From NCBI GenBank assembly GCA_014584695.1, contig JACTMI010000004.1, positions 128,006 through 192,005 on the forward strand: DNA of 64,000 bases. Reading direction: 5' to 3'. Positions 1 to 64,000 of the stretch are shown here, one piece after another. Position 1 is the stretch's first letter; every line of letters starts with the position of its first letter. This stretch comes from Acidobacteriota bacterium. Lineage in GTDB: Bacteria > Acidobacteriota > Thermoanaerobaculia > Multivoradales > JAGPDF01. The notes below the pieces were generated by a model. It saw nothing but the letters and a program-made list of their open reading frames with translations, did not search any database and was not told where the DNA came from. Position numbers and translations under genes: made by a program.

Positions 1-604
1 CACGCACCAGGCGCCGCGGCGGGCGAATCCCGGCGAGGAGGGAGAGGAGCGGCGGCTCCGCCTCGAGCTCAAGCTGCTGGCCGACGTCGGTGTGGTCGGC
101 CTGCCCAACGCCGGCAAGTCGACCCTCATCTCGGTCGTGTCGGCGGCCAAGCCGAAGATCGCGGACTATCCGTTCACAACGCTCGTGCCCCAGCTGGGCG
201 TGGTCGCGAGCGGCCCGCTCGAGCGGCCGTTCGTGATCGCCGACCTGCCCGGCCTGATCGCCGGTGCTTCCCAGGGCGCGGGGCTCGGACACCAGTTCCT
301 GCGCCACGTCGAGCGCTGCCGCGTGCTGGTCCATCTGGTCGACCTGGCCGCCTTCGAGGGCTCGGCGGTCGCCGATCTCGCGACCGTCGAACGCGAGCTC
401 GCCGAATTCGACGCCCGGTTGATCGAGCGGCAACGGCTCCTGGTCGGCAGCAAGCTCGACGCGGCGCGGGAGGAGCGCCGCTCGGAGCTCGCGGCGGCGG
501 CCCGCGAGCGCGGGCTGCCCTACTTCGAGATCTCGGCGGCGACCGGGCAGGGGATTTCGGCGGTGGTGGCGGAGCTCGCGCGGCGGATGGAGGCGACGAG
601 TTGA
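1..604 (+). CDS. obg: GTPase Obg/CgtA, C-terminal part (5' end lies outside the window; frame begins at nt 2)
   Basis: G1 P-loop [10 protein letters not shown] and DLPGLIAGA switch motif; Obg-type C-terminal tail; stop overlaps the nadD start (TTGA). Confidence 0.85.
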
Positions 605-1209
605 AGGTCGGGTTCTTCGGCGGCAGCTTCGATCCGATCCATCTCGGCCACGTCGCCGCCGCCGAGGCGGCGCTGGTGGCGCTGGGTCTCGAGCGGGTGG
701 AGTTCGTGCCCACGGCGCGGCCGCCGCACAAAGTCGACCGGCCGATGGCGCCGGCGCTCGCCCGCTTCGCGATGGTCGAGCTGGCGCTGCTCGATCGACC
801 CGAGATGGTGGTCTCGGCCGCGGAGCTCGGCGACGCGGCCGCGAGCTACACCATCGAGACGCTGGAGCGCCGGCGCGCCGAACGCCCCGGCGACGAGCTC
901 CACCTGCTCCTGGGCGCCGATTCGCTCGCCCAACTGCACACCTGGCGGCGCTGGGAGGAGCTGGTCCGGGGCTATCCGATCGGGGTCCTCGCCCGGCCCG
1001 GCTTCGAGCTCGTCCGGCGGCTCGAGGGGGTGCCCACCGCGCTCGCCACGGCGCTCGCCGGCGCTCGCCTGACCTGGATCGACCTGCCCGCCCATCCAGC
1101 CTCCGCGAGCGAGATTCGCGCCCGCCTGGCGCGCGGGGTCGAGCCGCCGGCCGGCTGGCTCGATCCACGGGTGCTAACATTCGCGCGCAAGTACCGCCTC
1201 TATCGATGA
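601..1209 (+). CDS. nadD: nicotinate-nucleotide adenylyltransferase
   Basis: N-terminal [11 protein letters not shown] nucleotidyltransferase motif; TTG start overlapping the obg stop; conserved obg-nadD-rsfS order. Confidence 0.85.
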
Positions 1210-1595
1210 CCTCGCCCGCCCCGATCGAGCGCCCCGACATACCCGAACGCGTGCGCCTGGCGGTGGGCGCGGCGCTGGACACCAAGGGCGAGAACGTCCG
1301 CGTTCGTCACCTCGAGCCGGTGACCGACTTCACCGACTACTTCCTGTTCGCCTCGGGCACCAACGAGCGGCAGGTGCAGGCCATCGCCGACGCCGTCGAC
1401 GGGCGCTTGCGGGCCAACGGAGTCCGTCCCCTCCACGTCGAGGGTCACTCGCCGGCCTCCTGGATCCTGCTCGACTACGGCGATTTCATCGTCCACGTCT
1501 TTCTCGACGAGACGCGCTCGCACTACGGTCTCGAGCGGCTCTGGCGCGACGCGCCCGACGTCACCCCCGACTTCGTCCGGACGCCGGCCCCGTGA
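1206..1595 (+). CDS. rsfS: ribosome silencing factor RsfS (Iojap family)
   Basis: ATGA overlap with nadD; DYFLFASGTNERQVQAIADAV core typical of RsfS; 129 aa. Confidence 0.8.
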   Translation: MTSPAPIERPDIPERVRLAVGAALDTKGENVRVRHLEPVTDFTDYFLFASGTNERQVQAIADAVDGRLRANGVRPLHVEGHSPASWILLDYGDFIVHVFLDETRSHYGLERLWRDAPDVTPDFVRTPAP

Positions 1596-2512
1596 GCGCG
1601 GCGGCGCTCGCCGCGTTGGCGGCGGGCGCGCCCTCCCTGGGCGCCTCTCTGGCGGCGCTCGGCCGCGCCGCGGCGAGCGCGGCGCCGGTCTTGATCCTCG
1701 GCCCGGCCGGCGCCGGCCGCACGGTGCTGGCGCGCGCCCTGCACGCGGCGAGCGATCGCGCGACCGGGCCGCTGGTCGAGTTCGATCCCGGGACCGTGCC
1801 GGCGACCCTGTTCGAGAGCGAGCTGTTCGGCCATCGCGCCGGCGCCTTCACGGGCGCCGACCAGAGCCATCCGGGCCGCGTGGCCCGCGCGCGCGGCGGC
1901 ACGCTGCTGCTCGATCACGTCGAAGAGCTGCCGTTGCCCGCGCAGCCGAAGCTGCTCCGGCTGCTGTCGGAGCGGCGCTACGCCCCGCTCGGAGGGACCG
2001 AGGTCGAGGCCGACACGCGCTTCCTGGCCATCGGATCCGAGGACCTCGCGGAGCGCGTCGCTCGGGGGCTGTTCCGCGAGGATCTCTACTACCGCTTGGA
2101 GGTGCTGACCTTCCGGCTGCCGCCGCTGGCCGCGCGGCCGGGCGACGTCTTGCCCCTGGCCGAGGTGCTGATCGCCGACCTCGCGCTCCGCTTCCACCGC
2201 CCGGCGGCGACGCTCTCGGCGCGCGCGCGAGACTGGATGCCCCGCCACCCCTGGCCCGGCAACATCCGGCAGCTGCGCAACGTCCTCGAGCGCGCGCTGC
2301 TCTCGCCTGCCGGCGGCGACGGCACGGTCCTGGATCCCGAGCCCCCTCCGGGCGGGACCGAGACGCCGCCGCGCAGACTGGTCGATGTCGAGCGCGAGGC
2401 GATCGAGGCCGCGCTCGCCTACAGTCGGGGCCATCAGGGGCGGGCGGCGGCCCTCCTGGGGATCAGCCGCAAGGGACTGTGGGAGAAGCGGCGGCGCCTC
2501 GGCATCCCCTGA
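1592..2512 (+). CDS. stand-alone sigma-54 interaction-domain regulator (AAA+ core plus C-terminal Fis-type HTH, no receiver/sensor domain)
   Basis: GTGA overlap with rsfS; ESELFGH and GAFTGA motifs; atypical Walker A GPAGAGRT; C-terminal HTH (AALLGISRKGLWEKRRRLGI); only about 35 aa precede the AAA+ core. Confidence 0.7.
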   Translation: MSAAALAALAAGAPSLGASLAALGRAAASAAPVLILGPAGAGRTVLARALHAASDRATGPLVEFDPGTVPATLFESELFGHRAGAFTGADQSHPGRVARARGGTLLLDHVEELPLPAQPKLLRLLSERRYAPLGGTEVEADTRFLAIGSEDLAERVARGLFREDLYYRLEVLTFRLPPLAARPGDVLPLAEVLIADLALRFHRPAATLSARARDWMPRHPWPGNIRQLRNVLERALLSPAGGDGTVLDPEPPPGGTETPPRRLVDVEREAIEAALAYSRGHQGRAAALLGISRKGLWEKRRRLGIP

Positions 2513-2518
2513 CGGCGC

Positions 2519-3694
2519 TCATCCGCCGCGGGCATGGACCGCCAGCCGCTCGATGGCGCGGGCGCACTCCTCTTCCGAGTTGAAGAAGTGCGGACCGAGC
2601 CGGATGCCGGCGCCGCGTCGGACGTCGCAGAGGATCCCCTCGGCGAGCAGCGCCGCGCCGATCCGCTCAGCGTCCGCGTGGGCGACCGTGACGGTGCCGC
2701 CGCGTCGTGAGGGATCGCGCGGGGTGGCGATCGCCAGCCCGTGGCGGTCGGCCTCGCGGATCAGCAGCTCGGTGAGCGCGACCGAGCGCGCGCGGATCCG
2801 CTCGATGCCGACGGCCCGGATCATCCGGTAGCCCGGCCGGCAGGCGAGCAGCGACGGCACCGCGGGCGTGCCGGTGAGGAATCGCCGAGCCCCCGCCGCG
2901 GGGCGCAGGGGACCGGGCCGGAAAGCGAAGGGCTCCTCGTCGGCTTGCCAGCCACTGGCGGCGGGCACGAGCTCGGCCGCGCGGTCGGGCCGGACGTAGA
3001 GGTAACCCGCTCCCGGGCCGCCGCAGAGCCATTTCACCGAGCCGCCGACGGCGGCGTCGACGCCCCAGCGTTCGAGCTCGACCGGCAGAATCCCCGCCGA
3101 CTGGTAGGTGTCGAGGACCAGGATCGCTCCGACCTCCCGGCAGCGCGCGGCGAGCGCGGCGGCGTCGATCCGGTAGGAGCTCCGGAACAGGACGTGCGAA
3201 ACCACCGCGACGCGGGTGCGCGCGTCGATCGACTCGAGCAGGCGCGCCTCGTCGGCGTGGATCGGGTCCGCCGCGGGAATCTGGACGATCTCGGCGCCGC
3301 GGCGAGCCTCGCCGTACAGGACGTAGTGCGTGGTCGGAAAATCGAGCGCGAGCGTGACGATGCGCGAGCGTCCGGCGGGGAAGTCGAGAGCCGACAGCAG
3401 CACCGCGAGCGCCACGGAGACGTTGGCGTGCATCGCGAGCGTGCCGGCCGGGGCGCCGACGAGGGGAGCCAACAGGTCGCCGGTGGCGAGCGGCAGCTCC
3501 CACCAGCCCTCGCTCCACGCGCGGACGCCCCGGTCGCGCCAAGCGCCGGCGAAGGCGGCGAGCTCCGCCTCGACGCCGCGTGGCATGGGGCCGAGCGAGT
3601 GGTTGACGAGGTGGATCGTGGCCTCGGCCAGCGGCAGCTCGCGGCGCCAGGCGAGCAGATCGCTGGTTTCGATCGGGTCGGGGAGAGCGCTCAC
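2519..3694 (-). CDS. PLP-dependent aminotransferase class V-fold enzyme (kynureninase-like)
   Basis: GTG start; SVKWLCGGPGAGYLY resembles the kynureninase/class V lysine-region motif; 391 aa; convergent with the upstream regulator. Confidence 0.55.
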   Translation of the reverse strand: MSALPDPIETSDLLAWRRELPLAEATIHLVNHSLGPMPRGVEAELAAFAGAWRDRGVRAWSEGWWELPLATGDLLAPLVGAPAGTLAMHANVSVALAVLLSALDFPAGRSRIVTLALDFPTTHYVLYGEARRGAEIVQIPAADPIHADEARLLESIDARTRVAVVSHVLFRSSYRIDAAALAARCREVGAILVLDTYQSAGILPVELERWGVDAAVGGSVKWLCGGPGAGYLYVRPDRAAELVPAASGWQADEEPFAFRPGPLRPAAGARRFLTGTPAVPSLLACRPGYRMIRAVGIERIRARSVALTELLIREADRHGLAIATPRDPSRRGGTVTVAHADAERIGAALLAEGILCDVRRGAGIRLGPHFFNSEEECARAIERLAVHARGG

Positions 3695-3725
3695 GCCACC
3701 ATGGTACCCGGGTTAGCATGCGGGC

Positions 3726-4484
3726 GTGCTGCGTTGGCAGGAGCTGCCCTTTCCGCGACTCACTGTGGAGAGCGATCGGCCGCGGGTCGCGCTCCTGCCG
3801 GTGGGCGCGATCGAGGCGCACGGCCCGCACCTGCCGGTCGGCACCGACGTCTGGATCGCCGAGGCGATGGCCCGCGCCGCGTTTCCTGGCCTGCTCGACG
3901 GCGGCTTCCAGCCGCTGCTCCTGCCGGCGCTCGCCTACACGCCGGCGCCGTTCGCCGAAGAGTTCCCGGGCACGCTCTCGATCCGTCCGGAGACCCTGAC
4001 CGCGCTGGTGGTCGACCTGGCGCGCGCGCTCGGCCGGCAAGGGACCGCCTGTCTCGCGCTCGCCAACGCGCACTTCGACCCCGCGCACTTGGGAGCGCTC
4101 GCCGCCGCGCGCGACGAGCTTGCCGGCGGCGCCGCGCCACGGCTCGCCTGGCCGGACCTCACCCGGCGCGCGCTCGCGGCCCGGCTGACCGAGGAGTTCC
4201 AGAGCGGCGCCTGCCACGCGGGCCGCTACGAAACCTCGATCCTGCTCGCCGTCCGCCCCGAGCTGGTCGACGAGGAAGCGCGCGGCGCCCTCGCCGCCAA
4301 TCCCCGCTCGTTGCCGGAGGCGATCCGGGCCGGGCACAGGACGTTCCGGCAGGCGGGCGGGCCGGCGGCCTACTTCGGTGACCCCGCCCGCGGCTCGCGC
4401 GAGGAGGGAGAGGAGACGATCGCGCGCTTGGGAGGCATCCTCGTCGACGCCGTCCGCGCGGCGATGGGTGACCCGGCACGATGA
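3726..4484 (+). CDS. creatininase-family amidohydrolase
   Basis: LPVGAIEAHGPHLPVGTDVWIAEA metal-binding motif typical of the creatinine amidohydrolase family; 252 aa. Confidence 0.7.
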   Translation: MLRWQELPFPRLTVESDRPRVALLPVGAIEAHGPHLPVGTDVWIAEAMARAAFPGLLDGGFQPLLLPALAYTPAPFAEEFPGTLSIRPETLTALVVDLARALGRQGTACLALANAHFDPAHLGALAAARDELAGGAAPRLAWPDLTRRALAARLTEEFQSGACHAGRYETSILLAVRPELVDEEARGALAANPRSLPEAIRAGHRTFRQAGGPAAYFGDPARGSREEGEETIARLGGILVDAVRAAMGDPAR

Positions 4485-4507
4485 CGAACCCAGAGGAGGA
4501 GGCAACC

Positions 4508-4900
4508 ATGAGCATGGTCTCGGAGTTCCGGCAGTTCATCCAGCGTGGCAACGTGATCGATCTGGCGGTCGCCGTCATCATCGGCGGCGCGTTCGGCAAG
4601 ATCGTCGGCTCGTTCGTCAACGACGTGCTGATGCCGCCGATCGGACTGCTGCTGGGTGGCATGCAGTTCGGCGATCTCAAGGCGGTCATCGGCGGCAGCG
4701 CCGAGGCACCGGTGACCCTCAACTACGGCGCCTTCGTGCAGACGACGGTCGACTTTCTCATCGTCGCCTTCTGCGTCTTCCTGCTGGTCAAGGCGGTCAA
4801 CGCGATGAAGAAGCCGGAGCCGCCCGCCGCGCCGGCCGAACCACCCGCGCAGGAGAAGCTGCTGGCCGAGATCCGCGACCTCCTCCGCCAGCGCGCCTGA
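4508..4900 (+). CDS. mscL: large-conductance mechanosensitive channel
   Basis: MSMVSEFRQFIQRGNVIDLAVAVIIGGAFGKIV is the canonical MscL N-terminus/TM1; GAGGAGG RBS upstream; the track ORF starts 27 nt earlier at an in-frame Met. Confidence 0.9.
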   Translation: MSMVSEFRQFIQRGNVIDLAVAVIIGGAFGKIVGSFVNDVLMPPIGLLLGGMQFGDLKAVIGGSAEAPVTLNYGAFVQTTVDFLIVAFCVFLLVKAVNAMKKPEPPAAPAEPPAQEKLLAEIRDLLRQRA

Positions 4901-4924
4901 GCAAAGACAAGTCGACCCCTGGCG

Positions 4925-5095
4925 CGGCTGCATGGAGGCGAGCCGCCACGCGAGCGACCGCGGCGGGCTGAGGCCAGCGGAGCGAGCCGCCAGGCTCGCG
5001 ACCGCGGAAGGGTGAGGCCAGCGGATTCACTCCGCTGGCCGAGGGGAGGGCGCGTGCCCTCCCCTTGCAGACGAACCCCCGCGTGCCCTCCCCTT
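4925..5095. repeat. REP-like dispersed repeat, copy 1 (two tandem GC hairpin units plus two further hairpins)
   Basis: About 100 nt nearly identical to 53.9 kb (agcggagcgagccgccaggctcgcgaccgcgga.gggtgaggccagcggattcactccgctggccgaggggagggcgcgtgccctcccct); hairpins gcgagcc/ggctcgc, ccagcgga/tccgctgg, ggggagggc/gccctcccc. Confidence 0.6.
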
Positions 5096-5099
5096 TCAG

Positions 5100-5693
5100 T
5101 CACCCCTGAGGCGCGCCGGCGGTGGACCGCACCAGGCCGTGGGGCAGGCGGGCGGCGCAGTCGGCGCAGAAGGTGGCGCCGCGCAGATCGGCGGCCTCGA
5201 CGCTGGCGGCGAAACGCATCAGGCAGGCGGGGTCCTCGCAGTGGGCGAGCCCGGCGGCGTGCCCTAGCTCGTGCAGGATCTCGGCCGCGGCGCGCCGCGC
5301 GACCAGCCCCGGATCGCGCGGCAGGCCGTAGTGCTCGGGGTCGAGCCGGGCGAGAGAGATCACCACCGCGCGGCCGCCCAGCCGGGCGCGGCCGAAGACG
5401 TAGGCGAAGATCGGCACGGCGATGTCGACGGCGGTGATCCCGACCAGAGGTGCGTCGACTTCGGCCAGCGGCTCGAGGCTCACCAGCAGGCGGTCGGCGT
5501 CGAGCTGCGGTCGGTTCGGCACCCGCGGCAGCTCGCCCGCGAGCGGTGGCGGCACCGCGCGGCAGGGCAGCGCGCTGCGCTTCGACAGCTCGAGCGCCAA
5601 CCGTTCCAGCGTACCCTCGTCGAGCTGCGCGACCGGCGCGAGGTGAATCTCGCGCCAGGTCCGTGGCGCGCCGTGCGCCGGCGAATCCATCAT
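5100..5693 (-). CDS. archaemetzincin-like zinc metallopeptidase
   Basis: HELGHAAGLAHCEDPACLM...CADC matches the archaemetzincin signature HExxHxxGxxHCxxxxCxM...CxxC; 197 aa; only the 3' third of the 456-aa track ORF is real. Confidence 0.7.
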   Translation of the reverse strand: MMDSPAHGAPRTWREIHLAPVAQLDEGTLERLALELSKRSALPCRAVPPPLAGELPRVPNRPQLDADRLLVSLEPLAEVDAPLVGITAVDIAVPIFAYVFGRARLGGRAVVISLARLDPEHYGLPRDPGLVARRAAAEILHELGHAAGLAHCEDPACLMRFAASVEAADLRGATFCADCAARLPHGLVRSTAGAPQG

Positions 5694-5719
5694 CCGCGCC
5701 CGCTCCACGGCCCAGGCAC

Positions 5720-7086
<1,367 letters not shown>

Positions 7087-7090
<4 letters not shown>

Positions 7091-8775
7091 GCGGGCCTCC
7101 GCTCCGCGGCCGACTCCGGCGCGCCCTCGACCGGCGCCGGCTGCCGGACCGGCAGCTCGACCGTGAAGACCGCGCCCGAATCGGGCGGCGAGTCGACGTC
7201 GATGCGCCCGCGGTGACGCTCGACGATGCCGTAGACGATGGCGAGGCCGAGGCCCACGCCGGCGCCTTGCGACTTGGTGGTGAAGAACGGCTCGAAAACG
7301 TGGTCGATGACCTCCGGCGGGATGCCGCGCCCGGTGTCGGAAACCGTCAGGAACAACCGCTCGCGCGTCGTGTCGGTGCGCGCCGCGACGCGCACGCGGC
7401 CGCCCTCGGGGGTGGCTTCGAGCGCGTTGATCAGCAGGGCGAGCAGCGCCTGCTGGATCTGGGACGCGTCGCACTCGACGGGCGGCAGGTCGGCCGCCAG
7501 GACGATCTCGAGCTCGACGCCCGCGAGCTGCGCCTGGTGGCGCAGCAGGAGGACGCATCGCTCGACGATCGGCGCGATCTCGGCGGGCGAGAACAGGGCG
7601 CCGGGAGTGCGCGAGAACAGCAGCAGGTTGCGCACGATCTCGCCGCAGCGCAGGGCCTCGTCCTCGACCAGCTTGAGGATGCGGTCGATGTCCATGCCGG
7701 CGGTGCCGTCGGTCACCGGCGCGCCGGCGGCGAGCGCCTCCTCTCGCCGCCGCCGCAGCAGGCGGGCGTAGGTGGCAATGCCGGCCAGTGGATTGTTGAG
7801 CTCGTGCGCGACGCTCGCCGAGAGCTTGCCGAGCGAGGCCATCTTCTCGACCCGCAGCAGGTGCTGGTGGGTGAGCTCGAGCTCGCGGGTCTTCTCCTCG
7901 ACCCGCTCCTCGAGCCGGTGCCCCCAGGAGGCGAGCTCGGCGTGGGCGGCGCCGAGGTCGGAAGCCATCCGGTTCCAGGCGCGCGCGAGATCTCCCAGCT
8001 CGTCGGCGCCGCCGGCCGGCACGCGCGCCGAGAAGTCCCCCTCCGCGAGGCGCGGCGCGGCGGCGGTCAGCGCCCCGACCGGCCGCAGGACCAGCCACCA
8101 GGCGAGCAGGAAGGCGAGGGCGACGACGGCGGCGACGGTCGCCACCAGGCCAGCCAGCAGCTGGCGCTGGGAGTCGGAGAGGGCGGCGTCGACGCGCGTC
8201 AGCGGCAGCTGGACGTCGAGCACGCCGAGCACCGTCTGCTCCGGCGGGTGGGCGTGGCAATCCGCGTTCGAGCAGGCCAGCTCGTTGCGCACGGGCGAGA
8301 TGAGGCCGAGGATCCGGCCCTCCCCGGGCCGGGTGAAGATGCGCGTCCGGCCCGGCCCGAGCGGGCTCTCGAGCGCGGTGTCGCCGGCGTGACAGGAGAC
8401 GCACTGCTCGGCCGAGAGGTCGACCTGGTGACCGATCTCCGAGCTTTCGCTGGAGTGGGTGATCCGCCCCTGCTTGTCGAACACCCGCACGCGGTCGATC
8501 GTCTCCTGCGCCGCGAGCGTGCCGACGATGCGCGACAGCTCGGCCGTGTCGTTGCGCAGCATCGAATCGCGGGTCGCGCCACGGATGACCTCGACCACGG
8601 TGTCGGCCTGCGACTCGACGACGCGCGTGAGCTGCCGGCGTTGGGAGGCGAGATTCCACGCCCCGGCGGTGACCAGAATGGCGGCGGCGCCCGCCGACAG
8701 GACGAGCGCCAGCCGCAGGGCGAGGCGAAAAGGCGGTGACCGCCGCGAGGCGGCCACCGCCGGGCGCTGGGTCAT
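7087..8775 (-). CDS. sensor histidine kinase with two TM helices and a periplasmic domain carrying CxxCH
   Basis: HisKA H-box [13 protein letters not shown], HATPase G-boxes ([18 protein letters not shown]), HAMP-like linker; periplasmic CVSCH and CSNADCH motifs between the two TM segments. Confidence 0.85.
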
Positions 8776-8782
8776 CGCGACC

Positions 8783-9976
8783 TCACGCCACCCGGCCGGC
8801 CGTCGCCGGCAGCGGGCGGCCCGACGGACCCGAAGGCGCCGGCGCGGCGTGGTGCCCGCCGTCGGCCTCAGGATACACCCGGAAGTATCGCACCATCAGC
8901 GCGAAGGCCGCGAACCCGATCGCCACCATGAACAGCGAGATGGCGATCTCGGTCCAGGCCGGAACGTAGCGGGTGCCGGCCGCGGTCTCGAGCCCGGTGA
9001 CGCTGACGTTCAGGCGATTGACCACGAAGCCCATCACCGTGAGCAGCGCCGCCGGGTAGAGCCGTCGGATGTCGGCACGGGCACGCGGCGAGAGCAGGAG
9101 CAGGAAGGGCAGGACGACTCCGAGCGCCAGCTCGAGGGCGAACAGCGAGGCTTCGTAGGTGGGCTGGAAGGCCAGGGCGAGGACGCCGCGGTGGATCAGG
9201 TCGTAGATCCGGAAGATCGCGAACACGCCCAGACCGACCAGCAGCACGCGCGAGATGTCGGTGAGCAGGTCCATTTCCAGCTCGCGGCCGAAGGCGCGCG
9301 AGGAGAGGCGCGACTCGACGATCACCATCGCGAGCCCCGCGACGATCGCCGACGACCAGAAGATCCAGGGCAGCGCCGCGGTGTACCAGAGGGGATGGAG
9401 CTTGCCCGGCACGATCAGGTAGAGGGCTCCGAGCGAGGACTGGTGGAGGGTCGACAGCAGAACCCCCGCCAGCACCAGGGGGATGGTCGCCGCGCGCTGC
9501 ACCGCCTGCGCGCGCTTCCAACCCACCTTCTCGAACACCATGCCGGAGAGCTCGAGCGCCAGCACCGCGGTGTAGAGCATCACGCACCACGCGACCTCGA
9601 ACATCACCGAGCTGGGGTTCCACATCACGATCGGATGCCAGATGTTCCAGGGCCGCCCGAGGTCGAGCAGCAGCGCGCCGATCACCAGCAGGTAGCCGAG
9701 GAACGCGGTCAGCACCGCGGGCCGGACGATGGGATGGAAGCGCTTCAGGTTGAAGATGTAGACCGCCGCGGTGATGGTGAAGCCGCCGGCGGCGAGGCCG
9801 ACGCCGCACAGCAGGTCGAAGCCGATCCACAGACCCCAGGGGAACTCGTCCGAGAGGTTGGTGGTCGCGCCCAGCCCTTGGCTGTAGCGCAGGGCGACCA
9901 CCGGCAGGCCGACGGCGAGCAGCAGGTAGAAGATCCCCCGCCAGAGGGGGAAGCGGTTCGTCTCACGCGCGGTCAT
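8783..9976 (-). CDS. NrfD/PsrC/HybB-family polytopic membrane quinone-interacting subunit
   Basis: About 8-10 predicted TM helices; NrfD-like family resemblance; ATG at 9976 has a GAGGAG RBS (the track GTG at 10000 is an alternative); overlaps the FeS gene by 14 nt. Confidence 0.7.
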   Translation of the reverse strand: MTARETNRFPLWRGIFYLLLAVGLPVVALRYSQGLGATTNLSDEFPWGLWIGFDLLCGVGLAAGGFTITAAVYIFNLKRFHPIVRPAVLTAFLGYLLVIGALLLDLGRPWNIWHPIVMWNPSSVMFEVAWCVMLYTAVLALELSGMVFEKVGWKRAQAVQRAATIPLVLAGVLLSTLHQSSLGALYLIVPGKLHPLWYTAALPWIFWSSAIVAGLAMVIVESRLSSRAFGRELEMDLLTDISRVLLVGLGVFAIFRIYDLIHRGVLALAFQPTYEASLFALELALGVVLPFLLLLSPRARADIRRLYPAALLTVMGFVVNRLNVSVTGLETAAGTRYVPAWTEIAISLFMVAIGFAAFALMVRYFRVYPEADGGHHAAPAPSGPSGRPLPATAGRVA

Positions 9977-10745
9977 GGTTCGACTCCTCGGCCGCGGCAC
10001 GGGCCGCGTGCTCGGCGCGCGCGACCTCTTCGCGCCGGTTGGTGATCCACCAGATACCGGCCAGCATCGCGCCGCCGATCGACAAGATGCCGGGGATCTT
10101 CTCGAGCGCGGCCGCCGTCAGGGCGGGCAACGGAGCGCCGTCGAGCGCCGGGAAGCCGAGCTGCTCGAACGGCACCGGCGACAGGAACAGCATCGACGTG
10201 CCGCCGATCTCGTGCTCACCGTAGACGTGCGGATGGTAGGTGTCCGGGCTCTCGGCGATGCGCCGGTGCGCCTCGGCGATCAGCTCGTCGCGGGGGCCGA
10301 ACACGGTGGCCTCGGCGGGGCAGGCCTCGGCGCAGGCGGTGGGCTGGCCCTCGGCCTGGCGGGTGGCGCAGAAGTCGCACTTGACGACCGCCGGCACCGC
10401 CTTGTCCCACTCGTACTTCGGCACGTTGAACGGGCAGGCCTGCATGCAGTAGCGGCAGCCGAGGCAGCGCTTGGCGTCGTAGACCACCGGGCCCGCGGGG
10501 AGCTTGCGGAAGGCCTCGACCGGGCAGACGCTGACGCAGGAGGGCTCCAGGCAGTGGCGGCACATCTGCCGGACGTAGATCCCGTCGCGCTCCTCGAGCG
10601 CGGTGAGCGAGCGCGACGAGAGGGCGCGGACCGTCTCCGGGTCGGTGTCGAGGTGATGGGCGGCCAGGCAGGCCGCCGTGCACTCGTTGCAGCCGATGCA
10701 GCGGGTCAGGTCGATGAGCAGGGCCTGCGGACGGGCGAGGGCCAT
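9963..10745 (-). CDS. 4Fe-4S ferredoxin-type subunit (HybA/PsrB-like), C-terminal TM anchor, no signal peptide
   Basis: Four Cys clusters (CIGCNECTAAC, CRHCLEPSCVSVCP, CLGCRYCMQACP, CDFCATR...CAEACP); C-terminal hydrophobic helix IPGILSIGGAMLAGIWWI; no Tat motif at the N-terminus. Confidence 0.8.
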   Translation of the reverse strand: MALARPQALLIDLTRCIGCNECTAACLAAHHLDTDPETVRALSSRSLTALEERDGIYVRQMCRHCLEPSCVSVCPVEAFRKLPAGPVVYDAKRCLGCRYCMQACPFNVPKYEWDKAVPAVVKCDFCATRQAEGQPTACAEACPAEATVFGPRDELIAEAHRRIAESPDTYHPHVYGEHEIGGTSMLFLSPVPFEQLGFPALDGAPLPALTAAALEKIPGILSIGGAMLAGIWWITNRREEVARAEHAARAAAEESNHDRA

Positions 10746-10755
10746 GGGCCACCTC

Positions 10756-11430
10756 TCAGGTCAACAGGAATGCGCGGGTCAGCCGCCGCCACTCCTCGTC
10801 GGAGAGGTGGCTGGCGAAGTCGGCCGCCGGCTCGCCGCCGTCCGCGAGGACGGTGCCGGAGAGCGCCATCAGCTCGAGCTGCAGCTTCTCGCGCGAGTCC
10901 TCGGCGAAGCGGTGGGCGAGGCTGCCCGAGAGCAGGTTGTCGATGTTGCGGCCGAGCTCGGTGGTGCGCAGCTTGAAGAGCCAGCCGCGGCCATAGGGAT
11001 CGGTGGTCGCCAGGCCGGGCTGCCGCTCGACCAGTGGATTCGTCTCGATGACCTCCCCTTCCATCGGGGAGACCAGGTCGACGTCGCGGCCGTCGAGGCC
11101 GAGTCGGGCGGCGGGCTCGCCGGCGCGCAGCCAGGTGCCGGGGGCCGGCAGCTTGGCGCGGGTCGCCGGTCCGATCAGCCGCCGGGCGAAGTCGTCGAGC
11201 CCGACCGCGGCGGTGTCGGTGCCGGTCGGACGGGCCCAGGTGTGGCCGCGATGGAAGTGGAGCCCGTCGGGAACCATCAGGCCGGCCACCCAGACCGGCT
11301 CGACCCGGAAGCCCTCGGCGGCCTCGGGGCGGGTGGCGATCGCCGGAACAACGGCCTGCTCCCGGCGATGCATCCAGGCGTCCAGCGCGATGAAGATCGC
11401 GAAAGTCGCCAGCACGAAGAGAACGGTCAT
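10756..11430 (-). CDS. membrane-anchored glycine-cleavage H-protein-like (GcvH-fold) protein
   Basis: N-terminal TM helix (MTVLFVLATFAIFIALDAW), then GcvH-like core: HTWARPTG...AVGLDDFARRLIG ... EGEVIETNPLVERQPGLATTDPYGRGWLFKL (compare GcvH SGEVVEVN...DPYGEGWLFKI); GGAGG RBS before ATG 11430. Confidence 0.55.
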   Translation of the reverse strand: MTVLFVLATFAIFIALDAWMHRREQAVVPAIATRPEAAEGFRVEPVWVAGLMVPDGLHFHRGHTWARPTGTDTAAVGLDDFARRLIGPATRAKLPAPGTWLRAGEPAARLGLDGRDVDLVSPMEGEVIETNPLVERQPGLATTDPYGRGWLFKLRTTELGRNIDNLLSGSLAHRFAEDSREKLQLELMALSGTVLADGGEPAADFASHLSDEEWRRLTRAFLLT

Positions 11431-11472
11431 GGTCGCCTCCTTTCTGGTGAGTCCATGCACGCACCCCTTCTC

Positions 11473-11492
11473 TAGGCAAGAGATATGCCGAT
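11473..11492 (-). promoter_or_regulatory. candidate sigma-54 -24/-12 promoter (cGGCATatctcTTGCc) for the minus-strand operon
   Basis: GG-N10-GC spacing with TTGC at -12 on the minus strand; partly overlaps the palindrome; the operon itself encodes a sigma-54 activator. Confidence 0.25.
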
Positions 11493-11508
11493 TTCGGATT
11501 CCGAAATC
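11490..11508. promoter_or_regulatory. perfect 19-bp palindrome GATTTCGGATTCCGAAATC in an AT-rich divergent intergenic region (candidate operator)
   Basis: 9-nt arms around a single central T; about 60 nt upstream of the GcvH-like operon start and about 270 nt upstream of the divergent SDR gene; the local sequence is visibly AT-richer than the rest of the window. Confidence 0.4.
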
Positions 11509-11775
11509 TCCATCAGCAAGTAACTCCAGTCCAGTGAATGAAATAGAGGCATCGTCCAAGAGCTGTAGAGGGCTGCCACAGCACGGAGGCCGACGTGGAG
11601 AATTTCAACAGGCAACCGCCGGCGGCCGTGGCGATTCGCTCGGAAGCCCGATTCCTTGGCCTTCCAACGACTTGTAGAGGAATCGAACAGTCAACGCTGG
11701 GTTTCTCTACACTTCGCGGGTGCTGCGGGAGCGGCTTGCCTTGACCTCCCCAGGACCCCGTTCTAGGGTGCGCCG

Positions 11776-12552
11776 GTGCGGCTCGACGGCAAGGTGGCGG
11801 TGGTCAGCGGCGGCGGCCGGGGGATCGGTGCGGCCACCGCGCGCGCGCTCGCCGAGGCGGGTGCGCGGGTGGTCGTCGCGGCGCGCTCCACCGGCGAGAT
11901 CGAGGGCCTGGCCGCCGCGTTGGCCGCCCGAGGAGGAGAGGCGGCGGCGTTTTCCTGCGACGTCACGGATGCGGCGGCGGTTGCGGGTCTGCGCGACGAG
12001 GTCCTGGCGCGCTTCGGCGGCGCGCACATCCTGGTCAACAACGCGGGCAGCGCCGACTCGGCGCCGCTCAAGCGCCAGACGCTCGACGGCTGGCGCCGCC
12101 TGTTCGCCGTCAACGTCGAGGCGACATTCCTGCTGACCCAGGCGTTTCTTCCCGGCATGCTCGAACGCGGCTGGGGGCGGATCGTCAACGTCGCTTCGAT
12201 CGCGGGCCGCACCGGCGCGCCCTACATCGCCGCCTACGCGGCCTCGAAGCACGCGGTGGTCGGCTTCACGCGGGCGCTGGCCACCGAGGTGGCGGCGCGT
12301 GGCGTCACGGTCAATGCGCTCTGCCCGGGCTACGTCGACACACCGATGACCGACCGCTCGCTCGAACGAATCCAGGCCGCGACCGGGATTGCGCCGGAGG
12401 CCGCGCGGGCGAAGCTGGTGGCCGCCAATCCGCAGGGGCGGCTGATCGAGGCCGAAGAGGTCGCCTATTGGGCGCTGGTGCTCTGCGACGAGCGGGCGCG
12501 CGGCGTCAACGGTCAGGCGATCGGCATCGACGGCGGAGCGTTGCCGGCATGA
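11776..12552 (+). CDS. SDR-family oxidoreductase (3-oxoacyl/3-hydroxyacyl reductase-like)
   Basis: GKVAVVSGGGRGIGAA Rossmann motif, NNAG, YxxxK (YAASKHAV); 258 aa. Confidence 0.85.
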   Translation: MRLDGKVAVVSGGGRGIGAATARALAEAGARVVVAARSTGEIEGLAAALAARGGEAAAFSCDVTDAAAVAGLRDEVLARFGGAHILVNNAGSADSAPLKRQTLDGWRRLFAVNVEATFLLTQAFLPGMLERGWGRIVNVASIAGRTGAPYIAAYAASKHAVVGFTRALATEVAARGVTVNALCPGYVDTPMTDRSLERIQAATGIAPEAARAKLVAANPQGRLIEAEEVAYWALVLCDERARGVNGQAIGIDGGALPA

Positions 12553-12980
12553 GCGCCCGGTTGGTGGCGGTCGATCCGCCGGAGGTGGGCGGGCGCGGCA
12601 GCGGCTACTCGAACGGCATCGTGGCCCCCGCCGGGAGCCGCATCCTCTTCGTCTCCGGTCAGGTCGGCTGGGACTCGGAGCGGCGGCTGGTCGCGGGTGG
12701 CTTCGTGCCGCAGCTCGAAGCCGCGCTCGAGAACGTGGCGGCGGTGGTCCGCGCCGCCGGCGGCGAGCCGACGGACGTGGCGCGGCTGACTCTGTTCGTG
12801 GTCGACAAGGGGGAGTACCTCGCCGGCCTCGGTGCCGTCGGCGCCGCCTACCGGCGGGTGTTCGGGCGGCATTTCCCGGCCATGTCCCTGGTCGAGGTGC
12901 GCGGACTGCTCGAGCCGGGGGCGCGCGTCGAGGTCGAGGCGACGGCGGCGCTGCCACCCGCGCCGGCCGGCGGAGAGTGA
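12549..12980 (+). CDS. RidA/YjgF-family reactive-intermediate deaminase
   Basis: ATGA overlap with the SDR gene; ILFVSGQVGWD ... VARLTLFVVD ... EVEATA RidA-like core. Confidence 0.75.
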   Translation: MSARLVAVDPPEVGGRGSGYSNGIVAPAGSRILFVSGQVGWDSERRLVAGGFVPQLEAALENVAAVVRAAGGEPTDVARLTLFVVDKGEYLAGLGAVGAAYRRVFGRHFPAMSLVEVRGLLEPGARVEVEATAALPPAPAGGE

Positions 12981-12985
12981 GGCCG

Positions 12986-13786
12986 ATGGCGATTGCGCCG
13001 CGCAGCTTCCGCTACCAGCTCGACGCCGATTCGGCGGTGGCGACGCTGACGCTCGACCGCCCGGAGCGGTTGAACGCGCTGACCTTCGAGGTCTACGAGG
13101 AGCTGCGCGCCACCTTCGACGCGCTCGACACCGAGCCGGGGGTGCGCGCCATTCTGCTGACCGGCTCCGGACGGGCGTTCTGCTCCGGCGGTGACGTCGA
13201 GTCGATCATCGGCGAGCTGTTCGCGCGCGACGCCCGCGGGCTGCTCGATTTCACCCGCGCGACCGGCGCCCTGATCCGCTCGATGATCGGCTGTCGCCGG
13301 CCGATCGTCGGCGCGTTGAACGGCACCGTCGCCGGCGCTGGCGCGGTGATCGCCTGCGCCTGCGACCTGCGGATCGCCGCCGAGAGCGCCAAGATCGCGT
13401 TCCTCTTCCCCAAGGTCGGCCTCTCCGGGGCCGACATGGGCGCCTCCTGGCTGCTGCCGCGGATCGTCGGCCTGGGCCGCGCCATGGAGATCCTGATGGG
13501 CGGCGAGTTCGTGGACGCGACGACCGCGGAGCGGATCGGCCTCTATCACGCGGTGGTGCCGGCCGAGCGCTGCCTCGGCGAGGCGCGGGCGCGGGCCGAG
13601 AAGCTCGCCGCCGGTCCGTCGTTCGCGCTCGAAGTGACCAAGAAGATGCTCTACCGCGAGGCGGCGATGGATCTCGACGCCGCGCTCCAGGCGGAGGTCG
13701 AGATCCAGTCGATCTGCATGCAGGACCCCAACTTCCGCGAGGCCTACGAGGCCTTCCGCGGCAAGCGCCCGCCGCAGTTCGGCTGA
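12986..13786 (+). CDS. enoyl-CoA hydratase/isomerase (crotonase fold)
   Basis: LTLDRPERLNAL, GSGRAFCSGGDV oxyanion-hole motifs; ATG 12986 preceded by GGAGAG (the track starts at an in-frame GTG 12977). Confidence 0.8.
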   Translation: MAIAPRSFRYQLDADSAVATLTLDRPERLNALTFEVYEELRATFDALDTEPGVRAILLTGSGRAFCSGGDVESIIGELFARDARGLLDFTRATGALIRSMIGCRRPIVGALNGTVAGAGAVIACACDLRIAAESAKIAFLFPKVGLSGADMGASWLLPRIVGLGRAMEILMGGEFVDATTAERIGLYHAVVPAERCLGEARARAEKLAAGPSFALEVTKKMLYREAAMDLDAALQAEVEIQSICMQDPNFREAYEAFRGKRPPQFG

Positions 13787-13809
13787 GCGAGCGACCGGCG
13801 CGGCCCGCC

Positions 13810-14973
13810 ATGAGCGCACCCGACCCGGGGCTCGTCGAGCAGTTTCTCGCCCCCGCGCACCTCGAGCTCGCCGCCGCGGCGGCGAGCTTCGTCGCGGAGC
13901 GGATCGCGCCGCGGCCGCCCGCGAACGACGACGCGGCGGCGCGGCGCGAGGCGCCCGAGCTCGCCGTCCTGCTCGGCGGCGCCGGCGCCTTGCGGCCGGC
14001 GCTGCCTCGGGCTCCGGAGGCGCGCCCCGACTTGCGGGCGATCTGCCTCTGGCGCGAGACGCTGGCGGCGGCCTCGCCGCTGGCCGACGCGGTCTACGCC
14101 CTCCAGGCGCTCGGCGCGATGCCGATCGTGCTCGCGGACAACCAGGACGCCCAGCGGCGTTGGCTGCCGGAAGTCGAAGCGGGGCGCGCGCTGGCGGCCT
14201 TCGCGATGACCGAGCCGGAGGCCGGCTCGGACGTCGCCGCGATCGCGACCCGCGCCGTGCGCGCCGGTGACGGCTACCGGCTCGACGGCCGCAAGCACCT
14301 GATCTCGAACGCCGGCATCGCCGACTTCTACTGCGTCTTCGCGCGCACGGACGAGGCGGCGGGAGCGCGCGGCCTCTCCTGCTTCGTGGTGCCAGCCGAT
14401 GCGCCCGGCCTCCGCTTCGCCGGCGCCCAGGTACTTTCCGAGCCCCACCCTCTGGGCGAGATCGCGTTCGAGAACTGTTTCGTCCCGAGCGCTTCGCGAC
14501 TCGGCGCCGAAGGCGCGGGGCTGAAGCTGGGCTTGGCCGCCCTCGACCGGCTGCGGCCGACGGTCGCCGCGGCCGCCTGCGGCATGGCGGCGCGCGCGCT
14601 CGACGAGGCGCTCGCCCACGTGCGCGAGCGGCGGCAGTTCGGGCGCCCGCTCGCCGAGCAGCAGCTGGTCCAGCAGAAGCTGGCGCGGATGGCGACCGAC
14701 CTCGCCGCCGCGCGGCTGCTCACCTACCGCGCCGCGCACGCCGCCGACACCGGCGCCGCCCGGATCACGCTCGAGGCCGCCCAGGCCAAGCTCTTCGCCA
14801 CCGAGGCCGCGCAGCGGACCGTCGACGACGCCGTCCAGCTGCTCGGGGGCCGCGGCGTCCTCGCCGCGTCGGTCACCGACCGCCTCTACCGCGCCGTCCG
14901 CGCCCTGCGCATCTACGAGGGCACCTCGGAAATCCAGCACCTGGTGATCGCGCGCGAGCTGCTGCGCGGTTGA
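13810..14973 (+). CDS. acyl-CoA dehydrogenase
   Basis: Three-domain ACAD architecture; C-terminal IYEGTSEIQ catalytic-base motif. Confidence 0.85.
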   Translation: MSAPDPGLVEQFLAPAHLELAAAAASFVAERIAPRPPANDDAAARREAPELAVLLGGAGALRPALPRAPEARPDLRAICLWRETLAAASPLADAVYALQALGAMPIVLADNQDAQRRWLPEVEAGRALAAFAMTEPEAGSDVAAIATRAVRAGDGYRLDGRKHLISNAGIADFYCVFARTDEAAGARGLSCFVVPADAPGLRFAGAQVLSEPHPLGEIAFENCFVPSASRLGAEGAGLKLGLAALDRLRPTVAAAACGMAARALDEALAHVRERRQFGRPLAEQQLVQQKLARMATDLAAARLLTYRAAHAADTGAARITLEAAQAKLFATEAAQRTVDDAVQLLGGRGVLAASVTDRLYRAVRALRIYEGTSEIQHLVIARELLRG

Positions 14974-15035
14974 GGTCACACGCGCCGACGGGTGGCGGCG
15001 CGGTCCGCCGCCGGAGACGCGGCTAGACTGGACCC

Positions 15036-16487
<1,452 letters not shown>

Positions 16488-16518
16488 CCAGGGCGCCGGG
16501 AGTCTCCGAGACGGGACG

Positions 16519-17841
16519 CTAGCCTGGCGTTGGTTCCGCGCCGATGGCGAGGGGCTGGCCGGTGGATTCGATGACGTTCCACCAGAGCTCGCCGTTCGGG
16601 TTGACGCGGCGGACCTGGCCGCGCAGGGCGGTCAGGGGGACGTGGGTGATCTGGCCGTGCCAGTAGCCGATCAGCATGCCGGTGCGGCCGGACATCGCGG
16701 CGTGCACGGCGCCCTGCGCCAGGCGCGAGCCGTGGAGAGCGTCGGCGGTGCCGGCGGCGGCCGAGCGGACGAGGTAGCTGGGGTCGATGTACTTGATGGA
16801 GACGCCCCCCGGCAGCCGCGCGAAGTGCGACTCGATGCGCTGTTTCAAACGGACGCCGATGTCGCCCAGCTTGCGGTTGCCCGAGGCGTCGAGGCCGAAC
16901 TGTTCGCCGGCGAACAGCTCCTGTCCGGCGCCCTCCGCGACCACGACGACAGCGAAGCCCTTGCGGTCGAGAGTCCTCTCGATCAGGTCGAGCAAGCCCC
17001 CCGCGCCGTCGAGCGAGAAGGGGCACTCCGGGATCAGGCAGAAGTCGGCCTGGCCGGTGGCGAGCGTCGCCGCCGCCGCGAGATAGCCGGCGTTGCGCCC
17101 CATGAGCTTGACCAGGCCGACGCCGCGCCGCACCGAGCTCGCCTCGTTGAAGGCGCTGCGGATCGATTCGCTGGCGGTCCGCACCGCGGTCTCGAAACCG
17201 AACGAACGGCGCACCCAGGGGATGTCGTTGTCGATCGTCTTGGGCAGCCCGACCACGGCGATCTCGAGCCCGCGCCGCGCGATCTCCTCGGCGATCTCGA
17301 GCGCGCCGCGCAGCGTGCCGTCGCCGCCGACCGGAAAGAAGAGGTCGATCCGGTGCGCGACCAGGGTGTCGACGATCTCGGCGATCGGCGGCGTGCCGCG
17401 CGAGGTGCCGAGGAGCGTGCCACCGCGCGCGGGCGCGGCGTCGACGATCGCCGGCGTCAACACCATCATCGTGCCGGGGGCCGCGAGGCCGTTGTAGCCG
17501 TGGCGGACGCCGAGGATCTCGGCGACGCCGTAGCGCTCGGCGAGCTGCCCGACCAGCGCCCGGATGACGTCGTTGAGGCCGGGCGAGATGCCGCCGCAGG
17601 TGGCGATGGCGGCGCGGGTGCGCGCCGGCTCGAAGAACAGCCGCTCGCGCGGCCCCGCGATCTCGAAGCTCGCCGGCTCGCGGCCGGCGGCGAAGGCGGC
17701 CGCGACCGGGGCGAGGTGGGGCTCGACCAGCACGCGCTCGTGGTCCTCGGCGAAGGTCTCGCGCGAAGGCACCTGGAGCGGCGTCGGGAAGCGGGCCTCG
17801 CCCAGCCTCGGAATCACGAAATCGGGGAGCGCGGCGGCCAT
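16519..17841 (-). CDS. pfk: 6-phosphofructokinase (long PFK, group III / PPi-type lineage)
   Basis: GGISPGLNDVIRA, GGDGT, PKTIDNDI motifs; 440 aa. Confidence 0.85.
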   Translation of the reverse strand: MAAALPDFVIPRLGEARFPTPLQVPSRETFAEDHERVLVEPHLAPVAAAFAAGREPASFEIAGPRERLFFEPARTRAAIATCGGISPGLNDVIRALVGQLAERYGVAEILGVRHGYNGLAAPGTMMVLTPAIVDAAPARGGTLLGTSRGTPPIAEIVDTLVAHRIDLFFPVGGDGTLRGALEIAEEIARRGLEIAVVGLPKTIDNDIPWVRRSFGFETAVRTASESIRSAFNEASSVRRGVGLVKLMGRNAGYLAAAATLATGQADFCLIPECPFSLDGAGGLLDLIERTLDRKGFAVVVVAEGAGQELFAGEQFGLDASGNRKLGDIGVRLKQRIESHFARLPGGVSIKYIDPSYLVRSAAAGTADALHGSRLAQGAVHAAMSGRTGMLIGYWHGQITHVPLTALRGQVRRVNPNGELWWNVIESTGQPLAIGAEPTPG

Positions 17842-17945
17842 CTCTGGAGCTTATCGTCGCGCGCCCCCGCGGCGCCCGCCTCTTGCCGGCGGCCCCGCGC
17901 CACCGGGTTAGACTGGCCTGGTCTACCTGTTCTGGAGGTGTCGCC

Positions 17946-20900
17946 ATGCTGGCAAGCCCGGTCCTGTCCTCTCGGTTGCTCCGCACCTCGCTGGCGCTGT
18001 TTTTCGGGACCGTCCTTTCCGCCGCCGCGGCGGCGCAGTTTCCGCTCTCGGGCCGGATCCTGGACGCCGACCGCAAGCCGGTGCGCGACGCGGAGGTCGA
18101 GCTCGTCCCCCGCCTCGATCTTGCGGCCGAGTCGGCCGCCGAGCTCCTCGGGGAGACTCCCCGCGGCACCGTGCGCGCGCGCACCGGCGAGGACGGTCGC
18201 TACCGCCTGGTGGTTCCGGCACCGGGGCTCTACCGCTTTCGGGTCGCGCCGGCGGGTCTGGCGCCGATGGAGGAGAGCCTGCGGCTGGTCGAGGAGCGAA
18301 CGCTCGACGATCAGGTCCTCCGGCGCGGCGGCGCCGCCCGCGTCGAGGTGGTCGACGCCGCCGGCCGGCCAGTCGAAGGAGCCCGCGTGCGGCTGCGGGC
18401 GACCGCGCGCGACGCTTTCCGGTACGTCGGCTGGAGCTTCCCGGGGCTCGCGCCGCAGCGCGGCCGGACGGATGCAGCGGGGCGCCTCGACCTCCTGCGC
18501 CCGGCCGACGTCGCGCTCGAGCTGGCGGCTTCGGCCCCCGGCCTCGCGCCGGCGTGGCTCCGGATCGGGCCGCGGGATCTCCCCCGCGTGACGCTCGGCG
18601 CGGCCGAGCCGCGGGTCGTGGCCGTCCGCTTCGGGACGCGGCCGGTGCCCGGCGCCGCGATCCGGCGCGCCAAGGATGGCTTCCCCTTGGCGGTGACCGA
18701 CGAGACGGGCTTGGCGACGGTCGATGCGCCGCGCGCCGAGTCGCTCGCGCTCGAGATCCTGGCGAGCGAAGGGCGGCGCGCGCGGGCGCTGCTCGAGCCC
18801 TGGCGGGGCGAGGAGCCGCCGCCCCCCTTCGCGGTCACGCTCGAGGCCGGCCGGCGGATCGAGGGGCGGGTCGTCGACCTGCACTCGCGGCGCCCCATCC
18901 GGGACGCGCTGGTCACGACCCGCTGGATCGGCCACGAGGTCGCGGTGCTCACCGACGGGCGCGGCCAGTATCGACTCGAAGTCCCGCCGGGTACCGTGGC
19001 GAGCCTGGTCGGTGCCGCCGCCGGTCACCTCGAGACGCACCTCGGGCTGCCGGCGCCGGAGACGGGGCCGGGTCCGACGCTCGCCTTGCCGCCGGCGCTC
19101 GCGGTCCGTGGCCAGGCGGTCGATGCCGCCGGACGTCCGGTCGCGGCGGCCGAGATCGTCGCCACCTCGGTGCCGGCGCAGGGTCTGGCGAGACCCATGT
19201 TTCGCGGCGCCGGGCGCGACCTGCGAGCCCTCTCCGACGCCCAGGGCCGGTTCCTGTTGACGGGGCTCGACCCGGCCTTGCCGTTGCGGCTGGAGGGGCG
19301 GCGAGAGGGCTTCGCGCCGGCGACCGCCAGGCTGGAGCCGCCGCCGGCGGGGGGGAGGATGGAGGTGCGCCTGCAGTTCGAAGCCGGCGCGCGGCTCTCC
19401 GGCCGGGTGGTGTCGCTCGACGGGACGCCGATCGCCGGAGCGAGGCTCGGCCTGGTCGATGCGGGGGCGAGGCGGTCGCCCATGTCCGGCTTCACGCGCT
19501 GGGGAGCGCCGCCGCGTCCGGTCACCGCGGTCGCCGACGAGGAGGGGCGCTTCGGGTTCGGCGACCTGGGCACTGGCCCCTTCGACCTCGAGGTCGCGGC
19601 CAGCGGTTTCGCGCCGACCACCGTCCCGGGGATCCGCCTCGACCGCGAGCCCGGACCGCTCGACCTCGGCGAGATCGTCCTCGATCCGGGTGTCGAGCTC
19701 GCCGGGCGGGTACTCGACGGTCGCGGCCGGCCGGCAGCGGGGGCCGAGGTGCAGGCCCATCCGGCCGGCCGGCGGCGCTTCGTCCCCCCGTGGTCACGGG
19801 CGGTCGAGCCCGACTCCGACGTGCCGCGCGTGGTCGCCGACGAGCTGGGCGATTTCGTGATTCCCGATCGCCGCGCCGGCGAGCGGCTGACCCTCGAGGC
19901 GACGCTCACCGGCTCCGGCCGAGGTCATCTCGCCGAGGTCCTGCTGCCGACGACCGAGCCGGTGACCGTCCGGCTGCAGCCGATCGGGCGGGTGTCGGGT
20001 CGCGTCCTCGACGAGCGCGGCGGCGGCGTCGCCGAAGCCACCGTCTTCGCCGTCCATTCGATCGAGGAGACGACCGCGTCGGGTGGCGGCTCCGCGAGGA
20101 TGTCGATGCCGCCGACCACCGCCGACGCCGACGGCGGCTTCGAGCTCGACGAGCTGCCGGCGGGCAAGCTCGACCTGACCGCGCGCGCCTCCGACGGCGC
20201 CGTCGGCGAGCTGCTCGGTGTCGAGCTCGCGCCGGGAGCCGAGCTCGGCGAGCTCGAGATCCGGCTCGAAGCGGGGGCGAGAGGCGTCGTCACCGGGACG
20301 GTGGTGGAGCCCGGCGGCGCCCCGGCGGTCGGCGCCATGGTGCAGGTGGTGGGAGCGGGGGACAGCCGGAGCGCCATGGGCGGCGTCCTGACCGACGGCG
20401 ACGGGCGGTTCCGCGTCGAGCGACTCGCCGCCGGCCGCAAGGTCGTCAACGCCCACGCGCCGCCGTACCGGCCCGAGGTTCGGCAGATCGAGCTCGCCGA
20501 AGGCCAGGAACTCGACGTCTGGATCGAGCTCGCGGGCGGTGGGTCGGTTTCGGGCCGCGTCCTCGACGAGGCCGATCAGCCGGTCGCCGAGGCCCGCCTG
20601 CTGCTCTCGGCGGCCGGCGGACGGCCTCGCTTCGGTCCCGGTCAGGCGGCGAGCGGCGCGGACGGCTCCTTCCGCATCGAGCAGGTGCAGCCGGGCAGCT
20701 ATCTGCTGCGCGCGGAGCACGAGGCCTACGCGGCGGCGGAGCTCACCCAGCCGATCACGGTGGAGGACCTCGAGGTCGCCGGGATCGTGCTGCGGATGGA
20801 GCGCGGGGCCGCGATCGAGGGTGAGCTGCGCGGTGTCGCCTTCGACGAGCTCGCTTCGGTGCGCATCGTGGCCCACTCCGGCTCCGCGACCCGGGTCGGC

Positions 20901-22091
20901 ACGCCGGACTACGAGTCGCGCTTCCGTCTCGACGGCATCGGACCGGGCGAGTGGACGGTGACCGGCCGCGTCGGCGAGTCGGGGCGGCAGGCGCGGGCGC
21001 AGACGACGGTCGCGGCGGGCGCCGGCTCGGTCTGGGTCGAGCTCGAGTTCGGCAGCGGCCTCGTGGTGGCCGGGCAGGTGCGCCTGGAGCGCGAGCCGGT
21101 GGCCGCGGCGGCGGTCTCCGCGCAGGGCCTCGACGTCGTCTCGAGCGCGCAGACCCGCGGCGATCACGAGGGGCGGTTCCGGCTCGAGGGCCTGGTGCCC
21201 GGCCGCCACCGGATCCGGGCCTCCGACGCGACCGGCCTGGCGTGGGCCGAGGTCGAGCTGGATCTCGACGCCGACCGCCAGGTCGATCTCGATCTGGCCA
21301 GCGCGCGCATCCAGGGCACGGTGCGCGACGCCCGCGACGGCTCGCCCCTGGCGCGAGTCCGCGTCGAGTCCGTGCGGGTGACCGAGAGCCCGGAGCGGCC
21401 TGGACCGCTCTTCCGGCGGCCGGCGGAGACCAATTCGGCGGGCCGCTTCTCGATCCCGGGTCAGATCCCGGGCGAGCTGCTGGTGCGCGCGAGCCGCGAG
21501 GGCTACGCCAGCGCCGAGCAGCGCGCCCGCGTGATCGGCGAGACCGACGTCGTCGAGCTCGAGTTCCTGCTCGAGCCGAACGAGGGGAGCCGGATCCGCG
21601 TCGTCCGCGCCGACGGCGCGCCGGCGCGCGGCCTGCGCGCGGTGGCGGTGGACGAACGGGGGACGACGCGCTGGTCCGAGAGCGTGGTCGTCGACGAAGC
21701 GGGGATCGCGCGCTTGACCTCGCTGCCGCCGGGGAGCTGGCGGCTGCTGGTCGCCGAGGGCGACTCCCCGACCGTCGGGCTCACCGTCGATTCTCCCGGG
21801 GAAGGGGAGGTCCTGGTGCCCGAGCCGGGGGCGCTGCGCCTGCGCGTGCCGGCGCTCGAGAGCGGCGAGAGTCTGGCCATGGCGCGCCTGCTCGGCCCCG
21901 ACGGCTCGCCCTATCGCTCGATCTCGTTCTGGGCCACGACCGAAGAGTTTCCGGTGGTGCGCGGCCGGGCGACGCTGCCCTCGCTGCCGCCCGGCGACTG
22001 GACGGTCGAGGTGCGCGGCCCCGACGGCCGTCGCTTCACCGCGCCGGCGCGGGTGGTCGCGCGGGCGGAGACCGAGGTGTTGGTCGAGTAG
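17946..22091 (+). CDS. secreted 1381-aa protein built of 12 or more CarboxypepD_reg-like (carboxypeptidase regulatory/prealbumin-fold) repeats
   Basis: Signal peptide MLASPVLSSRLLRTSLALFFGTVLSAAAAAQ; recurring GRVLDxxGxPVAGAxVxL units about 100 aa apart (SGRILDADRKPVRDAEVELV, GRVVDLHSRRPIRDALVTT, SGRVVSLDGTPIAGARLGLV, AGRVLDGRGRPAAGAEVQAH, SGRVLDERGGGVAEATVFAV, VSGRVLDEADQPVAEARLLL, IQGTVRDARDGSPLARVRVE); GGAGG RBS before ATG 17946. Confidence 0.7.
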   Translation: MLASPVLSSRLLRTSLALFFGTVLSAAAAAQFPLSGRILDADRKPVRDAEVELVPRLDLAAESAAELLGETPRGTVRARTGEDGRYRLVVPAPGLYRFRVAPAGLAPMEESLRLVEERTLDDQVLRRGGAARVEVVDAAGRPVEGARVRLRATARDAFRYVGWSFPGLAPQRGRTDAAGRLDLLRPADVALELAASAPGLAPAWLRIGPRDLPRVTLGAAEPRVVAVRFGTRPVPGAAIRRAKDGFPLAVTDETGLATVDAPRAESLALEILASEGRRARALLEPWRGEEPPPPFAVTLEAGRRIEGRVVDLHSRRPIRDALVTTRWIGHEVAVLTDGRGQYRLEVPPGTVASLVGAAAGHLETHLGLPAPETGPGPTLALPPALAVRGQAVDAAGRPVAAAEIVATSVPAQGLARPMFRGAGRDLRALSDAQGRFLLTGLDPALPLRLEGRREGFAPATARLEPPPAGGRMEVRLQFEAGARLSGRVVSLDGTPIAGARLGLVDAGARRSPMSGFTRWGAPPRPVTAVADEEGRFGFGDLGTGPFDLEVAASGFAPTTVPGIRLDREPGPLDLGEIVLDPGVELAGRVLDGRGRPAAGAEVQAHPAGRRRFVPPWSRAVEPDSDVPRVVADELGDFVIPDRRAGERLTLEATLTGSGRGHLAEVLLPTTEPVTVRLQPIGRVSGRVLDERGGGVAEATVFAVHSIEETTASGGGSARMSMPPTTADADGGFELDELPAGKLDLTARASDGAVGELLGVELAPGAELGELEIRLEAGARGVVTGTVVEPGGAPAVGAMVQVVGAGDSRSAMGGVLTDGDGRFRVERLAAGRKVVNAHAPPYRPEVRQIELAEGQELDVWIELAGGGSVSGRVLDEADQPVAEARLLLSAAGGRPRFGPGQAASGADGSFRIEQVQPGSYLLRAEHEAYAAAELTQPITVEDLEVAGIVLRMERGAAIEGELRGVAFDELASVRIVAHSGSATRVGTPDYESRFRLDGIGPGEWTVTGRVGESGRQARAQTTVAAGAGSVWVELEFGSGLVVAGQVRLEREPVAAAAVSAQGLDVVSSAQTRGDHEGRFRLEGLVPGRHRIRASDATGLAWAEVELDLDADRQVDLDLASARIQGTVRDARDGSPLARVRVESVRVTESPERPGPLFRRPAETNSAGRFSIPGQIPGELLVRASREGYASAEQRARVIGETDVVELEFLLEPNEGSRIRVVRADGAPARGLRAVAVDERGTTRWSESVVVDEAGIARLTSLPPGSWRLLVAEGDSPTVGLTVDSPGEGEVLVPEPGALRLRVPALESGESLAMARLLGPDGSPYRSISFWATTEEFPVVRGRATLPSLPPGDWTVEVRGPDGRRFTAPARVVARAETEVLVE

Positions 22092-22133
22092 GCGCCGGCG
22101 GCCGGCGCGGCCGGCCACGTAGAATGCCGCGTC

Positions 22134-24404
22134 ATGCGCGCGGCGGTGATCGGGGGCGGGCCGGCGGGGCTCTACTTCGGCATTCTGCTGCGGCGCCTCG
22201 ACCCCACCGCGCGGGTCGAGATCTACGAGCGCAATCGGCCCGACGACACCTTCGGCTTCGGCGTCGTCTTCTCCGACGAGACCCTCTCGGCGCTCGAGCA
22301 GGCCGACCCGGTCTCTTTTCACGCCATCCGCTCCCGCTTCCGCTCCTGGCGCGACATCCGGACGTGGCAGGGCGGCCAGTGGACGGTCTCGAGCGGCCAC
22401 GGCTTCTCGGCGCTGGCGCGCACCACGCTGCTCGAGATCCTGCAGCGGCGCGCCGCGGCGCTCGGCTGTGAGCTCCACTTCCGCGCCGAGATCGGCGACC
22501 TCGGGGAGCTCCGCGAGGCCGACCTGGTGGTGGCGGCCGACGGCGTCCATTCGGGCGTCCGGAGCCAGCACGCCGACCGCTTCGCGCCGGTGATCGAAGA
22601 AGGGGCCTGCCGCTTCACCTGGCTCGGCACCACGCTGCCGCTCGACGCCTTCACCTTCATCTTCGCCGAGACGGCGGCCGGCCTGCTGCGCGTCCACGCC
22701 TACCCGTTCGACGGCGGGCGCTCGACCTGGATCGTCGAGTGCCGCGACGAGACTTGGCGGCGCGCCGGCTTCGAAGGGGCGTCGGACGAGGAGACGGTCG
22801 CGCGCTGCGAACGACTGCTGGCGCCGTGGCTGTCCGGCCACCCGCTGCTCGCCAACCGCTCGTTGTGGCGGCGCTTCCCGACCGTGACCTGCGGCAGCTG
22901 GCATTTCGACAACGTCGTCCTGCTGGGCGACGCCGCCCACACCGCGCACTTCTCGATCGGTTCCGGCACCAAGCTCGCGATGGAGGACTCGATCGCCCTC
23001 GCCGAGGCGTTCCGCACCCACGGCGCGGGCGACGTGCCGCGCGCGCTCGCCGCTTACGAGGAGGCCCGCCGCCTCGACGTCGCGAAGCTCCAGCGCGCCG
23101 CCCGCACCTCACAGCGCTGGTTCGAGGAGACCGAGCGCTGGCGGGCGCAGTCGCCGGTGCGGTTCACCTTCAATCTGATGTCGCGGTCCAAGCGGATCAC
23201 CTACGACGAGCTCGGCCGCCGCGACCCGGCGTTCGCGGTCCGCGTCGCGCGCGACTTCGCCGCCGCCGAAGGACGGCCGCGGGACGGCGGCGCGCCGCCG
23301 CCGCCGGCGTTCACGCCCCTCACCGTTCGCTCGATCGAGCTGGCCAACCGGGTGGTCGTCTCGCCGATGTGCCAGTACTCGGCGCTCGAGGGCGAGGTCG
23401 GCGACTGGCACCTGGTCCACCTCGGCAGCCGGGCGCTGGGTGGCGCTGGCCTGGTGATCGCCGAGATGACCGACGTGTCGGCCGCCGGGCGCATCACCCA
23501 CGGCTGCGCCGGCATGTACCGGCCCGAGCACCGCGCCGCCTGGCGGCGGATCGTCGACTTCGTCCACCGCGCGACGCCGGCGCGGATCGGCATCCAGCTC
23601 GCCCACGCGGGGCGCAAGGGCTCGGTGGCGCACGAGTGGTCGATGGCCGACCGGCCGCTCGCCGCGGCGGAAGGCGCCTGGACGACGCTCGCGCCGTCGG
23701 CGATCCCCTACGACCACGGCTGGCCGGCGCCGCGGGAGATGGACCGCGCCGACATGGACCGGGTGCGCGAGGAGTTCGCGGCCGCGACCCGCTTCGCCGC
23801 CGACGCCGGTTTCGACTGGCTCGAGCTCCACCTCGCGCATGGCTACCTGCTGTCGAGCTTCCTGTCGCCGCTTTCGAACCGGCGCACGGATGACTACGGT
23901 GGCTCGCTCGAGCGGCGGATGCGCTATCCGCTCGAGGTCACCCGGGCGGTGCGCGCGGCCTGGCCGGAGGCGCTGCCGATGTCGGTCCGCATCTCGGCGA
24001 GCGACTGGTTCGCCGACGGCCGCGGCTTCACGCTCGACGACGCGGTCGTCGTCGCGCGCGAGCTCAAGGCGCTGGGCATCGACCTGGTCGACGTCTCCTC
24101 GGCCGGCAACGTCCCGGATTCGCCGGTCGAGCACGGCCGCATGTATCAGGCGCCTTTCGCCGACCGGATCCGCCACGAGGCCGGCATTCCGGTCATGGCC
24201 GTCGGCGGCGTGCTCGACCTCGACCACGCCAACACCCTGCTCGCCGCCGGCCGCGCCGACCTGGCGGTGCTGGCGCGCGCTCACCTGGCCGACCCTTACC
24301 TCACCCGCCACGAGGCCGCGCGCTACGGCGTCGAGCTGCCCTGGCCGGAGCCCTATCGACTGGCCGCGGCGGTGGCGCGGCGCGCCCGCCCCGAGGAGCG
24401 CTAG
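22134..24404 (+). CDS. bifunctional FAD-monooxygenase / OYE reductase fusion (2-aminobenzoyl-CoA monooxygenase-reductase / salicylyl-CoA 5-hydroxylase family)
   Basis: N-terminal GGGPAGLY FAD fold with the class A monooxygenase GD motif (LLGDAAHTAHFSIGSGT); C-terminal OYE domain (VVSPMCQYSA..., HLAHGYLLSSFLSP..R.DDYGGS); 756 aa. Confidence 0.8.
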   Translation: MRAAVIGGGPAGLYFGILLRRLDPTARVEIYERNRPDDTFGFGVVFSDETLSALEQADPVSFHAIRSRFRSWRDIRTWQGGQWTVSSGHGFSALARTTLLEILQRRAAALGCELHFRAEIGDLGELREADLVVAADGVHSGVRSQHADRFAPVIEEGACRFTWLGTTLPLDAFTFIFAETAAGLLRVHAYPFDGGRSTWIVECRDETWRRAGFEGASDEETVARCERLLAPWLSGHPLLANRSLWRRFPTVTCGSWHFDNVVLLGDAAHTAHFSIGSGTKLAMEDSIALAEAFRTHGAGDVPRALAAYEEARRLDVAKLQRAARTSQRWFEETERWRAQSPVRFTFNLMSRSKRITYDELGRRDPAFAVRVARDFAAAEGRPRDGGAPPPPAFTPLTVRSIELANRVVVSPMCQYSALEGEVGDWHLVHLGSRALGGAGLVIAEMTDVSAAGRITHGCAGMYRPEHRAAWRRIVDFVHRATPARIGIQLAHAGRKGSVAHEWSMADRPLAAAEGAWTTLAPSAIPYDHGWPAPREMDRADMDRVREEFAAATRFAADAGFDWLELHLAHGYLLSSFLSPLSNRRTDDYGGSLERRMRYPLEVTRAVRAAWPEALPMSVRISASDWFADGRGFTLDDAVVVARELKALGIDLVDVSSAGNVPDSPVEHGRMYQAPFADRIRHEAGIPVMAVGGVLDLDHANTLLAAGRADLAVLARAHLADPYLTRHEAARYGVELPWPEPYRLAAAVARRARPEER

Positions 24405-24820
24405 TGCCGGTGCCCTATCGCACGCCGCTGCACGTCCGTTTCGGCGACCTCGATCCCGCGGGCATCGTCTACTACCCGCGTTACGGCCACTTCTGCCACG
24501 TCGCGATGGAGGAGTTCTTCCGCGACGTCGTCGGCATCGACTACCCGACCCTGCTGCGCGAGCACGGCCTCGGTTTCCCCACCGTGCGGATCGAGACCGA
24601 CTACCGGCGCCCGCTGCGCTACGGCGACGACCTCGAGATCGAGGTCACGGTGACGCGCGTCGGCACGACCGCGGTCGAGTGGCGCTACCGTTTCCTGCAC
24701 CGGGGCGACGACCGGCCCGCGGCGGAGAGCCGGCTGGTGACGGTCTGCGTCGTCATGGCGAGCTTCGAGAAGACCGCCGTGCCCGCCTGGCTGGCCGACA
24801 AGCTGACCGGGGCCGGATGA
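24404..24820 (+). CDS. hotdog-fold acyl-CoA thioesterase (4HBT/YbgC-like)
   Basis: HVRFGDLDPAGIVYYPRY catalytic-Asp region typical of 4HBT thioesterases; the GTG start overlaps the upstream stop. Confidence 0.7.
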   Translation: MPVPYRTPLHVRFGDLDPAGIVYYPRYGHFCHVAMEEFFRDVVGIDYPTLLREHGLGFPTVRIETDYRRPLRYGDDLEIEVTVTRVGTTAVEWRYRFLHRGDDRPAAESRLVTVCVVMASFEKTAVPAWLADKLTGAG

Positions 24821-25683
24821 CCCACCGCCGCGCGCTGGTTCTGGTGGCGATCTCGGCGCTGTCGTTCGCGGCGATGGCGGTGGTGACCAAGCTGGCGACC
24901 GCGACGCTGCCGGGCGGGCAGGTCGCGTTCGTCCGCTTCGTGCTGATGCTGGTCCCGTTCGCCCTGGTGCCGGGCCTGGCCCGCCGCGCCCTCACCTGGC
25001 AGCGGCTCGATCTGCTGATCTACCGCGGTCTGTTCGGCGGCGTCGCGGTGCTGCTCTACTTCCTCGCCATCGAGCACGTGCCGGTCGGCACCGCGACGCT
25101 GCTCAACTACAGCTCGCCGATCTGGGCGGTGCTCGCCGCCGCGCTCTTCCTGGGCGAGCGGGTGCGGCCGCTGCTGCTCCTGCCCTTCGCGCTCGCGATG
25201 GCGGGGATGCTGCTCGTCACCGGCGCGCTCGAGGGCGGCGGCTGGCCGCGGCTGGGCCCCTGGGAGCTCGCCGGGCTCGCCTCTTCGGTGCTCTCGGGCG
25301 GCGCCGTGGCGGCGATCCGCGCCGCGCGCCGAACCGAGGGGAGCTGGGCGATCTACGGCAGCTTCACCCTGTTCGGGATCCTGGTCACCGCGCCCTTCGC
25401 GCTCGCGAGGTTCCGCTGGCCCGACGCCCGCGAGTGGCTGCTCCTCGCCGCCATCGGCCTGTTCTCGATCGCGGCCCAGATGACGATGACCTACGCCTAC
25501 CGCTGGGTGACCAATCTCCAGGCCGGCGTGCTGGCCCAGATCACCGTGGTCTCGACGCTCGCCCACGGCGCGCTCTTCTTCGGCGACGTCTTCACTCCGC
25601 GCCAACTGCTCGGCGCCGCTCTGGCGCTGGCCGGCATCGTCGGCGTCGTCGCGCTCCAGCCGCCACCCCGCGCGGTGGAGTGA
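24817..25683 (+). CDS. EamA/DMT-family transporter
   Basis: ATGA overlap; ten hydrophobic segments; duplicated EamA halves; 288 aa; only the 3' portion of the 614-aa track ORF is genuine. Confidence 0.7.
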   Translation: MTHRRALVLVAISALSFAAMAVVTKLATATLPGGQVAFVRFVLMLVPFALVPGLARRALTWQRLDLLIYRGLFGGVAVLLYFLAIEHVPVGTATLLNYSSPIWAVLAAALFLGERVRPLLLLPFALAMAGMLLVTGALEGGGWPRLGPWELAGLASSVLSGGAVAAIRAARRTEGSWAIYGSFTLFGILVTAPFALARFRWPDAREWLLLAAIGLFSIAAQMTMTYAYRWVTNLQAGVLAQITVVSTLAHGALFFGDVFTPRQLLGAALALAGIVGVVALQPPPRAVE

Positions 25684-25716
25684 GCCGGCCCGGCGGGCGG
25701 CGAGGTCGGCGGTCGG

Positions 25717-27885
25717 TCAGTCGGCGATGGCGACTTGGGCCAGGCTCGCCGCTCGGCGCTCACCCTGGGTGATCGAGAGCTTCAGCGTGTGAGGGCCGGG
25801 CTTGGCGCCTCCGGCCGACAGTGCCACCCGCCAGAGCTCCTGCCCCTCGACCGGCGTCGCGCGGCGCTCGACCAGCCGCGCGCCGGCGCCGGCGACCGCG
25901 CCGCCGGCGGCGTCCGCGAGCTCGACGTCGAGCTCCACCGGTCCGGCGCCGAACCCGGCGACGCCGAGCCAGAAGGTGGCGTCGCCTCGGGTCCGCAGCG
26001 GCGCCAGGGCCGAGGGGAGGAAGAAGCTCTCGCCGTCGACGAACGGAAAGGGGAGCCCGCGGGTCTTCTCGGCGCTGGAGGCGGCCCGCACCAGGAGGCC
26101 GGCCGTCATCGGCGTGCCGACCAGCGCCGGCGTCACCAGCGTGCCACCCGCGGCGAGGTCGGGGATCGGCAACGCGACGTGCTCGACTCGATGGCGGCCG
26201 TCGCCCTCGCCGGCGCGGGTCAGCACCCGCACGGTGTAGTCGCCCGGCGGCAGCAGGAGGTCCCCGACGAGGCGCACCGTTCCGGCGCGGAGGTGGCCCG
26301 CGACCGTCGCCGGATCGAGCTCCGCGCTCTGCGCGGTGAAGTCCCGCACGGCGCCCGAGGCGTCGAAGGCGTAGGCGTAGAAGACGACCGGCACGCGGCC
26401 CCCGCGCGCCAAGCCACCGAGCGCCGGCGCCGAGACCTCGACCACCACCGGCACGTGGGCACGGCCGTCCGCGGTGCGAAACGGCGCCACCACCGTCGCA
26501 GCCTCGAGCGCGCCGCCCGAACGACCGGCCAGCAGCAGCTGCGAGCTCTCGAGCTGGCGCGCGGCCGGGGCGCGGCCACCGTCGGCAGCGGGCGCGTAGT
26601 AGCCGGGCCGGTGGACGAGCCGGGCGCCGGAGGGACCGCCCTTGAGCCGCACCCGCAGCTCGTGGAACTTGCCGTCGAGCTTGACGTCCTGGGGCTCGAT
26701 GGTGAGGACGTAGGTGACGCTGGTGGCGGCGAGCATGGAGGCCATCGCGCGACCGAGATCGTTGAAGTGCTCGAACAACTGCCCGCCGGTGTCGCGCGCC
26801 ATCGTGAACAGCGTGTCGCGGCCGGAGGCGCGCGGCCGCAGGTCCGAAGTGTCGACCAGCCCGCTGATGTCGACGGCCTGGATGACGCAGTCGGCGCGGC
26901 GCAGCTCGCCGAGCATCTGCTCGAGCTGGTTCTGCAAGCGGGTGTTGCCGAAGCGCTGCTCGGAGTCGACGTTCCAGATCTCGCCGAAGGCGGAGGCCTC
27001 GCCGGCCGCCGCCTGCTCCTCGGCGCTGGCGGTGCCGAGGAGGGCGGTGGACTCGAAGCCCTGCGAGAACAGCACCACCTGCTTGCGACCGACGAGCGCG
27101 CCCATCAACCGCGCCAGCTCGGCATAGCCGCGCGTCAGCGCGGCGATCTCGCCCTGTTGGACCTGCCGTCGCGCGCTCCGCTCCGCCGCCGCCAGCTCGC
27201 GCAGGTTCTCGAGGATCGCCTCGTCGATCTCGGCGCGAGGCCTCTGCCGGCTGCCGGCTCCGCCGGCGCCGGGCGCCTCCAGGGCGGTGAGCTGAAGGCC
27301 CAGCGGGTCGGGGGTCCGGTCGCGCAGCTCGACGAGGCCGAGGGTGTCGATGGCCAGCTCGGCCTGCCGGCGATCGGCGGTGAAGCCGAGGACGATGCGA
27401 GCGCCCGCCCGGAAACCGTAGGTCGCGACCGCCACGAGGTCGCTGGGGTGGAGCCCGTCGCGCAGCACGGCGCGCGCGGCGTCACGGGCGCGCGCCAGCG
27501 CCGAGGGCTCGGAGTGCGAGAGGTCGAAGAGGAGGAGGAAGTGGCGCCGTCCGGCCGGCGAGACCCGGTCGGTGACCGCGCCGAGGGTGAGGCCCGCCGT
27601 GGGCGCCGGCGGCGAGAGGTCGACGACCTCGAAGCCGACGATCGCGCGCTGCCGCCGCCCCTCGAACACCTCGAAGTGCTCGCGCGTCAGGCCGCGCACC
27701 GGCAGCCCGTCGGCGAGCACTTGCACCGGGATCTCGACCGCGAGCACGGTCGTCGTCTCGGAGAACTCCCGTCGCTGCGCCCCGGCGGTCGCGGCCGCGA
27801 CCGCGAGCAGCGCAGTGGCGGCAGCGCAGCGGGCGCACCATGCACGATAGGGCCGGGGTCTCGTCTGCCGAGCTTCGTTCGCCAC
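25717..27885 (-). CDS. secreted VWA-domain protein, VWFA-related Acidobacterial-domain family (paralog B)
   Basis: GTG start preceded by AGGAGG; signal peptide (RAWCARCAAATALLAVAAATAGAQ); VWA core (HFLLLFDLSHSE..., VVLFSQGFES, GNTRLQNQLEQML..ADCVIQAVDISGL); about 40% identical to paralog A over the full length. Confidence 0.65.
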   Translation of the reverse strand: MANEARQTRPRPYRAWCARCAAATALLAVAAATAGAQRREFSETTTVLAVEIPVQVLADGLPVRGLTREHFEVFEGRRQRAIVGFEVVDLSPPAPTAGLTLGAVTDRVSPAGRRHFLLLFDLSHSEPSALARARDAARAVLRDGLHPSDLVAVATYGFRAGARIVLGFTADRRQAELAIDTLGLVELRDRTPDPLGLQLTALEAPGAGGAGSRQRPRAEIDEAILENLRELAAAERSARRQVQQGEIAALTRGYAELARLMGALVGRKQVVLFSQGFESTALLGTASAEEQAAAGEASAFGEIWNVDSEQRFGNTRLQNQLEQMLGELRRADCVIQAVDISGLVDTSDLRPRASGRDTLFTMARDTGGQLFEHFNDLGRAMASMLAATSVTYVLTIEPQDVKLDGKFHELRVRLKGGPSGARLVHRPGYYAPAADGGRAPAARQLESSQLLLAGRSGGALEAATVVAPFRTADGRAHVPVVVEVSAPALGGLARGGRVPVVFYAYAFDASGAVRDFTAQSAELDPATVAGHLRAGTVRLVGDLLLPPGDYTVRVLTRAGEGDGRHRVEHVALPIPDLAAGGTLVTPALVGTPMTAGLLVRAASSAEKTRGLPFPFVDGESFFLPSALAPLRTRGDATFWLGVAGFGAGPVELDVELADAAGGAVAGAGARLVERRATPVEGQELWRVALSAGGAKPGPHTLKLSITQGERRAASLAQVAIAD

Positions 27886-27905
27886 GTCTCCTCCTTCGGC
27901 TCGTC

Positions 27906-30056
27906 CTACGGCCCGGCCTCGATGGTCAGGGGGGTGGTCGTGCCGGCGACTCGCCGACCGTCTCCATCGACGACCTGGAGCTCCAGCAGGTAGGTGCCCG
28001 GAGCCGCGGCCGTCGCCGCCAGTGTGCCCCGCCACTTCGCCATGCCCGGCGAGCCGGCCGGCGACGTCTCGATCTCGACTCGCGGCGGCGGCGCCGGGCC
28101 GCCGCGCGGCTCGCGCAGCGCGGCCTCGACCCGCAACGGGCCCGCCGGCAGATCGTAGCCCACCAGCAGGAAGGGCGCCGGCGAGCCGTCCGCTCGAATG
28201 CGCGGCGCGGCCTGCGGAACGAACGGCTCGCCCGCGACCACGAACGGATAGACGAGGCTGTCGGCCTCTCCCTCCGGCGGCGACTCGCGCGCCAGGAGCC
28301 ACCGCCCGCCCAGATCGAAGAGGAAGGGCGGCAGGAGCCGCGGCGCGCGCGCCGAAGCCGCCGGCACGTGGAGCGGGAGCGTGGCGAGGCCGGTGCGCCC
28401 GCCGCGCCCCTCGCGGGCGAGCGCGACGAGGCGATAGTCGCCCCCGGCCAGGTCGAGGTGGCCGTAGTACTTGAAGCCGTCGAGACCGCGCGCGGCGGCG
28501 GTCGGGGAGTCGTCGAGCGCCACCCGCCGCGCGAGGAAGTCGCGCATCTCGCCGCTGCTGTGGATCGCGTAGACGTAGATCTCGAGCGGCAGCGGTCCCG
28601 CCGGGACCTCGGGAAAGAGCCCCCGGGATCCGATCTCGAGGACCACGGGGACGTAAGCCTCTTCCCCGCCGGAGCGAAACGGCGCGGCGAGCGCACGGAC
28701 CTCGAGCGCCGCGGCGGGACGCTCGAGCGCGATCGTCTCGGCGGCGAGCAGAGCCTTCTCGAAGGGGTGGAGCTCGGGGAACGGCCGCGGCGCGTAGAAG
28801 CCCGCGCGGTGGGCGACGCGCAGGCCGCGGCCACCGACGACGCGCACCGCCAGCGGATGGAAGGCGCCGTCGTCCGCGATGCCGGTGGCCGCGACGGTCA
28901 GCAGATAGGCCTGCGAGGAGCGGCGCAGGGCTCGTCCGATGGCGGCGTGCAAGTCGTTGCCCTCGTCGACCAGCGAGCCGCCGCTGCCGTGGGCCAGGTG
29001 GAAGAGCGCTTCGGTGCCGCGAGCCGAGGACAGCCCATCGGCGCCGCCGCGCAGCCCTCCGACGTCGACCGCGTGCGCGACGCAGTCGGCGCGCCCGAGC
29101 TCGGTCAAGAGGCGCTCGACCTCGCCTTGGAGCTGGGTGTTGCCGAACCGCTCGTCGGAGTCGACCTGCCAGATCTGTCCGGTCTGGAGCTCCAGGTTGC
29201 CGAGCGCGTCCTCCTCGCCCCGCGGATTGGACCGCCCGAGCAGCAGGGCGCTGTCGAAACCCTCCGAGAAGAGCAGGATCTGCTTGCGCCCGGGCACCTC
29301 GGCCAGCCGACGCGAGAGCCAGGCCAGCTCGCGCGCCCAGCCGATGACCCGGGTGCGCTCGTACTGCCGGTGCTCGCGTGCCGCGGCGTGCGCGAGGATG
29401 CGCGAGCTCTCGAGGTCGATCTGCTCGATCTCGGCGCGCAGGTCGCCGCTGCCGGAGACGGCGACGCTGCCCGCGACCGCCGGGCTCGAGAGGCCTGGCA
29501 GCAGGAAGCCGAGGGGATCGAGGTGGGCCGTCGCGGCGCGTCGGTGCTCGAAGCTGGAGCTGTCGAGGGCGCGCGCGACCTGCGCCCGGTCGGGGGTGAA
29601 GGTGAGGAGCAGTCGGGGTCCGAGATCGGCCGAGAAAGTGGCGACTCCCACCAGGTCGGTCGGATGGAGCTCGTGCAGCACGACCTCCCGCGCCGCCTGG
29701 CGGGCGCGGGCGAGCGCGCCGGGGTTCGAGAAGGTGAGATCGAAGAGCAGCAGCACGTGCCGGCGGTAGCGCGGAGGCGGCCCCGCGGCCTCGGGTCGGG
29801 CGAGCGCGGACGCGGCCGGCCGGGCGCCGAAGTGGAGCGCCTCGAAGCCGACGATCTCGAGGCGGCGCCGGCCACGCCGGACCTCGAATCGATCGGCGGT
29901 GAGGCCCGCGACCGGCTCGCCGTCGCGGTCCAGCACCTCGACGGCCACCTCGACCTCGAGCACGTCGAGACGCCCCTCGAAGCGCGGCGCCACGGGCTGC
30001 GTGGCGGCGAGACCGGCCGCGGCCAGCGCACCCGCGAGCGCGACGAGGCTCTTCAC
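27906..30056 (-). CDS. secreted VWA-domain protein, VWFA-related Acidobacterial-domain family (paralog A)
   Basis: Signal peptide MKSLVALAGALAAAGLAA; VWA core (HVLLLFDLTFSN..., ILLFSEGFDS, GNTQLQGEVERLL..ADCVAHAVDVGGL); GTGA overlap with the upstream transglutaminase-TPR gene. Confidence 0.75.
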   Translation of the reverse strand: MKSLVALAGALAAAGLAATQPVAPRFEGRLDVLEVEVAVEVLDRDGEPVAGLTADRFEVRRGRRRLEIVGFEALHFGARPAASALARPEAAGPPPRYRRHVLLLFDLTFSNPGALARARQAAREVVLHELHPTDLVGVATFSADLGPRLLLTFTPDRAQVARALDSSSFEHRRAATAHLDPLGFLLPGLSSPAVAGSVAVSGSGDLRAEIEQIDLESSRILAHAAAREHRQYERTRVIGWARELAWLSRRLAEVPGRKQILLFSEGFDSALLLGRSNPRGEEDALGNLELQTGQIWQVDSDERFGNTQLQGEVERLLTELGRADCVAHAVDVGGLRGGADGLSSARGTEALFHLAHGSGGSLVDEGNDLHAAIGRALRRSSQAYLLTVAATGIADDGAFHPLAVRVVGGRGLRVAHRAGFYAPRPFPELHPFEKALLAAETIALERPAAALEVRALAAPFRSGGEEAYVPVVLEIGSRGLFPEVPAGPLPLEIYVYAIHSSGEMRDFLARRVALDDSPTAAARGLDGFKYYGHLDLAGGDYRLVALAREGRGGRTGLATLPLHVPAASARAPRLLPPFLFDLGGRWLLARESPPEGEADSLVYPFVVAGEPFVPQAAPRIRADGSPAPFLLVGYDLPAGPLRVEAALREPRGGPAPPPRVEIETSPAGSPGMAKWRGTLAATAAAPGTYLLELQVVDGDGRRVAGTTTPLTIEAGP

Positions 30057-31165
30057 CGCGCCTCCGGCGGCAGCCGCGTCGCGAGCCGCAGCGCTTCCGG
30101 ATGCGTCGCGTCCAGACGCAGCGCCCGGGACAGATGGTGCCGCGCGCGGGACAGGTCACCGACCGCGAGGTAGGTCTGCGCCAGGGCGACGTGGACCTCG
30201 GGCAGCTCGGAGTCTTGCCGCAGCGCCTCGGTCAGATACTCGAGCGCTCGCAGGGGCTCGTCCTGGGCGAGGGCGAGCTGTCCGCGGTAGACGAAGAAAT
30301 AGGGATTCGACACGCGCAGGGCTTCGAGCCGGTCGAGCACCCGGGAGGCCTCGTCGAGGCGGCCCGCGCGCTGGTGGAGCCGCGCCAGGTTGTTGAGCAG
30401 CGCCGGCTCCTCCGGGGCGAGCGCCAGACCGGTGGCGTAGGCCGCTCCGGCGCCCGCTTCGTCCCCACGCCGAGCCCGCGCCACCCCGAGGTTGTTCCAG
30501 GCGCGAGCGAAACCGGGCGCCACCCGGACCGCGGTCGCGAGCAGCTCGGCCGCGCGCTCGGCGTCGTCGGCGAGCAGCGCTTCCGCGGCGAGATTGTTGT
30601 AGAAGTGGGCGACCGCCGTGACGTCGTCGATCGGCCGGAAGCTCCGGTAGGGCTTCGGTCGGTACGGCAGGAAGTCGTAGGTTCGCAGCGTCCCGTCGAC
30701 GCGGAGCCCCGCGACCACGTGCCCCTGGCTCACCACCATGCCGTGAGAGTGGCTCCAGCTCTGCGCGTCCTCGACCTCGACGTAGAAGGCGGCGAGCCGG
30801 TCGGCGCGCGCCAGTCCAACGAAGAGATTGACGAACGAGAGGCAGTTGCCCTGCCGGCTCCGGTAGGCGCCGGCGGCGTCGCGGGTGGGGCGGAGCCGGT
30901 ACTCGAGCCGCAGGTCGCCGAAGACGAAGTCGGCAAGGGCCGCGGCGCGCCGGACCTCGCTGGCCGAGCCGGTGCGGCGGCGTTCGGCCAGCGCCGCCAG
31001 CTCGGCGTCCAACTCGAAGGGGACGAGGACCTCCAGGGCCTGGTCGCCCATCCGGTCGACTAGCGTCGCACGGAGGTGGCGGGCCGAATCGAAGGGCTGG
31101 TAGGTGGCGCAGCCGGCCAGGCTGAGGGCCAGCAACCAGCCCCGCGGTCGATCAGCCCGGCGCAT
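30053..31165 (-). CDS. lipoprotein with a transglutaminase-like cysteine-protease core and C-terminal TPR repeats
   Basis: Lipobox LALSLAGC; GNCLSFVNLFVGLARA (TGase Cys motif) with downstream His/Asp; at least four TPR units (AWNNLGVARARRGDEAGAGAAYATGLALAP...). Confidence 0.7.
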   Translation of the reverse strand: MRRADRPRGWLLALSLAGCATYQPFDSARHLRATLVDRMGDQALEVLVPFELDAELAALAERRRTGSASEVRRAAALADFVFGDLRLEYRLRPTRDAAGAYRSRQGNCLSFVNLFVGLARADRLAAFYVEVEDAQSWSHSHGMVVSQGHVVAGLRVDGTLRTYDFLPYRPKPYRSFRPIDDVTAVAHFYNNLAAEALLADDAERAAELLATAVRVAPGFARAWNNLGVARARRGDEAGAGAAYATGLALAPEEPALLNNLARLHQRAGRLDEASRVLDRLEALRVSNPYFFVYRGQLALAQDEPLRALEYLTEALRQDSELPEVHVALAQTYLAVGDLSRARHHLSRALRLDATHPEALRLATRLPPEAR

Positions 31166-31509
31166 TCCGCAGTCTCTCTCTCGCGGTGCCGGCCCGCAAG
31201 ATGCCGCGGCCAGCGAAGTCTCGGACCGGCCCCGGCCAGGGTCGGTCCGACGCAGCAATCACCGCGCTCGTAAGGGGGGAGCGGGCGCTCGCGAGCCGCA
31301 GCTACCAGCCCGCGACCGGCCCAAGTCGGCCCCGAGGAATGACGATTGGGCACTGATTTGGCCCCACTTGCCCCAGCAGCGTTTCGGGTTAAACTGGCCG
31401 GACCAGTCGAAGCCGGAAGGAGGTGACGGAACCCGCGCGGTGGCTCTCGCGCGGGCGGGGTGGAGAAGCCCTTAGCTGAACGGACTTCATCAATGACCCG
31501 AGAAGGAGG

Positions 31510-34323
31510 TTGAGAAAGATGACAGGACGGAGTGTTTGGAGTCGCTGCGCGGCGATCGTCGGAGTGATCCTGATGATCGGCAGCGCCCCCCTGCTCGGCC
31601 AGGCTCAGGCCGGCACCATCTTCGGCACGACCCAGGACGAACAGGGTGCCGCCCTGCCGGGTGTGACCGTGACCATCCGGGGCGGTGGCGCGCCGGTCGT
31701 GGTCGTTTCGGATGCGCAAGGCGCCTTCCGCGCGGTGGGTCTGCCCCCGGGCAGCTACCACCTGAGCGCGGCGCTCGAGGGCTTCGCCACCGTCGAGTAC
31801 CCGAGCGTCAACGTCGCCGTCGGCCGCAACACGACCCTCGAAGTGCGGATGCAGGCCGCGGTCGAGGAGACGATCACGGTCACGGCCGAGTCGCCGCTGC
31901 TCGACTCGCGGCGCATCACCGCGGGCGCCCAGGTCAGCCAGGTGGAGCTCGAGAAGATCCCGAGCGCGCGCGATCCCTGGGTGATCCTGCAGACCACGCC
32001 GGGCGTGCTCGTCGACCGGGTCAACGTCGGCGGCAACGAATCGGGCCAGCAGTCGACCTACACCGGCCCGGGTGACGACGGCACCAACTCGACCTGGTCG
32101 ATCGACGGCGTCGAGATCACGGACATCGGCGCCATCGGCTCGTCGCCTTCGTACTACGACTTCGACGCCTTCGAGGAGATGCAGGTGACGAGGCGGCAGC
32201 GACGCGACGTTGCGCACCGGCGGCGTCGGCCTGAACATGGTGACCAAGCGCGGCACCAACCAGTGGCGCGGCACGGCCCGCTACCTCTACTCGGACGACT
32301 CCTGGCAGTCGAACCTCAACTTCGACCGCGGTGAGCTGGCGCCCGGCCAGCCCGCCTTCGCCCAGGGCAACCGGATCGTCGAGGTCACCGACTGGGGCGG
32401 CGACATCGGTGGCCCGATCGTCAAGGACAAGCTGTGGTTCTGGGCCTCTTACGGCGAGAACGACATCCGCCTGCTGACGGTGCTCGACGTGCCGGACAAC
32501 ACGCTGCTCAGATCAAGATCGGGCGCAACGCCTCGCCGACGCGGCCGCCGGAGACGACCTGGAACCAGGGCGGCTATGGCGGCGGGCCGACGGTGCTCAA
32601 GGTCGAGGACACCCACATCTTCTCCTCGGCCTTCTTCCTCTCGGCGATGTACTCGGAGACCAACGGCAGCTTCCAGCTCGCCCCCCAGGGCGGCTTCACG
32701 CCGACCCAGAACAAAGCGGCCCTGGACGAGGACTTCATCTGGCGCAACACCTTCCTCTTCTACGGCAGCAAGCGGCCGCAGGACCAGGCGAAGGTCGACG
32801 GGTCCTACTTCTTCGGCACCGGCAACCTGAGCCACGAGCTGAAGTTCGGCACCAGCTACCGCGAGGGTGAGATCCGCTCGCTGTCCCGCTGGCCGGGCGG
32901 CGGCATCGACCTCAACTTCTACGAGCAGTACGGCTACGCCTACAACATCGTTCAGCTGACCAACGACGGCATCACCAACTACAACGTCCGCTACACCAAC
33001 GCCTACGTCCAGGACACCATCACGACCGGTAACCTGACGCTCAACGTTGGCGCGCGCTACGACAAGCAGGACGGCAAGCAGCTGGCGGGTGTCTCGGCGG
33101 CGAATCCGACTTTCCCGGCGCTGATTCCGCAGCGGACATTCGGGGGTCAGGACATCGGCTTCGACTGGACCTCGATCAGCCCGCGTCTGGGTCTGACCTA
33201 CAACGTCGGCGGCGCCAACCGGACGCTCCTGCGGGCGAGCTACTCCCGCTTCGCCGAGCAGTTGTCGGGCCTGGCGGCGTCGTGGACCTACCCGCTCTAC
33301 CCGTACACTTCGGTCTACACCTACTACGACGACCGCAACGGCGACGGCCACTCGCAGGCCAACGAGATCATCCCGGGAGTGCTGTTCAACTCGGGCAACT
33401 ACAATCCGGCGAACCCGTCGCAGATCGTCATCTCCTCGGCCGTCGACTCCAACCTCGACCCGCCGATGACCGACGAGCTGCTGCTCGCCTTCGAGCACGC
33501 CGTGCGGCCGGAGTTCGTGGTCGGCGTGAACTTCACCTACCGGCTGACCACGGACATCCTGGAGAACGAGCGGTTGGTCTTCGACGGTGACGCCACGTCG
33601 CCGGCGAACATCAACAGCCTCGGCCGCGTCCATCGGCGCAGCGACTACGTGCAGACCGGCACTGTCAACGTGACGCTGCCCAACGGGCAGGCGAGGTCGA
33701 TCCCGGTCTACGGGCTGCGGCCCGGAGTCACGACGCGCAACAACAACTCGCTCGGCGTCCAGTCCGGTGGCTTCCTGACCAACGGCGACCGCGAGCAGGA
33801 GTACATGGGCGTCTCCTTCACGTTCAACAAGCGGCTGTCGAACCGCTGGATGGCGCGCGGCAACTTCACCTGGTCGGACTGGGAGTGGAAGGTCCCAGAG
33901 AGCGAGCGGGAGGATCCGAACCAGTCCTTCGGCGGCGGCAACCGGGACGGCGACGCGGTGGTGACCTGCGTCGGCACCGGTTCGGGGGCCAAGGCCGGGG
34001 TGTGCATCAACAGCAGCTGGTCGTACAGCCTCAACTGGGTGCGAGCGCCGCAGGGTGGTATCAGCGGCGTCTACAACTTGATGGTCACCGACCGGCCGGA
34101 TCAGTTCCGGGCCGACGACATCCACGTCGTCGACCTGCGAGTCGAGAAGGAGTTCACTTTCGACCGCGTCGGGCTGACCGTCGGCGCGGACGTGTTCAAC
34201 GTCTTCAACGAGGGCACCGTGCTGCAGCGCGAGCTGCGGCTCGGCCAGGCGCAGGGCAACTTCGTTCGCGAGGTGCTCTCGCCCCGGGTGTTCCGACTCG
34301 GCGCCCGGTTGAGCTTCAACTGA
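31510..34323 (+). pseudogene. TonB-dependent-receptor-like outer-membrane protein (CarboxypepD_reg + plug + beta-barrel), copy 1, disrupted by two compensating frameshifts
   Basis: GAAGGAGG RBS and signal peptide; frame switches +1 at about 32191 (after FEEMQVT) and back at about 32510 (after LDVPDNTLL); C-terminus ARLSFN; three track ORFs (31510.., 32210.., 32434..) tile the gene. Confidence 0.6.
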
Positions 34324-34688
34324 TCGCCGCCTGACGCCTGATCGCGCGCCGCCGGACCTTCGGGACCGGCGGCGCGCGGTGTTTTCGGCCGCCTCCCGCT
34401 CCGCCGGGATGGATCGCCCCACCGCGCCTGCCTGAACGACGAGGGACCAATCGCGCTTGACGGGGGCGAGGCGGCGGTCCGCGGACCGGGAGTCCCACTC
34501 GTCGCCCTCCGAGCGCTGGCTCCCGCCTTGCTCCCGGAGCTCCTCACACGCGAACCCGTGAAGCCACGCCGGCCCCAGCGGGCGGCCGGAGAGAGCGCCA
34601 GCAAAGAGCTCAGGGGCCAACGGACCGCGCGACCGCCCGCCGCATGGCGCGGCCGGGCGAACCGCTCGCAGCGGGAAGGAGCATCGGC

Positions 34689-37532
34689 ATGAGAAGCAGG
34701 ATCTCGTGGTACCGAAGCGCCGCGATCCTCGGCGCGGCCTGGCTGGTCGGCGCGGCGGCAGCCGTCGGCCAGGTGCAGTCGGGCAATGTCTACGGCACCG
34801 TCAGGGACGCCGCCGGCGCCCCTCTTCCGGGCGTCGTCGTCACCATGACCGGCGGCGGCGCTCCCGCCGTCCAGGTCTCGGACGCGCAGGGGACGTTCCG
34901 CGTTCTCGGCCTCAGCCCCGGGACCTATCAGCTCGTCGCCGCGCTGGACGGCTTCGCCAACGTCGAGTACCCGAGCGTGACCGTCGCCGTCGGCCGCAAC
35001 ACTTCGCTCGAGATCACGATGCAGTCGGCGATCGAGGAGACGATCACGGTCACGGCCGAGTCGCCGCTGCTCGATTCGCGGCGCATCACCGCGGGCGCCC
35101 AGGTCAGCCAGGTGGAGCTCGAGAAGATCCCGAGCGCGCGCGATCCCTGGGTGATCCTGCAAAGCACGCCGGGCGTGCTCGTCGACCGGGTCAACGTCGG
35201 CGGCAACGAATCGGGCCAGCAGTCGACCTACACCGGCCCCGGCGACACCGGCGCCAACGCCGCCTGGTCGATCGACGGCGTCGAGATCACGGACATCGGC
35301 GCCATCGGCTCGTCGCCTTCGTACTACGACTTCGACGCCTTCGAGGAGATGCAGGTGACGAGCTGCGCACCGGCGGCGTCGGGATGAACATGGTGACCAA
35401 GCGCGGCACCAACCAGTGGCGCGGCTCGGCCCGGCTGCTGCGCGCCGAAGACTCCTGGCAGTCGGACCTCGACTTCGACCGCGGCGACCTGGCGCCGAAC
35501 CAGCCCGCCTTCGCCCAGGGCAACCGGATCGTCAGCGTCGAGGACTACGGCGCCGAGCTCGGCGGCCCGATCGTCAAGGACAAGCTGTGGTTCTGGGCCT
35601 CTTACGGCGAGAACGACATCCGCCTGCTGACGGTGCTCGACGTGCCGGACAACACGCTGCTCGGCGACCTTCTTCTACTCGAACAACGAGAAGATCAAGA
35701 TCGGGCGCAACGCCTCGCCGACGCGGCCGCCGGAAACGACTTGGAATCAGGGCGGTTGGGGCGGCGGTCCGACGGTCGTCAAGGTCGAGGACACGCAGGT
35801 CTTCTCCTCGAGCTTCTTCGCCTCGGTGATGTACTCCGAATCCAATGGCAGCTTCCAGTTGACGCCGCAGGGCGGCACCTCGCCGACCCAGAACAAGGCG
35901 TCGCTGGACGAGAACTTCGTGTGGGGAAACACCTTCCTGTTCTATGGCAGCAAGCGGCCGCAGACCCAAGCGAAGGCCGACGGGTCCTACTTCTTCGGCA
36001 CCGGCAACCTGAGCCACGAGCTGAAGTTCGGCACCAGCTACCGCGAGGGCGAGATCCGGTCGCTGACCCGCTGGCCGGGCGGCGGCATCGACCTGAACTT
36101 CTACGTCGCCAACTACGGCTACGCCTACAACATCGTCCAGCTGACCAACGATGGCATCTGGAACTACGACGTCGAGTACACGAACGCCTACGTCCAGGAC
36201 ACCATCACGACCGGCAACCTGACCGTGAACTTCGGCGCCCGCTACGACCTCCAGGGCGGAACGCAGCGGGCCGGAGTCGCGGCGGCGAATCCGACTTTTC
36301 CGGCGCTCATTCCGGAGCGTCGCTTCGCGGGCCAGGACATCGGCTTCGAGTGGTCGACGATCAGCCCGCGCCTGGGTCTGACCTACAACGTCGCCGGCGG
36401 CAACCGGACGCTGCTGCGGGCGAGCTATGCCCGCTTCGCCGATCAGCTCTCCGGCCTGGCCGCCGGCTGGACCTACCCCCTCTATCCCTACACTTCGGTC
36501 TACACCTACTACGACGACCGCAACGGCGACGGCCATTCACAGGGCAGCGAGATCATCCCCGACGTGCTGTTCAACTCCGGCAACTACGACCCGGCCAACC
36601 CGTCCCTGATCCTGTTCTCTTCGGCCGTCGACCCGGGACTCGACGCGCCGGTGACCGACGAGCTCCTGTTCGCGGTCGAGCATGCCCTCCTGCCGGAGTT
36701 CGTGGTCGGGCTCAACCTGACTTACCGGCTGTCGACCGACCTGCTGGAGCAGGAGCGCCTGGTCTTCGACGGCGACCCCTACTCGGCGACCAACGTGCGC
36801 AGCGTCGGCCGCGTCCACCGGCGCGACGACTACGTCCAGACCGGCACCGTCACGGTGACGCTGCCGGGCGAGTCGACGCCACGACAGGTGCCGGTCTACG
36901 GACTGCGGCCGGGGGTCGGAACCCGCAACGGCAACGTCCTGGGCGTCCAGCAGGGGGGCTATCTGACCAACGGCGACCGGGAGCAGGAGTACCTGGGAGT
37001 CTCGTTCACGTTCAACAAGCGGCTGTCGAACCGCTGGATGGCGCGCGGCAACTTCACCTGGTCGGACTGGGAGTGGAAAGTGCCGGAGAGCGAGCGGGAG
37101 GATCCGAACCAGCTGTTCGGCGGTGGCAACCGGGACGGCGACGCGGTGGTGACCTGCGTCGGCACCGGTTCGGGGGCCAAGGCCGGGGTGTGCATCAACA
37201 GCAGCTGGTCGTACAGCCTCAACGAGGGCTACGCGATGCCCTATTGGGTTCGCGCGAGCCTAGCGGGCGTCAGTGGCGCCTACTACCTGAACATCACCGA
37301 CCGGCCGGATCAGTTCCGGACCGACGACGTGCACACGCTCGATCTCCGGGTCGAGAAGGAGCTGACGTTCGATCGCTTCGGCCTCACGCTCGGGATCGAC
37401 GCGTTCAACGTCTTCAACTCCGGCACGGTCCTGCAGCGGGAGCTGCGGCTCAATCAGGGACAGGGAGACTGGGTGCGCGAGGTGCTCTCGCCCCGGGTCT
37501 TCCGGGTGGGCGCGCGGCTCAGCTTCAACTAG
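34689..37532 (+). pseudogene. TonB-dependent-receptor-like outer-membrane protein, copy 2 (tandem paralog), disrupted at the same two positions
   Basis: GGAAGGAG RBS and signal peptide MRSRISWYRSAAILGAAWLVGAAAAVGQ; frame switches at about 35361 and about 35668; otherwise collinear with copy 1 with high amino-acid identity. Confidence 0.6.
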
Positions 37533-37647
37533 CGCCCAGCCGGCTGTCGCGGTGAGGAGGGCGCCGCCGGGCCACGGCTCGGCGGCGCCCCGGCTTTCTT
37601 GGGGAGCCGCGGCGCCGGAGTGTAGACTCGCGAGCGAGGAGCCGAGG

Positions 37648-38592
37648 ATGAATTCCACCAACCTGTCGCGTACGGCGGTGGCGCTGCTGCTCGGGCTGGC
37701 GGTGCTCCTGCCGGCCACCGGGACCGCGCAGGACTGGAAAGGGCGTGGCCGCATCCAGGGCGAGGTGACCGACGAGCGAGGAGCGCCCGTCGCCGCGGCC
37801 AGCGTGACGCTGCGTTGGGGCGTGGCGCCCGACCAGGGACCGGCGCCGCTCGCCACCGACAGGAAGGGCAAGTGGTCCTTTCTGGGGCTGGTCGGCGGGG
37901 CCTGGATCGTGCTCGTCGAGGCGCCGGGCTTCGTGCCTCAGGAGGGATCGGTCCAGGTCAACGAATTCGGCGCGGTGCCGCCGATCAAGATGAAGCTGCG
38001 GCCGGCGGAGGCGAGCGCCGCGCCGGTCGATCCCGCAGTCGCGGCGATCGAGGAGGGCAACCGCCTCCTGGGCGAGGGGCGCCACGCGGAGGCGCGGGCC
38101 GCCTACGAGCGCTCGCTCGCCGATCTGCCGGCGGCGAGCCGTCCGGCGGTGATGCGGGCCGTCGCGCGCACCTGGTTCGACGGCGGCGATGCGGCGCGCG
38201 CGATCACCGTGCTCGAAGAGAGCCTGGCGCTCGCGCCGGACGACGCCGAGTCGCTGCGCTTGATCGTCACCCTGCTGGTCGCGGCCGGCCGGGAGGCCGA
38301 CGCCCGCGCCTACATGGCCCGTCTCCCCGCCGGTGCCGAGGTCGACGCCGACACGCTGCTCAACCTGGGCATCGATCTCTACAACCAGAACCGGCTCGAG
38401 GAGGCGCTGGCCGAGTTCGACCGCGTCGTGACGCAGCAGCCGACGCTCCCCGATGCCTATTACTACCGGGGCCTCGCGCGCCTCGGGCTGGGGCGCGGCG
38501 AAGAGGCCAAGGCCGACTTCCAGAAGCTGCTCGACCTCGACCCGAGCCACGCCAAGGCCGAGGATTGCCGACAGTTCCTCTCCTCGCTCTGA
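37648..38592 (+). CDS. secreted protein with an N-terminal CarboxypepD_reg-like domain and C-terminal TPR repeats
   Basis: Signal peptide; GRIQGEVTDERGAPVAAASVTL prealbumin-like unit; TPR-like helices (AYYYRGLARLGLGRGEEAKADFQKLLDLDP). Confidence 0.6.
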   Translation: MNSTNLSRTAVALLLGLAVLLPATGTAQDWKGRGRIQGEVTDERGAPVAAASVTLRWGVAPDQGPAPLATDRKGKWSFLGLVGGAWIVLVEAPGFVPQEGSVQVNEFGAVPPIKMKLRPAEASAAPVDPAVAAIEEGNRLLGEGRHAEARAAYERSLADLPAASRPAVMRAVARTWFDGGDAARAITVLEESLALAPDDAESLRLIVTLLVAAGREADARAYMARLPAGAEVDADTLLNLGIDLYNQNRLEEALAEFDRVVTQQPTLPDAYYYRGLARLGLGRGEEAKADFQKLLDLDPSHAKAEDCRQFLSSL

Positions 38593-38618
38593 CCGCGAGG
38601 CGACGAGGCCGGGGGCGC

Positions 38619-40706
38619 GTGCGTCGCGCAGGCTCTCCGCTGCCGCTCGCCGGTCTGCTCGTCGCGCTCGCGGCCGCCGGTGCTTGTGACTCCGGGCGCG
38701 AGGCGGCGGCGCCGCCACCCCCGGCGGCGCGCCCGGACGTCGTGCTGATCACCGTCGATACGCTGCGCTGGGACGCGGTCGGATTCGCCGGCAACTCGCG
38801 AGTGCGGACGCCGACGCTCGACCGGCTCGCGGTCGCCGGCAGGGTCTTCACCGACGCGCACGCCCACAACGTCGTCACGCTGCCGTCCCACGTCAACATC
38901 CTGACCGGGCTCTATCCCTTCCAGCACGGCGTCCGCGACAACGCCGGCTTCGTGCTCGGCGAGGAGGTTCCGACGCTGGCGACGCTCTTGTCGGCCGCGG
39001 GTTACGCCACCGGGGCCTTCGTCGCGGCCTACCCGCTCGATCGGCGCTACGGACTAGCCCGCGGCTTCGACCTCTACGACGACCGATTCCGCCGCGGCAC
39101 CGACCCGGCCGCCTTCGTCATCGCCGAGCGGCGCGGCGACGAGGTCGTGGCCAATGCGCTCGGCTGGTGGCGCTCGGCGGCCGGACGCCCGCGGTTTCTC
39201 TGGCTCCACCTCTACGATCCCCACGCCGCCTACGAGCCGCCCGAGCCGTTCGCCTCGGAGTATCGCGATCACCCCTATCTCGGCGAGGTTGCGGCGACGG
39301 ACGCCTTCCTGACGCCGTTGCTCGCGCCGCACCTCGACGGCGCCGAACCGCCGGCCCTCGTCCTGTTCACTTCGGACCACGGCGAAGCGCTGGGCGCGCA
39401 CGGCGAGCTGACCCATGGACTGTTCGCTTACGAACCGACGCTCAAGGTTCCGCTCGTCCTCTGGGGTCCGGGCGTCGAGCCCGGGCGCGACGGCCGCGCG
39501 GCGCGCCACGTCGACATCGTCCCCACGGTCCTCGAGGCGCTCGCGCTCGCGCCGCCGGGGCGACTGCCCGGCCACTCGCTCCTCGGACCCCCGGGCGCCG
39601 GGGTCGAGACCTACTTCGAGGCCCTGACCACCGCCCTGCACCGCGGCTGGGCGCCGCTCTTCGGCGTCATCCGCGACGGCGTCAAGGTGGTCGATCTGCC
39701 GGAGCCCGAGCTCTACCGTCTGGTCGAGGATCCCGAGGAGCGAGAAAACCGCTACGGCGCCGAGGCCGCGCTCGCGCGCGAGCTGCTGGCGCGGCGACCG
39801 GCCACCGCGTGGCCGCCGCAGCGGCCGGCGGCGAGCGGCGACGAGGAGGCGGCCCGGCTGCGCAGCCTCGGGTACCTGGTGGGCTCGGCGCCGCTGCGCG
39901 AGGCGTTCGGTCCCGAGGACGACCCGAAGCGGTTGGTCGGTCTCGACCGCCAGATCCACCTGGCGATCGATCACTACTCACGCGGCAGGTTCGCCGAGGC
40001 GGCGCGCCTCGGCGCCGCGATCGCGCGCGATCGCCCGGGGATGGCCGACGGCTACACGATGGGCGCGCTCGCGCTGCGTCAGCTGGAGCGCCACGAGGAG
40101 GCGATCGCGCTGCTCGCGACCGGCCGCGAGCGGACCGGCGGCGACGAGTCGGTGGTGCGCGCCCTCGGGCTCGCGCTCGCCGAGACCGGTCGCGCCGGCC
40201 GGGCGGTGGAGCTGCTTTCCCCCCTCGAGACGACGGGCCAACCCGAGACGCTGCGCGCCCTGGCGACCGCGCTCGCCGACGCGGGCGAGCCCGAGCGGGC
40301 GCGGCGGGTCCTCGACCGCGCGCTGCGGGAGCTGCCGGACGACCCGCGGGCGATCGAGCTCGCTGGCGTCATCGCCCTGCGCGACGGCCGTCCCGAGGAG
40401 GCGCGTCGTCACCTCGAACGGGCGCTCGAGCTCAACGACGAGCTGGCGACCGCCTGGAACTCGCTCGGCGTCGCGCTCTATCCGATCGAGGGTCCACGCG
40501 CCGCTCTGGGTGCCTGGCAGCGGGCGGTCGAGCTCGATCCGCGGCAGTTCGACGCGCTGTTCAACCTCGGGCTCGTGGCGGCGAGCGTCGGCGAACGAGA
40601 GCTGGCGCGGCGCGCGCTCGAGCAGTTCCTGCGCACCGCCCCGCCGGAACGCTACGCGCCAGACTTCGCGCGCGCCCGCGGACTGCTCGTCGAGGTGGCG
40701 GGATGA
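38619..40706 (+). CDS. lipoprotein: sulfatase-fold (alkaline-phosphatase superfamily) domain with Thr at the nucleophile position, plus C-terminal TPR domain (paralog 1)
   Basis: GTG start; lipobox-like LAAAGAC; VLITVDTLRWD metal-site motif; TLPSHVNILTGLYP in place of the C/SxPxR formylglycine motif; TSDHGE..HG; TPR repeats after about residue 430. Confidence 0.7.
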   Translation: MRRAGSPLPLAGLLVALAAAGACDSGREAAAPPPPAARPDVVLITVDTLRWDAVGFAGNSRVRTPTLDRLAVAGRVFTDAHAHNVVTLPSHVNILTGLYPFQHGVRDNAGFVLGEEVPTLATLLSAAGYATGAFVAAYPLDRRYGLARGFDLYDDRFRRGTDPAAFVIAERRGDEVVANALGWWRSAAGRPRFLWLHLYDPHAAYEPPEPFASEYRDHPYLGEVAATDAFLTPLLAPHLDGAEPPALVLFTSDHGEALGAHGELTHGLFAYEPTLKVPLVLWGPGVEPGRDGRAARHVDIVPTVLEALALAPPGRLPGHSLLGPPGAGVETYFEALTTALHRGWAPLFGVIRDGVKVVDLPEPELYRLVEDPEERENRYGAEAALARELLARRPATAWPPQRPAASGDEEAARLRSLGYLVGSAPLREAFGPEDDPKRLVGLDRQIHLAIDHYSRGRFAEAARLGAAIARDRPGMADGYTMGALALRQLERHEEAIALLATGRERTGGDESVVRALGLALAETGRAGRAVELLSPLETTGQPETLRALATALADAGEPERARRVLDRALRELPDDPRAIELAGVIALRDGRPEEARRHLERALELNDELATAWNSLGVALYPIEGPRAALGAWQRAVELDPRQFDALFNLGLVAASVGERELARRALEQFLRTAPPERYAPDFARARGLLVEVAG

Positions 40707-42988
40707 GCCCCGCGCCGCGGCGGAGCGGGCTCCTGGTGGCGGTGCTGCTGGCGGCCGTCGCCAGCGGCTGCCGGCCGCAGGAGGACGCGCTCCGCTTCCC
40801 GCGGGCGCCGATCGTCCTGATCTCGATCGACACGCTGCGGGCGGATCGTCTGCCGGCCTACGGCTACGATGGGGTCGAAACGCCGTCACTCGACGCCCTG
40901 GCGAGCGAATCGTTGCTGTTCGAGAGCGCCTGGAGCCACTACCCGCTGACCCTGCCCTCGCACACCTCGATGCTTTCCGGCCTGCTGCCGCCCCGTCACG
41001 GCGTCCGCGACAACGCGGGCTACGAGCTGGAGGCGGGCATCCGGCCCTGGCTCCCCGAGCGGCTGCGCGCGGCCGGGTACGCCACGGGCGCGTTCGTCTC
41101 GAGCTACGTGCTGCGCGGCGCGACCGGACTCGCGCGCGGCTTCGACCACTACGATGACGAGATCGAGCGCCCGGCGGGCGCCAGCCTCGACGCGGCGCAG
41201 CGCGAGGGTCTGGCGACCGTGGCGCGCGCCGCGGCCTGGGTGCGGGAACGGAGCGAGACGCCGTTCTTCCTCTTCCTCCATCTCTACGAGCCGCACACGC
41301 CCTACGCTCCGCCGGAGCCCTTCGCTTCACGCTACGCGGATCCCTATGACGGCGAAATCGCCACGGTCGACCTGGTCGTCGGCGGCTTTCTCGAGGAGCT
41401 GCGGCGCCTCGGCCTCTACGAGCGGTCGATCCTGGTCTTCACCGCCGATCACGGCGAGGGGTTGGGCGACCACGGCGAGCAGCAGCACGGCGTCTTCCTC
41501 TACCCGAGCACGACCCACGTACCGTTGCTGCTCAGGCTCCCCGGCGCGCGCCGCGGGGGCGAGCGGATCGCGGACGCCGTGGCGCTCGCCGATCTCGCCC
41601 CGACGCTCGCCGGCCTGGCCGGGATCGAGCTCGGCGCGAGCGCCGACGGCAGCTCGTTGCTCGCGGCGAAGGCGGGTGACGCCGCCCAACGCCGGATCTA
41701 CGCCGAGACCTACTACCCGCGCCTCCACTTCGGCTGGAGTGACCTCAAGGCGTTGCACGACGCGCGCTGGAGCTTCGTCGAGGCCCCCGAGCCGGAGCTC
41801 TACGATCGTCTCGCCGATCCGCGGCTCGAGACCAACCTGGTCGAGCGCGAGCGGCGCCTGTTCGCCGCGCGGCGCGCGGAGGTGCGCGAGATCGACCGGC
41901 CGCTCGCTGCCCCCGCCGCTGCGGACGAGGAGACGGCGGCGCGGCTGGCCGCGCTCGGCTACCTCTCGGGCGGCTCACGGACGCTCGAAGGGCCGCTGCC
42001 GGATCCGAAGAGCCAGCGGCACCTGATCGGCGACATCGAAAACGGCTTCCTCGCCTTCGGCGAACGCCGCTTCACCGCGGCGGCCGCGCACTTCGAGCGC
42101 GTGCTCGCCGAAAACGATGGCATGTTCGACATTTGGAGCTTCCTCGCCCGCAGCCGCAAGGAGAGCGGCGACCTCGACGGCGCCGCGCGCGCCTGGGAGC
42201 GGGCGCTCGAGCTCTCGGCGGATCCGGGCGTGGCGCTCGCCGCGGCCAACGCGCTGCTCGAGCTGGGGCGCCACGCCGAAGCGCGGGCCCGCGCCGAGCT
42301 CGGGCTGGTCGGCCAGCCGCAGCCGGCGCACGATCTGCTGGTCCGGATCGCGCTCGCCGTGGGCGACGGCGCCGCGGCCGACCGCTGGTCCACCGCCGCG
42401 CTCGCCGCCGGCGTCGCGAGCGAGGGGATCCGCCGCCGGCTGGCGCTCGCCGCGGCCGAGTCGGGGCGGCCAGCGGAGGCCGCGGCGCTGCTCGACCCGG
42501 TGCGCGAGTCGGCCACCGCCGCGACGCTCGATGTGCTCGGGCTGGCGCTGTCGGACCTCGGCCGGCACGCGGAAGGGGCCGAGGTGCTCGCCCGCGCCGT
42601 CGCGCTCGAGCCGGAGGCGGCGAAGTGGCGGGAGGACCTGGGCACCGTGCTGCTGCGCGCGGGCCGCCTCGAGGAGGCACGCGCCGCGCTCGACCGCGCG
42701 GTGGCGCTCGACCGGCGCCGCGCCGGGGCCTGGACGGCGCTCGGCGTCGCCCGCTACCAGGCGGGCGACGCGCGCGGCGCGCTCGCGGCCTGGCGGACGG
42801 CGGTCGAAGTCGACCCGCGGGCATTCGACGCCCTCTACAACCTCGGTCTCGCCGCCGCGGCGGCGGGGGAGCCGGAGATGGCCCGGCGCGCGCTCGACCG
42901 CTTCCTCGCCACGGCGCCTCCGGCGCGCTACGGCGGAGACTTCCCGCGCGCGCGCGCCGCGCTGGCCCAGCTCGGAGGCGGCGGATGA
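40703..42988 (+). CDS. lipoprotein: sulfatase-fold domain (Thr nucleophile) plus TPR (paralog 2)
   Basis: ATGA overlap; lipobox LLAAVASGC; ISIDTLRADR, TLPSHTSMLSGLLP, TADHGEGLGDHGEQQHG; long C-terminal TPR array. Confidence 0.75.
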   Translation: MSPAPRRSGLLVAVLLAAVASGCRPQEDALRFPRAPIVLISIDTLRADRLPAYGYDGVETPSLDALASESLLFESAWSHYPLTLPSHTSMLSGLLPPRHGVRDNAGYELEAGIRPWLPERLRAAGYATGAFVSSYVLRGATGLARGFDHYDDEIERPAGASLDAAQREGLATVARAAAWVRERSETPFFLFLHLYEPHTPYAPPEPFASRYADPYDGEIATVDLVVGGFLEELRRLGLYERSILVFTADHGEGLGDHGEQQHGVFLYPSTTHVPLLLRLPGARRGGERIADAVALADLAPTLAGLAGIELGASADGSSLLAAKAGDAAQRRIYAETYYPRLHFGWSDLKALHDARWSFVEAPEPELYDRLADPRLETNLVERERRLFAARRAEVREIDRPLAAPAAADEETAARLAALGYLSGGSRTLEGPLPDPKSQRHLIGDIENGFLAFGERRFTAAAAHFERVLAENDGMFDIWSFLARSRKESGDLDGAARAWERALELSADPGVALAAANALLELGRHAEARARAELGLVGQPQPAHDLLVRIALAVGDGAAADRWSTAALAAGVASEGIRRRLALAAAESGRPAEAAALLDPVRESATAATLDVLGLALSDLGRHAEGAEVLARAVALEPEAAKWREDLGTVLLRAGRLEEARAALDRAVALDRRRAGAWTALGVARYQAGDARGALAAWRTAVEVDPRAFDALYNLGLAAAAAGEPEMARRALDRFLATAPPARYGGDFPRARAALAQLGGGG

Positions 42989-45144
42989 ACCGCTCGCGCT
43001 CGCTCGTGCTCGCCGCGCTCGCGCTCGTGGGCGCCGCCGGCTGCCGCCCCGGCGGCGGCGCCGCCGGCCCCTTCCCCGGCGCGCCGGTCGTGGTCATCTC
43101 GATCGACACGCTGCGCTCGGACCGGCTGCCGGTCTACGGCTACGACCGGGTCGCGACGCCCGCCATCGACGCGCTGGCGCGCGACGGGATCGTCTTCGAG
43201 CGCGCCTACACCCACGTCCCCCTGACCTTGCCGGCCCACCTCTCGATGTTCACCGGGCTGCTGCCGGGCGATCACGGCGTGCGCGACAACCTCGGCTACC
43301 GCTTCGACGCCGAGCGGCATCCCTATCTGCCACGGCTCTTCGCCGCGGCGGGCTACGCGACGGGCGGGGCGATCTCGGCCTACGTCCTGCGCGCCGAGAC
43401 CGGCTTCGCCGCCGGCTTCGAGTTCTTCGAAGGGGCCGTCGACCTGCGCTCCGGCTTGACCCTCGGCCGCAGTCAGCGCCCGTGCGGTGAGACGCTGGCC
43501 GCGTCCCGCGACTGGCTGCGGCGGGTGGCCGCGGGCCGTTTCTTCTACTTCGGCCACTTCTACGAGCCGCACACACCCTGGGAGGCGCCCGAGCCCTTCC
43601 GTAGCCGCTACGGTGACCCCTACGACGCCGAGATCGCCGCCGCCGACGCCTGCGTCGGCGAGCTGGTCGAGGAGCTGCGGCGGCTCGACGTTCTCGACCG
43701 CGCGATCGTGGTCCTGACGTCGGACCACGGCGAGGGGCTCGGTGACCACGGCGAGCAGGAGCACGGCATCCTGCTCTATCGGGAAGCTCTGCAGGTGCCG
43801 CTGGTGCTGCGCCTGCCGGGGGCGGCGCGGGCGGGGACGCGGATCTCGGCGCCGGCTCAGCTCCTCGACCTGGCGCCGACGCTGCTCCGGCTCACCGCCC
43901 TCGAGCCGCCCGCCGGGCTGGCGGGATCCCACCTGCTCGAGGCGCTGCCGGAGGAGCGGCCGATCTACGCCGAGACCTTCTACCCCCGGTTGCACATGGG
44001 ATGGAGCGAGTTGACGGCGGTGATCGCCGGGCGCTGGCACGGCATCTTCGGTCCCGACCCCGAGCTCTACGACCTGATCGAGGATCCCGCCGAGCGGCGC
44101 AACCTGCGCGACGGCGAGCGGCGCCGGTTCGCGGAGCTGCGCGAGCAGGCCGCGACCTTCGAGCGTCCGCTCGCGGCTCCGGCGGCCGAGGACGCGGAGA
44201 CGGCGGCGAAGCTCGCGGCGCTCGGCTACCTCGGCGGCGCGGCCACCGGGGCGACGACGGGGCCGCTGCCGGACCCGAAGTCGAAGCTGCCTTCACTGCG
44301 CGAGTTCGGACGCGCGCTGCAGGATCTGACCGAGCGCCAGGACTACCGCGGCGCGGCGGCACGGCTCGAACGGGTGCTGGCCGAGAACCCGCGCATGGTC
44401 GATGCGTGGGACAGCCTCGGGCTGGCGCTCCACCGCCTCGGGCGCTCGACGGAGGCGCTGGCCGCCTACGAGAAGGCGATGGAGATCTCGGGGGGAACGC
44501 CGCACGTGGCGCTCGCGGTCGGCCAGGTGCTGCTCGATCTCGGCCGCGGCGACGAAGCGCGGGCGCACGCCGAGCTGGCGCTGGCGGCGAGCCCGGCTGC
44601 GGCGCACAGCCTGGTGGCGCAGGTCGATCTCGCGGCCGGGCGGTTGGAGGCCGCCGAGGCGGCGGCGCGCCGGGCGCTCGCGGCGCGCGGCTCGCGCATC
44701 GGGCCGCTGCTCGTGCTCGCCCAGGTCCAGCGGGCGCAGGGGGAGCTCGAAGCGGCGCTGGCGACCTGCGAATCGGCGCTCGCCGACCTCGCCAAGATGC
44801 AGGGCGAGCAGAAGTTCGCCGGGCTCTACTTCGTGCACGGGGACCTGCTGGCGCGGCTCGACCGTCCGCACGACGCGGTCGCGAGCTTGCGGCGCGAGAT
44901 CGCGCTCTTCCCGGCCGAGCCTCGCGCCTACGCGGCGCTCGCGGCGCTCTACGCCGCGCACGGTCAGCCGGACGACGCGGTGGGGACGCTGCGCGCCCTG
45001 GTCGAGGGCAACCCGGACCTGCCGGTCGCCTACGCCGAGGCGGTCAAGACGCTGCGCGTCCTCGGCGATCCGCAGGGCGCCGCCGGCCTGCTCGCCGCCG
45101 CCCGCCGCCGCTTCCCCGACGAGCCCGCGCTGACCGGGCTGTAA
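42985..45144 (+). CDS. lipoprotein: sulfatase-fold domain (Thr nucleophile) plus TPR (paralog 3)
   Basis: ATGA overlap; lipobox ALVGAAGC; ISIDTLRSDR, TLPAHLSMFTGLLP, TSDHGEGLGDHGEQEHG; C-terminal TPR array. Confidence 0.75.
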   Translation: MNRSRSLVLAALALVGAAGCRPGGGAAGPFPGAPVVVISIDTLRSDRLPVYGYDRVATPAIDALARDGIVFERAYTHVPLTLPAHLSMFTGLLPGDHGVRDNLGYRFDAERHPYLPRLFAAAGYATGGAISAYVLRAETGFAAGFEFFEGAVDLRSGLTLGRSQRPCGETLAASRDWLRRVAAGRFFYFGHFYEPHTPWEAPEPFRSRYGDPYDAEIAAADACVGELVEELRRLDVLDRAIVVLTSDHGEGLGDHGEQEHGILLYREALQVPLVLRLPGAARAGTRISAPAQLLDLAPTLLRLTALEPPAGLAGSHLLEALPEERPIYAETFYPRLHMGWSELTAVIAGRWHGIFGPDPELYDLIEDPAERRNLRDGERRRFAELREQAATFERPLAAPAAEDAETAAKLAALGYLGGAATGATTGPLPDPKSKLPSLREFGRALQDLTERQDYRGAAARLERVLAENPRMVDAWDSLGLALHRLGRSTEALAAYEKAMEISGGTPHVALAVGQVLLDLGRGDEARAHAELALAASPAAAHSLVAQVDLAAGRLEAAEAAARRALAARGSRIGPLLVLAQVQRAQGELEAALATCESALADLAKMQGEQKFAGLYFVHGDLLARLDRPHDAVASLRREIALFPAEPRAYAALAALYAAHGQPDDAVGTLRALVEGNPDLPVAYAEAVKTLRVLGDPQGAAGLLAAARRRFPDEPALTGL

Positions 45145-45146
45145 GG

Positions 45147-46697
45147 TCAGAAGACGAGCCGCAGCTTGGCCCGGTCGATCTTGCCGAGGTGGGTGCGGGG
45201 GAAGTCGTCGGTGAGGAAGCGAATGGAGCGCGGCGTCTTGTAGGGCTGGAGGGAGCGGGCGACGTGGTCCTGGAGCTCCTGGACGAGATCCTCGCTCGCC
45301 TCGTGACCGGGGCGCAGGACGACGACGGCGTGCGGCTTGACCAGCCCTTCCTCGTTGGCGACGGCGACCACGGCGCATTCGGCCACCGCGGGATGGGCGG
45401 CGAGGCAGCTCTCGACCTCGGCGGGCGAGAACCACTTGCCGCCCACCTTGAGCACGTCGTCGCCCCGCCCCTGGTAGGTGAAGTAGCCGTCGGGCGAGCG
45501 GGTGACGAGGTCGCCGGTCACCACCCACTCGCCGCGAAAGGTCGCCAGGCTCTTGTCGTGCTCGCGGAAGTAGCCCGCCGCGCGCGCCCCGCCGCGCACC
45601 CAGAGCAGGCCGGTCTCGCCGTCGGGGAGCTCTTCGCCGGCGTCGTCGCGCACCCGCACCTCGAATCCGGGCACGACCTCGCCGAGCGTGCCCGGGCGAA
45701 TCCGCCCCGGGCGATTGGTCAGGAAGACGTGCCACTGCTCGGCGGTGCCGAGACCGTCCAGCAGCTCGACGCCGAAGGTCTCGACGAAGCGCTGGTGGAG
45801 CGGCACGGGCAGCGCCTCGCCGGCCGAGGTCACGAGGCGCAGCGAGGCGAGGTCGGCCGCCGCCGCCTCGGGATGGGAGACCATCTGCTGGACCATGGTC
45901 GGCACGTTGACGAGCAGCGTCGGGCGGTATCGCCGAATCGCCGCGAAGACCGCCTCCGCGGTAGCGCGCTCGGGGAAGAGGCAGGCGGTGGCGCCGACCG
46001 AGAAGGGGAAGAAGAGGTTCGAGCCGAGCGCGTAGCCGAAGAAGAGCTTGGGTACGGCGAGCGTGACGTCCTCCGGGCCGAGCCCGAGGATCCCCTGGCC
46101 GTAGGCGACGGTGGTGAAGGCGTAGGAGCGGTGACTCTGGACGACCGCCTTCGGGCGGCCGGTGGTGCCGCCCGAGAAGAGCATCACCGCCGGGTCGTCG
46201 CGGTGGGTGCGGACGTTCTCGAAGCGCTCGGCGACCGTGCGGCCGAGCTCCTCGAACGACGGGCAGCCGGGGGCGACGTCGCCGACGGTCAAGAGCGCGA
46301 GGCGCTCGCGCGCGAGACCGATGGCGCCGGCCCAGCGCGCCACCTGCGCGCCGTCGACGATCGCCCAACGGGGCCGCAGGTAGTCGATCAGCGCCGCCAG
46401 GGCCTCGGCGGGCAGCTCCGGGTTGACCGGCACGGCGACGGCACCGGCCTTGAGGGTGCCGAACAGGGCGCCGACCCACTCGGCGCCGTCCGGGAGCGCC
46501 AACAGCAGCCGCTCCTCGGGGCGCACGCCGAGCCCCGCCAGAACGGTCGCGAAGCGGTCGGCGAGTCCGAGCACCTGTCGGTAGGTGTGGCTCTCGCCCG
46601 CGAGCCGGAGCGCGACGCGGTCGCCGCGCCCCTCGGCGACCCGCGCGTCGAGCAGCCACTCGGCGAGGTTGAACTCCTCCGGCGCAACGAAGGTCAT
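45147..46697 (-). CDS. AMP-dependent aryl-CoA ligase (benzoate/4-hydroxybenzoate-CoA ligase family)
   Basis: AMP-binding motifs LFSGGTTGRPKAV, GYFREHD, TGDLVTRSPDGYFTYQGRGDDVLKVGGKW; GGAGGA RBS; 516 aa, the real 3' part of an 881-aa track ORF. Confidence 0.8.
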   Translation of the reverse strand: MTFVAPEEFNLAEWLLDARVAEGRGDRVALRLAGESHTYRQVLGLADRFATVLAGLGVRPEERLLLALPDGAEWVGALFGTLKAGAVAVPVNPELPAEALAALIDYLRPRWAIVDGAQVARWAGAIGLARERLALLTVGDVAPGCPSFEELGRTVAERFENVRTHRDDPAVMLFSGGTTGRPKAVVQSHRSYAFTTVAYGQGILGLGPEDVTLAVPKLFFGYALGSNLFFPFSVGATACLFPERATAEAVFAAIRRYRPTLLVNVPTMVQQMVSHPEAAAADLASLRLVTSAGEALPVPLHQRFVETFGVELLDGLGTAEQWHVFLTNRPGRIRPGTLGEVVPGFEVRVRDDAGEELPDGETGLLWVRGGARAAGYFREHDKSLATFRGEWVVTGDLVTRSPDGYFTYQGRGDDVLKVGGKWFSPAEVESCLAAHPAVAECAVVAVANEEGLVKPHAVVVLRPGHEASEDLVQELQDHVARSLQPYKTPRSIRFLTDDFPRTHLGKIDRAKLRLVF

Positions 46698-46804
46698 GCG
46701 CGGTCCTCCACGAAGCGGGAAGGCGACATTGTAACGGGTCGGAACACCCATCAGCGAGGTCGCATTCGAGCCGCCCACCCACGGTAGCGTCGGACCGGCC
46801 CTCG

Positions 46805-47091
46805 GATCGCGTCCCCGCAGCGCAGCGCGAGGGGTCCCCGCTCCTCCAGAAAAGAAATCCAGATACCGCGGGGTGTCGCGGGCGCGAGGAGACCCGAGCC
46901 GAGGGCCGGTTCGACGCGGCCGACGCCGACATCGCTGCCCGAGACATCGCGCGAAGGAAGCGTCAGTGGCCTGCGCCGCGCCGGGACGTGACTCGCGCCG
47001 GCTCTCCTCGCGCCCGCGACACCCCACGGTTGGATTGGATACTGGTGGCGTGGGGACCCCTCGCGCTGCGCTGCGGGGAGACGTCGCGATC
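46805..47091. repeat. about 287-bp imperfect palindromic element with nested inverted repeats
   Basis: Outer IR gatcgcg..tccccgcagcgcagcgcgaggggtcccc (46805-46839) matches the reverse complement of 47052-47091; inner IR ggggtgtcgcgggcgcgaggaga (46870-46892) matches the reverse complement of 47003-47025; an unrelated centre of about 110 bp. Confidence 0.5.
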
Positions 47092-47146
47092 CACGCCCCG
47101 GCGCTCTCGTCGAGGAGCGGTTCGACGCGGCGCAGCGCGCGGCTAG

Positions 47147-48367
47147 TCAGGGCTCGACGGCGGCCCAGTTCTCGGTGGTGCCGGTCTCGAAGTGATCCCA
47201 GAACAGAAAGCCGGGATCGGGCACGTGCATGACGATGCAGTGGAGGACGCCCGCGGAGCCGACGATCGCGCTGCCGTCGATGGGGACGATCTGGGAGCCG
47301 GGAAAAGCCTGGGCGAAGACGTCGAGCGCCTGCTGGTTCTCGGTCGGATAGGCGCTGTACTGCGGCACCAGGACGAGCCGGTTGAGGATCACGGCGTTGG
47401 TGTAGGTGTAGTGGGTGGACGCGGCGCGCCAGCCCGGAGTGCGGAAGACCGAGTAGCCGAGCGCGGTCAGCTCGGCGACGGCGGCCTCGGTGATCGCCCT
47501 CGGCACGCCGCCCCCCTGACTCGCCGCGTACTCGCCGACGATCACCCGGCGGTCGCTCGCCGGCAGCAGCCACATGTCGATGTGCTGGGTCGAGTCGTAG
47601 CTGGTGGGGAAGCCGGGCCAGATCGTGAGCTCGAGCGCCTCGTAGTCCGCGAAGAGCTGCTCGACCTGGCTGGCGGAAAGCGTCGGATTCTCGCCGAGGA
47701 CGAGCTCGGTCATGAACGCGCGACCGTCGCCGAAGAGGTGGAAGTTGCCGCCGCCGTGGACGAGCGGCAGGTCGTAGTCGACGTGGCCCCATGCCGCGGC
47801 GACGGCGTCCGGGATCAGATCGTCGTTCGGGCGCGGCCGGTTGTAGACGTGATCGACGCTCGCCGCGGCACCGTCCTCGGTGATGAAGCGCGGGCCGTAG
47901 TCGCGGATCCAGACCGAGTCGGTCGGCGCGATCAGGAACGAGACCTGCGCCATGGCGGCTCCGGCGCCGGTGAGCGTCGTCGTCGCCGATTGCTGCTGCG
48001 CCGCGCCGGAGACCACGATCCAGACGCGCGCTTCCGGGTCACCCGTGGTCACCGCGACGGTCATCGCGGTCAGGATCGAGTTGAAGCTCCCCCAGCGGAT
48101 CAGCAGGCCGAGGTTCCGGTCGTACTCGGCGGGCGTCGCGACCAGCCCGGAGGGCGGCGCCGTCGGCGCCAGGAGCCCGGGCGCCGGCGGCACCCGTTCA
48201 CCGGGCGCGAGCCCGCGCGGCAGCGGCTCCAGGTCGTCGTCCTCGATCGCCGCGAGGACCTCCGGCGGCGGGACGCGGGCAGTCTGCGCCCGCAGCGGCG
48301 CGGCGCCCCCGACCAGTGCCAGCAGGGCCGCGAGGGTGAGCGTTCGATTGCGATCGAAAAGGCACAT
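47147..48367 (-). CDS. secreted agmatine deiminase / Porphyromonas-type peptidylarginine deiminase family protein
   Basis: Signal peptide; WIRDYGP, HVDYDLPLVHGGGNFH, C-terminal GVLHCIVMHVP (catalytic Cys) typical of the PAD_porph/AguA fold. Confidence 0.7.
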   Translation of the reverse strand: MCLFDRNRTLTLAALLALVGGAAPLRAQTARVPPPEVLAAIEDDDLEPLPRGLAPGERVPPAPGLLAPTAPPSGLVATPAEYDRNLGLLIRWGSFNSILTAMTVAVTTGDPEARVWIVVSGAAQQQSATTTLTGAGAAMAQVSFLIAPTDSVWIRDYGPRFITEDGAAASVDHVYNRPRPNDDLIPDAVAAAWGHVDYDLPLVHGGGNFHLFGDGRAFMTELVLGENPTLSASQVEQLFADYEALELTIWPGFPTSYDSTQHIDMWLLPASDRRVIVGEYAASQGGGVPRAITEAAVAELTALGYSVFRTPGWRAASTHYTYTNAVILNRLVLVPQYSAYPTENQQALDVFAQAFPGSQIVPIDGSAIVGSAGVLHCIVMHVPDPGFLFWDHFETGTTENWAAVEP

Positions 48368-48388
48368 GTGCGGGCCTGCGGCTCGGCC

Positions 48389-49165
48389 TCAGCGCCCCGT
48401 CCACGCCGCGGGTCGCTTCTCGAGGAAGGCGGCGACCCCCTCCGCCTTGTCGGCGGTGGAGAAGCAGAGGCAGAACAGGTCGCGCTCGTAGAGGAGCCCC
48501 TCCTCGATTCCGAGCCGCTCGGAGGCGCGCACCGCCTCCTTGGCGACCTTGAGCGTCAGCGGGCTCTTGGCGGCGATCTTCTGCGCCAGCTCGAGCGTTC
48601 TCGCGCGCAACTCCTCGTGCGGCACGACCTGGTCGACGAGGCCGATCTCCTTGGCCTCCGCCGCCGGGATCATGTCGCCGGTCAAGATCAGCCGCATCGC
48701 CTGACCGGTGCCGACCAGACGGGGGAGCCGCTGGGTGCCGCCGCCGCCCGGAATCAGGCCGAGGTTGATCTCGGGCTGGCCGAAGCGGGCCTTGTCGCTC
48801 GCGATCCGCAGGTCGCACGACATCGCCAGCTCGCAGCCGCCGCCGAGGCAGAAGCCGTTGATCATCGCGATCACCGGCTTGGGGAACGAGGCCATGACGT
48901 CGAAGATGCGCGGGCTGCGCATCGCGGAGCGCTGATCGAACGGCGTGCGGCCGGCGAACTCGCCGATGTCGGCGCCGGCGATGAACGACTTCTCGCCCGC
49001 GCCGGTGAGCACGACGACGCCGACTCCGGCGTCGGCCTCCGCCGCCGCCAGCGCGGCGAGCAGCTCGACGCGCACCTGCTCGGACAGCGCGTTCAACTTG
49101 TCGGGGCGGTGGATGGTGAGGATCGCGACGCGACCCTCGCGCTCGGACAGGACGACGTTGGACAT
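48389..49165 (-). CDS. enoyl-CoA hydratase (crotonase)
   Basis: [43 protein letters not shown]; 258 aa; the 3' part of a longer track ORF. Confidence 0.8.
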
Positions 49166-49191
49166 GGGCTTCTCCGGATGAGCGCCGCCGT

Positions 49192-50112
49192 TCAGGGAGC
49201 GGCGGGGGAAAGTGTGAAGTCGGTTCGGATCTCGAGCGCGACGGTCATGCCGAACTCCTCGATCGGCCGAACCTCGAAGGCGAGTCGCAGAAAGGACTGA
49301 TCCCGCCAGAGCATCCCGGTCGCCGGATCGACGAGCCGGGAGGAGTTGCCGCGGATCTCGACCTTCTTGAGCAGATTGTCGGCGCGCGTGGGATCGAAGC
49401 GGGTGCGCACCTTGGCGCGCACCTCCTCCGCGTCGGGGACGAGGGCGCGCGCGTTCTGCGTATAGGCGACGTTGAGGCGGAGCCGCCGCCCGGCCGGTGT
49501 CTCCTCCCACGGGCCGAGCCGGAACAGCACCTGCAGCGGGATCCAGCCCTCGTCGCTGGGGAAGGCCGAGCGGAACCAGTAGTCGCGGTCGAGCTCGAGC
49601 GTCTGGCCGAGGAAGATCTCGTGGCGATCGAACCACCGCCAGGACTCGAACTCGCCCTCCCGCCTCTCCTCGAGCCGCTTCTTGGCGCTCTCCTTGGCGT
49701 CGCCTTCGAGCAAGGCGATGCGGCGCTCGGCGTTGCGGCGCAGGCCGTCGAGGCTTCGCAGCACCCCGTCGCGGGCGACCGTGTAGACCACGCGGTCCTG
49801 AGCGACCGCCTTGAGCAGCGGCTCGTCGTGGGGTTTGCCGTCCTTGGCCAGCGCGACCTCCAAGTTGCGCTGGTCGAGGCGGTAACCGTCGCCGGCACGC
49901 GAGGCGGTCCAGGAGGCCCGCTCGCCCATCGCGATCTCCTGTCGGTTGCCGCCCCACTTGATCGTCAGGGTCCCCCAGTCGCGCAGCTCGAAGCGCTGGT
50001 CGACCGGCGGAGCGAAGCCGAAGGTGACGCTCTCGGCCGCGCTCGGTCCGGCGACGAGCAGGCCGGCGAGCCCCGCGGCGAGGGGGACGAGCTGGCTCCG
50101 GAATCTCCTCAT
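49192..50112 (-). CDS. secreted hypothetical protein (306 aa)
   Basis: GGAGG RBS; signal peptide MRRFRSQLVPLAAGLAGLLVAGPSAAES; no motif I recognise; ATGA-coupled to the upstream GATase gene. Confidence 0.5.
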   Translation of the reverse strand: MRRFRSQLVPLAAGLAGLLVAGPSAAESVTFGFAPPVDQRFELRDWGTLTIKWGGNRQEIAMGERASWTASRAGDGYRLDQRNLEVALAKDGKPHDEPLLKAVAQDRVVYTVARDGVLRSLDGLRRNAERRIALLEGDAKESAKKRLEERREGEFESWRWFDRHEIFLGQTLELDRDYWFRSAFPSDEGWIPLQVLFRLGPWEETPAGRRLRLNVAYTQNARALVPDAEEVRAKVRTRFDPTRADNLLKKVEIRGNSSRLVDPATGMLWRDQSFLRLAFEVRPIEEFGMTVALEIRTDFTLSPAAP

Positions 50113-50933
50113 CGAGGCCTCCATTGGGGTGCGCGCTGCTCGATGAACGCGTCGAGGCCCTGCCGCGGGCTCTCGACCTCGACCAGCTCGCTGGTATCGA
50201 TCCGTTCGGCTTCGGCGGCGGCGCGGGCGCGGGCGGCGGCGACGAACTGGGCGAAGAGGCGGCGGTGCAGCTCGTGCGCCTGCAAGTTCTCGGGGTGCCA
50301 CTGCACCGCCCGCAGCCACCAGCGCGGATCGCTGCCGATGACCGCCTCGACCACCCCGTCCGGCGCCACCGCGACGACCTCGAGCCCGGGCGCCAAGCTC
50401 CGGATCGCCTGGTGGTGGCGGCTGTTGACCGCCGGCTCGCCCGCGCTCTCCGGTGCCCGGAGCAGCTCGTGGAGCTCGCTGCCGCCCGGCCGGACCCGCA
50501 CCGGGTGCGCGAGCGCGTCGAGCGGCTCGGGGATCGAGTGGCGGACGTCGCCCGGCCGCTCGCTCGGCAGGTCGTGCCAGAGGGTACCGCCGAGCGCGAC
50601 GTTCAGCATCTGCAGGCCGCGGCAAATGCCGAAGACGGGGGTCGCGGCGCGCCGGGCGCCCGCGAGCAGCGCCGCTTCGAGCTCGTCGCGGCCGGGGAAG
50701 TGCCGGTAGGTGATCCCCGTCCGAGGGGATTCGCCGTAGCGGCACGGCTCGATGTCGTCGCCGCCGGTCAGCAGCAGCCCGTCGGCCGCCGCCGCCAACC
50801 GGTCGAGGTCCGGCCGGCTGGCATCGGCGGGCGTCAGCACCCCACGCTCGCTCTCGGCGATGCCGGCGCCGGCGAGCGCAGTGAGATAGGGCTCGACGCG
50901 GGCGGGCCGCGAGCAGGAGACGAGAATCCTCAT
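50109..50933 (-). CDS. class I glutamine amidotransferase-like hydrolase (peptidase C26 / PuuD-like)
   Basis: GICRGLQMLNVALGG (nucleophile Cys elbow) and HH..I...PGLEVVAVAPDGVVEAV (His/Glu) motifs; 274 aa. Confidence 0.7.
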   Translation of the reverse strand: MRILVSCSRPARVEPYLTALAGAGIAESERGVLTPADASRPDLDRLAAAADGLLLTGGDDIEPCRYGESPRTGITYRHFPGRDELEAALLAGARRAATPVFGICRGLQMLNVALGGTLWHDLPSERPGDVRHSIPEPLDALAHPVRVRPGGSELHELLRAPESAGEPAVNSRHHQAIRSLAPGLEVVAVAPDGVVEAVIGSDPRWWLRAVQWHPENLQAHELHRRLFAQFVAAARARAAAEAERIDTSELVEVESPRQGLDAFIEQRAPQWRPR

Positions 50934-52123
50934 TCCGCCTCCGCGCGCTCGATCAGCGCGGCCAAGCCCATACCACCCGAGACGCAGAGGGTGGCGAGAC
51001 CCAAGCGCTGCCGCCGGGCGGCCAGACCATGGAGCAGCGTCACCAGGATCCGCGCGCCGCTGGCGCCGATCGGGTGGCCGAGCGCGATGGCGCCGCCGTC
51101 GGGGTTGATCCGCTCGTGGTCGAACGGCAGCTCGGCCAGGCAGGCCAGCACCTGGGAGGCGAAGGCCTCGTTGAGCTCGATCGATTCGATCGCCGCCGGG
51201 TCGACGCCGGTCCGGGCGAGGAGATTGCTGGTCGCCGGCACCGGACCGATCCCCATGATCCGCGGCGCGACGCCGACCACCTCCCAGTCGAGCAGGTAGC
51301 CGGCGGGGGTGAGGCCGAGCCGGCCGGCGGCCGCTTCGGAGGCGACCAGCAGGGCCGCGGCGCCGTCGGTGATGCCCGAGGCGTTGCCGGCGGTGACGGT
51401 GCCGCCGTCGCGGAAGACCGCCGGCATGCGCGCGAGCGAGTCGACGGTCACGCCGTCGCGCGGATGCTCGTCGCGGTCGATCCGGACCTCGCCCCCCCGG
51501 CCCGGCACCGGCACGGGAGCGATCTCGGCCGTGAACCGGTCCCGCCCGCGCGCGGCCTCGCAGCGCCGCTGGCTCTCCGCCGCCCAGGCGTCGGCGGCGG
51601 CGCGCGAGATCCCACGCTCGCTCGCCAGCTCCTCGGCGGTCTCGCCCATGATCAGCCCGGAGAGCGGATCGGCGAAGCCGTCGCGGTACATGCCGTCGAC
51701 GATCTCGGCGTGCCCGAGCCGCTGGCCCCAGCGGGCGCGGGGGAGCAGGTGGGGCGTGTTCGACATGCTCTCGGTGCCGCCGGCCAAAACGACTTCGGCC
51801 TCGCCCGTGAGGATGGTCCGCGCCGCCGAGAGGACCGCCTGGAGCCCCGAGCCGCAAGCCTGGTTGATGGCGTAGGCGGGCCGCTCCTGGGGCACGCCGG
51901 CGCGCCAGGCGATCTGGCGCGCCGAATTCGGTCCCCCGCCGGCCTGGCGGGCGTGACCGAAGAGGACCTGGTCCACCCGCTCGGGCGCCAGCCGGGCCCG
52001 CTCCAGGCAAGCCTGGGCCGCGGCGACGCCGAGGTCGACCGCGGAGAGCGGAGCGAGCGCCCCGCCGAACTTGCCGATCGGCGTGCGCACCGGCGCCGCT
52101 AAGACCAGGCGGGGGCGCGGCAT
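50930..52123 (-). CDS. acetyl-CoA C-acyltransferase (thiolase II)
   Basis: NQACGSGLQAV (active Cys), GHPIGASGARI, CVSGGMGLAALIE; 397 aa. Confidence 0.85.
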   Translation of the reverse strand: MPRPRLVLAAPVRTPIGKFGGALAPLSAVDLGVAAAQACLERARLAPERVDQVLFGHARQAGGGPNSARQIAWRAGVPQERPAYAINQACGSGLQAVLSAARTILTGEAEVVLAGGTESMSNTPHLLPRARWGQRLGHAEIVDGMYRDGFADPLSGLIMGETAEELASERGISRAAADAWAAESQRRCEAARGRDRFTAEIAPVPVPGRGGEVRIDRDEHPRDGVTVDSLARMPAVFRDGGTVTAGNASGITDGAAALLVASEAAAGRLGLTPAGYLLDWEVVGVAPRIMGIGPVPATSNLLARTGVDPAAIESIELNEAFASQVLACLAELPFDHERINPDGGAIALGHPIGASGARILVTLLHGLAARRQRLGLATLCVSGGMGLAALIERAEAE

Positions 52124-52131
52124 CCCGGCGC

Positions 52132-52953
52132 TCAGCGGGCGGTGAAGGCGGGCTGCCGCTTCTCGACGTAGGCGGCCAGCCCCTCCTTGGCGTCGTCGCT
52201 CTGGAACAGCTGCTGTTGTAGCTCCCGCTCCAGGGTGAGCGCCGACTCGAACGGAATCTCGGCGCCGGACTGCACCGAGCGCTTGATCCGGCCGACCGCG
52301 CGCGCCGCCTTGGCGGGCGGACAGAACTGCCGGGCGTAGGCCTGGATCTGCTCGCGGAAAGCCTCCGGCGTCTCCGCGGCGAAGACCTCGTCGACGATGC
52401 CCAGGGCCCTGGCCTCTTCGATCCCGAACAGCCGGCCGGTGACCATCAGCTCGATCGCCCGCGACTTGCCGACGATGCGCACCAGCCGTTGGGTGCCGCC
52501 GGTGCCCGGGAGCACCCCCAGGGAGACCTCGGGCAGGCCGAACTTGGCCGGGCCCTGCCGCGCGATGCGCAGATCGGCGGCCATGGCGATCTCGAGGCCG
52601 CCGCCGACGGTGTTGCCGTTGAGCGCCGCGAGGACCAGCTTCGGCGTCTGCTCGAGGCGCGACAGCGTCTCGTTGGCGTGCAGGCAGAAGTAGTACTTGA
52701 AGGTCGGGTCCGAGGTCTTCAGCATGTTGATGTTGGCGCCGGCGCAGAACATCTTCTCGCCGGTGCCGGTGAGGACCAGGACGTGCACGGCGGTGTCGAA
52801 GCGCGCCTTCAGGATGGCGTCGTCGAGTTGCCGCATCATCTCGTGGGTGTAGGTGTTGGCCGGCGGGTCGTCCAGGGTCAGCCAGGCGACCCCGTCGCGG
52901 ACTTCGTAGTGGACCAGGGTGCGCGGCGCATTCTCGGCGGCGTTGTGCGACAT
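52132..52953 (-). CDS. enoyl-CoA hydratase (crotonase)
   Basis: GTGEKMFCAGANI and ALNGNTVGGGLEIAMAADLRIA motifs; first gene of the minus-strand operon. Confidence 0.8.
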   Translation of the reverse strand: MSHNAAENAPRTLVHYEVRDGVAWLTLDDPPANTYTHEMMRQLDDAILKARFDTAVHVLVLTGTGEKMFCAGANINMLKTSDPTFKYYFCLHANETLSRLEQTPKLVLAALNGNTVGGGLEIAMAADLRIARQGPAKFGLPEVSLGVLPGTGGTQRLVRIVGKSRAIELMVTGRLFGIEEARALGIVDEVFAAETPEAFREQIQAYARQFCPPAKAARAVGRIKRSVQSGAEIPFESALTLERELQQQLFQSDDAKEGLAAYVEKRQPAFTAR

Positions 52954-53060
52954 ACCAATTCCTCCAGGGATCGAGGGGTGGCCGGAGGCGGGATCCGGCC
53001 GGTCCGGACTTCGGTGGCCGGGATTCTTTCACGGCCCCGGACGGGGCGTCCAACCTCGCC

Positions 53061-53090
53061 TTGACCCCTTGCGGAGAGCCCTCCTACAAT
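53061..53090 (+). promoter_or_regulatory. near-consensus sigma-70 promoter TTGACC-N18-TACAAT
   Basis: -35 ttgacc and -10 tacaat 18 nt apart, about 20 nt upstream of ATG 53111; the predicted leader is very short. Confidence 0.5.
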
Positions 53091-53110
53091 GCCGCGATCG
53101 AGATTCCCGA

Positions 53111-53893
53111 ATGATCACGGGGTACAACACCGACGTCCGCCACGGGGACATCGTCCTGCACGTGCAGACGGAGGACAAGGGCGTCGAGAATCCGTTCATC
53201 GAGAGCGTGATCTACGTCCGCGGCCAGGTGCTGGCCGCGAAGCGCTCCGCCTACGCCAAGCTGCTCGACGAAGGCAAGGGCGAGCGCGACATCGCCTCCC
53301 TGATGGAGCACCAGCATCGCACCATCCTGGCGGCGATCAAGGCCGGCCGCTTCGACGTCCGGATCGAGCAGGCGGTCGGGTCCCGTGACGGTGAGAAGCT
53401 CGCCGAGGCCGGGACGCTGCTGCGCCCGCCGCCGCTCGCTGGGCCGAGTGAGGACGAAGGCGACGGCGCGGAGGCCCCGATCCCGGCCGGCACCCGCCGG
53501 ATCGAGGGCGCGGCGGAGCTCGCCGCGGCGGCCCAGCTCGACGATGGCCCCTCGCTCGACCAGGTCATTCTCGAGTATCTGTCGACCGAAGCGGAGCTCG
53601 AGCAGCTCGTGCTGACCCTCGACGGGCAGGAGGAGATCCAGCCCGGCCGGGTGAATCACCTCACCCTGCGCGCTTTCTCCTCGAAGACCGGCCTGCCGAT
53701 CGCCGGCGTCCTCGTCTCGATCCGGATGCTGTCGACGGTGGCCGACCCGCGGACGCTGCTCGCGGCCGAGACCGACGATCTCGGCACCATCGAGCTCCAG
53801 CTCGAGGTCCCCCCGTACGACCGCGGCTCCGCCGCGCTCATCATCTCCGGCTCCTCCGACCTCGGCCGAGCGGAGATCAAGCAACTCCTCTGA
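53111..53893 (+). CDS. hypothetical protein (260 aa) with an acidic Pro/Ala/Glu-rich central linker
   Basis: Long ORF with plausible codon usage; bracketed by a strong promoter and a REP element; N-terminal MITGYNTDVRHGDIVLHVQTEDKG...; no motif recognised. Confidence 0.5.
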   Translation: MITGYNTDVRHGDIVLHVQTEDKGVENPFIESVIYVRGQVLAAKRSAYAKLLDEGKGERDIASLMEHQHRTILAAIKAGRFDVRIEQAVGSRDGEKLAEAGTLLRPPPLAGPSEDEGDGAEAPIPAGTRRIEGAAELAAAAQLDDGPSLDQVILEYLSTEAELEQLVLTLDGQEEIQPGRVNHLTLRAFSSKTGLPIAGVLVSIRMLSTVADPRTLLAAETDDLGTIELQLEVPPYDRGSAALIISGSSDLGRAEIKQLL

Positions 53894-53913
53894 TCGCCCA
53901 GCATGGAAGTGTA

Positions 53914-54051
53914 GGAGCGAGCCGCCAGGCTCGCGACCGCGGAGGAGTGAGACTGAAGCCAGCGGAGCGAGCCGCCAGGCTCGCGACCGCGGAGGGGTGA
54001 GGCCAGCGGATTCACTCCGCTGGCCGAGGGGAGGGCGCGTGCCCTCCCCTG
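53914..54051. repeat. REP-like dispersed repeat, copy 2
   Basis: Same hairpin architecture as 4925-5095; generates look-alike spurious antisense ORFs (53084..54061 - and 4723..5103 - share GEGTRPPLGQRSESAGLT.PRSRAWRLAPLAS). Confidence 0.6.
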
Positions 54052-54075
54052 TGGAATGCAACTCTTCTGAGGCAC

Positions 54076-54104
54076 TTGTCTCGTCGGTCGCGGTTGGGTA
54101 GACT
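54076..54104 (+). promoter_or_regulatory. candidate sigma-70 promoter for the tRNA genes (TTGTCT-N17-TAGACT)
   Basis: 17-nt spacing; the -10 lies about 14 nt before the mature tRNA 5' end. Confidence 0.3.
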
Positions 54105-54117
54105 TTCTCTTCGTCGT

Positions 54118-54193
54118 GGGCCGCTAGCTCAATTGGTAGAGCAGCAGACTCTTAATCTGCGGGTTGTAGGTTCGATTCCTACGCGGCTCACCA
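54118..54193 (+). tRNA. tRNA-Lys (anticodon CTT), CCA encoded
   Basis: 76 nt; clover-leaf folds by hand: acceptor gggccgc/gcggctc, anticodon stem gcaga/tctgc, loop cTCTTaa, T-loop ttcgatt. Confidence 0.9.
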
Positions 54194-54266
54194 ACCCTCC
54201 CCCCTCTCGAAGCCCCTCCGGCAGGCGCCGGGGCGATGCAAGCTCCCGCCGCGCGGGGCGCGATCG

Positions 54267-54357
<91 letters not shown>

Positions 54358-54380
54358 ACCTACTCCGAGGTCCTCCCCTG

Positions 54381-55649
54381 ATGAGCGTCGTCCTCGCCGT
54401 CGAAGAGATCGGCCCCTGCCGCAAGCAGCTGAAGATCGAGGTTCCGGGTCCGGCCGTCGAGGCCGAAACCGATCGGGTCACCCGGGAGTTCGGCAAGAAG
54501 GCCAAGCTGCCGGGCTTCCGCAAGGGCAAGGTGCCGGAGTCCCTGGTCCGGCGCCACTTCGGACCCGACATCCGGCAGGAGGTGCTCGAGCGCCTGGTGC
54601 CGCGCTACTGGCGGCAGGCGGCGGCGGAGAAGGGGATCGAACCGCTGATGCCGCCCGAAGTGCGCGATGTCCATTTCCACGAGGGCGAGCCCATCACCTT
54701 CTCGGCCACGGTCGAGGTCCGGCCCGAGATCGAGCTGCGCAACTACCAGGACTTCGCCCTGCCCACCCCGCCGGTCGAGCCGACCGCCGAGGAGATCGCC
54801 GGTGCCTTGGCCGATTTGCGCCGCAACCACGCCGACTGGGAGCCGGCGGGTCGGGGGGCGGCCACCGGGGACCGGGTGCGCATCGAAATCGCCGAGCTCG
54901 GCCCCGACGGGCCCGGAGCGGCCAACGCCGCCGAGCTCGAGGTCGGCAATGCGCGCTACTGGGACGAGCTGTCGGCCGCCGTCACCGGGCTCGCCGCCGG
55001 CCAGAACGGCAGCTTCACCCGCCGCGAAGGCGACGGCGAGGCGGCGAGCGAGAAGAGCTACCAGGTGCGCATCGTCGACGTCCTGGCGCCGAAGCTGCCC
55101 GAGCTCGACGACGAGCTGGCGCGCCGTTTCGGGCGCTACCAGTCGGCCGCGGAGCTCGAGGCCGACGTCGTCCGCCGAATCCGGTCCGCCAAGGAGCAAG
55201 GGGCGCGCCAGCAGCGCGAGACCGCGCTGCTCGACCAGTTGACGGAGCGCCACCCGATCGAGCTGCCCGAGGGCGTCGTGCGCCACGAGGTCGAAGAGCT
55301 GCTGCGCGACTACGCCGAAGGGCTGTCGCGCCAGGGCGTCGACCTCGAGCGGGCGCAGATCGACTGGCAGAAGATGGGCGAGGAGGCGCGCCCGCACGCC
55401 GAGCGCCGGGTCAAGGCGCGGCTGCTGCTCGACGCCATCGCCGACCGGGAGCAGGTCGAGGTCACCGAGCCGGAGTTCGAGCACTCGCTGGCGCTCTTGG
55501 CGCGAACTCAGGGGGTGGCGACCCACGCCCTGCGCCACAAGCTCGACGAGACCGGACAGCTGGCGGGGCTTCGGGGCAGAATGAGGCGCGAGAAGCTGCT
55601 GCGCCGGCTGCTGGGGGAGGGCCCGCCGGGAGCCGGCGAGGCGAAGTGA
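54381..55649 (+). CDS. tig: trigger factor
   Basis: 422 aa; N-terminal ribosome-binding region with the GFRKGKVP signature; conserved position upstream of clpP-clpX. Confidence 0.9.
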
Positions 55650-55668
55650 CCGCAGAGGAGAGAGAAGC

Positions 55669-56256
55669 ATGCTGATTCCGATGGTCGTCGAGCAAACCAA
55701 CCGGGGCGAGCGGGCCTACGACATCTACTCCCGCCTGCTCAAGGACAACATCATCTTCCTCGGCCGGCCGATCGACGACGAGGTGGCGAGCCTGGTGATC
55801 GCGCAGATGCTCTTCCTGGAGGCGGAAAACCCGGAGCGCGACATCCATCTCTACATCAACTCGCCGGGCGGCTCGGTCACCGCCGGCCTCGCCGTCTACG
55901 ACACCATGCAGTACATCAAGCCGGACGTCGCGACGCTCTGCGTCGGGCAGGCCGCCTCCATGGCCGCGGTGCTGCTCGCCTCCGGCCGAACCGGCAAGCG
56001 GACCGTGCTGCCCAACAGCCGGGTGCTGATCCACCAGCCCTGGACCTCCGGCATGGGGGGGCAGGCCACCGACATCGAGATCCACGCCCGGGAGCTCTTG
56101 AAGCTGCGGGACAAGATCGACGAGATCCTGGCCTTTCACACCGGCAAGCCCAAGGACCAGGTCCACTTGGACACCGAGCGCGACAAGATCCTCTCGGCCG
56201 AGGAGGCGGTCGCCTACGGCCTGGTCGACCAGGTGATGGAACGCCGCAAGTCCTGA
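55669..56256 (+). CDS. clpP: ATP-dependent Clp protease proteolytic subunit
   Basis: Ser-His-Asp triad context ([15 protein letters not shown]); 195 aa. Confidence 0.95.
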
Positions 56257-56476
56257 GCCTCCCGTCTGTTAGAATTCGAGGGCGAGGTCGGACGGCGGCG
56301 GGAGCCGAGCGGGCGGCGCCGCGCCCGGGGGTATTGCACCCCGGCGGCGGAATAGGCACGCTCGCGGCGGGCGTTCTCCGCTGTGAGGGCCGGGGGTCCA
56401 ATCGGGCTGGGCGCCGGGCACGAGCCCGCGAGGCAACCGGCCGGCCGGGCGGCGCGTAGGGAAGGATGGAGGAGAG

Positions 56477-57715
<1,239 letters not shown>

Positions 57716-57717
57716 GC

Positions 57718-60150
<2,433 letters not shown>

Positions 60151-60288
60151 CGCTCCGCTGCGGAGAGCCGGCCGGACCCGAAACATCGCCGGCAACGGTT
60201 CCCAGTCCGACAACCGAGGTTCGAGCTTCAGATAGCCGCTCGCGCGGGCTCCGCGATTCCAGGTAGCGCGGAGCGTCGCCAGGAACCG

Positions 60289-60894
60289 ATGCTGAGGATC
60301 GAGAGGGCCGAATTCGCGCGCGCCTGCGGGAGCGACGCGGAACTGATCGACGACGGAGCGCCCGAGATCGCCTTCGCCGGGCGCTCGAACGTCGGCAAGT
60401 CGAGCCTGCTGAATCGTCTCCTCGGCACGAAGCTGGCAAGGACCAGCTCGACGCCGGGCCGGACGCAGACGGTCAACTACTTCCGGATCAACCGGAAGCT
60501 CTGGTTCGTGGACCTCCCGGGCTATGGCTACGCGAAGGTCGCGAAGTCGGACCGGGAGCGGTGGGCGAAGGTGGTCGGCGCCTATCTGGCGCGGCATCCG
60601 GGCCGGCGGTTGTTGGTGCAGCTGGTCGACGCCAAGGTGGGCGCCACCGCGTTGGACGTCCAGGCGGCGGAGTACTTCGCCGGACTGGGCTCGCCGTGGC
60701 TGGTGGTCGCCACCAAGTACGACCAGCTGAAGCGCGGCGCAAGGCAGCGGGCGCTCGCGGAGATCCGCGACGCGCTCGGCCTCGGGGACGAGACGGCTCT
60801 CGTCCCGGTCTCGGCGGTCTCAGGGGAGGGTGTTCGTGAACTCTGGAAATCAATCGCAGACTTTCTCGCGGGGCAGGTCCCGGCGGAACCGTAG
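60289..60894 (+). CDS. engB: ribosome-biogenesis GTPase YihA/EngB
   Basis: [13 protein letters not shown]1 motif; DLPGYG; 201 aa. Confidence 0.85.
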
Positions 60895-60910
60895 AAGAGG
60901 AAAACCGAAC

Positions 60911-62275
<1,365 letters not shown>

Positions 62276-62298
62276 GACGGCGGGGAGCGAGCGCCGCC

Positions 62299-63117
62299 AT
62301 GACGGAGCCGCCCGGGCCGCTGCGCGTCGGCATCGTCCACTACGTCAACAGCCGGCCGCTCGCGCGCGGCCTGATCGGCGGTGGCGGCCGGCCGCGGCTG
62401 CTCTGCGAGCGGCTGGCGCCGGCGGCGATCGCCGACCGGCTGGCCGCCGGCACGCTCGACGTCGGCCTGCTGCCCTCGATCGAGCTCGCCCGCATCTCCG
62501 ATCTCGCCGTCCTGCCGGGGCTGGCGATCGCCGCCACGCACGAGGTCCGGAGCGTGCTGCTGGTGTCGCAGGTGCCGGTGCGCGAGATTCGCTCGGTGGC
62601 GCTCGACGAGAACAGCCGCACCTCGGCGGCCCTCGTCCGCTTGCTGCTCGCCGACCGCTACGGCCTGACGCCAGCGACCCGGCCGGCCGCGGCCGACCTC
62701 GACGCGATGCTCGCGACCGCGGACGCGGCGCTGCTGATCGGCGACCCGGCGCTGGCGGTGCCGCGCGAGCGTTTCGTCGTCCTCGATCTCGCCGGCGAGT
62801 GGCTGGAGGAGACCGGGCTGCCGTTCGTCTTCGCGGTCTGGGCGGCGCGCGCCGAGGTCGCCGACCGGGTGCCGGTCGAGCGCTTCCGCGCGAGCCTCGA
62901 AGCGGGGCTCGGAGAGCTCGACGCGATCGTCGCCGAGACCGCGGCCGAGACCGGCCTGGCGCCGGCGGTGCTGCACGACTACTACACCCGCAACTTGTCC
63001 TACCGGATGGACGCCGCGGCGCAGGCGGGGCTCGCCGAGTTCCTGGCGCGCGCCCGCGCCCGCGGCCTCGCCCCCGCCGGGCCGCCGCTGCGCTTTCTGG
63101 CCGCGGCGCGCGTCTGA
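62299..63117 (+). CDS. mqnA: chorismate dehydratase MqnA-like (futalosine menaquinone pathway)
   Basis: [15 protein letters not shown]-terminal signature of the MqnA/MqnD periplasmic-binding-like fold; 272 aa. Confidence 0.65.
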
Positions 63118-63146
63118 CCGGAATGCTCCGGAGCGCCGCGACGCCG

Positions 63147-64000
63147 ATGCCACGACCCTCGTCCTCGCTCTGCGTTCTGGCGCTCGCCGCCGCGCTCGCC
63201 GGCTGCGCCTCGGCCGGGCCGGGCACCGCCCCGGTCGCCGCGGGCGAGCGGCCAGCGCTCTGGCCGCGGCCGCTGGCGCCGGGCGACACGATCATGTTCG
63301 TCGCGCCGGCGGGCGAGCTCGACCGCGAGCGGATGCTGCGCGCCCAGGCGCGGCTCGAAGCACGCGGCTATCGGGTGGTGATGCGCGACGATCTGTTCGC
63401 CGTCGAGGGCTATCTCGCCGGCGGCGACGAGCGCCGGGCCGAGGAGCTGATGCAGGCCTTTCTCGACCCGGAGGTCGACGCGATCTTCCCGGGCACCGGC
63501 GGCTACGGCACGATGCGGATTCTCGACCGGCTCGATTACGAGGCGATCCGCGCGCATCCGAAGACGGTCATCGGTTTCAGCGACATCACCGCGCTCCACG
63601 CCGCGCTCGACCGCCGCGCCGGCCTGGTCACCTTCCACTCGCCGAGCCCGATGTATCTGCTGGGCGGCGAGGAGGAGGCGGCGGCGTTCAGCGTCGACGG
63701 CTTCTTCCGCGCGATCGAGCGGGGGAGCGCGGGGGGCTACGAAGTCGAGGTCCCGGCGGAGGAGGGAATGCCGCGGCCGGCGGCGCTCGGCCGCGGGCGG
63801 GCCCGCGGCCGGCTGGTGGGGGGCAACCTGTCGATGCTCTCGGCGCTCGAGGGGACACCCTACGCGATCGACACGCGCGACGCGATCCTGCTGCTCGAGG
63901 ACGTGCGCGAAGCGCCCTACCGGATCGACCGGATGCTGCGCCAGCTCCAGCTCGCCGGCAAGCTCGCGACCTTGCGCGGCGCGATCCTCGGCCAGTTCAC
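63147..64000 (+). CDS. LD-carboxypeptidase (peptidase S66, LdcA-like) lipoprotein, 3' end outside the window
   Basis: Lipobox LAGCAS; GFSDITALH (nucleophile Ser) and [15 protein letters not shown] motifs; the open frame runs to the window end. Confidence 0.6.

Follow-up and report, generated by a model that had tools for sequence, protein, structure and literature searches.

We analyzed a stretch of 64,000 nucleotides, hereafter called the window, and focused on a six-gene cluster on its minus strand. The order of the genes is GcvH-like protein, Fe-S protein, NrfD-like protein, sensor kinase, sigma-54 regulator, and M54 peptidase. The cluster, with the promoter element in front of it, comprises:

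11475..11490, minus strand: sigma-54-type -24/-12 element, CGGCAT-N5-TTGCC (from the sequence and phylogenetic footprinting)
10756..11430, minus strand: membrane-anchored GcvH-like protein, first gene of the operon (Pfam GCV_H, E 4e-18)
9963..10745, minus strand: HybA/HmcB-like 4x[4Fe-4S] protein (Pfam Fer4_11 and others; NCBIfam HmcB and HybA)
8783..10000, minus strand: NrfD/HmcC/HybB-like quinone-interacting membrane protein (Pfam NrfD, E 1.9e-22)
7087..8775, minus strand: sensor histidine kinase of 562 aa (ORF list; Pfam; GC3 0.95)
5720..7090, minus strand: sigma-54-dependent response regulator with REC, AAA+ and HTH_8 domains (Pfam), the GAFTGA motif being located at residues 226-231
5100..5693, minus strand: peptidase M54 (archaemetzincin-like), last gene of the cluster (Pfam PF07998, E 9e-19)

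The GcvH-like gene starts with a ribosome-binding site and the ATG at 11430. In the column of the lipoyl-carrying lysine, no Lys is present among the top four residues listed for the GcvH-like relatives, and Gly occupies it in 29 of 39. The Fe-S protein matches the NCBIfam models HmcB and HybA from model position 37 or 40 on, with an N-terminus that begins at the first cluster motif, and has a hydrophobic helix near its C-terminus. No Tat or export signal was found in it, nor in the protein of the related locus L017. Since the Fe-S protein lacks an export signal, the redox centres of the module probably face the cytoplasm. The NrfD-like gene lies 7 nt upstream of the kinase, and its product scores 336 bits with HmcC and 298 bits with HybB of NCBIfam, both under the cutoff. 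The regulator gene begins directly after the stop codon of the kinase. These last two genes have the composition of an NtrC-type two-component system, i.e., a kinase with HisKA and HATPase_c domains beside a regulator with REC, sigma-54 AAA+ (GAFTGA), and HTH domains.

The translation of the kinase ORF, read together with Pfam and hydropathy, gives the order TM1, periplasmic sensor domain with two motifs, TM2, HAMP (residues 227-274), HisKA (315-389), and HATPase_c (436-544). The elements used in the following analysis are:

8656..8730, minus strand: TM1, residues ~16-40, after an Arg-rich N-terminus (hydropathy segment 16-42)
8161..8655, minus strand: periplasmic sensor domain, residues ~41-205, with a single-Cache (PAS-like) fold (AlphaFold2, Foldseek, profile match to 3B42 and 3B47)
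8560..8562, minus strand: M72, at the far end of the helix extending from TM1; predicted to be the distal axial ligand of the Cx4CH heme (conservation; alignment to Met60)
8389..8403, minus strand: heme motif 1, C125-V-S-C-H129, a canonical CxxCH in the strand 2-strand 3 loop (sequence; at least 90% conserved)
8254..8274, minus strand: heme motif 2, C168-S-N-A-D-C-H174, a Cx4CH (sequence; conservation; aligned to the heme motif of 3B42 and 3B47)
8248..8250, minus strand: H176 (in C-H-A-H), candidate distal ligand of the extra heme (94% conserved)
8086..8160, minus strand: TM2, residues ~206-230 (hydropathy segment 204-238; HAMP directly after)
7804..7806, minus strand: H324, phospho-accepting His of the H-box (A-H-E-L-N-N-P), in a column that is nearly invariant in relatives

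A 19-residue hydropathy scan revealed two hydrophobic segments only, at residues 16-42 and 204-238. Hence, residues ~41-205, which lie between two hydrophobic helices with HAMP directly after the second, are placed in the periplasm, in agreement with the preliminary description of this DNA. Such an extracytoplasmic position between the two TM helices of a signal transducer, seen here from hydropathy and HAMP, is the one expected of heme-c PAS-like sensors. The same description had reported the motifs CVSCH and CSNADCH in the kinase at 8254-8403, and these coordinates span exactly C125 to H174. The reverse complement of 8389-8403 reads TGC GTC TCC TGT CAC, i.e., C-V-S-C-H (residues 125-129), and that of 8254-8274 reads TGC TCG AAC GCG GAT TGC CAC, i.e., C-S-N-A-D-C-H (residues 168-174). 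The kinase is the only one among the 36 high-GC3 ORFs of the window to have any CxxCH or Cx3-4CH. Genes for cytochrome c maturation (Ccm, CcsBA) or for other c-type cytochromes were not found in the 64 kb.

To assess the conservation of the motifs, we collected relatives of the sensor domain. A word-indexed homolog search gave five matches with the N-terminal 248 aa and five with the sensor domain alone. The family was exposed by an exhaustive HMMER search, which identified 1037 cluster representatives (50% identity) at E<=1e-3. Both motifs are present, ~43 residues apart, in 141 of the 155 sequences of relatives. When the relatives are aligned, M72 is kept in 139 of 139, C168 in 98%, C173 in 99%, H174 in 99%, and H176 in 94%. 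In an unanchored full-length alignment of 77 relatives, M72, H176, both pairs of Cys, and the His that follows each pair are either invariant or kept in at least 90%. Apart from M72 and the His of the two motifs, H176 is the only conserved His or Met in the alignment of the relatives. The two motifs are conserved far beyond chance, and the persistence of these Cys and His among relatives, on which the heme reading had been made to depend, is borne out. The output domains are also kept, with HAMP and HisKA in 73 of the 77 relatives and HATPase_c in 67.

We then compared the domain with solved structures. The single window sequence reaches the solved heme-c domains with an E-value of 0.016 only, whereas the family profile (A2) searched against the PDB matches 3B42 (E 2.4e-7) and 3B47 (E 3.3e-5), in two collinear stretches. 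The profile alignment places the Cx4CH (C168-x4-C173-H174) on the C-Q-S-C-H heme motif of both structures, and M72 on residue 26 in the chain of 3B42, corresponding to Met60 of GSU0935 (offset derived from His144; PMC8396549). This match to proven heme-c domains favors the earlier proposal that the motifs are c-type heme attachment signatures. Motif 1 falls in a stretch of ~35 profile positions for which 3B42 has 18 residues, and it has no counterpart in the solved structures 3B42 and 3B47. Searches of domain profiles agree with the family assignment to different degrees. The gathering threshold of PF21563 (Mcp40H-20_sensor), 27 bits, is reached neither by the full window protein (17.9) nor by the domain alone (22.8). 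The same profile is matched by 38 of 41 family members at E<=1 (best 1.2e-8) and by 33 of the 77 relatives at E<=1e-3, and a precomputed match is present on some relatives. The window protein has no match to PF11845 (DUF3365), which 8 of the 41 members match at E<=1, with a best value of 0.0075. DUF3365, which the preliminary description had suggested for comparison, is thus the weaker match.

The AlphaFold2 model of the sensor domain (pLDDT 88.3, pTM 0.81) comprises, in order, a long helix, a helix, two strands, a loop, three strands, and a helix. The model helix bearing M72 spans residues 31-73 and the Cx4CH site sits between model strands 124-134 and 153-162, while the loop with motif 1 is modelled at a pLDDT of 56-68, without heme. 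The top Foldseek matches of the model are the sensor domains of WalK (E 5e-6, TM about 0.55-0.7), DctB, CitA (E 1e-4), and KinD. The swapped-dimer structures 3B42 and 3B47 are not among the top 50 Foldseek matches listed. We rejected a multiheme cytochrome c identity, since the model has a Cache fold and the c3, c7, and NapB-like profiles give marginal matches only (NapB E 0.085; Cytochrome_C7 in 2 of 41 members and Paired_CXXCH_1 in 3 of 41). As judged from sequence, the domain is a two-heme-motif relative of the Geobacter heme-c sensor domains, and a credible redox or gas sensor rather than a new kind of sensor.

To study the genetic context of this type of kinase, we gathered related loci with an alignment of 10 sequences and counted neighbors in the 50 loci that were adequately covered. 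The sigma-54 regulator adjoins the kinase in 43 of these loci and the Fe-S/NrfD-like pair in 39, across several phyla; the M54 peptidase is present in 41. The cluster is found as a unit in Acidobacteriota, Bacteroidota, Ignavibacteriota, and others, including metagenome-assembled genomes labelled Rokubacteria and Deltaproteobacteria. We could not find a description of the six-gene cluster in the literature, where combinations of NrfD with GcvH and of archaemetzincin with sigma-54 were looked for. The sensor had been thought to fit the quinone-module genes upstream of it. The association itself holds, as the frequency of the Fe-S/NrfD-like pair indicates, but the periplasmic electron link that had been assumed does not sit well with an Fe-S protein lacking an export signal. 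Multiheme cytochrome ORFs occur in 15 of the 79 related loci, and a dedicated multiheme cytochrome partner was hence rejected as a general feature.

The promoter element lies ~45 nt upstream of the start codon of the GcvH-like gene. It is found at the identical offset in loci L002-L004 and L026, and in L005 and L006 it can be aligned although the DNA around it has diverged. When TGGCAC-N5-TTGCW was searched across the window with two mismatches, 11 sites were found where 13 were expected, which is no better than chance. The element at 11475-11490 has three mismatches to this pattern and was located by inspection of the intergenic DNA together with phylogenetic footprinting. Upstream of it, the region 11500-11720 contains GTGGAGA/TCTCCAC-like repeats, a candidate binding region for the regulator. 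The sigma-54 promoter of the cluster is conserved.

Which signal might this kinase read? Redox or gas sensing is what the characterized relatives do (PMC8396549, PMC12889525), and by analogy the window kinase may do either. The axial ligands of GSU0935 are His144 and Met60, and its spin state switches with the redox state (PMC8396549). In the explanation that we favor, residues ~41-205 would carry two covalent c-type hemes on a single-Cache (PAS-like) scaffold. Heme 2, the counterpart of the single heme of GSU0935 and GSU0582, would be attached to C168 and C173, with H174 as proximal and M72 as distal ligand. Heme 1 would be an addition in the strand 2-strand 3 loop, attached to C125 and C128 with H129 as proximal ligand; the conservation of H176 suggests that it is probably bis-His, and its probable role is electron transfer between heme 2 and redox carriers of the periplasm. 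The signal would most likely be the redox potential of the periplasm. When heme 2 is reduced or oxidized, M72 would bind to the iron or leave it, as happens in GSU0935, and the TM1-linked helix would move relative to the sheet leading into TM2. HAMP would pass this conformational change to the kinase core, the kinase would phosphorylate the adjacent sigma-54 regulator, and the phosphorylated regulator would drive the sigma-54 promoter of the GcvH-like/Fe-S/NrfD-like/kinase/regulator/peptidase operon. We give an even chance to this explanation taken in full, i.e., a two-heme single-Cache domain on a redox-reading kinase that acts, through the adjacent sigma-54 regulator, on the promoter of its own operon.

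The signal might instead be a diatomic gas (NO, possibly CO or O2) acting on the two-heme domain, either by displacing M72 or by binding to a five-coordinate heme. GSU0582 and GSU0935 bind NO whether oxidized or reduced, and CO in the reduced form, with displacement of Met60 (PMC8396549), and a 2026 study ascribes the typical properties of NO sensors to those heme-containing Cache domains that are fused to signalling modules (PMC12889525). With the single-heme relatives binding NO and CO and the fused sCache_heme domains acting as NO sensors, the present data do not separate redox from gas sensing. An invariant M72 is also what one would expect of a displaceable ligand, and the absence of H176 in about 6% of the relatives would leave heme 1 open. 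Yet the extra heme, probably six-coordinate, and the conserved linkage to the quinone module fit better with electron exchange, and Pfam and NCBIfam identify no NO-detoxification genes in the conserved cluster. We consider a gas signal unlikely, though still to be reckoned with.

Alternatively, a heme could be attached to the Cx4CH site only, with the first CxxCH serving as a periplasmic thiol/disulfide switch or a metal site. Motif 1 is indeed in a low-confidence loop that has no counterpart in the solved structures, and one relative (P0069) has lost motif 1 while retaining motif 2. However, H129 is conserved to the same degree as the cysteines, for which a disulfide would give no reason, and the literature reads the extra motif of such sensors as an additional heme-binding motif (PMC3831638). 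Moreover, the loss of motif 1 is very rare among relatives, most of the apparent cases being frameshifted or truncated entries. We consider a single heme quite improbable. It seems more doubtful still that the hemes are mainly electron-transfer cofactors, the sensor domain being a redox partner of the NrfD-like/Fe-S module (e.g., for periplasmic electron entry) and signalling a by-product. The tight synteny of the kinase with this module speaks for such a role, and the NrfD-like ORFs with three C-terminal CxxCH motifs (loci L026 and L053) and the small triheme ORFs after the GcvH-like gene (L038, L060, L065, and L072) show that periplasmic hemes do associate with it. But the redox centres of the module probably face the cytoplasm, given the Fe-S protein, and the sensor domain sits on a complete HAMP-kinase in 73 of the 77 relatives. 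NrfD-type proteins are also not known to carry a cofactor for transmembrane electron transfer, which is a further argument against this role. Finally, the spacing CxxC...CxxxxC superficially resembles that of zinc-knuckle pairs, but a non-heme site for Zn or Fe-S, or a pair of structural disulfides, with only a coincidental likeness to heme motifs, is extremely improbable and was rejected for three reasons. Each second Cys is followed by a His that is invariant or almost so; the spacer of motif 2 ranges from two to four residues (Cx2CH, Cx3CH, or Cx4CH) with the CH always kept, as in a heme site; and the alignment puts motif 2 on the heme site, and M72 on the distal Met, of solved heme-c domains.

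Coming back to the proposed two-heme, redox-reading kinase, bacteria have few known means of sensing gases or redox state outside the cytoplasm. Heme-c Cache/PAS sensors are one of them, and only single-heme versions have been studied so far, in Geobacter, Thermosynechococcus, and Pseudomonas. The version with two heme motifs forms a large family of over 1000 clusters at 50% identity. Its members are nearly always coupled to a HAMP-kinase and a sigma-54 regulator, and they are abundant in soil and sediment phyla such as Acidobacteriota, Bacteroidota, and Ignavibacteriota. Public annotation describes these proteins merely as an 'NtrC family sensor kinase' (the JGI label on the relatives is 'two-component system NtrC family sensor kinase'). 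The alignments provide a candidate ligand map, with H129 paired to H176 and H174 to M72. They also tie the sensor to a conserved, uncharacterized quinone-linked gene cluster, which could be studied as one regulon. We find this context more interesting than the sensor domain itself. Tentatively, and with somewhat less than even confidence, the two-heme kinase may provide the sensing part of a six-gene module that has not been described before, in which the periplasmic redox state read by the hemes would switch on a cytoplasm-facing quinone-linked redox system, with the GcvH-like protein as substrate or carrier.

How does this kinase compare with known systems? The single-Cache domains of CitA, DcuS, and WalK are the best structural matches to the model, but they bind small molecules without a cofactor, or have a ligand that is not known, and lack the Cys/His heme motifs. 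The sCache_heme domains (DUF3365/Tll0287, PF11845) are extracytoplasmic signal-transduction sensors that share the Cache scaffold and a c-heme motif inserted between late strands. They have been shown to bind NO, and their single canonical CxxCH is strict, being 99% conserved (PMC12889525), whereas the homologous site of the window protein is a Cx4CH. Closer are the Geobacter sulfurreducens chemoreceptors GSU0935 and GSU0582 (3B42, 3B47), which have in common with the window protein a domain of PAS-like/Cache fold between two TM helices, a heme motif between the last two strands, and a distal Met on the N-terminal helix. They differ in having one heme, a canonical CxxCH, and a chemoreceptor output, in contrast to the Cx4CH at the homologous site and the HAMP-histidine kinase output found here. 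The window domain also adds a CxxCH site, in a strand 2-strand 3 loop that is ~17 residues longer.

The literature already mentions sensors with two motifs, on the basis of their sequences alone: GSU0599, GSU0591, Adeh_2011, and Adeh_3383 are described as PAS-like periplasmic homologs of GSU0935 and GSU0582 that bear the signature CX2-4CH and one more heme-binding motif (PMC3831638, PMC8396549). The domain type, including its two-motif versions, was thus already published, of which the preliminary description was unaware. Our likening of these four proteins to the window kinase is based on the published descriptions. The two-motif type is known but was never characterized, and the window kinase adds one member to it. 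One of them, GSU0599, appears among the two-component proteins as a carrier of two heme motifs (PMC8396549). It presumably adjoins GSU0598 (bccR), as its locus number suggests. When the redox potential falls in Geobacter, expression of the quinone oxidoreductase CbcBA is induced by the sigma-54 regulator BccR (GSU0598), whose cognate kinase was neither tested nor mentioned in that study (bioRxiv 10.1101/2021.04.15.440034). The BccR/cbcBA system and the window cluster have in common a sigma-54 response regulator (alike by description), an operon for a quinone-linked membrane oxidoreductase, and a -24/-12 promoter. They differ in the proteins that are regulated: the GSU0599/BccR system of Geobacter stands beside a b/c-cytochrome quinone oxidoreductase (cbcBA), and the window kinase beside an NrfD/Fe-S/GcvH-like module.

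The kinase carries two motifs of the c-type heme-attachment form, motif 1 (heme 1) and motif 2 (heme 2), both read on the reverse-complemented sequence. Its features are as follows:

7087..8775, minus strand, kinase ORF (562-aa protein)
8389-8403, minus strand, motif 1, C-V-S-C-H, residues 125-129
8254-8274, minus strand, motif 2, C-S-N-A-D-C-H, residues 168-174
residues 227-274, HAMP (Pfam)
residues 315-389, HisKA (Pfam)
residues 436-544, HATPase_c (Pfam)

The preliminary description had placed c-type heme motifs in a periplasmic domain of this kinase, at 8254-8403, an interval that runs exactly from C125 to H174. Hydropathy scanning gave just two hydrophobic segments (16-42 and 204-238); the N-terminus is rich in Arg, and the second helix runs straight into the HAMP domain. 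Residues ~41-205 are therefore periplasmic and not cytoplasmic. Among the 36 well-supported ORFs of the window, this kinase is the only one with a CxxCH or Cx3-4CH motif. The G+C content of the window is 72.5%, which here produces long spurious ORFs; one of them lies at 5720-8659 (minus strand, 979 aa), an out-of-frame read of the kinase fused to the regulator.

Word-indexed searches returned few relatives. When 1.84 billion cluster representatives were searched exhaustively, 1037 relatives appeared at E<=1e-3, 518 of them passing E<=1e-10. Both motifs, CxxCH and Cx4CH, lie ~43 residues apart in 141 of the 155 family sequences examined, and those inspected that do not have both are mostly truncated or visibly frameshifted entries. 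Among the relatives, P0069 shows a true loss of motif 1 and P0063 a Cys-to-Ser change within motif 2. Separately, P0001, P0023, and P0034 are frameshifted gene calls with out-of-frame tails rich in Arg, Pro, and Ala. In a domain alignment anchored on motif 1, conservation is 139/139 for M72, 98% for C168, 99% for both C173 and H174, and 94% for H176. Because of this anchoring, the test was repeated with an unanchored alignment of 77 full-length relatives, where both cysteine pairs, both following histidines, M72, and H176 are invariant or at least 90% conserved. The spacer of motif 2 varies between relatives (Cx2CH, Cx3CH, Cx4CH) and the CH is never lost, which is the behavior of heme-attachment sites. 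A metal or disulfide site for these cysteines would not need the conserved histidines, and we discarded it. Hence, the cysteines and histidines are conserved across the family, which confirms the heme motifs and supports the interpretation first given to them.

The similarity of the sensor domain to solved structures is low in single-sequence comparisons. The Pfam family PF21563, which was built on the Geobacter heme sensors, scores 17.9 bits against the full kinase and 22.8 bits against the domain alone (threshold 27), and the single sequence matches 3B42, the sensor domain of GSU0935, with E 0.016. A profile built from 41 family members settles the relationship: it matches 3B42 with E 2.4e-7 and 3B47 (GSU0582) with E 3.3e-5, in two collinear stretches. 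In this alignment, the C-x4-C-H of the family falls on the C-Q-S-C-H of both structures, where chain residue 110 is His144, the proximal heme ligand, and the invariant M72 falls on chain residue 26, i.e., Met60. In GSU0935, Met60 is the distal ligand, which binds upon reduction and gives way to NO and CO (PMC8396549). The segment between the aligned stretches spans ~35 profile positions in the family against 18 residues in 3B42, and motif 1 lies inside it. The profile alignment and this longer segment mark the heme site at motif 2 as ancestral and the one at motif 1 as added.

The AlphaFold2 model of the domain, computed from 51 sequences, is confident (pLDDT 88.3, pTM 0.81). It starts with a long helix extending TM1 (residues 31-73, with M72 at its end) and a second helix, continues with two strands and a low-confidence loop holding motif 1, and ends with three strands, motif 2 being between the last two, and a C-terminal helix leading into TM2. 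Foldseek groups the model with single-Cache sensor domains, e.g., WalK, DctB, CitA, and KinD. In line with this, heme-c "PAS-like" sensors were reassigned to the Cache superfamily in 2026 (PMC12889525).

Beyond the motif histidines, the only conserved potential distal ligands are M72 and H176. We infer by homology that M72 would be the distal ligand of heme 2 (H174). H176 lies two residues past H174 and is the candidate sixth ligand of heme 1 (H129). In cytochromes c3, a histidine adjoining the proximal histidine of one heme can ligate a neighboring heme. The result would be a His/Met sensing heme in close contact with a bis-His relay heme.

The kinase is part of a six-gene cluster shared by several phyla (window 5100-11490, minus strand), in which the genes upstream of it are separated by a few nucleotides or overlap:

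5100-5693, minus strand, archaemetzincin-like M54 peptidase with a HELGHxxGLxHC motif, 3' of the regulator
5720-7090, minus strand, regulator with REC, sigma-54 AAA+ (GAFTGA), and HTH_8 domains, its start abutting the kinase stop codon
between kinase and Fe-S genes, minus strand, NrfD / HmcC / HybB-like membrane protein
9963-10745, minus strand, HybA / HmcB-like four-cluster Fe-S protein (also L017:3836-4603)
10756-11430, minus strand, GcvH-like protein with an N-terminal membrane anchor
11475-11490, minus strand, CGGCAT-N5-TTGCC, sigma-54-type -24/-12 element ~45 nt before the GcvH-like ATG

A genome scan for the kinase type gave 78 loci, mostly from Acidobacteriota (Thermoanaerobaculia, Bryobacterales, Vicinamibacteria, Terriglobia), Bacteroidota, and Ignavibacteriota; other record labels include Planctomycetota, Verrucomicrobiia, Rokubacteria, Deltaproteobacteria, and Polyangiaceae. 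The closest are L001 (78%), from a MAG that bears the label Acidobacteria bacterium, and MAGs of Thermoanaerobaculia (70-73%). Flanking DNA is sufficient at 50 loci; of these, the regulator is found in 43, the peptidase in 41, the Fe-S and NrfD-like pair in 39, the GcvH-like gene in 39, and the complete set in 33. The window gene order occurs in 29 loci. A second order, kinase-peptidase-regulator followed by the Fe-S, NrfD-like, and GcvH-like genes, occurs in nine, so the peptidase, conserved beside the regulator, there lies between it and the kinase.

The closest relatives keep the -24/-12 element at this offset, and it aligns across L002-L006 amid otherwise diverged DNA. A near-consensus element scoring 10-11 of 11 lies just 5' of the kinase gene in seven loci from Bacteroidota and Ignavibacteriota (L017, L025, L033, L035, L037, L041, L042); in four of them it reads TGGCACG-N4-TTGCA. 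Given the adjoining regulator and these conserved elements, the regulator very probably controls its own cluster as a sigma-54 regulon. A 14-nt inverted repeat (window 11485-11513, ATGCCGATTTCGGA / TCCGAAATCTCCAT) abuts the window element. The stretch 130-250 nt upstream (with 11649-11716) holds further inverted repeats and GTGGAGA / TCTCCAC-like motifs, which may be regulator binding sites.

The preliminary description had linked the sensor to neighboring quinone-module genes. The synteny of the Fe-S and NrfD-like pair strongly supports this association, but a direct periplasmic electron link between sensor and module is not indicated in the window organism. The Fe-S protein has no twin-arginine (Tat) signal in either the window or L017: its N-terminus opens at the first cluster motif, it matches HmcB/HybA from model position 37 or 40 onward, and it retains a hydrophobic helix near the C-terminus. 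This suggests that the NrfD / Fe-S module faces the cytoplasm, which is unusual in such pairs, and the module including the membrane-anchored GcvH-like protein probably does so. The lipoyl-lysine column of the latter, set with an E. coli GcvH sequence, has no Lys among its four commonest residues, and 29 of 39 cluster homologs have Gly. L017 (Bacteroidota) encodes three GcvH-like paralogs (2408-3058, 3108-3764, 5875-6708), one with a Cys-rich N-terminus (C-x16-C-x5-C-x2-C) replacing the anchor. In certain lineages, the NrfD-like ORF has three C-terminal CxxCH motifs (L026:4285-6027, L053:4430-6034), or a small three-CxxCH ORF lies behind the GcvH-like gene (L038, L060, L065, L072, near 13600-14200). 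Judging by these motifs, the module would carry periplasmic c-hemes in these six loci and none in the window.

Heme-c sensor domains of this type have been known since 2006-2008 from GSU0582 and GSU0935, according to PMC3831638 and PMC8396549. The same papers report an additional heme motif, with signature CX2-4CH, in GSU0591, GSU0599, Adeh_2011, and Adeh_3383, none of which is characterized so far; by their published descriptions, the present kinase family resembles these four. Public labels of the family are "NtrC family sensor kinase", "HAMP domain-containing protein", and "PAS domain S-box protein". A precedent for the regulatory logic is found in G. sulfurreducens, where BccR (GSU0598), a sigma-54 regulator, switches on the quinone oxidoreductase CbcBA with falling redox potential (bioRxiv 10.1101/2021.04.15.440034). 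The kinase goes unmentioned in that paper; judging by its locus number, the two-heme two-component protein GSU0599 would lie beside bccR. In L031 and L057 (MAGs labelled Gammaproteobacteria and Burkholderiales), the same kinase type occurs without NrfD, Fe-S, or GcvH-like genes, amid ORFs bearing 5-10 CxxCH motifs, an arrangement resembling that of GSU0599 near the cbc cytochrome genes. Compared with these systems, the two-heme kinase belongs to a known, little-studied kind of sensor, and the conserved six-gene cluster, of which our literature search found no description, is the more novel element.

What the first reader, a model, noticed from the sequence alone, without database searches (positions are those of the whole stretch)
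25717..31165. Transglutaminase-TPR lipoprotein translationally coupled to two divergent VWFA 'Acidobacterial-domain' paralogs
On the minus strand the order is: TGase-like/TPR lipoprotein -> (GTGA overlap) VWFA paralog A -> (20-nt gap, AGGAGG, GTG) VWFA paralog B. Both VWFA proteins are about 720 aa, secreted, collinear and only about 40% identical. That indicates an old duplication kept in tandem. The TGase + TPR + twin-VWA combination recalls Bat-type aerotolerance loci, but there is no MoxR ATPase partner here. The operon diverges from the OMP/TPR/sulfatase genes across a 344-bp control region (31166-31509). The whole 25.7-45.1 kb stretch therefore looks like one envelope-remodelling island.
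Basis: partly seen in the sequence, partly recalled or inferred. Interest (0 to 1): 0.55.

Follow-up and report, generated by a model that had tools for sequence, protein, structure and literature searches.

The report
Conserved acidobacterial transglutaminase–VWA envelope operon
Three co-transcribed genes, for an outer-membrane lipoprotein with a transglutaminase-type active site and two old, diverged von Willebrand-A proteins, form one arm of a gene cluster kept in about 80 Thermoanaerobaculia-type Acidobacteriota genomes next to a TonB-dependent outer-membrane channel; nobody has described the cluster and its function is unknown.

Summary
On the minus strand lie a transglutaminase-core plus TPR lipoprotein (30053-31165), VWA-A (27906-30056, GTGA overlap) and VWA-B (25717-27885, 20-nt gap with AAGGAGGAG). 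Both VWA proteins pass TIGR03436 and are 37% identical.

New findings:
- The operon and its divergent partners are syntenic in about 80 species-level genomes of Thermoanaerobaculia, Holophagales and relatives. The partners are an Oar-class TonB-dependent transporter, a CarboxypepD_reg-TPR protein and 1-3 'sulfatase'-TPR lipoproteins.
- The first VWA gene is always A-type. It is followed by 0 to at least 4 B-type copies (counts are bounded by the 10 kb of flank held), so the A/B split is ancient and the order is fixed.
- The Cys-His-Asp triad of the lipoprotein is invariant.
- The 'sulfatases' carry T-L-P-S-H in place of the formylglycine motif.
- It is not a Bat locus: there is no MoxR or DUF58, and the VWA proteins have no membrane anchor.

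Function is inferred, not shown. My best guess is a TPR-scaffolded envelope complex around the TonB-dependent gate that captures and processes a substrate. The main rival is Oar-like export of the VWA proteins to the cell surface.

Two cautions apply to this window: both transporter copies carry paired frameshifts, and the regulatory motifs conserved in relatives are not recognisable here.

Verdict: a new variant of a known kind, of moderate interest.

The parts
30053..31165 (-). Outer-membrane-type lipoprotein of 370 aa: N-terminal transglutaminase-core domain followed by about five TPR pairs.
   Evidence: Lipobox LAGC19. PF01841 scores 27.4 bits against a cut-off of 23, and the TPR families pass their cut-offs. 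All 14 N-domains of relatives that were scanned hit only PF01841. C108, H149 and D164 are invariant in 39 relatives. The AlphaFold2 model has pLDDT 91.9: Cys108 opens helix 108-121, and His149 and Asp164 lie on strands 149-156 and 159-164. The TPR part resembles PilF and TTC0263.
27906..30056 (-). VWA-A (716 aa), the A-type paralog: signal peptide, small beta-sandwich, VWA domain with a helical and disordered insert, then tandem Ig/FnIII-like beta-sandwich domains.
   Evidence: TIGR03436 scores 132 bits. The GTG start overlaps the upstream stop. The AlphaFold2 model has pLDDT 82.8 and pTM 0.80. Foldseek hits are RbmA, integrin alphaX-beta2, factor XIII beta-sandwich domains and vWF A1. The MIDAS-type motif is D106-x-T108-x-S110. 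D106 is 100% conserved; in A-type proteins position 108 is Ser or Thr in 100% and S110 is kept in 94%. This gene type is always first in the array.
25717..27885 (-). VWA-B (722 aa), the B-type paralog, with the same architecture as VWA-A.
   Evidence: TIGR03436 scores 143.5 bits. It is 37% identical to VWA-A. A 20-nt gap containing AAGGAGGAG precedes its GTG start. B-type proteins are relaxed at the middle MIDAS position (Ala 45%, Ser 41%). This copy reads DLSHS but has Q in place of the 92%-conserved Glu and E in place of the Asp in the S-E-G-F-D loop.
31166..31509 (.). Divergent intergenic region of 344 bp between the lipoprotein operon and the transporter operon.
   Evidence: Sequence read. 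It has no Rfam family match and no sigma-70 consensus site. Relatives carry conserved promoter, operator and leader motifs here, but this window's copy scores no better than shuffled sequence against those motifs.
31510..34323 (+). Oar-class TonB-dependent transporter, copy 1, interrupted by two frameshifts.
   Evidence: CarboxypepD_reg and Plug domains at the N-terminus, with a TonB-box-like ETITVTAE. Tblastn with the intact 1017-aa ortholog shows frame 1, then frame 2, then frame 1, with breaks near 32190 and 32510.
34644..37532 (+). Oar-class TonB-dependent transporter, copy 2, also interrupted by two frameshifts.
   Evidence: The frame runs 3, then 2, then 3, with breaks near 35370 and 35660. 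Relative to orthologs there are deletions at both junctions.
37648..38592 (+). Exported CarboxypepD_reg plus TPR protein (314 aa from the ATG at 37648; the ORF opens at 37552).
   Evidence: Pfam hits. Signal-like hydrophobic segment. Present in 46 of 47 related loci with enough flank.
38619..40706 (+). Alkaline-phosphatase-superfamily ('sulfatase') plus TPR lipoprotein 1.
   Evidence: PF00884 at E = 2.8e-38 plus TPR families. GTG start at 38619, lipobox AGAC.
40703..42988 (+). 'Sulfatase' plus TPR lipoprotein 2; its start overlaps the upstream stop by 4 nt.
   Evidence: PF00884 at E = 7e-41. ATGA overlap. T-L-P-S-H aligns to the C-x-P-x-R formylglycine motif of solved sulfatases.
42985..45144 (+). 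'Sulfatase' plus TPR lipoprotein 3; its start overlaps the upstream stop by 4 nt.
   Evidence: PF00884 at E = 6.2e-39. ATGA overlap. Lipobox AAGC.

Best explanation
**Shown**
- The three genes form a compact operon.
- It encodes an exported lipoprotein with a catalytically intact transglutaminase/papain-type Cys-His-Asp domain fused to a PilF-like TPR module.
- It also encodes two exported VWA proteins of distinct, ancient orthologous types. A comes first and B follows. Each has a MIDAS-type metal site and a tail of Ig/FnIII-like domains.
- The operon is the fixed right arm of a divergent cluster kept throughout Thermoanaerobaculia-like Acidobacteriota. The left arm encodes one to three Oar-class TonB-dependent transporters, a CarboxypepD_reg-TPR protein and one to three Thr-nucleophile alkaline-phosphatase-superfamily enzymes fused to TPR domains.

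**Inferred, the mechanism I commit to**
- All products meet in the periplasm or at the outer membrane.
- The four kinds of TPR module scaffold them into one complex around the TonB-dependent gate.
- The VWA/Ig proteins, one A plus a variable number of B, act as metal-dependent binding subunits.
- The transglutaminase-fold lipoprotein either cleaves or tethers these VWA proteins, or acts on the bound ligand.
- The phosphoesterase-like lipoproteins hydrolyse the substrate that the TonB-dependent transporter moves.

In short, it is a transporter-centred capture-and-processing ('utilisome-like') module, not a Bat system. The confidence of 0.4 applies to this inferred mechanism. That the genes form a conserved, co-functioning envelope cluster I hold at about 0.85.
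For: - Junctions and domains.
- Triad C108/H149/D164 invariant in 39 relatives, and 14 of 14 N-domains hit PF01841.
- Structure models and fold hits.
- A-type is first in every locus; B-type follows.
- MIDAS-type residues D106, S/T108, S110, D180, E265 and D268 are at least 90% conserved in A-type proteins.
- Synteny: 71 of 74, 59 of 62, 46 of 47 and 41 of 47 loci. Copy number varies: VWA 0 to at least 4, 'sulfatase' 0-3, transporter 0-3.
- The flanks differ between genomes, so the cluster itself is the conserved unit.
- The transporter has CarboxypepD_reg, Plug and a beta-barrel, with a TonB-box-like motif.
- The 'sulfatases' keep the metal and nucleophile motifs but have Thr and His in place of Cys/Ser and Arg. 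This points to phosphoryl-transfer chemistry.
- In most relatives both arms share one intergenic region with conserved promoter-like and operator-like boxes.
- Every product carries a signal peptide or a lipobox.
Against: - No experiment or paper bears on any of these proteins.
- The cluster has no inner-membrane transporter and no SusD-like partner.
- Whether the VWA proteins are in the periplasm or on the surface is unknown.
- Nothing shows that the transglutaminase domain acts on the VWA proteins. Adjacency and a 4-nt overlap are the only link. In about a third of relatives a DUF3179 gene or a larger gap separates them.
- In this window both transporter copies are frameshifted.
- The window's intergenic region lacks the conserved motifs.
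- Fold matches are generic Ig and TPR folds with low TM-scores.
Confidence: 0.4

Rival explanations
1. Export and display system. [quoted passage not shown] The TPR lipoproteins act as pilots or chaperones. The transglutaminase-fold lipoprotein cleaves, cross-links or anchors the VWA proteins into a surface adhesin or matrix layer.
For: - Oar shares the CarboxypepD_reg, Plug and barrel architecture and is required for PopC secretion from the periplasm (PMC6434023; architecture here).
- The VWA proteins have signal peptides but no known outer-membrane sorting signal.
- Their fold hits are adhesin or matrix-like: RbmA, integrin, factor XIII domains.
- They evolve faster than the lipoprotein, about 40-50% against 52-64% identity. 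Their copy number also varies. Both are typical of surface proteins.
- VWA surface adhesins that work with outer-membrane barrels and TPR proteins exist, for example CglB/Glt (PMC9946355).
Against: - This model gives no role to the one to three conserved esterase-like enzymes.
- CarboxypepD_reg-type transporters are also ordinary importers.
- Oar-mediated export is known from a single case.
- No localisation data exist.
Confidence: 0.2
2. Bat-like or MoxR-type VWA stress complex. The operon is a diverged aerotolerance-type system in which VWA and TPR proteins form a membrane complex that protects against oxidative or envelope stress.
For: It shares the VWA (MIDAS) plus TPR vocabulary, an envelope location and a multi-VWA tandem arrangement, as in BatA/BatB (PMC3557215).
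Against: - No MoxR (AAA_3) or DUF58 is present in the window. None appears in the called genes within about 10 kb in three relatives.
- The VWA proteins lack transmembrane anchors. They match VWA_2 only below its threshold and belong to TIGR03436.
- The TPR sits on a transglutaminase lipoprotein, not on a VWA protein.
- The conserved partners (transporter, esterases) are not Bat components.
Confidence: 0.07
3. Cell-wall or outer-membrane biogenesis module. The transglutaminase/papain-fold TPR lipoprotein is a peptidoglycan or lipoprotein hydrolase scaffold, like an NlpI-MepS fusion. The VWA proteins and esterase-like enzymes remodel envelope polymers. The transporter is only a neighbour.
For: - Papain and transglutaminase folds include cell-wall peptidases, and TPR outer-membrane lipoproteins scaffold such enzymes. 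This rests on my own knowledge of NlpI/MepS and was not tested here.
- Alkaline-phosphatase-superfamily enzymes with a Thr nucleophile include LtaS- and EptA-type envelope modifiers (own knowledge).
- All products are in the envelope.
Against: - The transporter is as strictly syntenic as the other genes, 59 of 62 loci.
- The esterase-like proteins lack the multi-span membrane domains of LtaS and EptA.
- The cluster contains no peptidoglycan- or LPS-related domain.
Confidence: 0.13

Closest known systems
NCBIfam TIGR03436 (acidobact_VWFA), the 'VWFA-related Acidobacterial domain' family
   Same: Both VWA proteins pass the curated cut-off over the whole model, residues 29-423 and 45-432. They come from Acidobacteriota, as the family was defined.
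   Different: These are 716-722 aa proteins. They carry a roughly 70-residue insert in the VWA domain and about 290 extra C-terminal residues of Ig/FnIII-like domains. They split into two position-specific orthologous types inside one conserved cluster. The family itself has no assigned function and no literature in the searchable library.
Bacteroides/Leptospira Bat aerotolerance operon (BatA-E with MoxR)
   Same: Several VWA (MIDAS) proteins and TPR modules are encoded together and predicted to form an envelope complex (PMC3557215).
   Different: There is no MoxR, no DUF58 and no transmembrane-anchored VWA. The TPR is fused to a transglutaminase lipoprotein. The conserved partners are a TonB-dependent transporter and esterase-like lipoproteins.
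Myxococcus xanthus Oar, the TonB-dependent transporter needed for PopC secretion
   Same: The divergent partner gene has the Oar-subclass architecture of CarboxypepD_reg N-terminal extension, Plug with TonB box and a large barrel (PMC6434023).
   Different: The similarity is at the level of architecture only. I tested no orthology to Oar, no PopC-like protease is present, and the direction of transport here is unknown.
Myxococcus CglB/Glt outer-membrane platform (VWA adhesin with outer-membrane barrels and TPR proteins)
   Same: A VWA protein with a MIDAS site works at the outer membrane together with beta-barrel and TPR proteins (PMC9946355).
   Different: CglB is itself a lipoprotein and belongs to a motility machine. 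Here the VWA proteins are not lipoproteins and no Glt or motor genes are present. The only matches to GltE and Tgl are weak, generic TPR hits far below their cut-offs.
Transporter-centred utilisation loci (SusC/SusD-type PULs)
   Same: A transporter with a CarboxypepD_reg-type N-terminal domain is clustered with TPR-containing lipoproteins, hydrolase lipoproteins including 'sulfatases', and beta-sandwich binding proteins. Gene copy numbers vary.
   Different: No SusD-family hit appeared in any protein scanned. The enzymes are not glycoside hydrolases. The cluster is kept class-wide rather than being niche-specific.

Membership tests
TIGR03436 acidobact_VWFA | HMM score at or above the curated cut-off of 81.25 bits | tested here: met
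   132.0 bits (VWA-A) and 143.5 bits (VWA-B), covering model positions 4-324 and 5-324.
VWA fold with MIDAS | D-x-S-x-S at the end of beta-1, plus downstream acidic or Thr ligands | tested here: inconclusive
   The motif reads DLTFS in A and DLSHS in B. D106 is 100% conserved. Position 108 is Ser or Thr in 100% of A-type proteins but Ala in 45% of B-type. D180 and E265/D268 are at least 90% conserved. I inferred the ligand geometry from the secondary structure of the model and did not inspect it in 3D. The generic Pfam VWA_2 model scores below its threshold.
Pfam PF01841 Transglut_core | Score at or above the gathering cut-off of 23 bits | tested here: met
   27.4 bits for the full protein and 29.1 bits for the N-domain alone. 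All 14 relatives scanned match, and match only this family.
Pfam PF01841 Transglut_core | Catalytic Cys-His-Asp triad | tested here: met
   C108, H149 and D164 are invariant in 39 sequences. They lie on the helix N-terminus and on two following strands, as in the papain/transglutaminase core. Enzyme activity was not tested.
Bat aerotolerance operon | MoxR AAA+ ATPase (PF07726) and a DUF58 protein in the same cluster | tested here: not met
   Neither is found in the predicted proteins across the window. Neither appears in the called genes around three orthologous loci.
Bat aerotolerance operon | Membrane-anchored BatA/BatB-type VWA proteins | tested here: not met
   Only an N-terminal signal-like segment is present and there are no further hydrophobic windows. 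The proteins belong to TIGR03436, not to a BatA/B-type family.
MoxR-DUF58-transglutaminase (TgpA/YebA-type) triads | Polytopic membrane transglutaminase protein next to MoxR and DUF58 | tested here: not met
   The transglutaminase protein is a 370-aa lipoprotein without transmembrane windows, and no MoxR or DUF58 is present. The family definition is from my own knowledge.
Formylglycine-dependent sulfatases (type I) | C/S-x-P-x-R signature that supplies the formylglycine nucleophile | tested here: not met
   T-L-P-S-H aligns to the signature of GALNS and other solved sulfatases. T-x-P-[SA]-H accounts for 66 of the 68 orthologs in which my motif pattern found a match, out of 119 screened. PF00884 is nonetheless met.
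Oar subclass of TonB-dependent transporters | CarboxypepD_reg N-terminal extension, Plug with TonB box, and beta-barrel | tested here: met
   PF13620, PF07715 and PF25183 all hit the intact ortholog. PF13620 and Plug hit both window copies. The definition is taken from PMC6434023. Orthology to Oar and any export function were not tested.
Known anti-phage defence systems (PADLOC) | A hit to any PADLOC model beyond generic repeats | tested here: not met
   The only hit is a 44-residue TPR match, PDC-M71B at 27.8 bits.

The most novel reading that the evidence does not exclude
The cluster is a previously unrecognised surface-protein export and display pathway of Acidobacteriota. An Oar-class TonB-dependent transporter exports an ordered set of VWA/Ig proteins, one A-type 'base' and a variable number of B-type units. 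A dedicated transglutaminase-fold outer-membrane lipoprotein then covalently processes or cross-links them into a surface adhesin or matrix. In most lineages the whole system would be under sigma-54/enhancer control.
Probability: 0.12. Interest if true: 0.8.

Novelty: new variant of a known kind. Interest (0 to 1): 0.45.

Why it matters
Thermoanaerobaculia and their relatives are widespread, mostly uncultured Acidobacteriota whose envelope biology is essentially unknown. TIGR03436 VWA proteins are one of the phylum's signature paralog expansions, and no function has been assigned to them.

This work places two position-specific types of these proteins in a strictly conserved cluster. Their partners are a catalytically intact transglutaminase-fold lipoprotein, an Oar-class TonB-dependent transporter and Thr-nucleophile esterase-like lipoproteins. 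That gives the family its first concrete, testable functional context.

If the transporter exports the VWA proteins, it would be a second, independent example of TonB-dependent protein secretion. If it imports, the cluster would define a non-Bacteroidota 'utilisome' architecture.

Tried and rejected
**Searches that found nothing useful**
- A single-protein scan of genome contigs with VWA-A found no confirmed relative. The profile scan with the lipoprotein alignment succeeded.
- Profile searches of PDB sequences gave no meaningful match for the VWA family or the transglutaminase N-domain. Whole-protein searches were swamped by TPR matches.
- The third homolog search, using the transglutaminase N-domain alone, returned only fragments of the same family and no distant relatives with other partners.
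- Literature searches for TIGR03436, 'VWFA-related' and combinations with Acidobacteria found nothing relevant.
- No riboswitch or known RNA family lies in the spacer or elsewhere in the window, apart from two tRNAs. There are no sigma-70 consensus sites or meaningful terminators in 25.3-31.7 kb.
- RNAalifold on the aligned transporter leaders predicted no consensus structure, because the alignment is too gappy.

**Interpretations rejected**
- Defence system: PADLOC was negative.
- Bat membership: rejected, see the membership tests.
- Horizontally acquired 'island': the GC dip at 32-38 kb coincides with the transporter genes, and the cluster is vertically conserved across the class.


Full report
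**1.

On the minus strand there are three consecutive ORFs with high third-position GC.
- The first runs from ATG 31165 to stop 30053 and encodes 370 aa. It opens with MRRADRPRGWLLALSLAGC, a lipoprotein signal with Cys19.
- Its TGA stop overlaps the GTG start of the second ORF (30056-27906, 716 aa) in the sequence cGGTGAag.
- Twenty nucleotides after the TAG stop of the second ORF, and preceded by AAGGAGGAG, a GTG at 27885 opens the third ORF (to 25717, 722 aa).
- Independent gene calls on public contigs that carry identical proteins give the same three products.

**2. Domain identity**

The lipoprotein matches Pfam Transglut_core at 27.4 bits against a cut-off of 23, over residues 58-152. It also matches many TPR families above their cut-offs over residues 183-365.
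- The transglutaminase score is modest but robust. All 14 N-domains of relatives hit PF01841 and nothing else.
- Cys108, His149 and Asp164 are invariant in 39 relatives of 52-62% identity.
- In the AlphaFold2 model (pLDDT 91.9), Cys108 opens a helix, and His149 and Asp164 lie on the next strands. This is the papain/transglutaminase arrangement.
- The TPR half superposes on PilF-type outer-membrane lipoproteins and TTC0263.

Both downstream proteins pass NCBIfam TIGR03436, at 132 and 143.5 bits against a cut-off of 81.25. They match the generic VWA_2 model only below its threshold. They are collinear and 37% identical.

**3. Architecture of the VWA proteins**

The VWA-A model (pLDDT 82.8, pTM 0.80) shows, in order:
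- a signal helix;
- a small N-terminal beta-sandwich;
- a VWA domain carrying a disordered loop (residues 177-213) and a long helix (214-251) as an insert;
- about 290 residues of tandem beta-sandwich domains.

Foldseek against PDB finds RbmA, integrin alphaX-beta2, factor XIII beta-sandwich domains and, lower down, vWF A1. Sequence profiles find no solved relative.

The MIDAS-type motif D-x-S/T-x-S is conserved. D106 is 100% conserved. Further acidic residues (D180, E265, D268) are at least 90% conserved.

**4. The duplication is ancient and ordered**

A profile scan of one genome per species returned 229 relatives of the lipoprotein, of which 80 loci were kept. All are Acidobacteriota or unclassified metagenome bins: Thermoanaerobaculia, Holophagales and 'Multivoradales'.

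Tblastn of the window's proteins against these loci shows a nearly invariant map. The order is 'sulfatase'-TPR (0-3 copies), CarboxypepD_reg-TPR and transporter (usually one, up to three) on one strand. On the other strand lie the transglutaminase-TPR gene and then the VWA genes.
- VWA genes lie downstream on the same strand in 71 of 74 loci with enough flank.
- The transporter lies divergently upstream in 59 of 62.
- The CarboxypepD_reg-TPR gene is present in 46 of 47, and a 'sulfatase'-TPR gene in 41 of 47.
- The number of VWA genes within 10 kb is 0 (2 loci), 1 (7), 2 (16), 3 (13) or 4 and more (19).
- In every locus the first VWA gene scores higher with VWA-A. Later copies score higher with VWA-B, apart from three near-ties.

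So A and B are distinct orthologous types that predate the radiation of the class. The B type is the one that multiplies.

The A type keeps Ser or Thr at the middle MIDAS position in 100% of sequences. The B type has Ala there in 45%.

The flanking genes differ between genomes. In the window they are EamA, a thioesterase and a salicylyl-CoA hydroxylase-like gene on one side and an AMP-ligase on the other. In relatives they are an RlmI-like methyltransferase or thrS. The cluster itself is therefore the conserved unit, and its limits in the window are 25717 and 45144.

**5. The divergent arm**

- The outer-membrane protein has the Oar-subclass transporter architecture: CarboxypepD_reg N-terminal extension, Plug, an ETITVTAE TonB-box-like motif and a large barrel (definition from PMC6434023).
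- The three 'sulfatase'-TPR lipoproteins are joined by 4-nt ATGA overlaps.
- They match PF00884 strongly. Where solved sulfatases have C/S-x-P-x-R, the formylglycine site, they have T-L-P-S-H. This substitution recurs in orthologs.
- They are therefore unlikely to be classical sulfatases. They more probably use a Thr nucleophile, as phosphodiesterases and phosphotransferases of the alkaline-phosphatase superfamily do. That last step is an inference from established knowledge of the superfamily.

**6. What it is not**

- No MoxR or DUF58 is encoded among the predicted proteins across the window. None appears among the called genes near three orthologous loci.
- The VWA proteins have no membrane anchor.
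- The TPR is not on a VWA protein.
- Bat membership, as characterised in PMC3557215, therefore fails.
- PADLOC is negative.
- No paper in the searchable library mentions TIGR03436 or this combination of genes.

**7. The control region**

In relatives, the spacer between the lipoprotein and transporter genes is unusually conserved for genomes whose proteins are only about 50% identical.
- On the transporter side, 53 of 75 loci carry TGGCAY-N5-TTGC, the sigma-54 -24/-12 consensus. Shuffled controls give 0.05.
- That element is fused to TTGACC-N17-18-TAGAGT in 52 of 75 loci.
- Downstream lies a leader of about 150 nt with a pseudo-Shine-Dalgarno GAAAGGRGGTGTTGC and a GC hairpin.
- On the lipoprotein side, many loci have TGGCACGTTCCCTGCTATATTG a few nucleotides before the ATG.
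- Between the two sides lie palindrome-like boxes of the form ATCCAR-N-TTGRA. At least one box occurs in 50 of 75 loci and a tandem pair in 18 of 75; shuffled controls give about 0.

This fits co-regulation of both arms from a shared enhancer or operator. That reading is an inference.

The window's own spacer, and those of its closest relatives, do not score above shuffled sequence against these motifs. Its regulation therefore cannot be read from sequence. The window does encode two sigma-54 activators about 25 kb away.

**8. Mechanism**

The following is shown.
- All cluster products are exported proteins.
- Four kinds of protein in the cluster carry TPR scaffolds.
- The lipoprotein has an intact Cys-His-Asp site.
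- The VWA proteins keep MIDAS-type ligands.
- The esterase-like enzymes keep their catalytic motifs.
- A TonB-dependent gate is always present.

From this I infer a TPR-scaffolded envelope complex around the transporter, in which:
- the VWA/Ig proteins bind a ligand or each other, as one A plus several B;
- the transglutaminase-fold lipoprotein processes or tethers them, or acts on the ligand;
- the esterase-like lipoproteins hydrolyse the transported substrate.

I prefer uptake and processing (confidence about 0.4) because it gives every conserved component a role. The variable copy numbers also fit it.

The main rival (about 0.2) is Oar-like export of the VWA proteins to the surface. Three points favour it: the Oar precedent, the adhesin-like folds and the faster evolution of the VWA genes. 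A role in envelope biogenesis (0.13) and a Bat-like stress complex (0.07) are less likely.

**9. Caveats**

- Both transporter copies in the window carry two compensating frameshifts around an internal segment of roughly 120 codons, with deletions at the junctions relative to intact orthologs.
- Short-read contigs carrying the identical operon all break where the two copies become nearly identical.
- I cannot tell whether this is an assembly artefact or real pseudogenisation.
- The fold evidence is generic.
- No experimental data exist.

**10. Verdict**

It is not a Bat system. It is an undescribed variant of VWA/TPR envelope systems tied to a TonB-dependent transporter. The function remains inferred and interest is moderate.

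Noticed in passing
window 31510-34323 and 34644-37532 (+): Two tandem Oar-class TonB-dependent transporter paralogs each carry two compensating frameshifts, near 32190 and 32510 in copy 1 and near 35370 and 35660 in copy 2. These bracket a nearly identical internal block. The shifts have opposite signs in the two copies, and there are deletions at the junctions relative to intact orthologs. Short-read contigs of the same organism break at the start of the repeated block. This is either an assembly or polishing artefact or real pseudogenes; it is unresolved.
   Followed up: partly
L009-L089, spacer between the transporter and lipoprotein genes (window equivalent 31166-31509): The intergenic architecture is highly conserved across about 75 species. 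On the transporter side, TGGCAY-N5-TTGC (sigma-54-like) occurs in 53 of 75 loci, fused to TTGACC-N17-18-TAGAGT. Just before the lipoprotein ATG, many loci have TGGCACGTTCCCTGCTATATTG. Between them lie ATCCAR-N-TTGRA palindrome-like boxes, at least one in 50 of 75 loci and a tandem pair in 18 of 75. The window's own spacer lacks recognisable copies.
   Followed up: partly
L-loci, about 150 nt upstream of the transporter start (alignment A4): The 5' leader is conserved. It has a pseudo-Shine-Dalgarno GAAAGGRGGTGTTGC about 100 nt upstream of the real ribosome-binding site, which is reminiscent of STAB-SD elements. It also has a GC-rich hairpin (CCGCGA...TCGCGG, with apparent compensatory variants such as CTGGCGC...GCGCAG). 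It matches no Rfam family, and RNAalifold found no consensus structure on the gappy alignment.
   Followed up: partly
window 38619-45144 (+): The three 'sulfatase'-TPR lipoproteins have T-L-P-S-H where sulfatases have the C/S-x-P-x-R formylglycine motif, so they are probably Thr-nucleophile phosphoesterases rather than sulfatases. The three genes are joined by ATGA overlaps.
   Followed up: yes
L021 11100-12500, L037 11073-12404 and about 20 other loci: In roughly a third of relatives a DUF3179 gene (PF11376, 234.8 bits) sits between the lipoprotein gene and the first VWA gene. The window has no DUF3179 homolog anywhere.
   Followed up: yes
window 22134-25683 and 45147-52953: The cluster is flanked on both sides by aromatic and acyl-CoA metabolism genes. 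On one side are a salicylyl-CoA 5-hydroxylase-like gene (1039.7 bits, just under the 1078-bit cut-off), a 4HBT thioesterase and EamA. On the other are an AMP-ligase, enoyl-CoA hydratases and a thiolase. It looks as if the cluster sits inside a catabolic neighbourhood in this genome only.
   Followed up: no
window 17883-22091 (+): A 1381-1402 aa protein made of repeated CarboxypepD_reg/Big-like domains has a weak match to an anammox S-layer glycoprotein model. It is probably a large surface protein a few kilobases beyond the VWA-B end of the cluster, separated from it by the three metabolic genes at 22134-25683.
   Followed up: no
window 1592-2512 (+) and 5720-8775 (-): There are two sigma-54 enhancer-binding proteins. 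One lacks a receiver domain. The other is an NtrC-type response regulator with its histidine kinase. They are candidate regulators, given the sigma-54-like promoters seen in relatives, but no link was tested.
   Followed up: no
L001-L006 (Logan contigs): The exact VWA-A protein occurs in 68 blocks of public SRA assemblies, so this organism or a near-clone has been sampled repeatedly. This is useful for expression mining.
   Followed up: no

What the first reader, a model, noticed from the sequence alone, without database searches (positions are those of the whole stretch)
31510..37532. Tandem TonB-receptor-like OMP paralogs, each with the same internal ~310-nt segment thrown out of frame by compensating frameshifts
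Copy 1 (31510-34323) reads in frame up to FEEMQVT, shifts +1 at about 32191 and reads GGSDATLRTGGVGLNMVTKRGTNQWRG...LDVPDNTLL, then returns to the original frame at about 32510 (IKIGRNASPTRPPETTWNQGG...). Copy 2 (34689-37532) does the same at about 35361 and about 35668. The two shift sites coincide with the only length differences between the copies. Those are a 19-nt versus 2-nt difference at the first site and a 29-nt indel at the second. The out-of-frame segments themselves are nearly identical between copies. Three explanations are possible. Both paralogs may be pseudogenes. There may have been gene conversion or patchy recombination between the copies. Or the assembly may have been collapsed or polished across paralogs. 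Two independent, exactly homologous, self-compensating lesions are hard to explain by random sequencing error alone.
Basis: seen in the sequence. Interest (0 to 1): 0.65.

Follow-up and report, generated by a model that had tools for sequence, protein, structure and literature searches.

The report
Assembly-made deletions in tandem receptor genes
Two neighbouring outer-membrane receptor genes look broken by matching frameshifts, but the breaks almost certainly come from how the genome was assembled at three stretches the two genes share, so this is an error to correct, not biology.

Summary
Both tandem TonB-dependent receptor paralogs leave their frame for about 300 nt and then return.

The lesions are six deletions relative to an intact gene. 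Copy 1 lacks 2, 76 and 87 nt. Copy 2 lacks 19, 47 and 66 nt.

- **Intact copy 1 exists elsewhere.** Seven independent public assemblies carry copy 1 as an intact 989-codon gene. One of them has zero mismatches to the window outside the three deletions.
- **The missing pieces are real gene sequence.** They encode residues conserved across the family, and 76 of the 78 related loci checked read in a single frame over the part they hold.
- **The breakpoints follow a k-mer rule.** Every deletion starts exactly 99 nt after a base that distinguishes the two copies. These three runs are the only exact repeats of 99 nt or more in the whole 64 kb. A simulated de Bruijn graph with k=100 ends its copy-specific unitigs at all six left breakpoints; k=79, 99, 119 and 127 do not.

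This is the signature of a short-read k-mer assembler or scaffolder mis-joining contigs across repeats. It is not pseudogenisation or programmed frameshifting.

The biology underneath is ordinary: tandem receptor paralogs with tracts homogenised by gene conversion. No independent sequence of copy 2 was found, and the right-hand breakpoints remain unexplained.

The parts
31519..34323 (+). Copy 1 of the TonB-dependent receptor as assembled. Domains: CarboxypepD_reg, Plug, OMP_b-brl_4 barrel. The true gene is 165 nt longer (989 codons).
   Evidence: tblastn of the intact P0001. L001 is identical apart from three deletions. Pfam domains on P0001. RBS GGAGG followed by ATG 31519, read from the sequence.
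34689..37532 (+). Copy 2, the tandem paralog, as assembled. It lacks 132 nt relative to the intact architecture.
32093..32191 (+). 99-nt run identical to copy 2 35263-35361. Its last base is the left breakpoint of site 1, where copy 1 lacks 2 nt (CG).
   Evidence: A k=100 unitig ends at 32191.
32192..32509 (+). Copy 1 segment read out of frame (+1). It encodes GGSDATLRTGG...DNTLL and matches the intact gene perfectly.
32411..32509 (+). 99-nt run identical to copy 2 35564-35662. Its last base is the left breakpoint of site 2, where copy 1 lacks 76 nt encoding ETTNAKVNWQVTEGNAATFFYSNNEK.
33937..34035 (+). 99-nt run identical to copy 2 37125-37223. Its last base is the left breakpoint of site 3, where copy 1 lacks 87 nt encoding GLYQIAPDRAWGFNVAAALHGREGYARPY. 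Its placement is ambiguous by 2 nt.
35263..35361 (+). Copy 2 counterpart of the site 1 run. Copy 2 lacks 19 nt after 35361.
35362..35662 (+). Copy 2 segment read out of frame (-1/+2). It encodes LRTGGVGMNMV...DNTLL.
35564..35662 (+). Copy 2 counterpart of the site 2 run. Copy 2 lacks 47 nt after 35662.
37125..37223 (+). Copy 2 counterpart of the site 3 run. Copy 2 lacks 66 nt after 37223, in frame.
31862..32552 (+). Copy 1 side of the main high-identity tract, probably from gene conversion. It pairs with copy 2 35032-35734. Identity is 93.7% and third-position divergence 8%, against 27-47% in the flanks.
34344..34388 (+). GC-rich hairpin (GCGCGCCGCCGG...CCGGCGGCGCGC) followed by GTGTTTTCGG, downstream of the copy 1 stop. 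It looks like an intrinsic terminator. Four of the seven independent contigs end just before it and one ends at its T tail.
   Evidence: Read from the sequence. Contig ends. The consensus scan did not call it.

Best explanation
The locus holds two real, tandem, almost certainly intact TonB-dependent receptor paralogs in a Thermoanaerobaculia-like (Acidobacteriota) metagenome-assembled genome. Gene conversion has homogenised three tracts, so the copies share exactly three identical runs of at least 99 nt.

**Shown.** A short-read de Bruijn graph with k of about 99-100 cannot tell the copies apart inside those runs. Each copy-specific contig therefore ends 99 nt after the last copy-distinguishing base.

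**Inferred.** A repeat-resolution or scaffolding step then joined each left contig, kept whole, to the next copy-specific contig after trimming it by a wrong amount. This removed 2/76/87 nt from copy 1 and 19/47/66 nt from copy 2. I do not know which assembler was used or what trimming rule it applied.

The first two deletions in each copy happen to sum to a multiple of 3. That is why the stretch between them reads out of frame and the frame then recovers. The frameshifts, and the four fragment proteins deposited from this contig, are artefacts.
For: 1. **Independent intact copy 1.** Logan contig L001 (SRR14793171) matches window 31426-34340 with 0 mismatches except three deletions in the window, and it encodes an intact 989-aa protein.
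2. **A second strain agrees.** Six further contigs from six other runs (L002-L007, about 98% identity) are intact at the same three places. L002 continues through the spacer to 34662, so the tandem context is shared.
3. **The missing pieces are real gene sequence.** They restore residues conserved in all eight aligned homologs. 76 of the 78 related loci show no frame break over the part they hold; most read residues about 1-988 in one frame and a few are cut by contig ends. With the missing pieces, the Plug domain passes Pfam's threshold (24.9 against 23.9). Without them it scores 17.7.
4. **Copy 1 is under purifying selection.** Between the two strains, 42 codons differ synonymously and 9 non-synonymously.
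5. **The breakpoints follow a k-mer rule.** The identical run to the left of every deletion is exactly 99 nt. All other shared runs are 86 nt or shorter. These are the only exact repeats of 99 nt or more in the 64 kb.
6. **Simulation.** A k=100 de Bruijn graph built on the repaired locus ends its copy-specific unitigs at 32191, 32509, 34035, 35361, 35662 and 37223, which are all six left breakpoints. At k=99 the ends fall one base earlier. k=79, 119 and 127 do not match.
7. **The lesions are local.** No other gene in the window shows a clear stop-less frame switch.
8. **Published precedent.** Local assembly errors that corrupt protein-coding genes in MAGs are documented, and suspected to be especially prominent in IDBA-UD assemblies (PMC7111523).
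Against: - No raw reads could be inspected.
- No independent sequence of copy 2 exists in the searched collections. Its intactness is inferred only from the shared k-mer signature.
- The right-hand breakpoints obey no rule I could find, and all six errors are deletions, never duplications.
- The lengths 2+76, 19+47, 87 and 66 are all multiples of 3. That is a pattern selection could also produce.
- The assembler used for this contig is unknown.
Confidence: 0.93

Rival explanations
1. Both paralogs are genuine pseudogenes in this particular strain. Real deletions occurred at three homologous hotspots in each copy. The intact alleles in other assemblies belong to sister strains.
For: - The lesions are present in the deposited NCBI contig, which yields fragment proteins P0122, P0123, P0161 and P0002.
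- The net in-frame lengths could hint at selection.
- A 4-nt microhomology (GAGA) flanks the 76-nt deletion.
- No independent copy 2 sequence is available for comparison.
Against: - Real deletions have no reason to begin exactly 99 nt after a paralog-distinguishing base at all three sites in both copies. Only three positions in about 2.9 kb have that property.
- A contig with 0 mismatches to copy 1 over 2,915 nt is intact.
- Each copy would carry three inactivating lesions without a single substitution elsewhere.
- Copy 1 is under purifying selection.
Confidence: 0.04
2. Gene conversion or patchy recombination between the copies itself produced the indels, through unequal or misaligned conversion tracts.
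For: The identity profile between the copies is clearly a mosaic, with third-position divergence of 5-8% in tracts against 27-47% outside. All three lesion sites lie inside such tracts.
Against: - Conversion would copy one allele onto the other. Here the two copies carry different deletions at each site, and neither matches the intact allele.
- Conversion does not explain the exact 99-nt spacing.
- The copy 1 side of the tracts is confirmed intact by independent assemblies.
Confidence: 0.02
3. The architecture is functional. Programmed ribosomal frameshifting or another recoding mechanism reads through the two shift sites.
For: The two shifts compensate each other in both copies.
Against: - None of the related loci shows the paired compensating shifts. 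76 of 78 show no frame break at all. The two exceptions are single breaks in long-read MAGs, at other positions.
- The junctions delete conserved residues instead of merely changing frame.
- The shift directions differ between the copies.
- The third lesion removes a conserved barrel segment.
Confidence: 0.005

Closest known systems
Local assembly errors at intra-genomic repeats in short-read metagenome-assembled genomes, as described by Chen et al. 2020, Genome Res 30:315 (PMC7111523)
   Same: The consensus sequence at a repeat-bounded join would lack read support. The error corrupts protein-coding genes, and the fragments have propagated into public protein databases. The lesions sit only where paralogs share runs of at least k nucleotides.
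   Different: Here the k value can be read straight off the sequence, as 99-nt runs. The same error hit three sites in both members of a tandem pair, which mimics compensating frameshifts. The assembler and its trimming rule are not identified.
TonB-dependent receptors of the CarboxypepD_reg-Plug-barrel type (PF13620, PF07715, PF25183), abundant in Acidobacteriota and Thermoanaerobaculia
   Same: Same domain order. 50-61% identity to hundreds of full-length homologs of about 980-1050 aa. Tandem pairs or triples with spacers of a few hundred nt in at least 10 of 78 related loci.
   Different: Nothing of biological note. The substrate is unknown, and no NCBIfam model matches.
Inter-paralog gene conversion in tandem duplicates
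   Same: Mosaic of tracts with 5-8% synonymous-site divergence inside a background of 27-47%.
   Different: It is the precondition for the artefact, not the cause of the lesions.

Membership tests
k-mer (de Bruijn) assembly or scaffolding artefact at repeats | Breakpoints lie at a fixed, k-defined distance from the nearest repeat-distinguishing variant | tested here: met
   All six left breakpoints lie exactly 99 nt after a copy-distinguishing base. k=100 unitig ends coincide with all six. At k=99 they fall one base earlier. k=79, 119 and 127 do not match.
k-mer (de Bruijn) assembly or scaffolding artefact at repeats | Lesions occur at every repeat of at least k nucleotides, and only there | tested here: met
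   The three runs are the only exact repeats of 99 nt or more in the 64 kb, and all three are damaged in both copies. No clear frame break elsewhere.
k-mer (de Bruijn) assembly or scaffolding artefact at repeats | Independent assemblies of the same sequence lack the lesion | tested here: met
   Met for copy 1: L001 (0 mismatches) and L002-L007 (about 98% identity) are intact. Not testable for copy 2, because no independent sequence was found.
k-mer (de Bruijn) assembly or scaffolding artefact at repeats | No read perfectly spans the junction | not testable with these tools
TonB-dependent receptor (CarboxypepD_reg-Plug-barrel) | CarboxypepD_reg domain, Plug domain and outer-membrane beta-barrel, in that order | tested here: met
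   Intact P0001: PF13620 1.9e-16, PF07715 24.9 bits (cut-off 23.9), PF25183 2.4e-31. In the window's own conceptual translation of copy 2, Plug falls below its cut-off at 17.7 bits.
TonB-dependent receptor (CarboxypepD_reg-Plug-barrel) | TonB box and a demonstrated substrate | not tested
   Not examined. No NCBIfam equivalog matches.
Pseudogene | Disrupting lesions that are real in the genome, with relaxed constraint | tested here: not met
   The lesions carry an assembler signature. Copy 1 shows 42 synonymous against 9 non-synonymous codon differences between strains. Differences between the paralogs are biased to third positions in every segment.
Programmed ribosomal frameshift or recoding | The shift is conserved in orthologs and no residues are lost at the site | tested here: not met
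   Orthologs read in a single frame. The junctions remove conserved residues.

The most novel reading that the evidence does not exclude
The deletions are real in this strain. Both tandem paralogs would have been inactivated by deletions at the same three conversion tracts, with net in-frame lengths. That would imply a recombination-driven deletion hotspot, and the 99-nt spacing would be a coincidence.
Probability: 0.03. Interest if true: 0.4.

Novelty: not a real feature. Interest (0 to 1): 0.07.

Why it matters
Biologically it does not matter much. The underlying locus is an ordinary tandem pair of TonB-dependent receptors with gene-conversion tracts.

Practically it is a clean worked example of an assembly error:
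- A k-mer assembler can produce homologous, self-compensating "frameshifts" in paralogs.
- The error can be diagnosed from sequence alone, because identical runs of length k-1 end at the breakpoints.
- It has already seeded four fragment proteins into public databases.

The record should be corrected. It should not be read as pseudogenisation or recoding.

Tried and rejected
- **Exact 36-mer search.** A 36-mer from the run left of site 2 found nothing in GTDB genome contigs or JGI metagenome contigs. The species is absent from those collections.
- **Window's own contig.** Exact-protein look-ups of the MAG's fragments and of ClpX from the window were not on record. The contig name, which might have revealed the assembler, could not be retrieved.
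- **Independent copy 2.** Two protein searches with copy-2-specific queries (C terminus; N terminus to site 2) returned only the MAG's own fragment P0161 and homologs of 71% identity or less. Copy 2's true sequence at the junctions stays unknown.
- **Run accessions.** A literature search for the SRR accessions found nothing.
- **Global error rate.** I considered a generally error-prone assembly, such as noisy long reads. I rejected it because the frame plot is clean outside the two genes and identity to L001 is 100%.
- **Conversion in the 98% strain.** 27 of its 56 differences from L001 match the copy 2 base. That is roughly what lineage-specific mutation on the L001 branch would give, so it is not evidence of conversion.
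- **Right-hand breakpoints.** I tried to fit them to k-mer rules using unitig starts and trims of 81/56/108 and 98/27/87 nt. No pattern emerged.
- **Consensus scans.** Scans of both spacers found no promoter or terminator, although a terminator-like hairpin is visible by eye at 34344-34388.
Full report
**1. The observation**

The window holds two tandem + strand genes of one family.
- Copy 1: the ORF tool starts it at TTG 31510, but GGAGG followed by ATG 31519 is the likely start. It ends at 34323.
- Copy 2 runs from 34689 to 37532.

- Copy 1 reads in phase 1 up to ...FEEMQVT, in phase 2 across 32192-32509, and in phase 1 again from 32510.
- Copy 2 reads in phase 0, then phase 2 across 35362-35662, then phase 0.
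- So copy 1 shifts +1 and copy 2 shifts -1. The topology is the same but the shift is not.

A GC3 frame plot of all 64 kb finds stop-less frame switches only in these two genes. One further ORF (about 38716-40706) was flagged; I took it as noise and did not check it.

The conceptual protein has CarboxypepD_reg, Plug and OMP_b-brl_4 domains. It is a TonB-dependent receptor of the type abundant in Thermoanaerobaculia and Acidobacteriota.

**2. Comparison with intact relatives**

A protein search returned hundreds of full-length homologs of about 980-1050 aa at 50-61% identity. It also returned one 989-aa protein, P0001, at 78% identity to a copy-2-based query.

Alignment shows that both window copies lack conserved residues at the two shift sites.
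- Site 1: T in copy 1, TGGSDA in copy 2.
- Site 2: ETTNAKVNWQVTEGNAATFFYSNNEK in copy 1, ETTNAKVNWQVTEGNA in copy 2.
The strongly conserved barrel segment GLYQIAPDRAWGFNVAAALHGR(EGYARPY) is missing from both copies.

**3. An independent, intact copy of copy 1**

P0001 is encoded on a 3,080-nt Logan contig from run SRR14793171 (L001). Over window 31426-34340 it has 0 mismatches. The only differences are three deletions in the window:
- 2 nt after 32191;
- 76 nt after 32509;
- 87 nt after 34033-34035.

Measured against the same reference, copy 2 lacks 19, 47 and 66 nt at the homologous places.

Six more contigs from six other runs (L002-L007, about 98% identity) encode the same intact 989-aa architecture. 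L002 continues through the spacer to window 34662, 27 nt before the copy 2 start, so the tandem context is shared.

Between the two strains, 42 codons differ synonymously and 9 non-synonymously, so the intact gene is under purifying selection. With the missing pieces, the Plug domain passes Pfam's cut-off (24.9 against 23.9 bits). In the window's own translation it scores 17.7.

**4. The decisive pattern**

I listed every identical run of 30 nt or more between the copies. The run immediately to the left of each of the three sites is exactly 99 nt:
- 32093-32191 = 35263-35361;
- 32411-32509 = 35564-35662;
- 33937-34035 = 37125-37223.

Every other shared run is 86 nt or shorter. Within the window these are the only exact repeats of 99 nt or more in 64 kb. 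The first reads as 100 nt only because both copies happen to resume with G.

So every deletion begins exactly 99 nt after a base that distinguishes the copies. A biological deletion has no reason to do that. Only three positions in about 2.9 kb have this property, and all six breakpoints use them.

I repaired the locus and built node-centric de Bruijn graphs.
- At k=100 the copy-specific unitigs end at 32191, 32509, 34035, 35361, 35662 and 37223. These are all six left breakpoints.
- At k=99 they end one base earlier. This is equivalent to k=99 with (k+1)-mer edges.
- At k=79, 119 and 127 they do not match.

**5. Mechanism**

*Shown.* The copies share three runs of at least 99 nt. A graph with k of about 99-100 must break exactly where the window's sequence breaks.

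*Inferred.* A repeat-resolution or scaffolding step joined each left contig, kept whole, to the next copy-specific contig after removing too much of its start. The result is deletions of 2-87 nt.

From memory, not tested: IDBA-UD (maximum k of 100) trims by an overlap estimated from paired ends when it scaffolds. MEGAHIT and SPAdes are also commonly run with k=99.

Chen et al. 2020 describe such local assembly errors in MAGs. They suspect these are especially prominent in IDBA-UD assemblies and note that they propagate incorrect protein-coding sequences into databases (PMC7111523). Here four fragment proteins from the 192,129-bp NCBI contig are already in the protein collection: P0122, P0123, P0161 and P0002.

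**6. What is real**

- *Tandem paralogs are normal for this family.* At least 10 of 78 related loci carry two or three copies. 76 of the 78 show no frame break, and most read residues about 1-988 in a single frame. The two exceptions are single breaks in long-read MAGs.
- *The copies are a mosaic.* Third-position divergence is 8%, 5% and 6.5% in three tracts (L001 437-1205, 1449-1560 and 2470-2766), against 27-47% elsewhere. This is the expected mark of inter-paralog gene conversion. It explains why long identical runs exist, but not the lesions.

**7. Rivals**

- *Real pseudogenes in this strain.* This needs six deletions to sit by chance at k-defined positions, in a sequence otherwise identical to an intact allele. 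I give it about 4%.
- *Conversion-generated indels.* This fails because the two copies carry different deletions and neither equals the intact allele.
- *Programmed frameshifting.* This fails because orthologs read in a single frame and conserved residues are lost at the junctions.

**8. Loose ends**

- The right-hand breakpoints fit no k-mer rule, and all six errors are deletions.
- The lengths 2+76, 19+47, 87 and 66 are all multiples of 3. I treat it as coincidence.
- No independent copy 2 sequence exists in the searched collections.
- The seven Logan k=31 contigs run through copy 1 without breaking at the many runs of 31 nt or more shared with copy 2. Their ends cluster: 5' ends at 31389-31426, five of them at 31412/31413; 3' ends just before, or at the T tail of, a terminator-like hairpin at 34344-34388. 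Copy 2 may be rare in those samples, or the runs may be transcriptomes. I could not check this.

**9. Verdict**

This is not a real biological feature, interest is low, and the record needs curation.

Noticed in passing
window 4981-5065 and 53966-54050: A repeated element of about 85 nt on the same strand with 1 mismatch (exact 56-mer 5010-5065 = 53995-54050). It folds into three consecutive GC-rich hairpins (MFE -67.8 kcal/mol, z = -5.8). Both copies lie just downstream of + strand ORFs, and the second is about 70 nt upstream of tRNA-Lys. No Rfam match. It looks REP-like or terminator-like.
   Followed up: partly
window 54118-60150: tRNA-Lys(CTT) and tRNA-Leu(TAG), followed by trigger factor (54381-55649), a further ORF that I did not identify (about 55585-56256, possibly clpP from its position), ClpX (56477-57715) and Lon (to 60150).
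   Followed up: no
window 34344-34388: A strong GC hairpin followed by GTGTTTTCGG, 20 nt after the copy 1 stop. It looks like an intrinsic terminator but the consensus scan missed it. Several independent contigs end at it.
   Followed up: partly
L001-L007 (Logan contigs of SRR14793171 and SRR26349683/684/693/702/703/716): All seven contigs are gene-sized (3.08-3.44 kb). Their 5' ends fall at window 31389-31426, five of them at 31412/31413. They pass through every run of 31 nt or more shared with copy 2 without breaking. This suggests that copy 2 is rare or absent there, or that these are transcript-derived assemblies.
   Followed up: no
L062 about 6522; L081 about 8127-8208: Two homologous receptors in long-read 'MFD' MAGs each show a single frame break. 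Indel errors seem a likely cause but this was not tested; they are unrelated to the pattern here.
   Followed up: no
window 30053-31258 (-), 37645-38592 (+), 38616-40706 (+): The flanking genes are a transglutaminase-core plus TPR protein, a CarboxypepD_reg plus TPR protein, and a sulfatase plus TPR protein. The receptor pair thus sits among TPR-rich envelope or secreted proteins.
   Followed up: partly

Follow-up and report, generated by a model that had tools for sequence, protein, structure and literature searches.

In the window, a stretch of 64,000 bp from an Acidobacteriota contig, we analyzed three consecutive genes, g1, g2, and g3, together with the features around them (Table 1). A first-pass annotation had described three overlapping, ATGA-coupled genes, and both their coordinates and the overlaps at 40703 (g1/g2) and 42985 (g2/g3) were borne out by reading the sequence directly. 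A GGAG-type Shine-Dalgarno sequence lies 8-12 nt upstream of each ATGA overlap. Independent gene calls on public contigs gave the same products for g1 and g2 (695 and 761 aa).

Table 1. Features of the locus, in window coordinates.
Feature	Position	Strand	Remarks
TIGR03436 'acidobact_VWFA' protein, 716 aa	27906-30056	-	
TIGR03436 'acidobact_VWFA' protein, 722 aa	25717-27885	-	
Divergent transglutaminase-core + TPR protein, 370 aa	30053..31165	-	kept beside cassette in closest relatives
Sigma-54-type -24/-12 element GGGCACTGATTTGGCC	31348..31363	+	171 nt 5' of OMP copy 1 start
Oar-like TonB-dependent-type OMP copy 1 (CarboxypepD_reg + Plug + beta-barrel)	31519..34323	+	three reading frames
Oar-like OMP copy 2	34644..37532	+	three frames
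Hairpin, 14-bp, G+C-rich, then T-rich tail	37559..37590	+	between OMP copy 2 and CarboxypepD_reg-TPR gene
CarboxypepD_reg + TPR protein, 314 aa from ATG 37648	37648..38592	+	Pfam; conserved upstream partner of enzyme genes
g1: AP-superfamily (PF00884) enzyme + TPR, lipoprotein-type	38619..40706	+	GTG start, 695 aa
g2: AP-superfamily enzyme + TPR, lipoprotein-type	40703..42988	+	761 aa
g3: AP-superfamily enzyme + TPR, lipoprotein-type	42985..45144	+	719 aa

Pfam places PF00884 on residues ~37-308 of the three proteins (E 3e-38, 7e-41, and 6e-39) and also matches SGSH_C, and the C-terminal halves match many TPR families, with about nine TPR pairs each. The TPR halves had been assigned to the same genes as the enzymes, which agrees with g1, g2, and g3 being one ORF apiece with no internal stops, and with homologue length: 259 of 268 homologues (the 120 best of one search plus the best 150 of another) are at least 600 aa, with a median of 743.5 aa. 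The structure prediction suggested as a check gives the same picture, in that the AF2 model of g2 (pLDDT 91.7, pTM 0.84) has an alpha/beta domain that ends near residue 400, followed by 19 helices across residues 435-758 (TPR). Together with the PF00884 matches, this supports the sulfatase/AP fold originally claimed for the N-terminus. The TPR region of g1, a distinct 'g1-type' paralogue, is about 55 aa shorter, and g3 lacks a C-terminal motif of ~44 aa common to g1 and g2.

As had also been claimed, each protein carries a lipoprotein signal, seen here as a pattern only: a signal peptide running up to a lipobox-like Cys (...LAAAGAC in g1, ...AVASGC in g2, and ...GAAGC in g3). In alignment A2 (76 sequences), conservation of this Cys reaches at least 90%, and a relaxed lipobox-like pattern, a pattern match alone, is present in 170/241 homologues. 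The three proteins are probably lipid-anchored and periplasmic. The g2 model has a single N-terminal helix (residues 9-21) and no polytopic membrane domain of the kind found in EptA, LtaS, and OpgB.

The CarboxypepD_reg-TPR protein and receptor-like OMPs reported as neighbors were both found. The former has an identical copy on independent contigs, and its position is kept in loci L001, L003, L015, L019, L030-L034, L078, and L084-L086. The two OMP copies are frameshifted at the same two places, via different deletions; intact orthologues of copy 1, about 1000 aa long, are present in L001 (5658-8711) and L085 (3595-6573). A search for co-conserved loci, another check proposed earlier, showed that a cassette of an Oar-like TonB-dependent OMP, a CarboxypepD_reg-TPR gene, and then 2-4 enzyme-TPR genes recurs in the closest relatives, and both TIGR03436 proteins are conserved with it in a subset of loci. 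The OMP is directly upstream of the enzyme genes in 16/60 loci and within 10 kb in 40/60, and this adjacency is strong only among closer relatives. Acidobacteriota are very rich in OMPs of this kind, so chance should account for part of the adjacency. The neighboring OMP resembles Oar and other CarboxypepD_reg-type TonB-dependent transporters in its CarboxypepD_reg N-terminal domain, Plug, and large barrel. The Oar protein of Myxococcus xanthus is a TBDT needed for PopC secretion (PMC6434023); unlike Oar, the acidobacterial OMPs are predicted transporters, and both copies here are frameshifted.

A sigma-54-type promoter appears to drive the entire operon. The position of the element is kept in 8/8 of the closest cassettes, and a strict sigma-54 pattern occurs seven times in 3.03 Mb, five of them 155-281 nt upstream of an OMP start. 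The window's own element has 1 mismatch to the pattern and does not exceed chance expectation within the window. Sigma-54 dependence is put forward here as putative. The hairpin downstream of OMP copy 2 may be an attenuator or terminator; it is a pattern match only, of a type no commoner than in shuffled sequence.

Judged by shared traits, the trio belongs to a huge uncharacterized Acidobacteriota family of 'sulfatase-like hydrolase/transferase + TPR' proteins. Members are about 700-800 aa long and combine a PF00884 domain bearing TxPxH, an 'LxALGYL...DPK' linker, and a TPR array at the C-terminus, all of which g1, g2, and g3 show. We found more than 100 full-length relatives with 45-59% identity and 21,133 cluster representatives at E<=1e-30, and the searchable literature holds no biochemical data for any family member. 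Orthology assignments mark g1, g2, and g3 as ancient paralogues, none redundant with another, that each have a 1:1 orthologue in other genomes: L001_c and L003_a for g1 (59-63% identity), L001_a and L003_b for g2 (52%), and L001_b and L003_c for g3 (50-59%; g3 to L003_c 54%). Identity between the paralogue groups is 32-56%, with the g2- and g3-type groups nearest each other. A g1-type gene is paired with a g2/g3-type gene in about 30 loci, and the family also includes fused double-unit proteins.

Each of the three genes has DTLRxD, T-L-P-(S/A)-H, and (S/A)DHGE...HG, which in g1 read DTLRWD, VTLPSH, and SDHGEALGAHGELTHG. The predicted catalytic residues of g2 are D43, T83, H87, N104, H193, H198, D249, H250, E252, and H262. 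Across 269 sequences whose catalytic domains are 41-62% identical overall, D43, R46, D48, T83, H87, H193, H198, D249, H250, and H262 are identical in every one and N104 is kept in 267; the family's invariant columns are seen in alignments A1 and A2. The TxPxH motif is found in 152/155 related ORFs and in all 269 aligned relatives. With 100% conservation of the nucleophile and metal ligands, the pattern is that of an active enzyme and not of a pseudo-enzyme. This makes it very unlikely that the proteins have no catalytic role and act as scaffolds or substrate-binding lipoproteins, in which the AP-fold domain would only bind a ligand for the neighboring transporter as SusD does for SusC, even though a large TPR module is joined to the catalytic-fold domain, the genes adjoin a TonB-dependent-type OMP, and the presence of three paralogues might suggest structural roles.

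By overall similarity, the trio looks like sulfatases. PF00884 is the top Pfam match, the top NCBIfam matches are arylsulfatase and choline-sulfatase, and in a Foldseek search of the PDB with the g2 model the 50 best listed matches are all formylglycine (FGly) sulfatases or phosphonate monoester hydrolases (PMHs), at E 1e-18 to 1e-15 over 430-530 aligned columns and with TM 0.55-0.70 relative to the target. The S1 sulfatases and PMHs (BT1918 7oz8, A. radiobacter PMH 4uph, choline sulfatase 6fny) are the best sequence relatives and share the two-subdomain fold; their 'PH.P' His, first metal Asp, and D-H pair also recur in the trio. Public annotation names relatives 'choline-sulfatase' or 'arylsulfatase A-like'. 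However, the NCBIfam scores of 81-142 bits are below the equivalog cutoffs of 433-481, and six of the ten residues canonical for sulfatase catalysis are exchanged. Thr and His had been noted at the FGly motif, and mapping the active site by HMMER alignment to five solved sulfatases pairs Thr83 with the Cys/Ser nucleophile and His87 with the Arg; the (C/S)-x-(P/A)-x-R signature is absent from all three genes. Of the residues by which sulfatases bind and activate the sulfate ester, the GKxH Lys is replaced by S133 and the general-base His by Y/F135 (9koq alignment), and the second Lys by H262/G263 (7oz8 alignment). The second Asp/Gln is replaced by T44. The trio further differs from S1 sulfatases, which use a Cys/Ser-derived formylglycine as nucleophile, in an additional invariant His193, a lipoprotein signal, and about 300 aa of TPR domain at the C-terminus. 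The SulfAtlas authors state that formylglycine cannot be made from Thr and advise against the name sulfatase for PF00884 members that lack the signature (PMC5066984). The trio is not a set of formylglycine sulfatases, despite annotation by similarity. We regard it as extremely improbable that these proteins are genuine sulfatases, or sulfatase-like enzymes hydrolyzing sulfate or sulfonate esters, with an unusual nucleophile.

The nucleophile region points instead to the NPP phosphodiesterases. When this segment alone was used as query, ENPP3, ENPP1, and the Xanthomonas NPP ranked above every sulfatase, and the segment aligns to NPP as YP-LTLPSHTSMLSGLLPPRHGVRDN. NPPs (ENPP1/3, Xanthomonas NPP 2gsn; PF01663) and the trio share T-x-P-x-H...TG..P..HG(I/V)..N, with the Asn 21 residues past the Thr, and have in common a Thr nucleophile and a His-rich site. 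PF01663 scores above its own cutoff in the trio, at 30-57 bits compared with 132-141 bits for PF00884. In overall fold and most of the sequence the trio is unlike NPP and nearer the sulfatases, and no NPP is among the 50 best listed Foldseek matches of g2. The second Zn of NPP sits on Asp/His/His; the candidate counterparts, H193, H198, and H262, are invariant, as judged from alignment alone.

The first-pass annotation took T-x-P-x-H for a motif of LtaS, EptA, and MdoB and saw a Thr phosphotransferase-type site. The second point stands insofar as the residues match those of Thr-nucleophile phosphoryl-transfer enzymes (MCR-1/LptA) and not sulfatases; the first does not, given that the motif is the NPP nucleophile motif. 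The fold, too, is nearer sulfatases and PMHs. All six zinc-site residues of EptA, LptA, and MCR-1 are present in the trio with identical spacing, namely (D/E)TxRx(D/E), LH-x4-H-x-P, and DHGE-x9-HG. D43, T83, D249, and H250 plus H198 and H262 of g2 correspond one-to-one to Glu246, Thr285, Asp465, and His466 plus His395 and His478, whose roles in MCR-1/LptA are described in PMC5031297. In hhalign (probability 95.7), ADHGEGLGDHGEQQHG of the trio is matched to EptA-type SDHGESLGENGIYLHG. LH193-x4-H198-x-P of g2 also corresponds to LH380-x4-H385-x-P, and DTLRAD to ETSRAE. These residues would suit the model proposed earlier, in which periplasmic phosphotransferases use the Thr to strip a membrane lipid of its phospho-head group (phosphoethanolamine, phosphoglycerol, or phosphocholine) and hand this to a polymer, lipid, or protein of the envelope, with the TPR domain picking the acceptor. 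TPR domains would suit protein or polymer acceptors, the lipid anchor would hold the enzyme at the membrane surface, and GT-C (PMT_2) and TPR genes adjoin the cassette in L003, L013, and L084. Those three are the only such cases among 90 related loci, however, and the trio lacks the five-helix N-terminal membrane domain of EptA and differs from it in the nucleophile motif, which is that of the NPP hydrolases. The profile comparison covers no more than about 100 of the roughly 400 residues, the NCBIfam EptA/MCR models give 15-25 bits where their cutoffs are 500-1250, and the nearest relatives in both fold and sequence are soluble hydrolases, the trio being far nearer sulfatases and PMHs than EptA or LtaS. 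We consider transfer of this kind unlikely. As a point against a hydrolase, the EptA-like residues are just as compatible with a transferase, and membrane head groups could come within the enzyme's reach through a lipid anchor.

On balance, we lean toward the trio being non-redundant, probably lipid-anchored AP-superfamily metallo-enzymes for phosphoryl transfer, docked through their TPRs and likely hydrolases. We read them as active Thr/metal phosphoryl-transfer enzymes and not sulfatases, so that annotated "sulfatases" here would carry an active site built for phosphate rather than sulfate chemistry. The arylsulfatase/PMH two-subdomain scaffold would have been kept and its active site re-tooled. 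A metal ion on D43, T83, D249, and H250 would activate Thr83 as nucleophile, H198 and H262, with H193 and E252 close by, may make up a second site, for metal or phosphate, like that of LptA/MCR-1, and N104, placed as in NPP, would bind a phosphoryl oxygen. Thr83 would then attack a phosphate mono- or diester, giving a covalent phospho-Thr intermediate to be resolved by water. We infer this metal-site geometry from sequence alignment only, and likewise infer the identity of the metal and the phosphate-ester substrate. We favor a phosphodiesterase/phosphatase over a transferase because the trio is without the polytopic membrane domain of EptA, LtaS, and OpgB, and hydrolysis is in this sense the presumed outcome.

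The C-terminal TPR superhelix would serve as a docking module, either keeping the three paralogues together in a putative complex or tethering them to the Oar-like OMP and the CarboxypepD_reg-TPR protein. BepA and OGT are enzyme-TPR fusions in which the TPR is the enzyme's docking arm, and the trio may be likened to them. In SusC/SusD-type loci an outer membrane transporter is co-encoded with TPR-like helical lipoproteins and hydrolases, a logic like that of the cassette here; the likeness is one of logic, and here, unlike in those loci, enzyme and TPR module form a single protein. The suggestion of a system modifying a surface polymer or lipid headgroup found no support, with no EptA/LtaS/OpgB-like membrane domain and PMT_2 as rare as noted above. 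With a conserved TonB-dependent-type transporter as partner, substrate uptake or processing fits at least as well as surface modification. The phosphate uptake genes pstSCA and phoU are near family genes in only 1/90 loci and show no linkage. In L001, a parallel cassette encodes a PF01663-TPR enzyme with the 'LxALGYL' linker seen in the trio.

The three enzyme-TPR genes, g1, g2 and g3, are head-to-tail ORFs in a window of ~73% G+C. From the junction sequences of g1/g2 (gcgggATGAgcc) and g2/g3 (ggcggATGAacc), each start codon overlaps the previous stop by ATGA, and at both overlaps a GAGG or GGAGG lies 8-12 nt 5' of the start codon. Gene calling on independent public contigs with an identical neighbouring gene reproduces the 695 aa and 761 aa products. 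All three N-termini run from a few basic residues through a hydrophobic segment to a Cys (AGAC, ASGC and AAGC, respectively), the Cys shows at least 90% conservation across a family alignment of 76 sequences, and a relaxed lipobox pattern is found in 170 of 241 relatives; from these patterns we infer, on good grounds, that the products are lipoproteins. Pfam places the PF00884 (Sulfatase) domain at residues ~37-308 (E = 3e-38, 7e-41 and 6e-39 in g1, g2 and g3) and matches a dozen TPR families in the C-terminal halves. An AlphaFold2 model of g2, made with 76 homologues as input (mean pLDDT 91.7, pTM 0.84), has an alpha/beta domain to about residue 400, then a low-confidence linker, and 19 helices over 435-758 that form about nine TPR pairs and a cap. 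The first-pass annotation had described these ORFs, overlaps, lipoprotein signals, sulfatase-fold and TPR domains and a TLP[S/A]H motif, and every element of that description is borne out. That the TPR halves might be separate genes is ruled out by the continuous ORFs, and is also contradicted by the lengths of retrieved homologues, 259/268 of which have at least 600 aa.

Coordinates of the three enzyme-TPR genes and neighbouring features
Feature	Position	Strand	Remarks
Two adjacent TIGR03436 'acidobact_VWFA' proteins	25717-27885, 27906-30056	-	~720 aa; divergent
Transglutaminase-core + TPR (TGase-TPR) protein	30053-31165	-	divergent, 5' of the OMPs
Sigma-54-type element, GGGCACTGATTTGGCC	31348-31363	+	alone no better than chance
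Oar-like OMP copy 1, tandem with copy 2, 5' of g1-g3	31519-34323	+	CarboxypepD_reg, Plug and barrel domains; three frames: 31519-32190 / 32192-32515 / 32509-34320
Oar-like OMP copy 2	34644-37532	+	same domains; three frames: 34689-35381 / 35366-35656 / 35661-37529
Strong hairpin, 14-bp (13 G-C pairs), then CGGCTTTCTT	37559-37590	+	between OMP copy 2 and the CarboxypepD_reg-TPR gene
CarboxypepD_reg + TPR protein	37648-38592	+	314 aa
g1	38619-40706	+	GTG start, 695 aa
g2	40703-42988	+	761 aa
g3	42985-45144	+	719 aa

In HMMER alignments to solved sulfatases, T-L-P-S-H of g2 (whose residue numbers we use throughout) falls on C-V-P-A-R in 9koq, S-T-P-S-R in 9bas, S-A-P-A-R in 7pth and S-T-P-A-R in 7oz8, so Thr83 occupies the formylglycine position, Cys or Ser in these enzymes, and His87 that of the Arg, as the first-pass annotation had stated. 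The same alignments replace the Lys and His of the sulfatase 'GKxH' motif with Ser133 and Tyr135, and the Lys after the DHG motif with His262, while the second metal-binding Asp/Gln of sulfatases becomes Thr44. Altogether, 6/10 canonical S1 residues are replaced in g2; the four that are kept are the first Asp (D43), the D249-H250 pair and His198. The SulfAtlas authors noted that PF00884 has many sequences with Thr at the nucleophile position, that Thr cannot give formylglycine, and that such proteins are not to be named sulfatases (PMC5066984). On this residue mapping we reject the reading of g1-g3 as true sulfatases.

The first-pass annotation had credited T-x-P-x-H to enzymes such as LtaS, EptA and MdoB, an attribution that did not hold up. 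When the 36-residue nucleophile segment of g2 was used alone as a PDB query, ENPP3, ENPP1 and the Xanthomonas NPP ranked above any sulfatase; the E-values are weak for so short a query (0.02-0.07), but the ranking is clear. In addition, the g2 segment YP-LTLPSHTSMLSGLLPPRHGVRDN aligns with a 26-letter NPP segment. Based on this ranking and alignment, T-x-P-x-H with an Asn 21 residues past the Thr is the nucleophile motif of NPP and not that of LtaS/EptA. The motifs outside the nucleophile loop match phosphoethanolamine (PEtN) transferases: a profile comparison with E. coli EptA gave a probability of 95.7, with ADHGEGLGDHGEQQHG aligned to SDHGESLGENGIYLHG, and local alignments pair g2 FLFLH193LYEPH198TP with EptA VIVLH380TIGSH385GP and g2 VLISIDTLRAD with EptA ILIVGETSRAE. 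In MCR-1, the Zn1 ligands are Glu246, Thr285, Asp465 and His466, and His395 and His478 are conserved, their LptA equivalents holding a second zinc (PMC5031297). The g2 counterparts are D43, T83, D249 and H250 for Zn1, and H198 and H262 for the two His. Ten residues (D43, R46, D48, T83, H87, H193, H198, D249, H250 and H262) are identical in 269/269 family members, N104 in 267/269, and E252 and H257 in 268/269, a pattern typical of an active enzyme.

In overall sequence and fold, the nearest relatives of g1-g3 are sulfatases and phosphonate monoester hydrolases (PMHs). The NCBIfam arylsulfatase and choline-sulfatase models score 81-142 bits, far under their cutoffs of 433-481, and the EptA/MCR models only 15-25 bits, far below the sulfatase models. 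All 60 best matches listed in a PDB sequence search are sulfatases or PMHs, as are all 50 best matches listed by Foldseek (E 1e-18 to 1e-15, 430-530 aligned columns). Given a fold nearest to sulfatases and catalytic residues like those of NPP and EptA, g1-g3 are hybrids, with a scaffold of sulfatase type and a catalytic constellation of NPP/EptA type. By the tests that define each family they fall outside the S1 sulfatases, outside the PEtN transferases, since they are without a membrane domain and score under the cutoff, and outside the NPPs, which are neither the best family nor the best fold. They are still alkaline-phosphatase (AP)-superfamily enzymes, and probably work like Thr/metal phosphoryl-transfer enzymes outside every characterised family.

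The family to which g1-g3 belong is large, already in databases, functionally unexplored and generally mis-named. Of the 8,000 candidates scored in a search with g2, at least 7,558 proteins reached E<=1e-10, and an exhaustive search with the catalytic domain only, counted as representatives of 50% identity clusters, found 21,133 at E<=1e-30 and 68,979 at 1e-10. The best 120 g2 matches come from Thermoanaerobaculia and other Acidobacteriota MAGs, have 723-846 aa, PF00884 plus TPR and 45-59% identity (with one exception at 98%), and are named 'sulfatase-like hydrolase/transferase', 'choline-sulfatase' or 'arylsulfatase A-like enzyme/PilF' in their sources. In a scan of species-representative genomes, at least 584 loci encode such proteins, and almost all of these loci are in Acidobacteriota (Thermoanaerobaculia, Vicinamibacterales, Holophagales and 'Ca. 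Multivorans'). Literature searches for the enzyme-TPR family returned no relevant paper. What sets the family apart is a sulfatase scaffold with a hybrid active site, fusion to TPR, a conserved heterotypic tandem and a sigma-54/OMP cassette.

Reciprocal BLAST against the triplets of two distant genomes (loci L001 and L003, genes a-c in each) gave clean 1:1 orthology: g1 with L001_c and L003_a at 59-63% identity, g2 with L001_a and L003_b at 52%, and g3 with L001_b and L003_c at 50-59% (54% for g3 and L003_c). Identity between groups is 32-56%, the g2- and g3-types being the closest pair, and the order of the paralogues is rotated in L001. In the TPR region, the g1-type is without ~55 residues and the g3-type without the final ~44. 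When 153 catalytic domains from 84 loci were clustered by distance, the g1-type formed one clade and the g2/g3-type another, and a g1-type gene adjoins a g2/g3-type gene in ~30 loci; two or more tandem genes occur in 39/84 loci and three or more in 11/84. Two proteins, P0122 (1549 aa) and P0123 (1469 aa), have two complete enzyme-TPR units per chain. The 1:1 orthology, recurrent tandems and fused double units indicate that the triplication is old and retained, which argues for non-redundant roles or heteromeric assembly. The double units of P0121, P0122 and P0123 (1317-1549 aa) are fusions of tandem paralogues, and the end of P0121 seems to be out of frame.

The search for co-conserved loci that the first-pass annotation had proposed showed that the cassette recurs. 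The order OMP, CarboxypepD_reg-TPR gene, then 2-4 enzyme-TPR genes is found in the related loci L001, L084, L085, L086, L015, L019, L030-L034, L078 and others, and L003 has the CarboxypepD_reg-TPR gene and three enzyme genes without an OMP directly 5'. In 60 loci having enough upstream sequence, a same-strand OMP is immediately 5' in 16 and an OMP-like gene within 10 kb in 40, so the OMP link is strong among closer relatives and looser over the whole family. The TIGR03436 pair of VWA-related proteins (132 and 143.5 bits, over the NCBIfam cutoff of 81.25) and the TGase-TPR gene are kept beside the cassette in L001, L015, L019, L034, L078 and L085; a PDB sequence search with the two ~720 aa proteins gave no match. 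The genes 3' of g3 are convergent and of ordinary metabolism (AMP-ligase, agmatine-deiminase-like, enoyl-CoA hydratases, thiolase). L001 carries a second, convergent cassette (L001 16452-22175, - strand) in the order CarboxypepD_reg-TPR, CarboxypepD_reg OMP (983 aa) and PF01663 (NPP-type)-TPR protein (628 aa), the last having Ser as its nucleophile-position residue and the 'LxALGYL' linker that the sulfatase-fold enzymes also carry. This parallel cassette is an analogous swap between AP-superfamily catalytic domains and, by analogy, supports a phosphodiesterase-like task for the cassette enzymes. Neither a Pho regulon link (tblastn with E. coli PstS, PstC, PstA and PhoU found pst-like genes in just 1/90 related loci, 1.54 Mb) nor enrichment of PMT_2/GT-C envelope glycosyltransferases (3/90 loci) was seen.

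Both OMP copies in the window are broken at two shared points, one following 'EEMQVT' and the other 'DVPDNTLL', but by different small deletions. OMP orthologues elsewhere are intact at ~1000 aa, as are all other genes of the window. Independent short-read contigs all break within the OMP repeat because the two copies have near-identical stretches in common, and an exact-sequence look-up gave no record for g3 or the frameshifted OMP fragments. The two copies may be true pseudogenes, or the repeat may have induced an assembly error.

An alignment of the stretches between the TGase and OMP genes in seven cassettes brought out a conserved TGGCAC-N5-TTGCT element, the sigma-54 -24/-12 consensus, 155-281 nt 5' of the OMP start. 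Across 3.03 Mb of related loci, both strands counted, the strict pattern has only 7 matches, 5 of them at the OMP-upstream position; a relaxed pattern is found 5' of 8/8 OMPs that share at least 55.7% N-terminal identity with the L001 OMP, in the window, L001, L015, L019, L034, L035, L078 and L085. Positional conservation is what speaks for the putative element in the window. Further 5', two TCCAAG-N4-TTGGA palindromes in 5/7 aligned regions are candidate enhancer-binding-protein sites. A sequence at 34517-34532, TGGCTCCCGCCTTGCT, has one mismatch to the sigma-54 consensus and lies ~110-170 nt 5' of OMP copy 2, whose upstream region has no homology to that of copy 1. The window codes for two sigma-54 activators (5720-7090, -; 1592-2509, +), one an NtrC-type response regulator beside a HAMP histidine kinase (genes 5720-7090 and 7087-8775, -); nothing ties either to the g1-g3 cassette. 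The hairpin between OMP copy 2 and the CarboxypepD_reg-TPR gene may be an intra-operon attenuator, and apart from it a terminator scan was at chance level. A sigma-70 promoter scan found nothing, and an Rfam scan of the window found two tRNAs only, with no riboswitch or leader.

We are fairly confident that the chemistry is Thr/metal phosphoryl transfer and not that of a sulfatase; the first-pass annotation was right about this class, whereas its motif attribution and the physiological role it proposed, surface-polymer or lipid-headgroup modification, were not established. In the proposed mechanism, each product is exported, lipidated and loaded with one or two divalent metals, and Thr83, as the nucleophile, attacks a phosphate ester to give a phospho-Thr intermediate. 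Hydrolysis, as a phosphodiesterase or phosphatase, would be preferred to head-group transfer because the proteins have no membrane domain, carry a nucleophile loop of NPP type and have soluble hydrolases as their nearest relatives, and we lean towards a hydrolase over a transferase. The TPR arms could join the paralogues and dock onto the CarboxypepD_reg-TPR protein and the OMP; a transporter-coupled role is possible, if doubtful. Less likely still is a fixed g1-g3 hetero-oligomer docked on the Oar-like OMP through its TPR arms and a CarboxypepD_reg-TPR adaptor, as a sigma-54-controlled, Acidobacteriota-specific outer-membrane machine that would couple cleavage to transport. Its cargo would be a phosphodiester-linked macromolecule or organophosphate, in function it would parallel the SusCD systems of Bacteroidota, or Oar-dependent export, and its enzymes would form a previously unrecognised AP-superfamily clade intermediate between sulfatases, NPPs and PEtN transferases.

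In databases, proteins of this kind named 'sulfatase', 'choline-sulfatase' or 'arylsulfatase A-like' number at least in the tens of thousands. Their active sites argue for phosphate-ester handling, in which case inferences on sulfur cycling drawn from these names in metagenomes of Acidobacteriota would be wrong, and soils and sediments would harbour an overlooked organophosphate-processing activity of potential importance. For enzymology, a natural hybrid of sulfatase scaffold, NPP nucleophile loop and EptA-type zinc site bears on how nucleophile and charge preferences switch in the alkaline-phosphatase superfamily. The three paralogues with a TonB-dependent-type OMP, TPR adaptors and a sigma-54-type promoter are a testable candidate for a new envelope complex.

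Proteins identical to the CarboxypepD_reg-TPR and TGase-TPR products of the window are found in >90 blocks of public sequencing-run assemblies (L087-L096), so this organism, or one nearly identical to it, is widely represented in public data sets; its best named relatives are Thermoanaerobaculia. Elsewhere in the window, a 1381 aa protein with seven CarboxypepD_reg repeats (17946-22091, +; E 3e-109) is encoded between phosphofructokinase and flavin oxidoreductase genes. The tRNA genes, at 54118-54190 and 54267-54352, are followed at 54381-60150 by tig-clpP-clpX-lon, a GTPase gene and rho, and given these tRNAs and this housekeeping cluster, the window is core chromosome.
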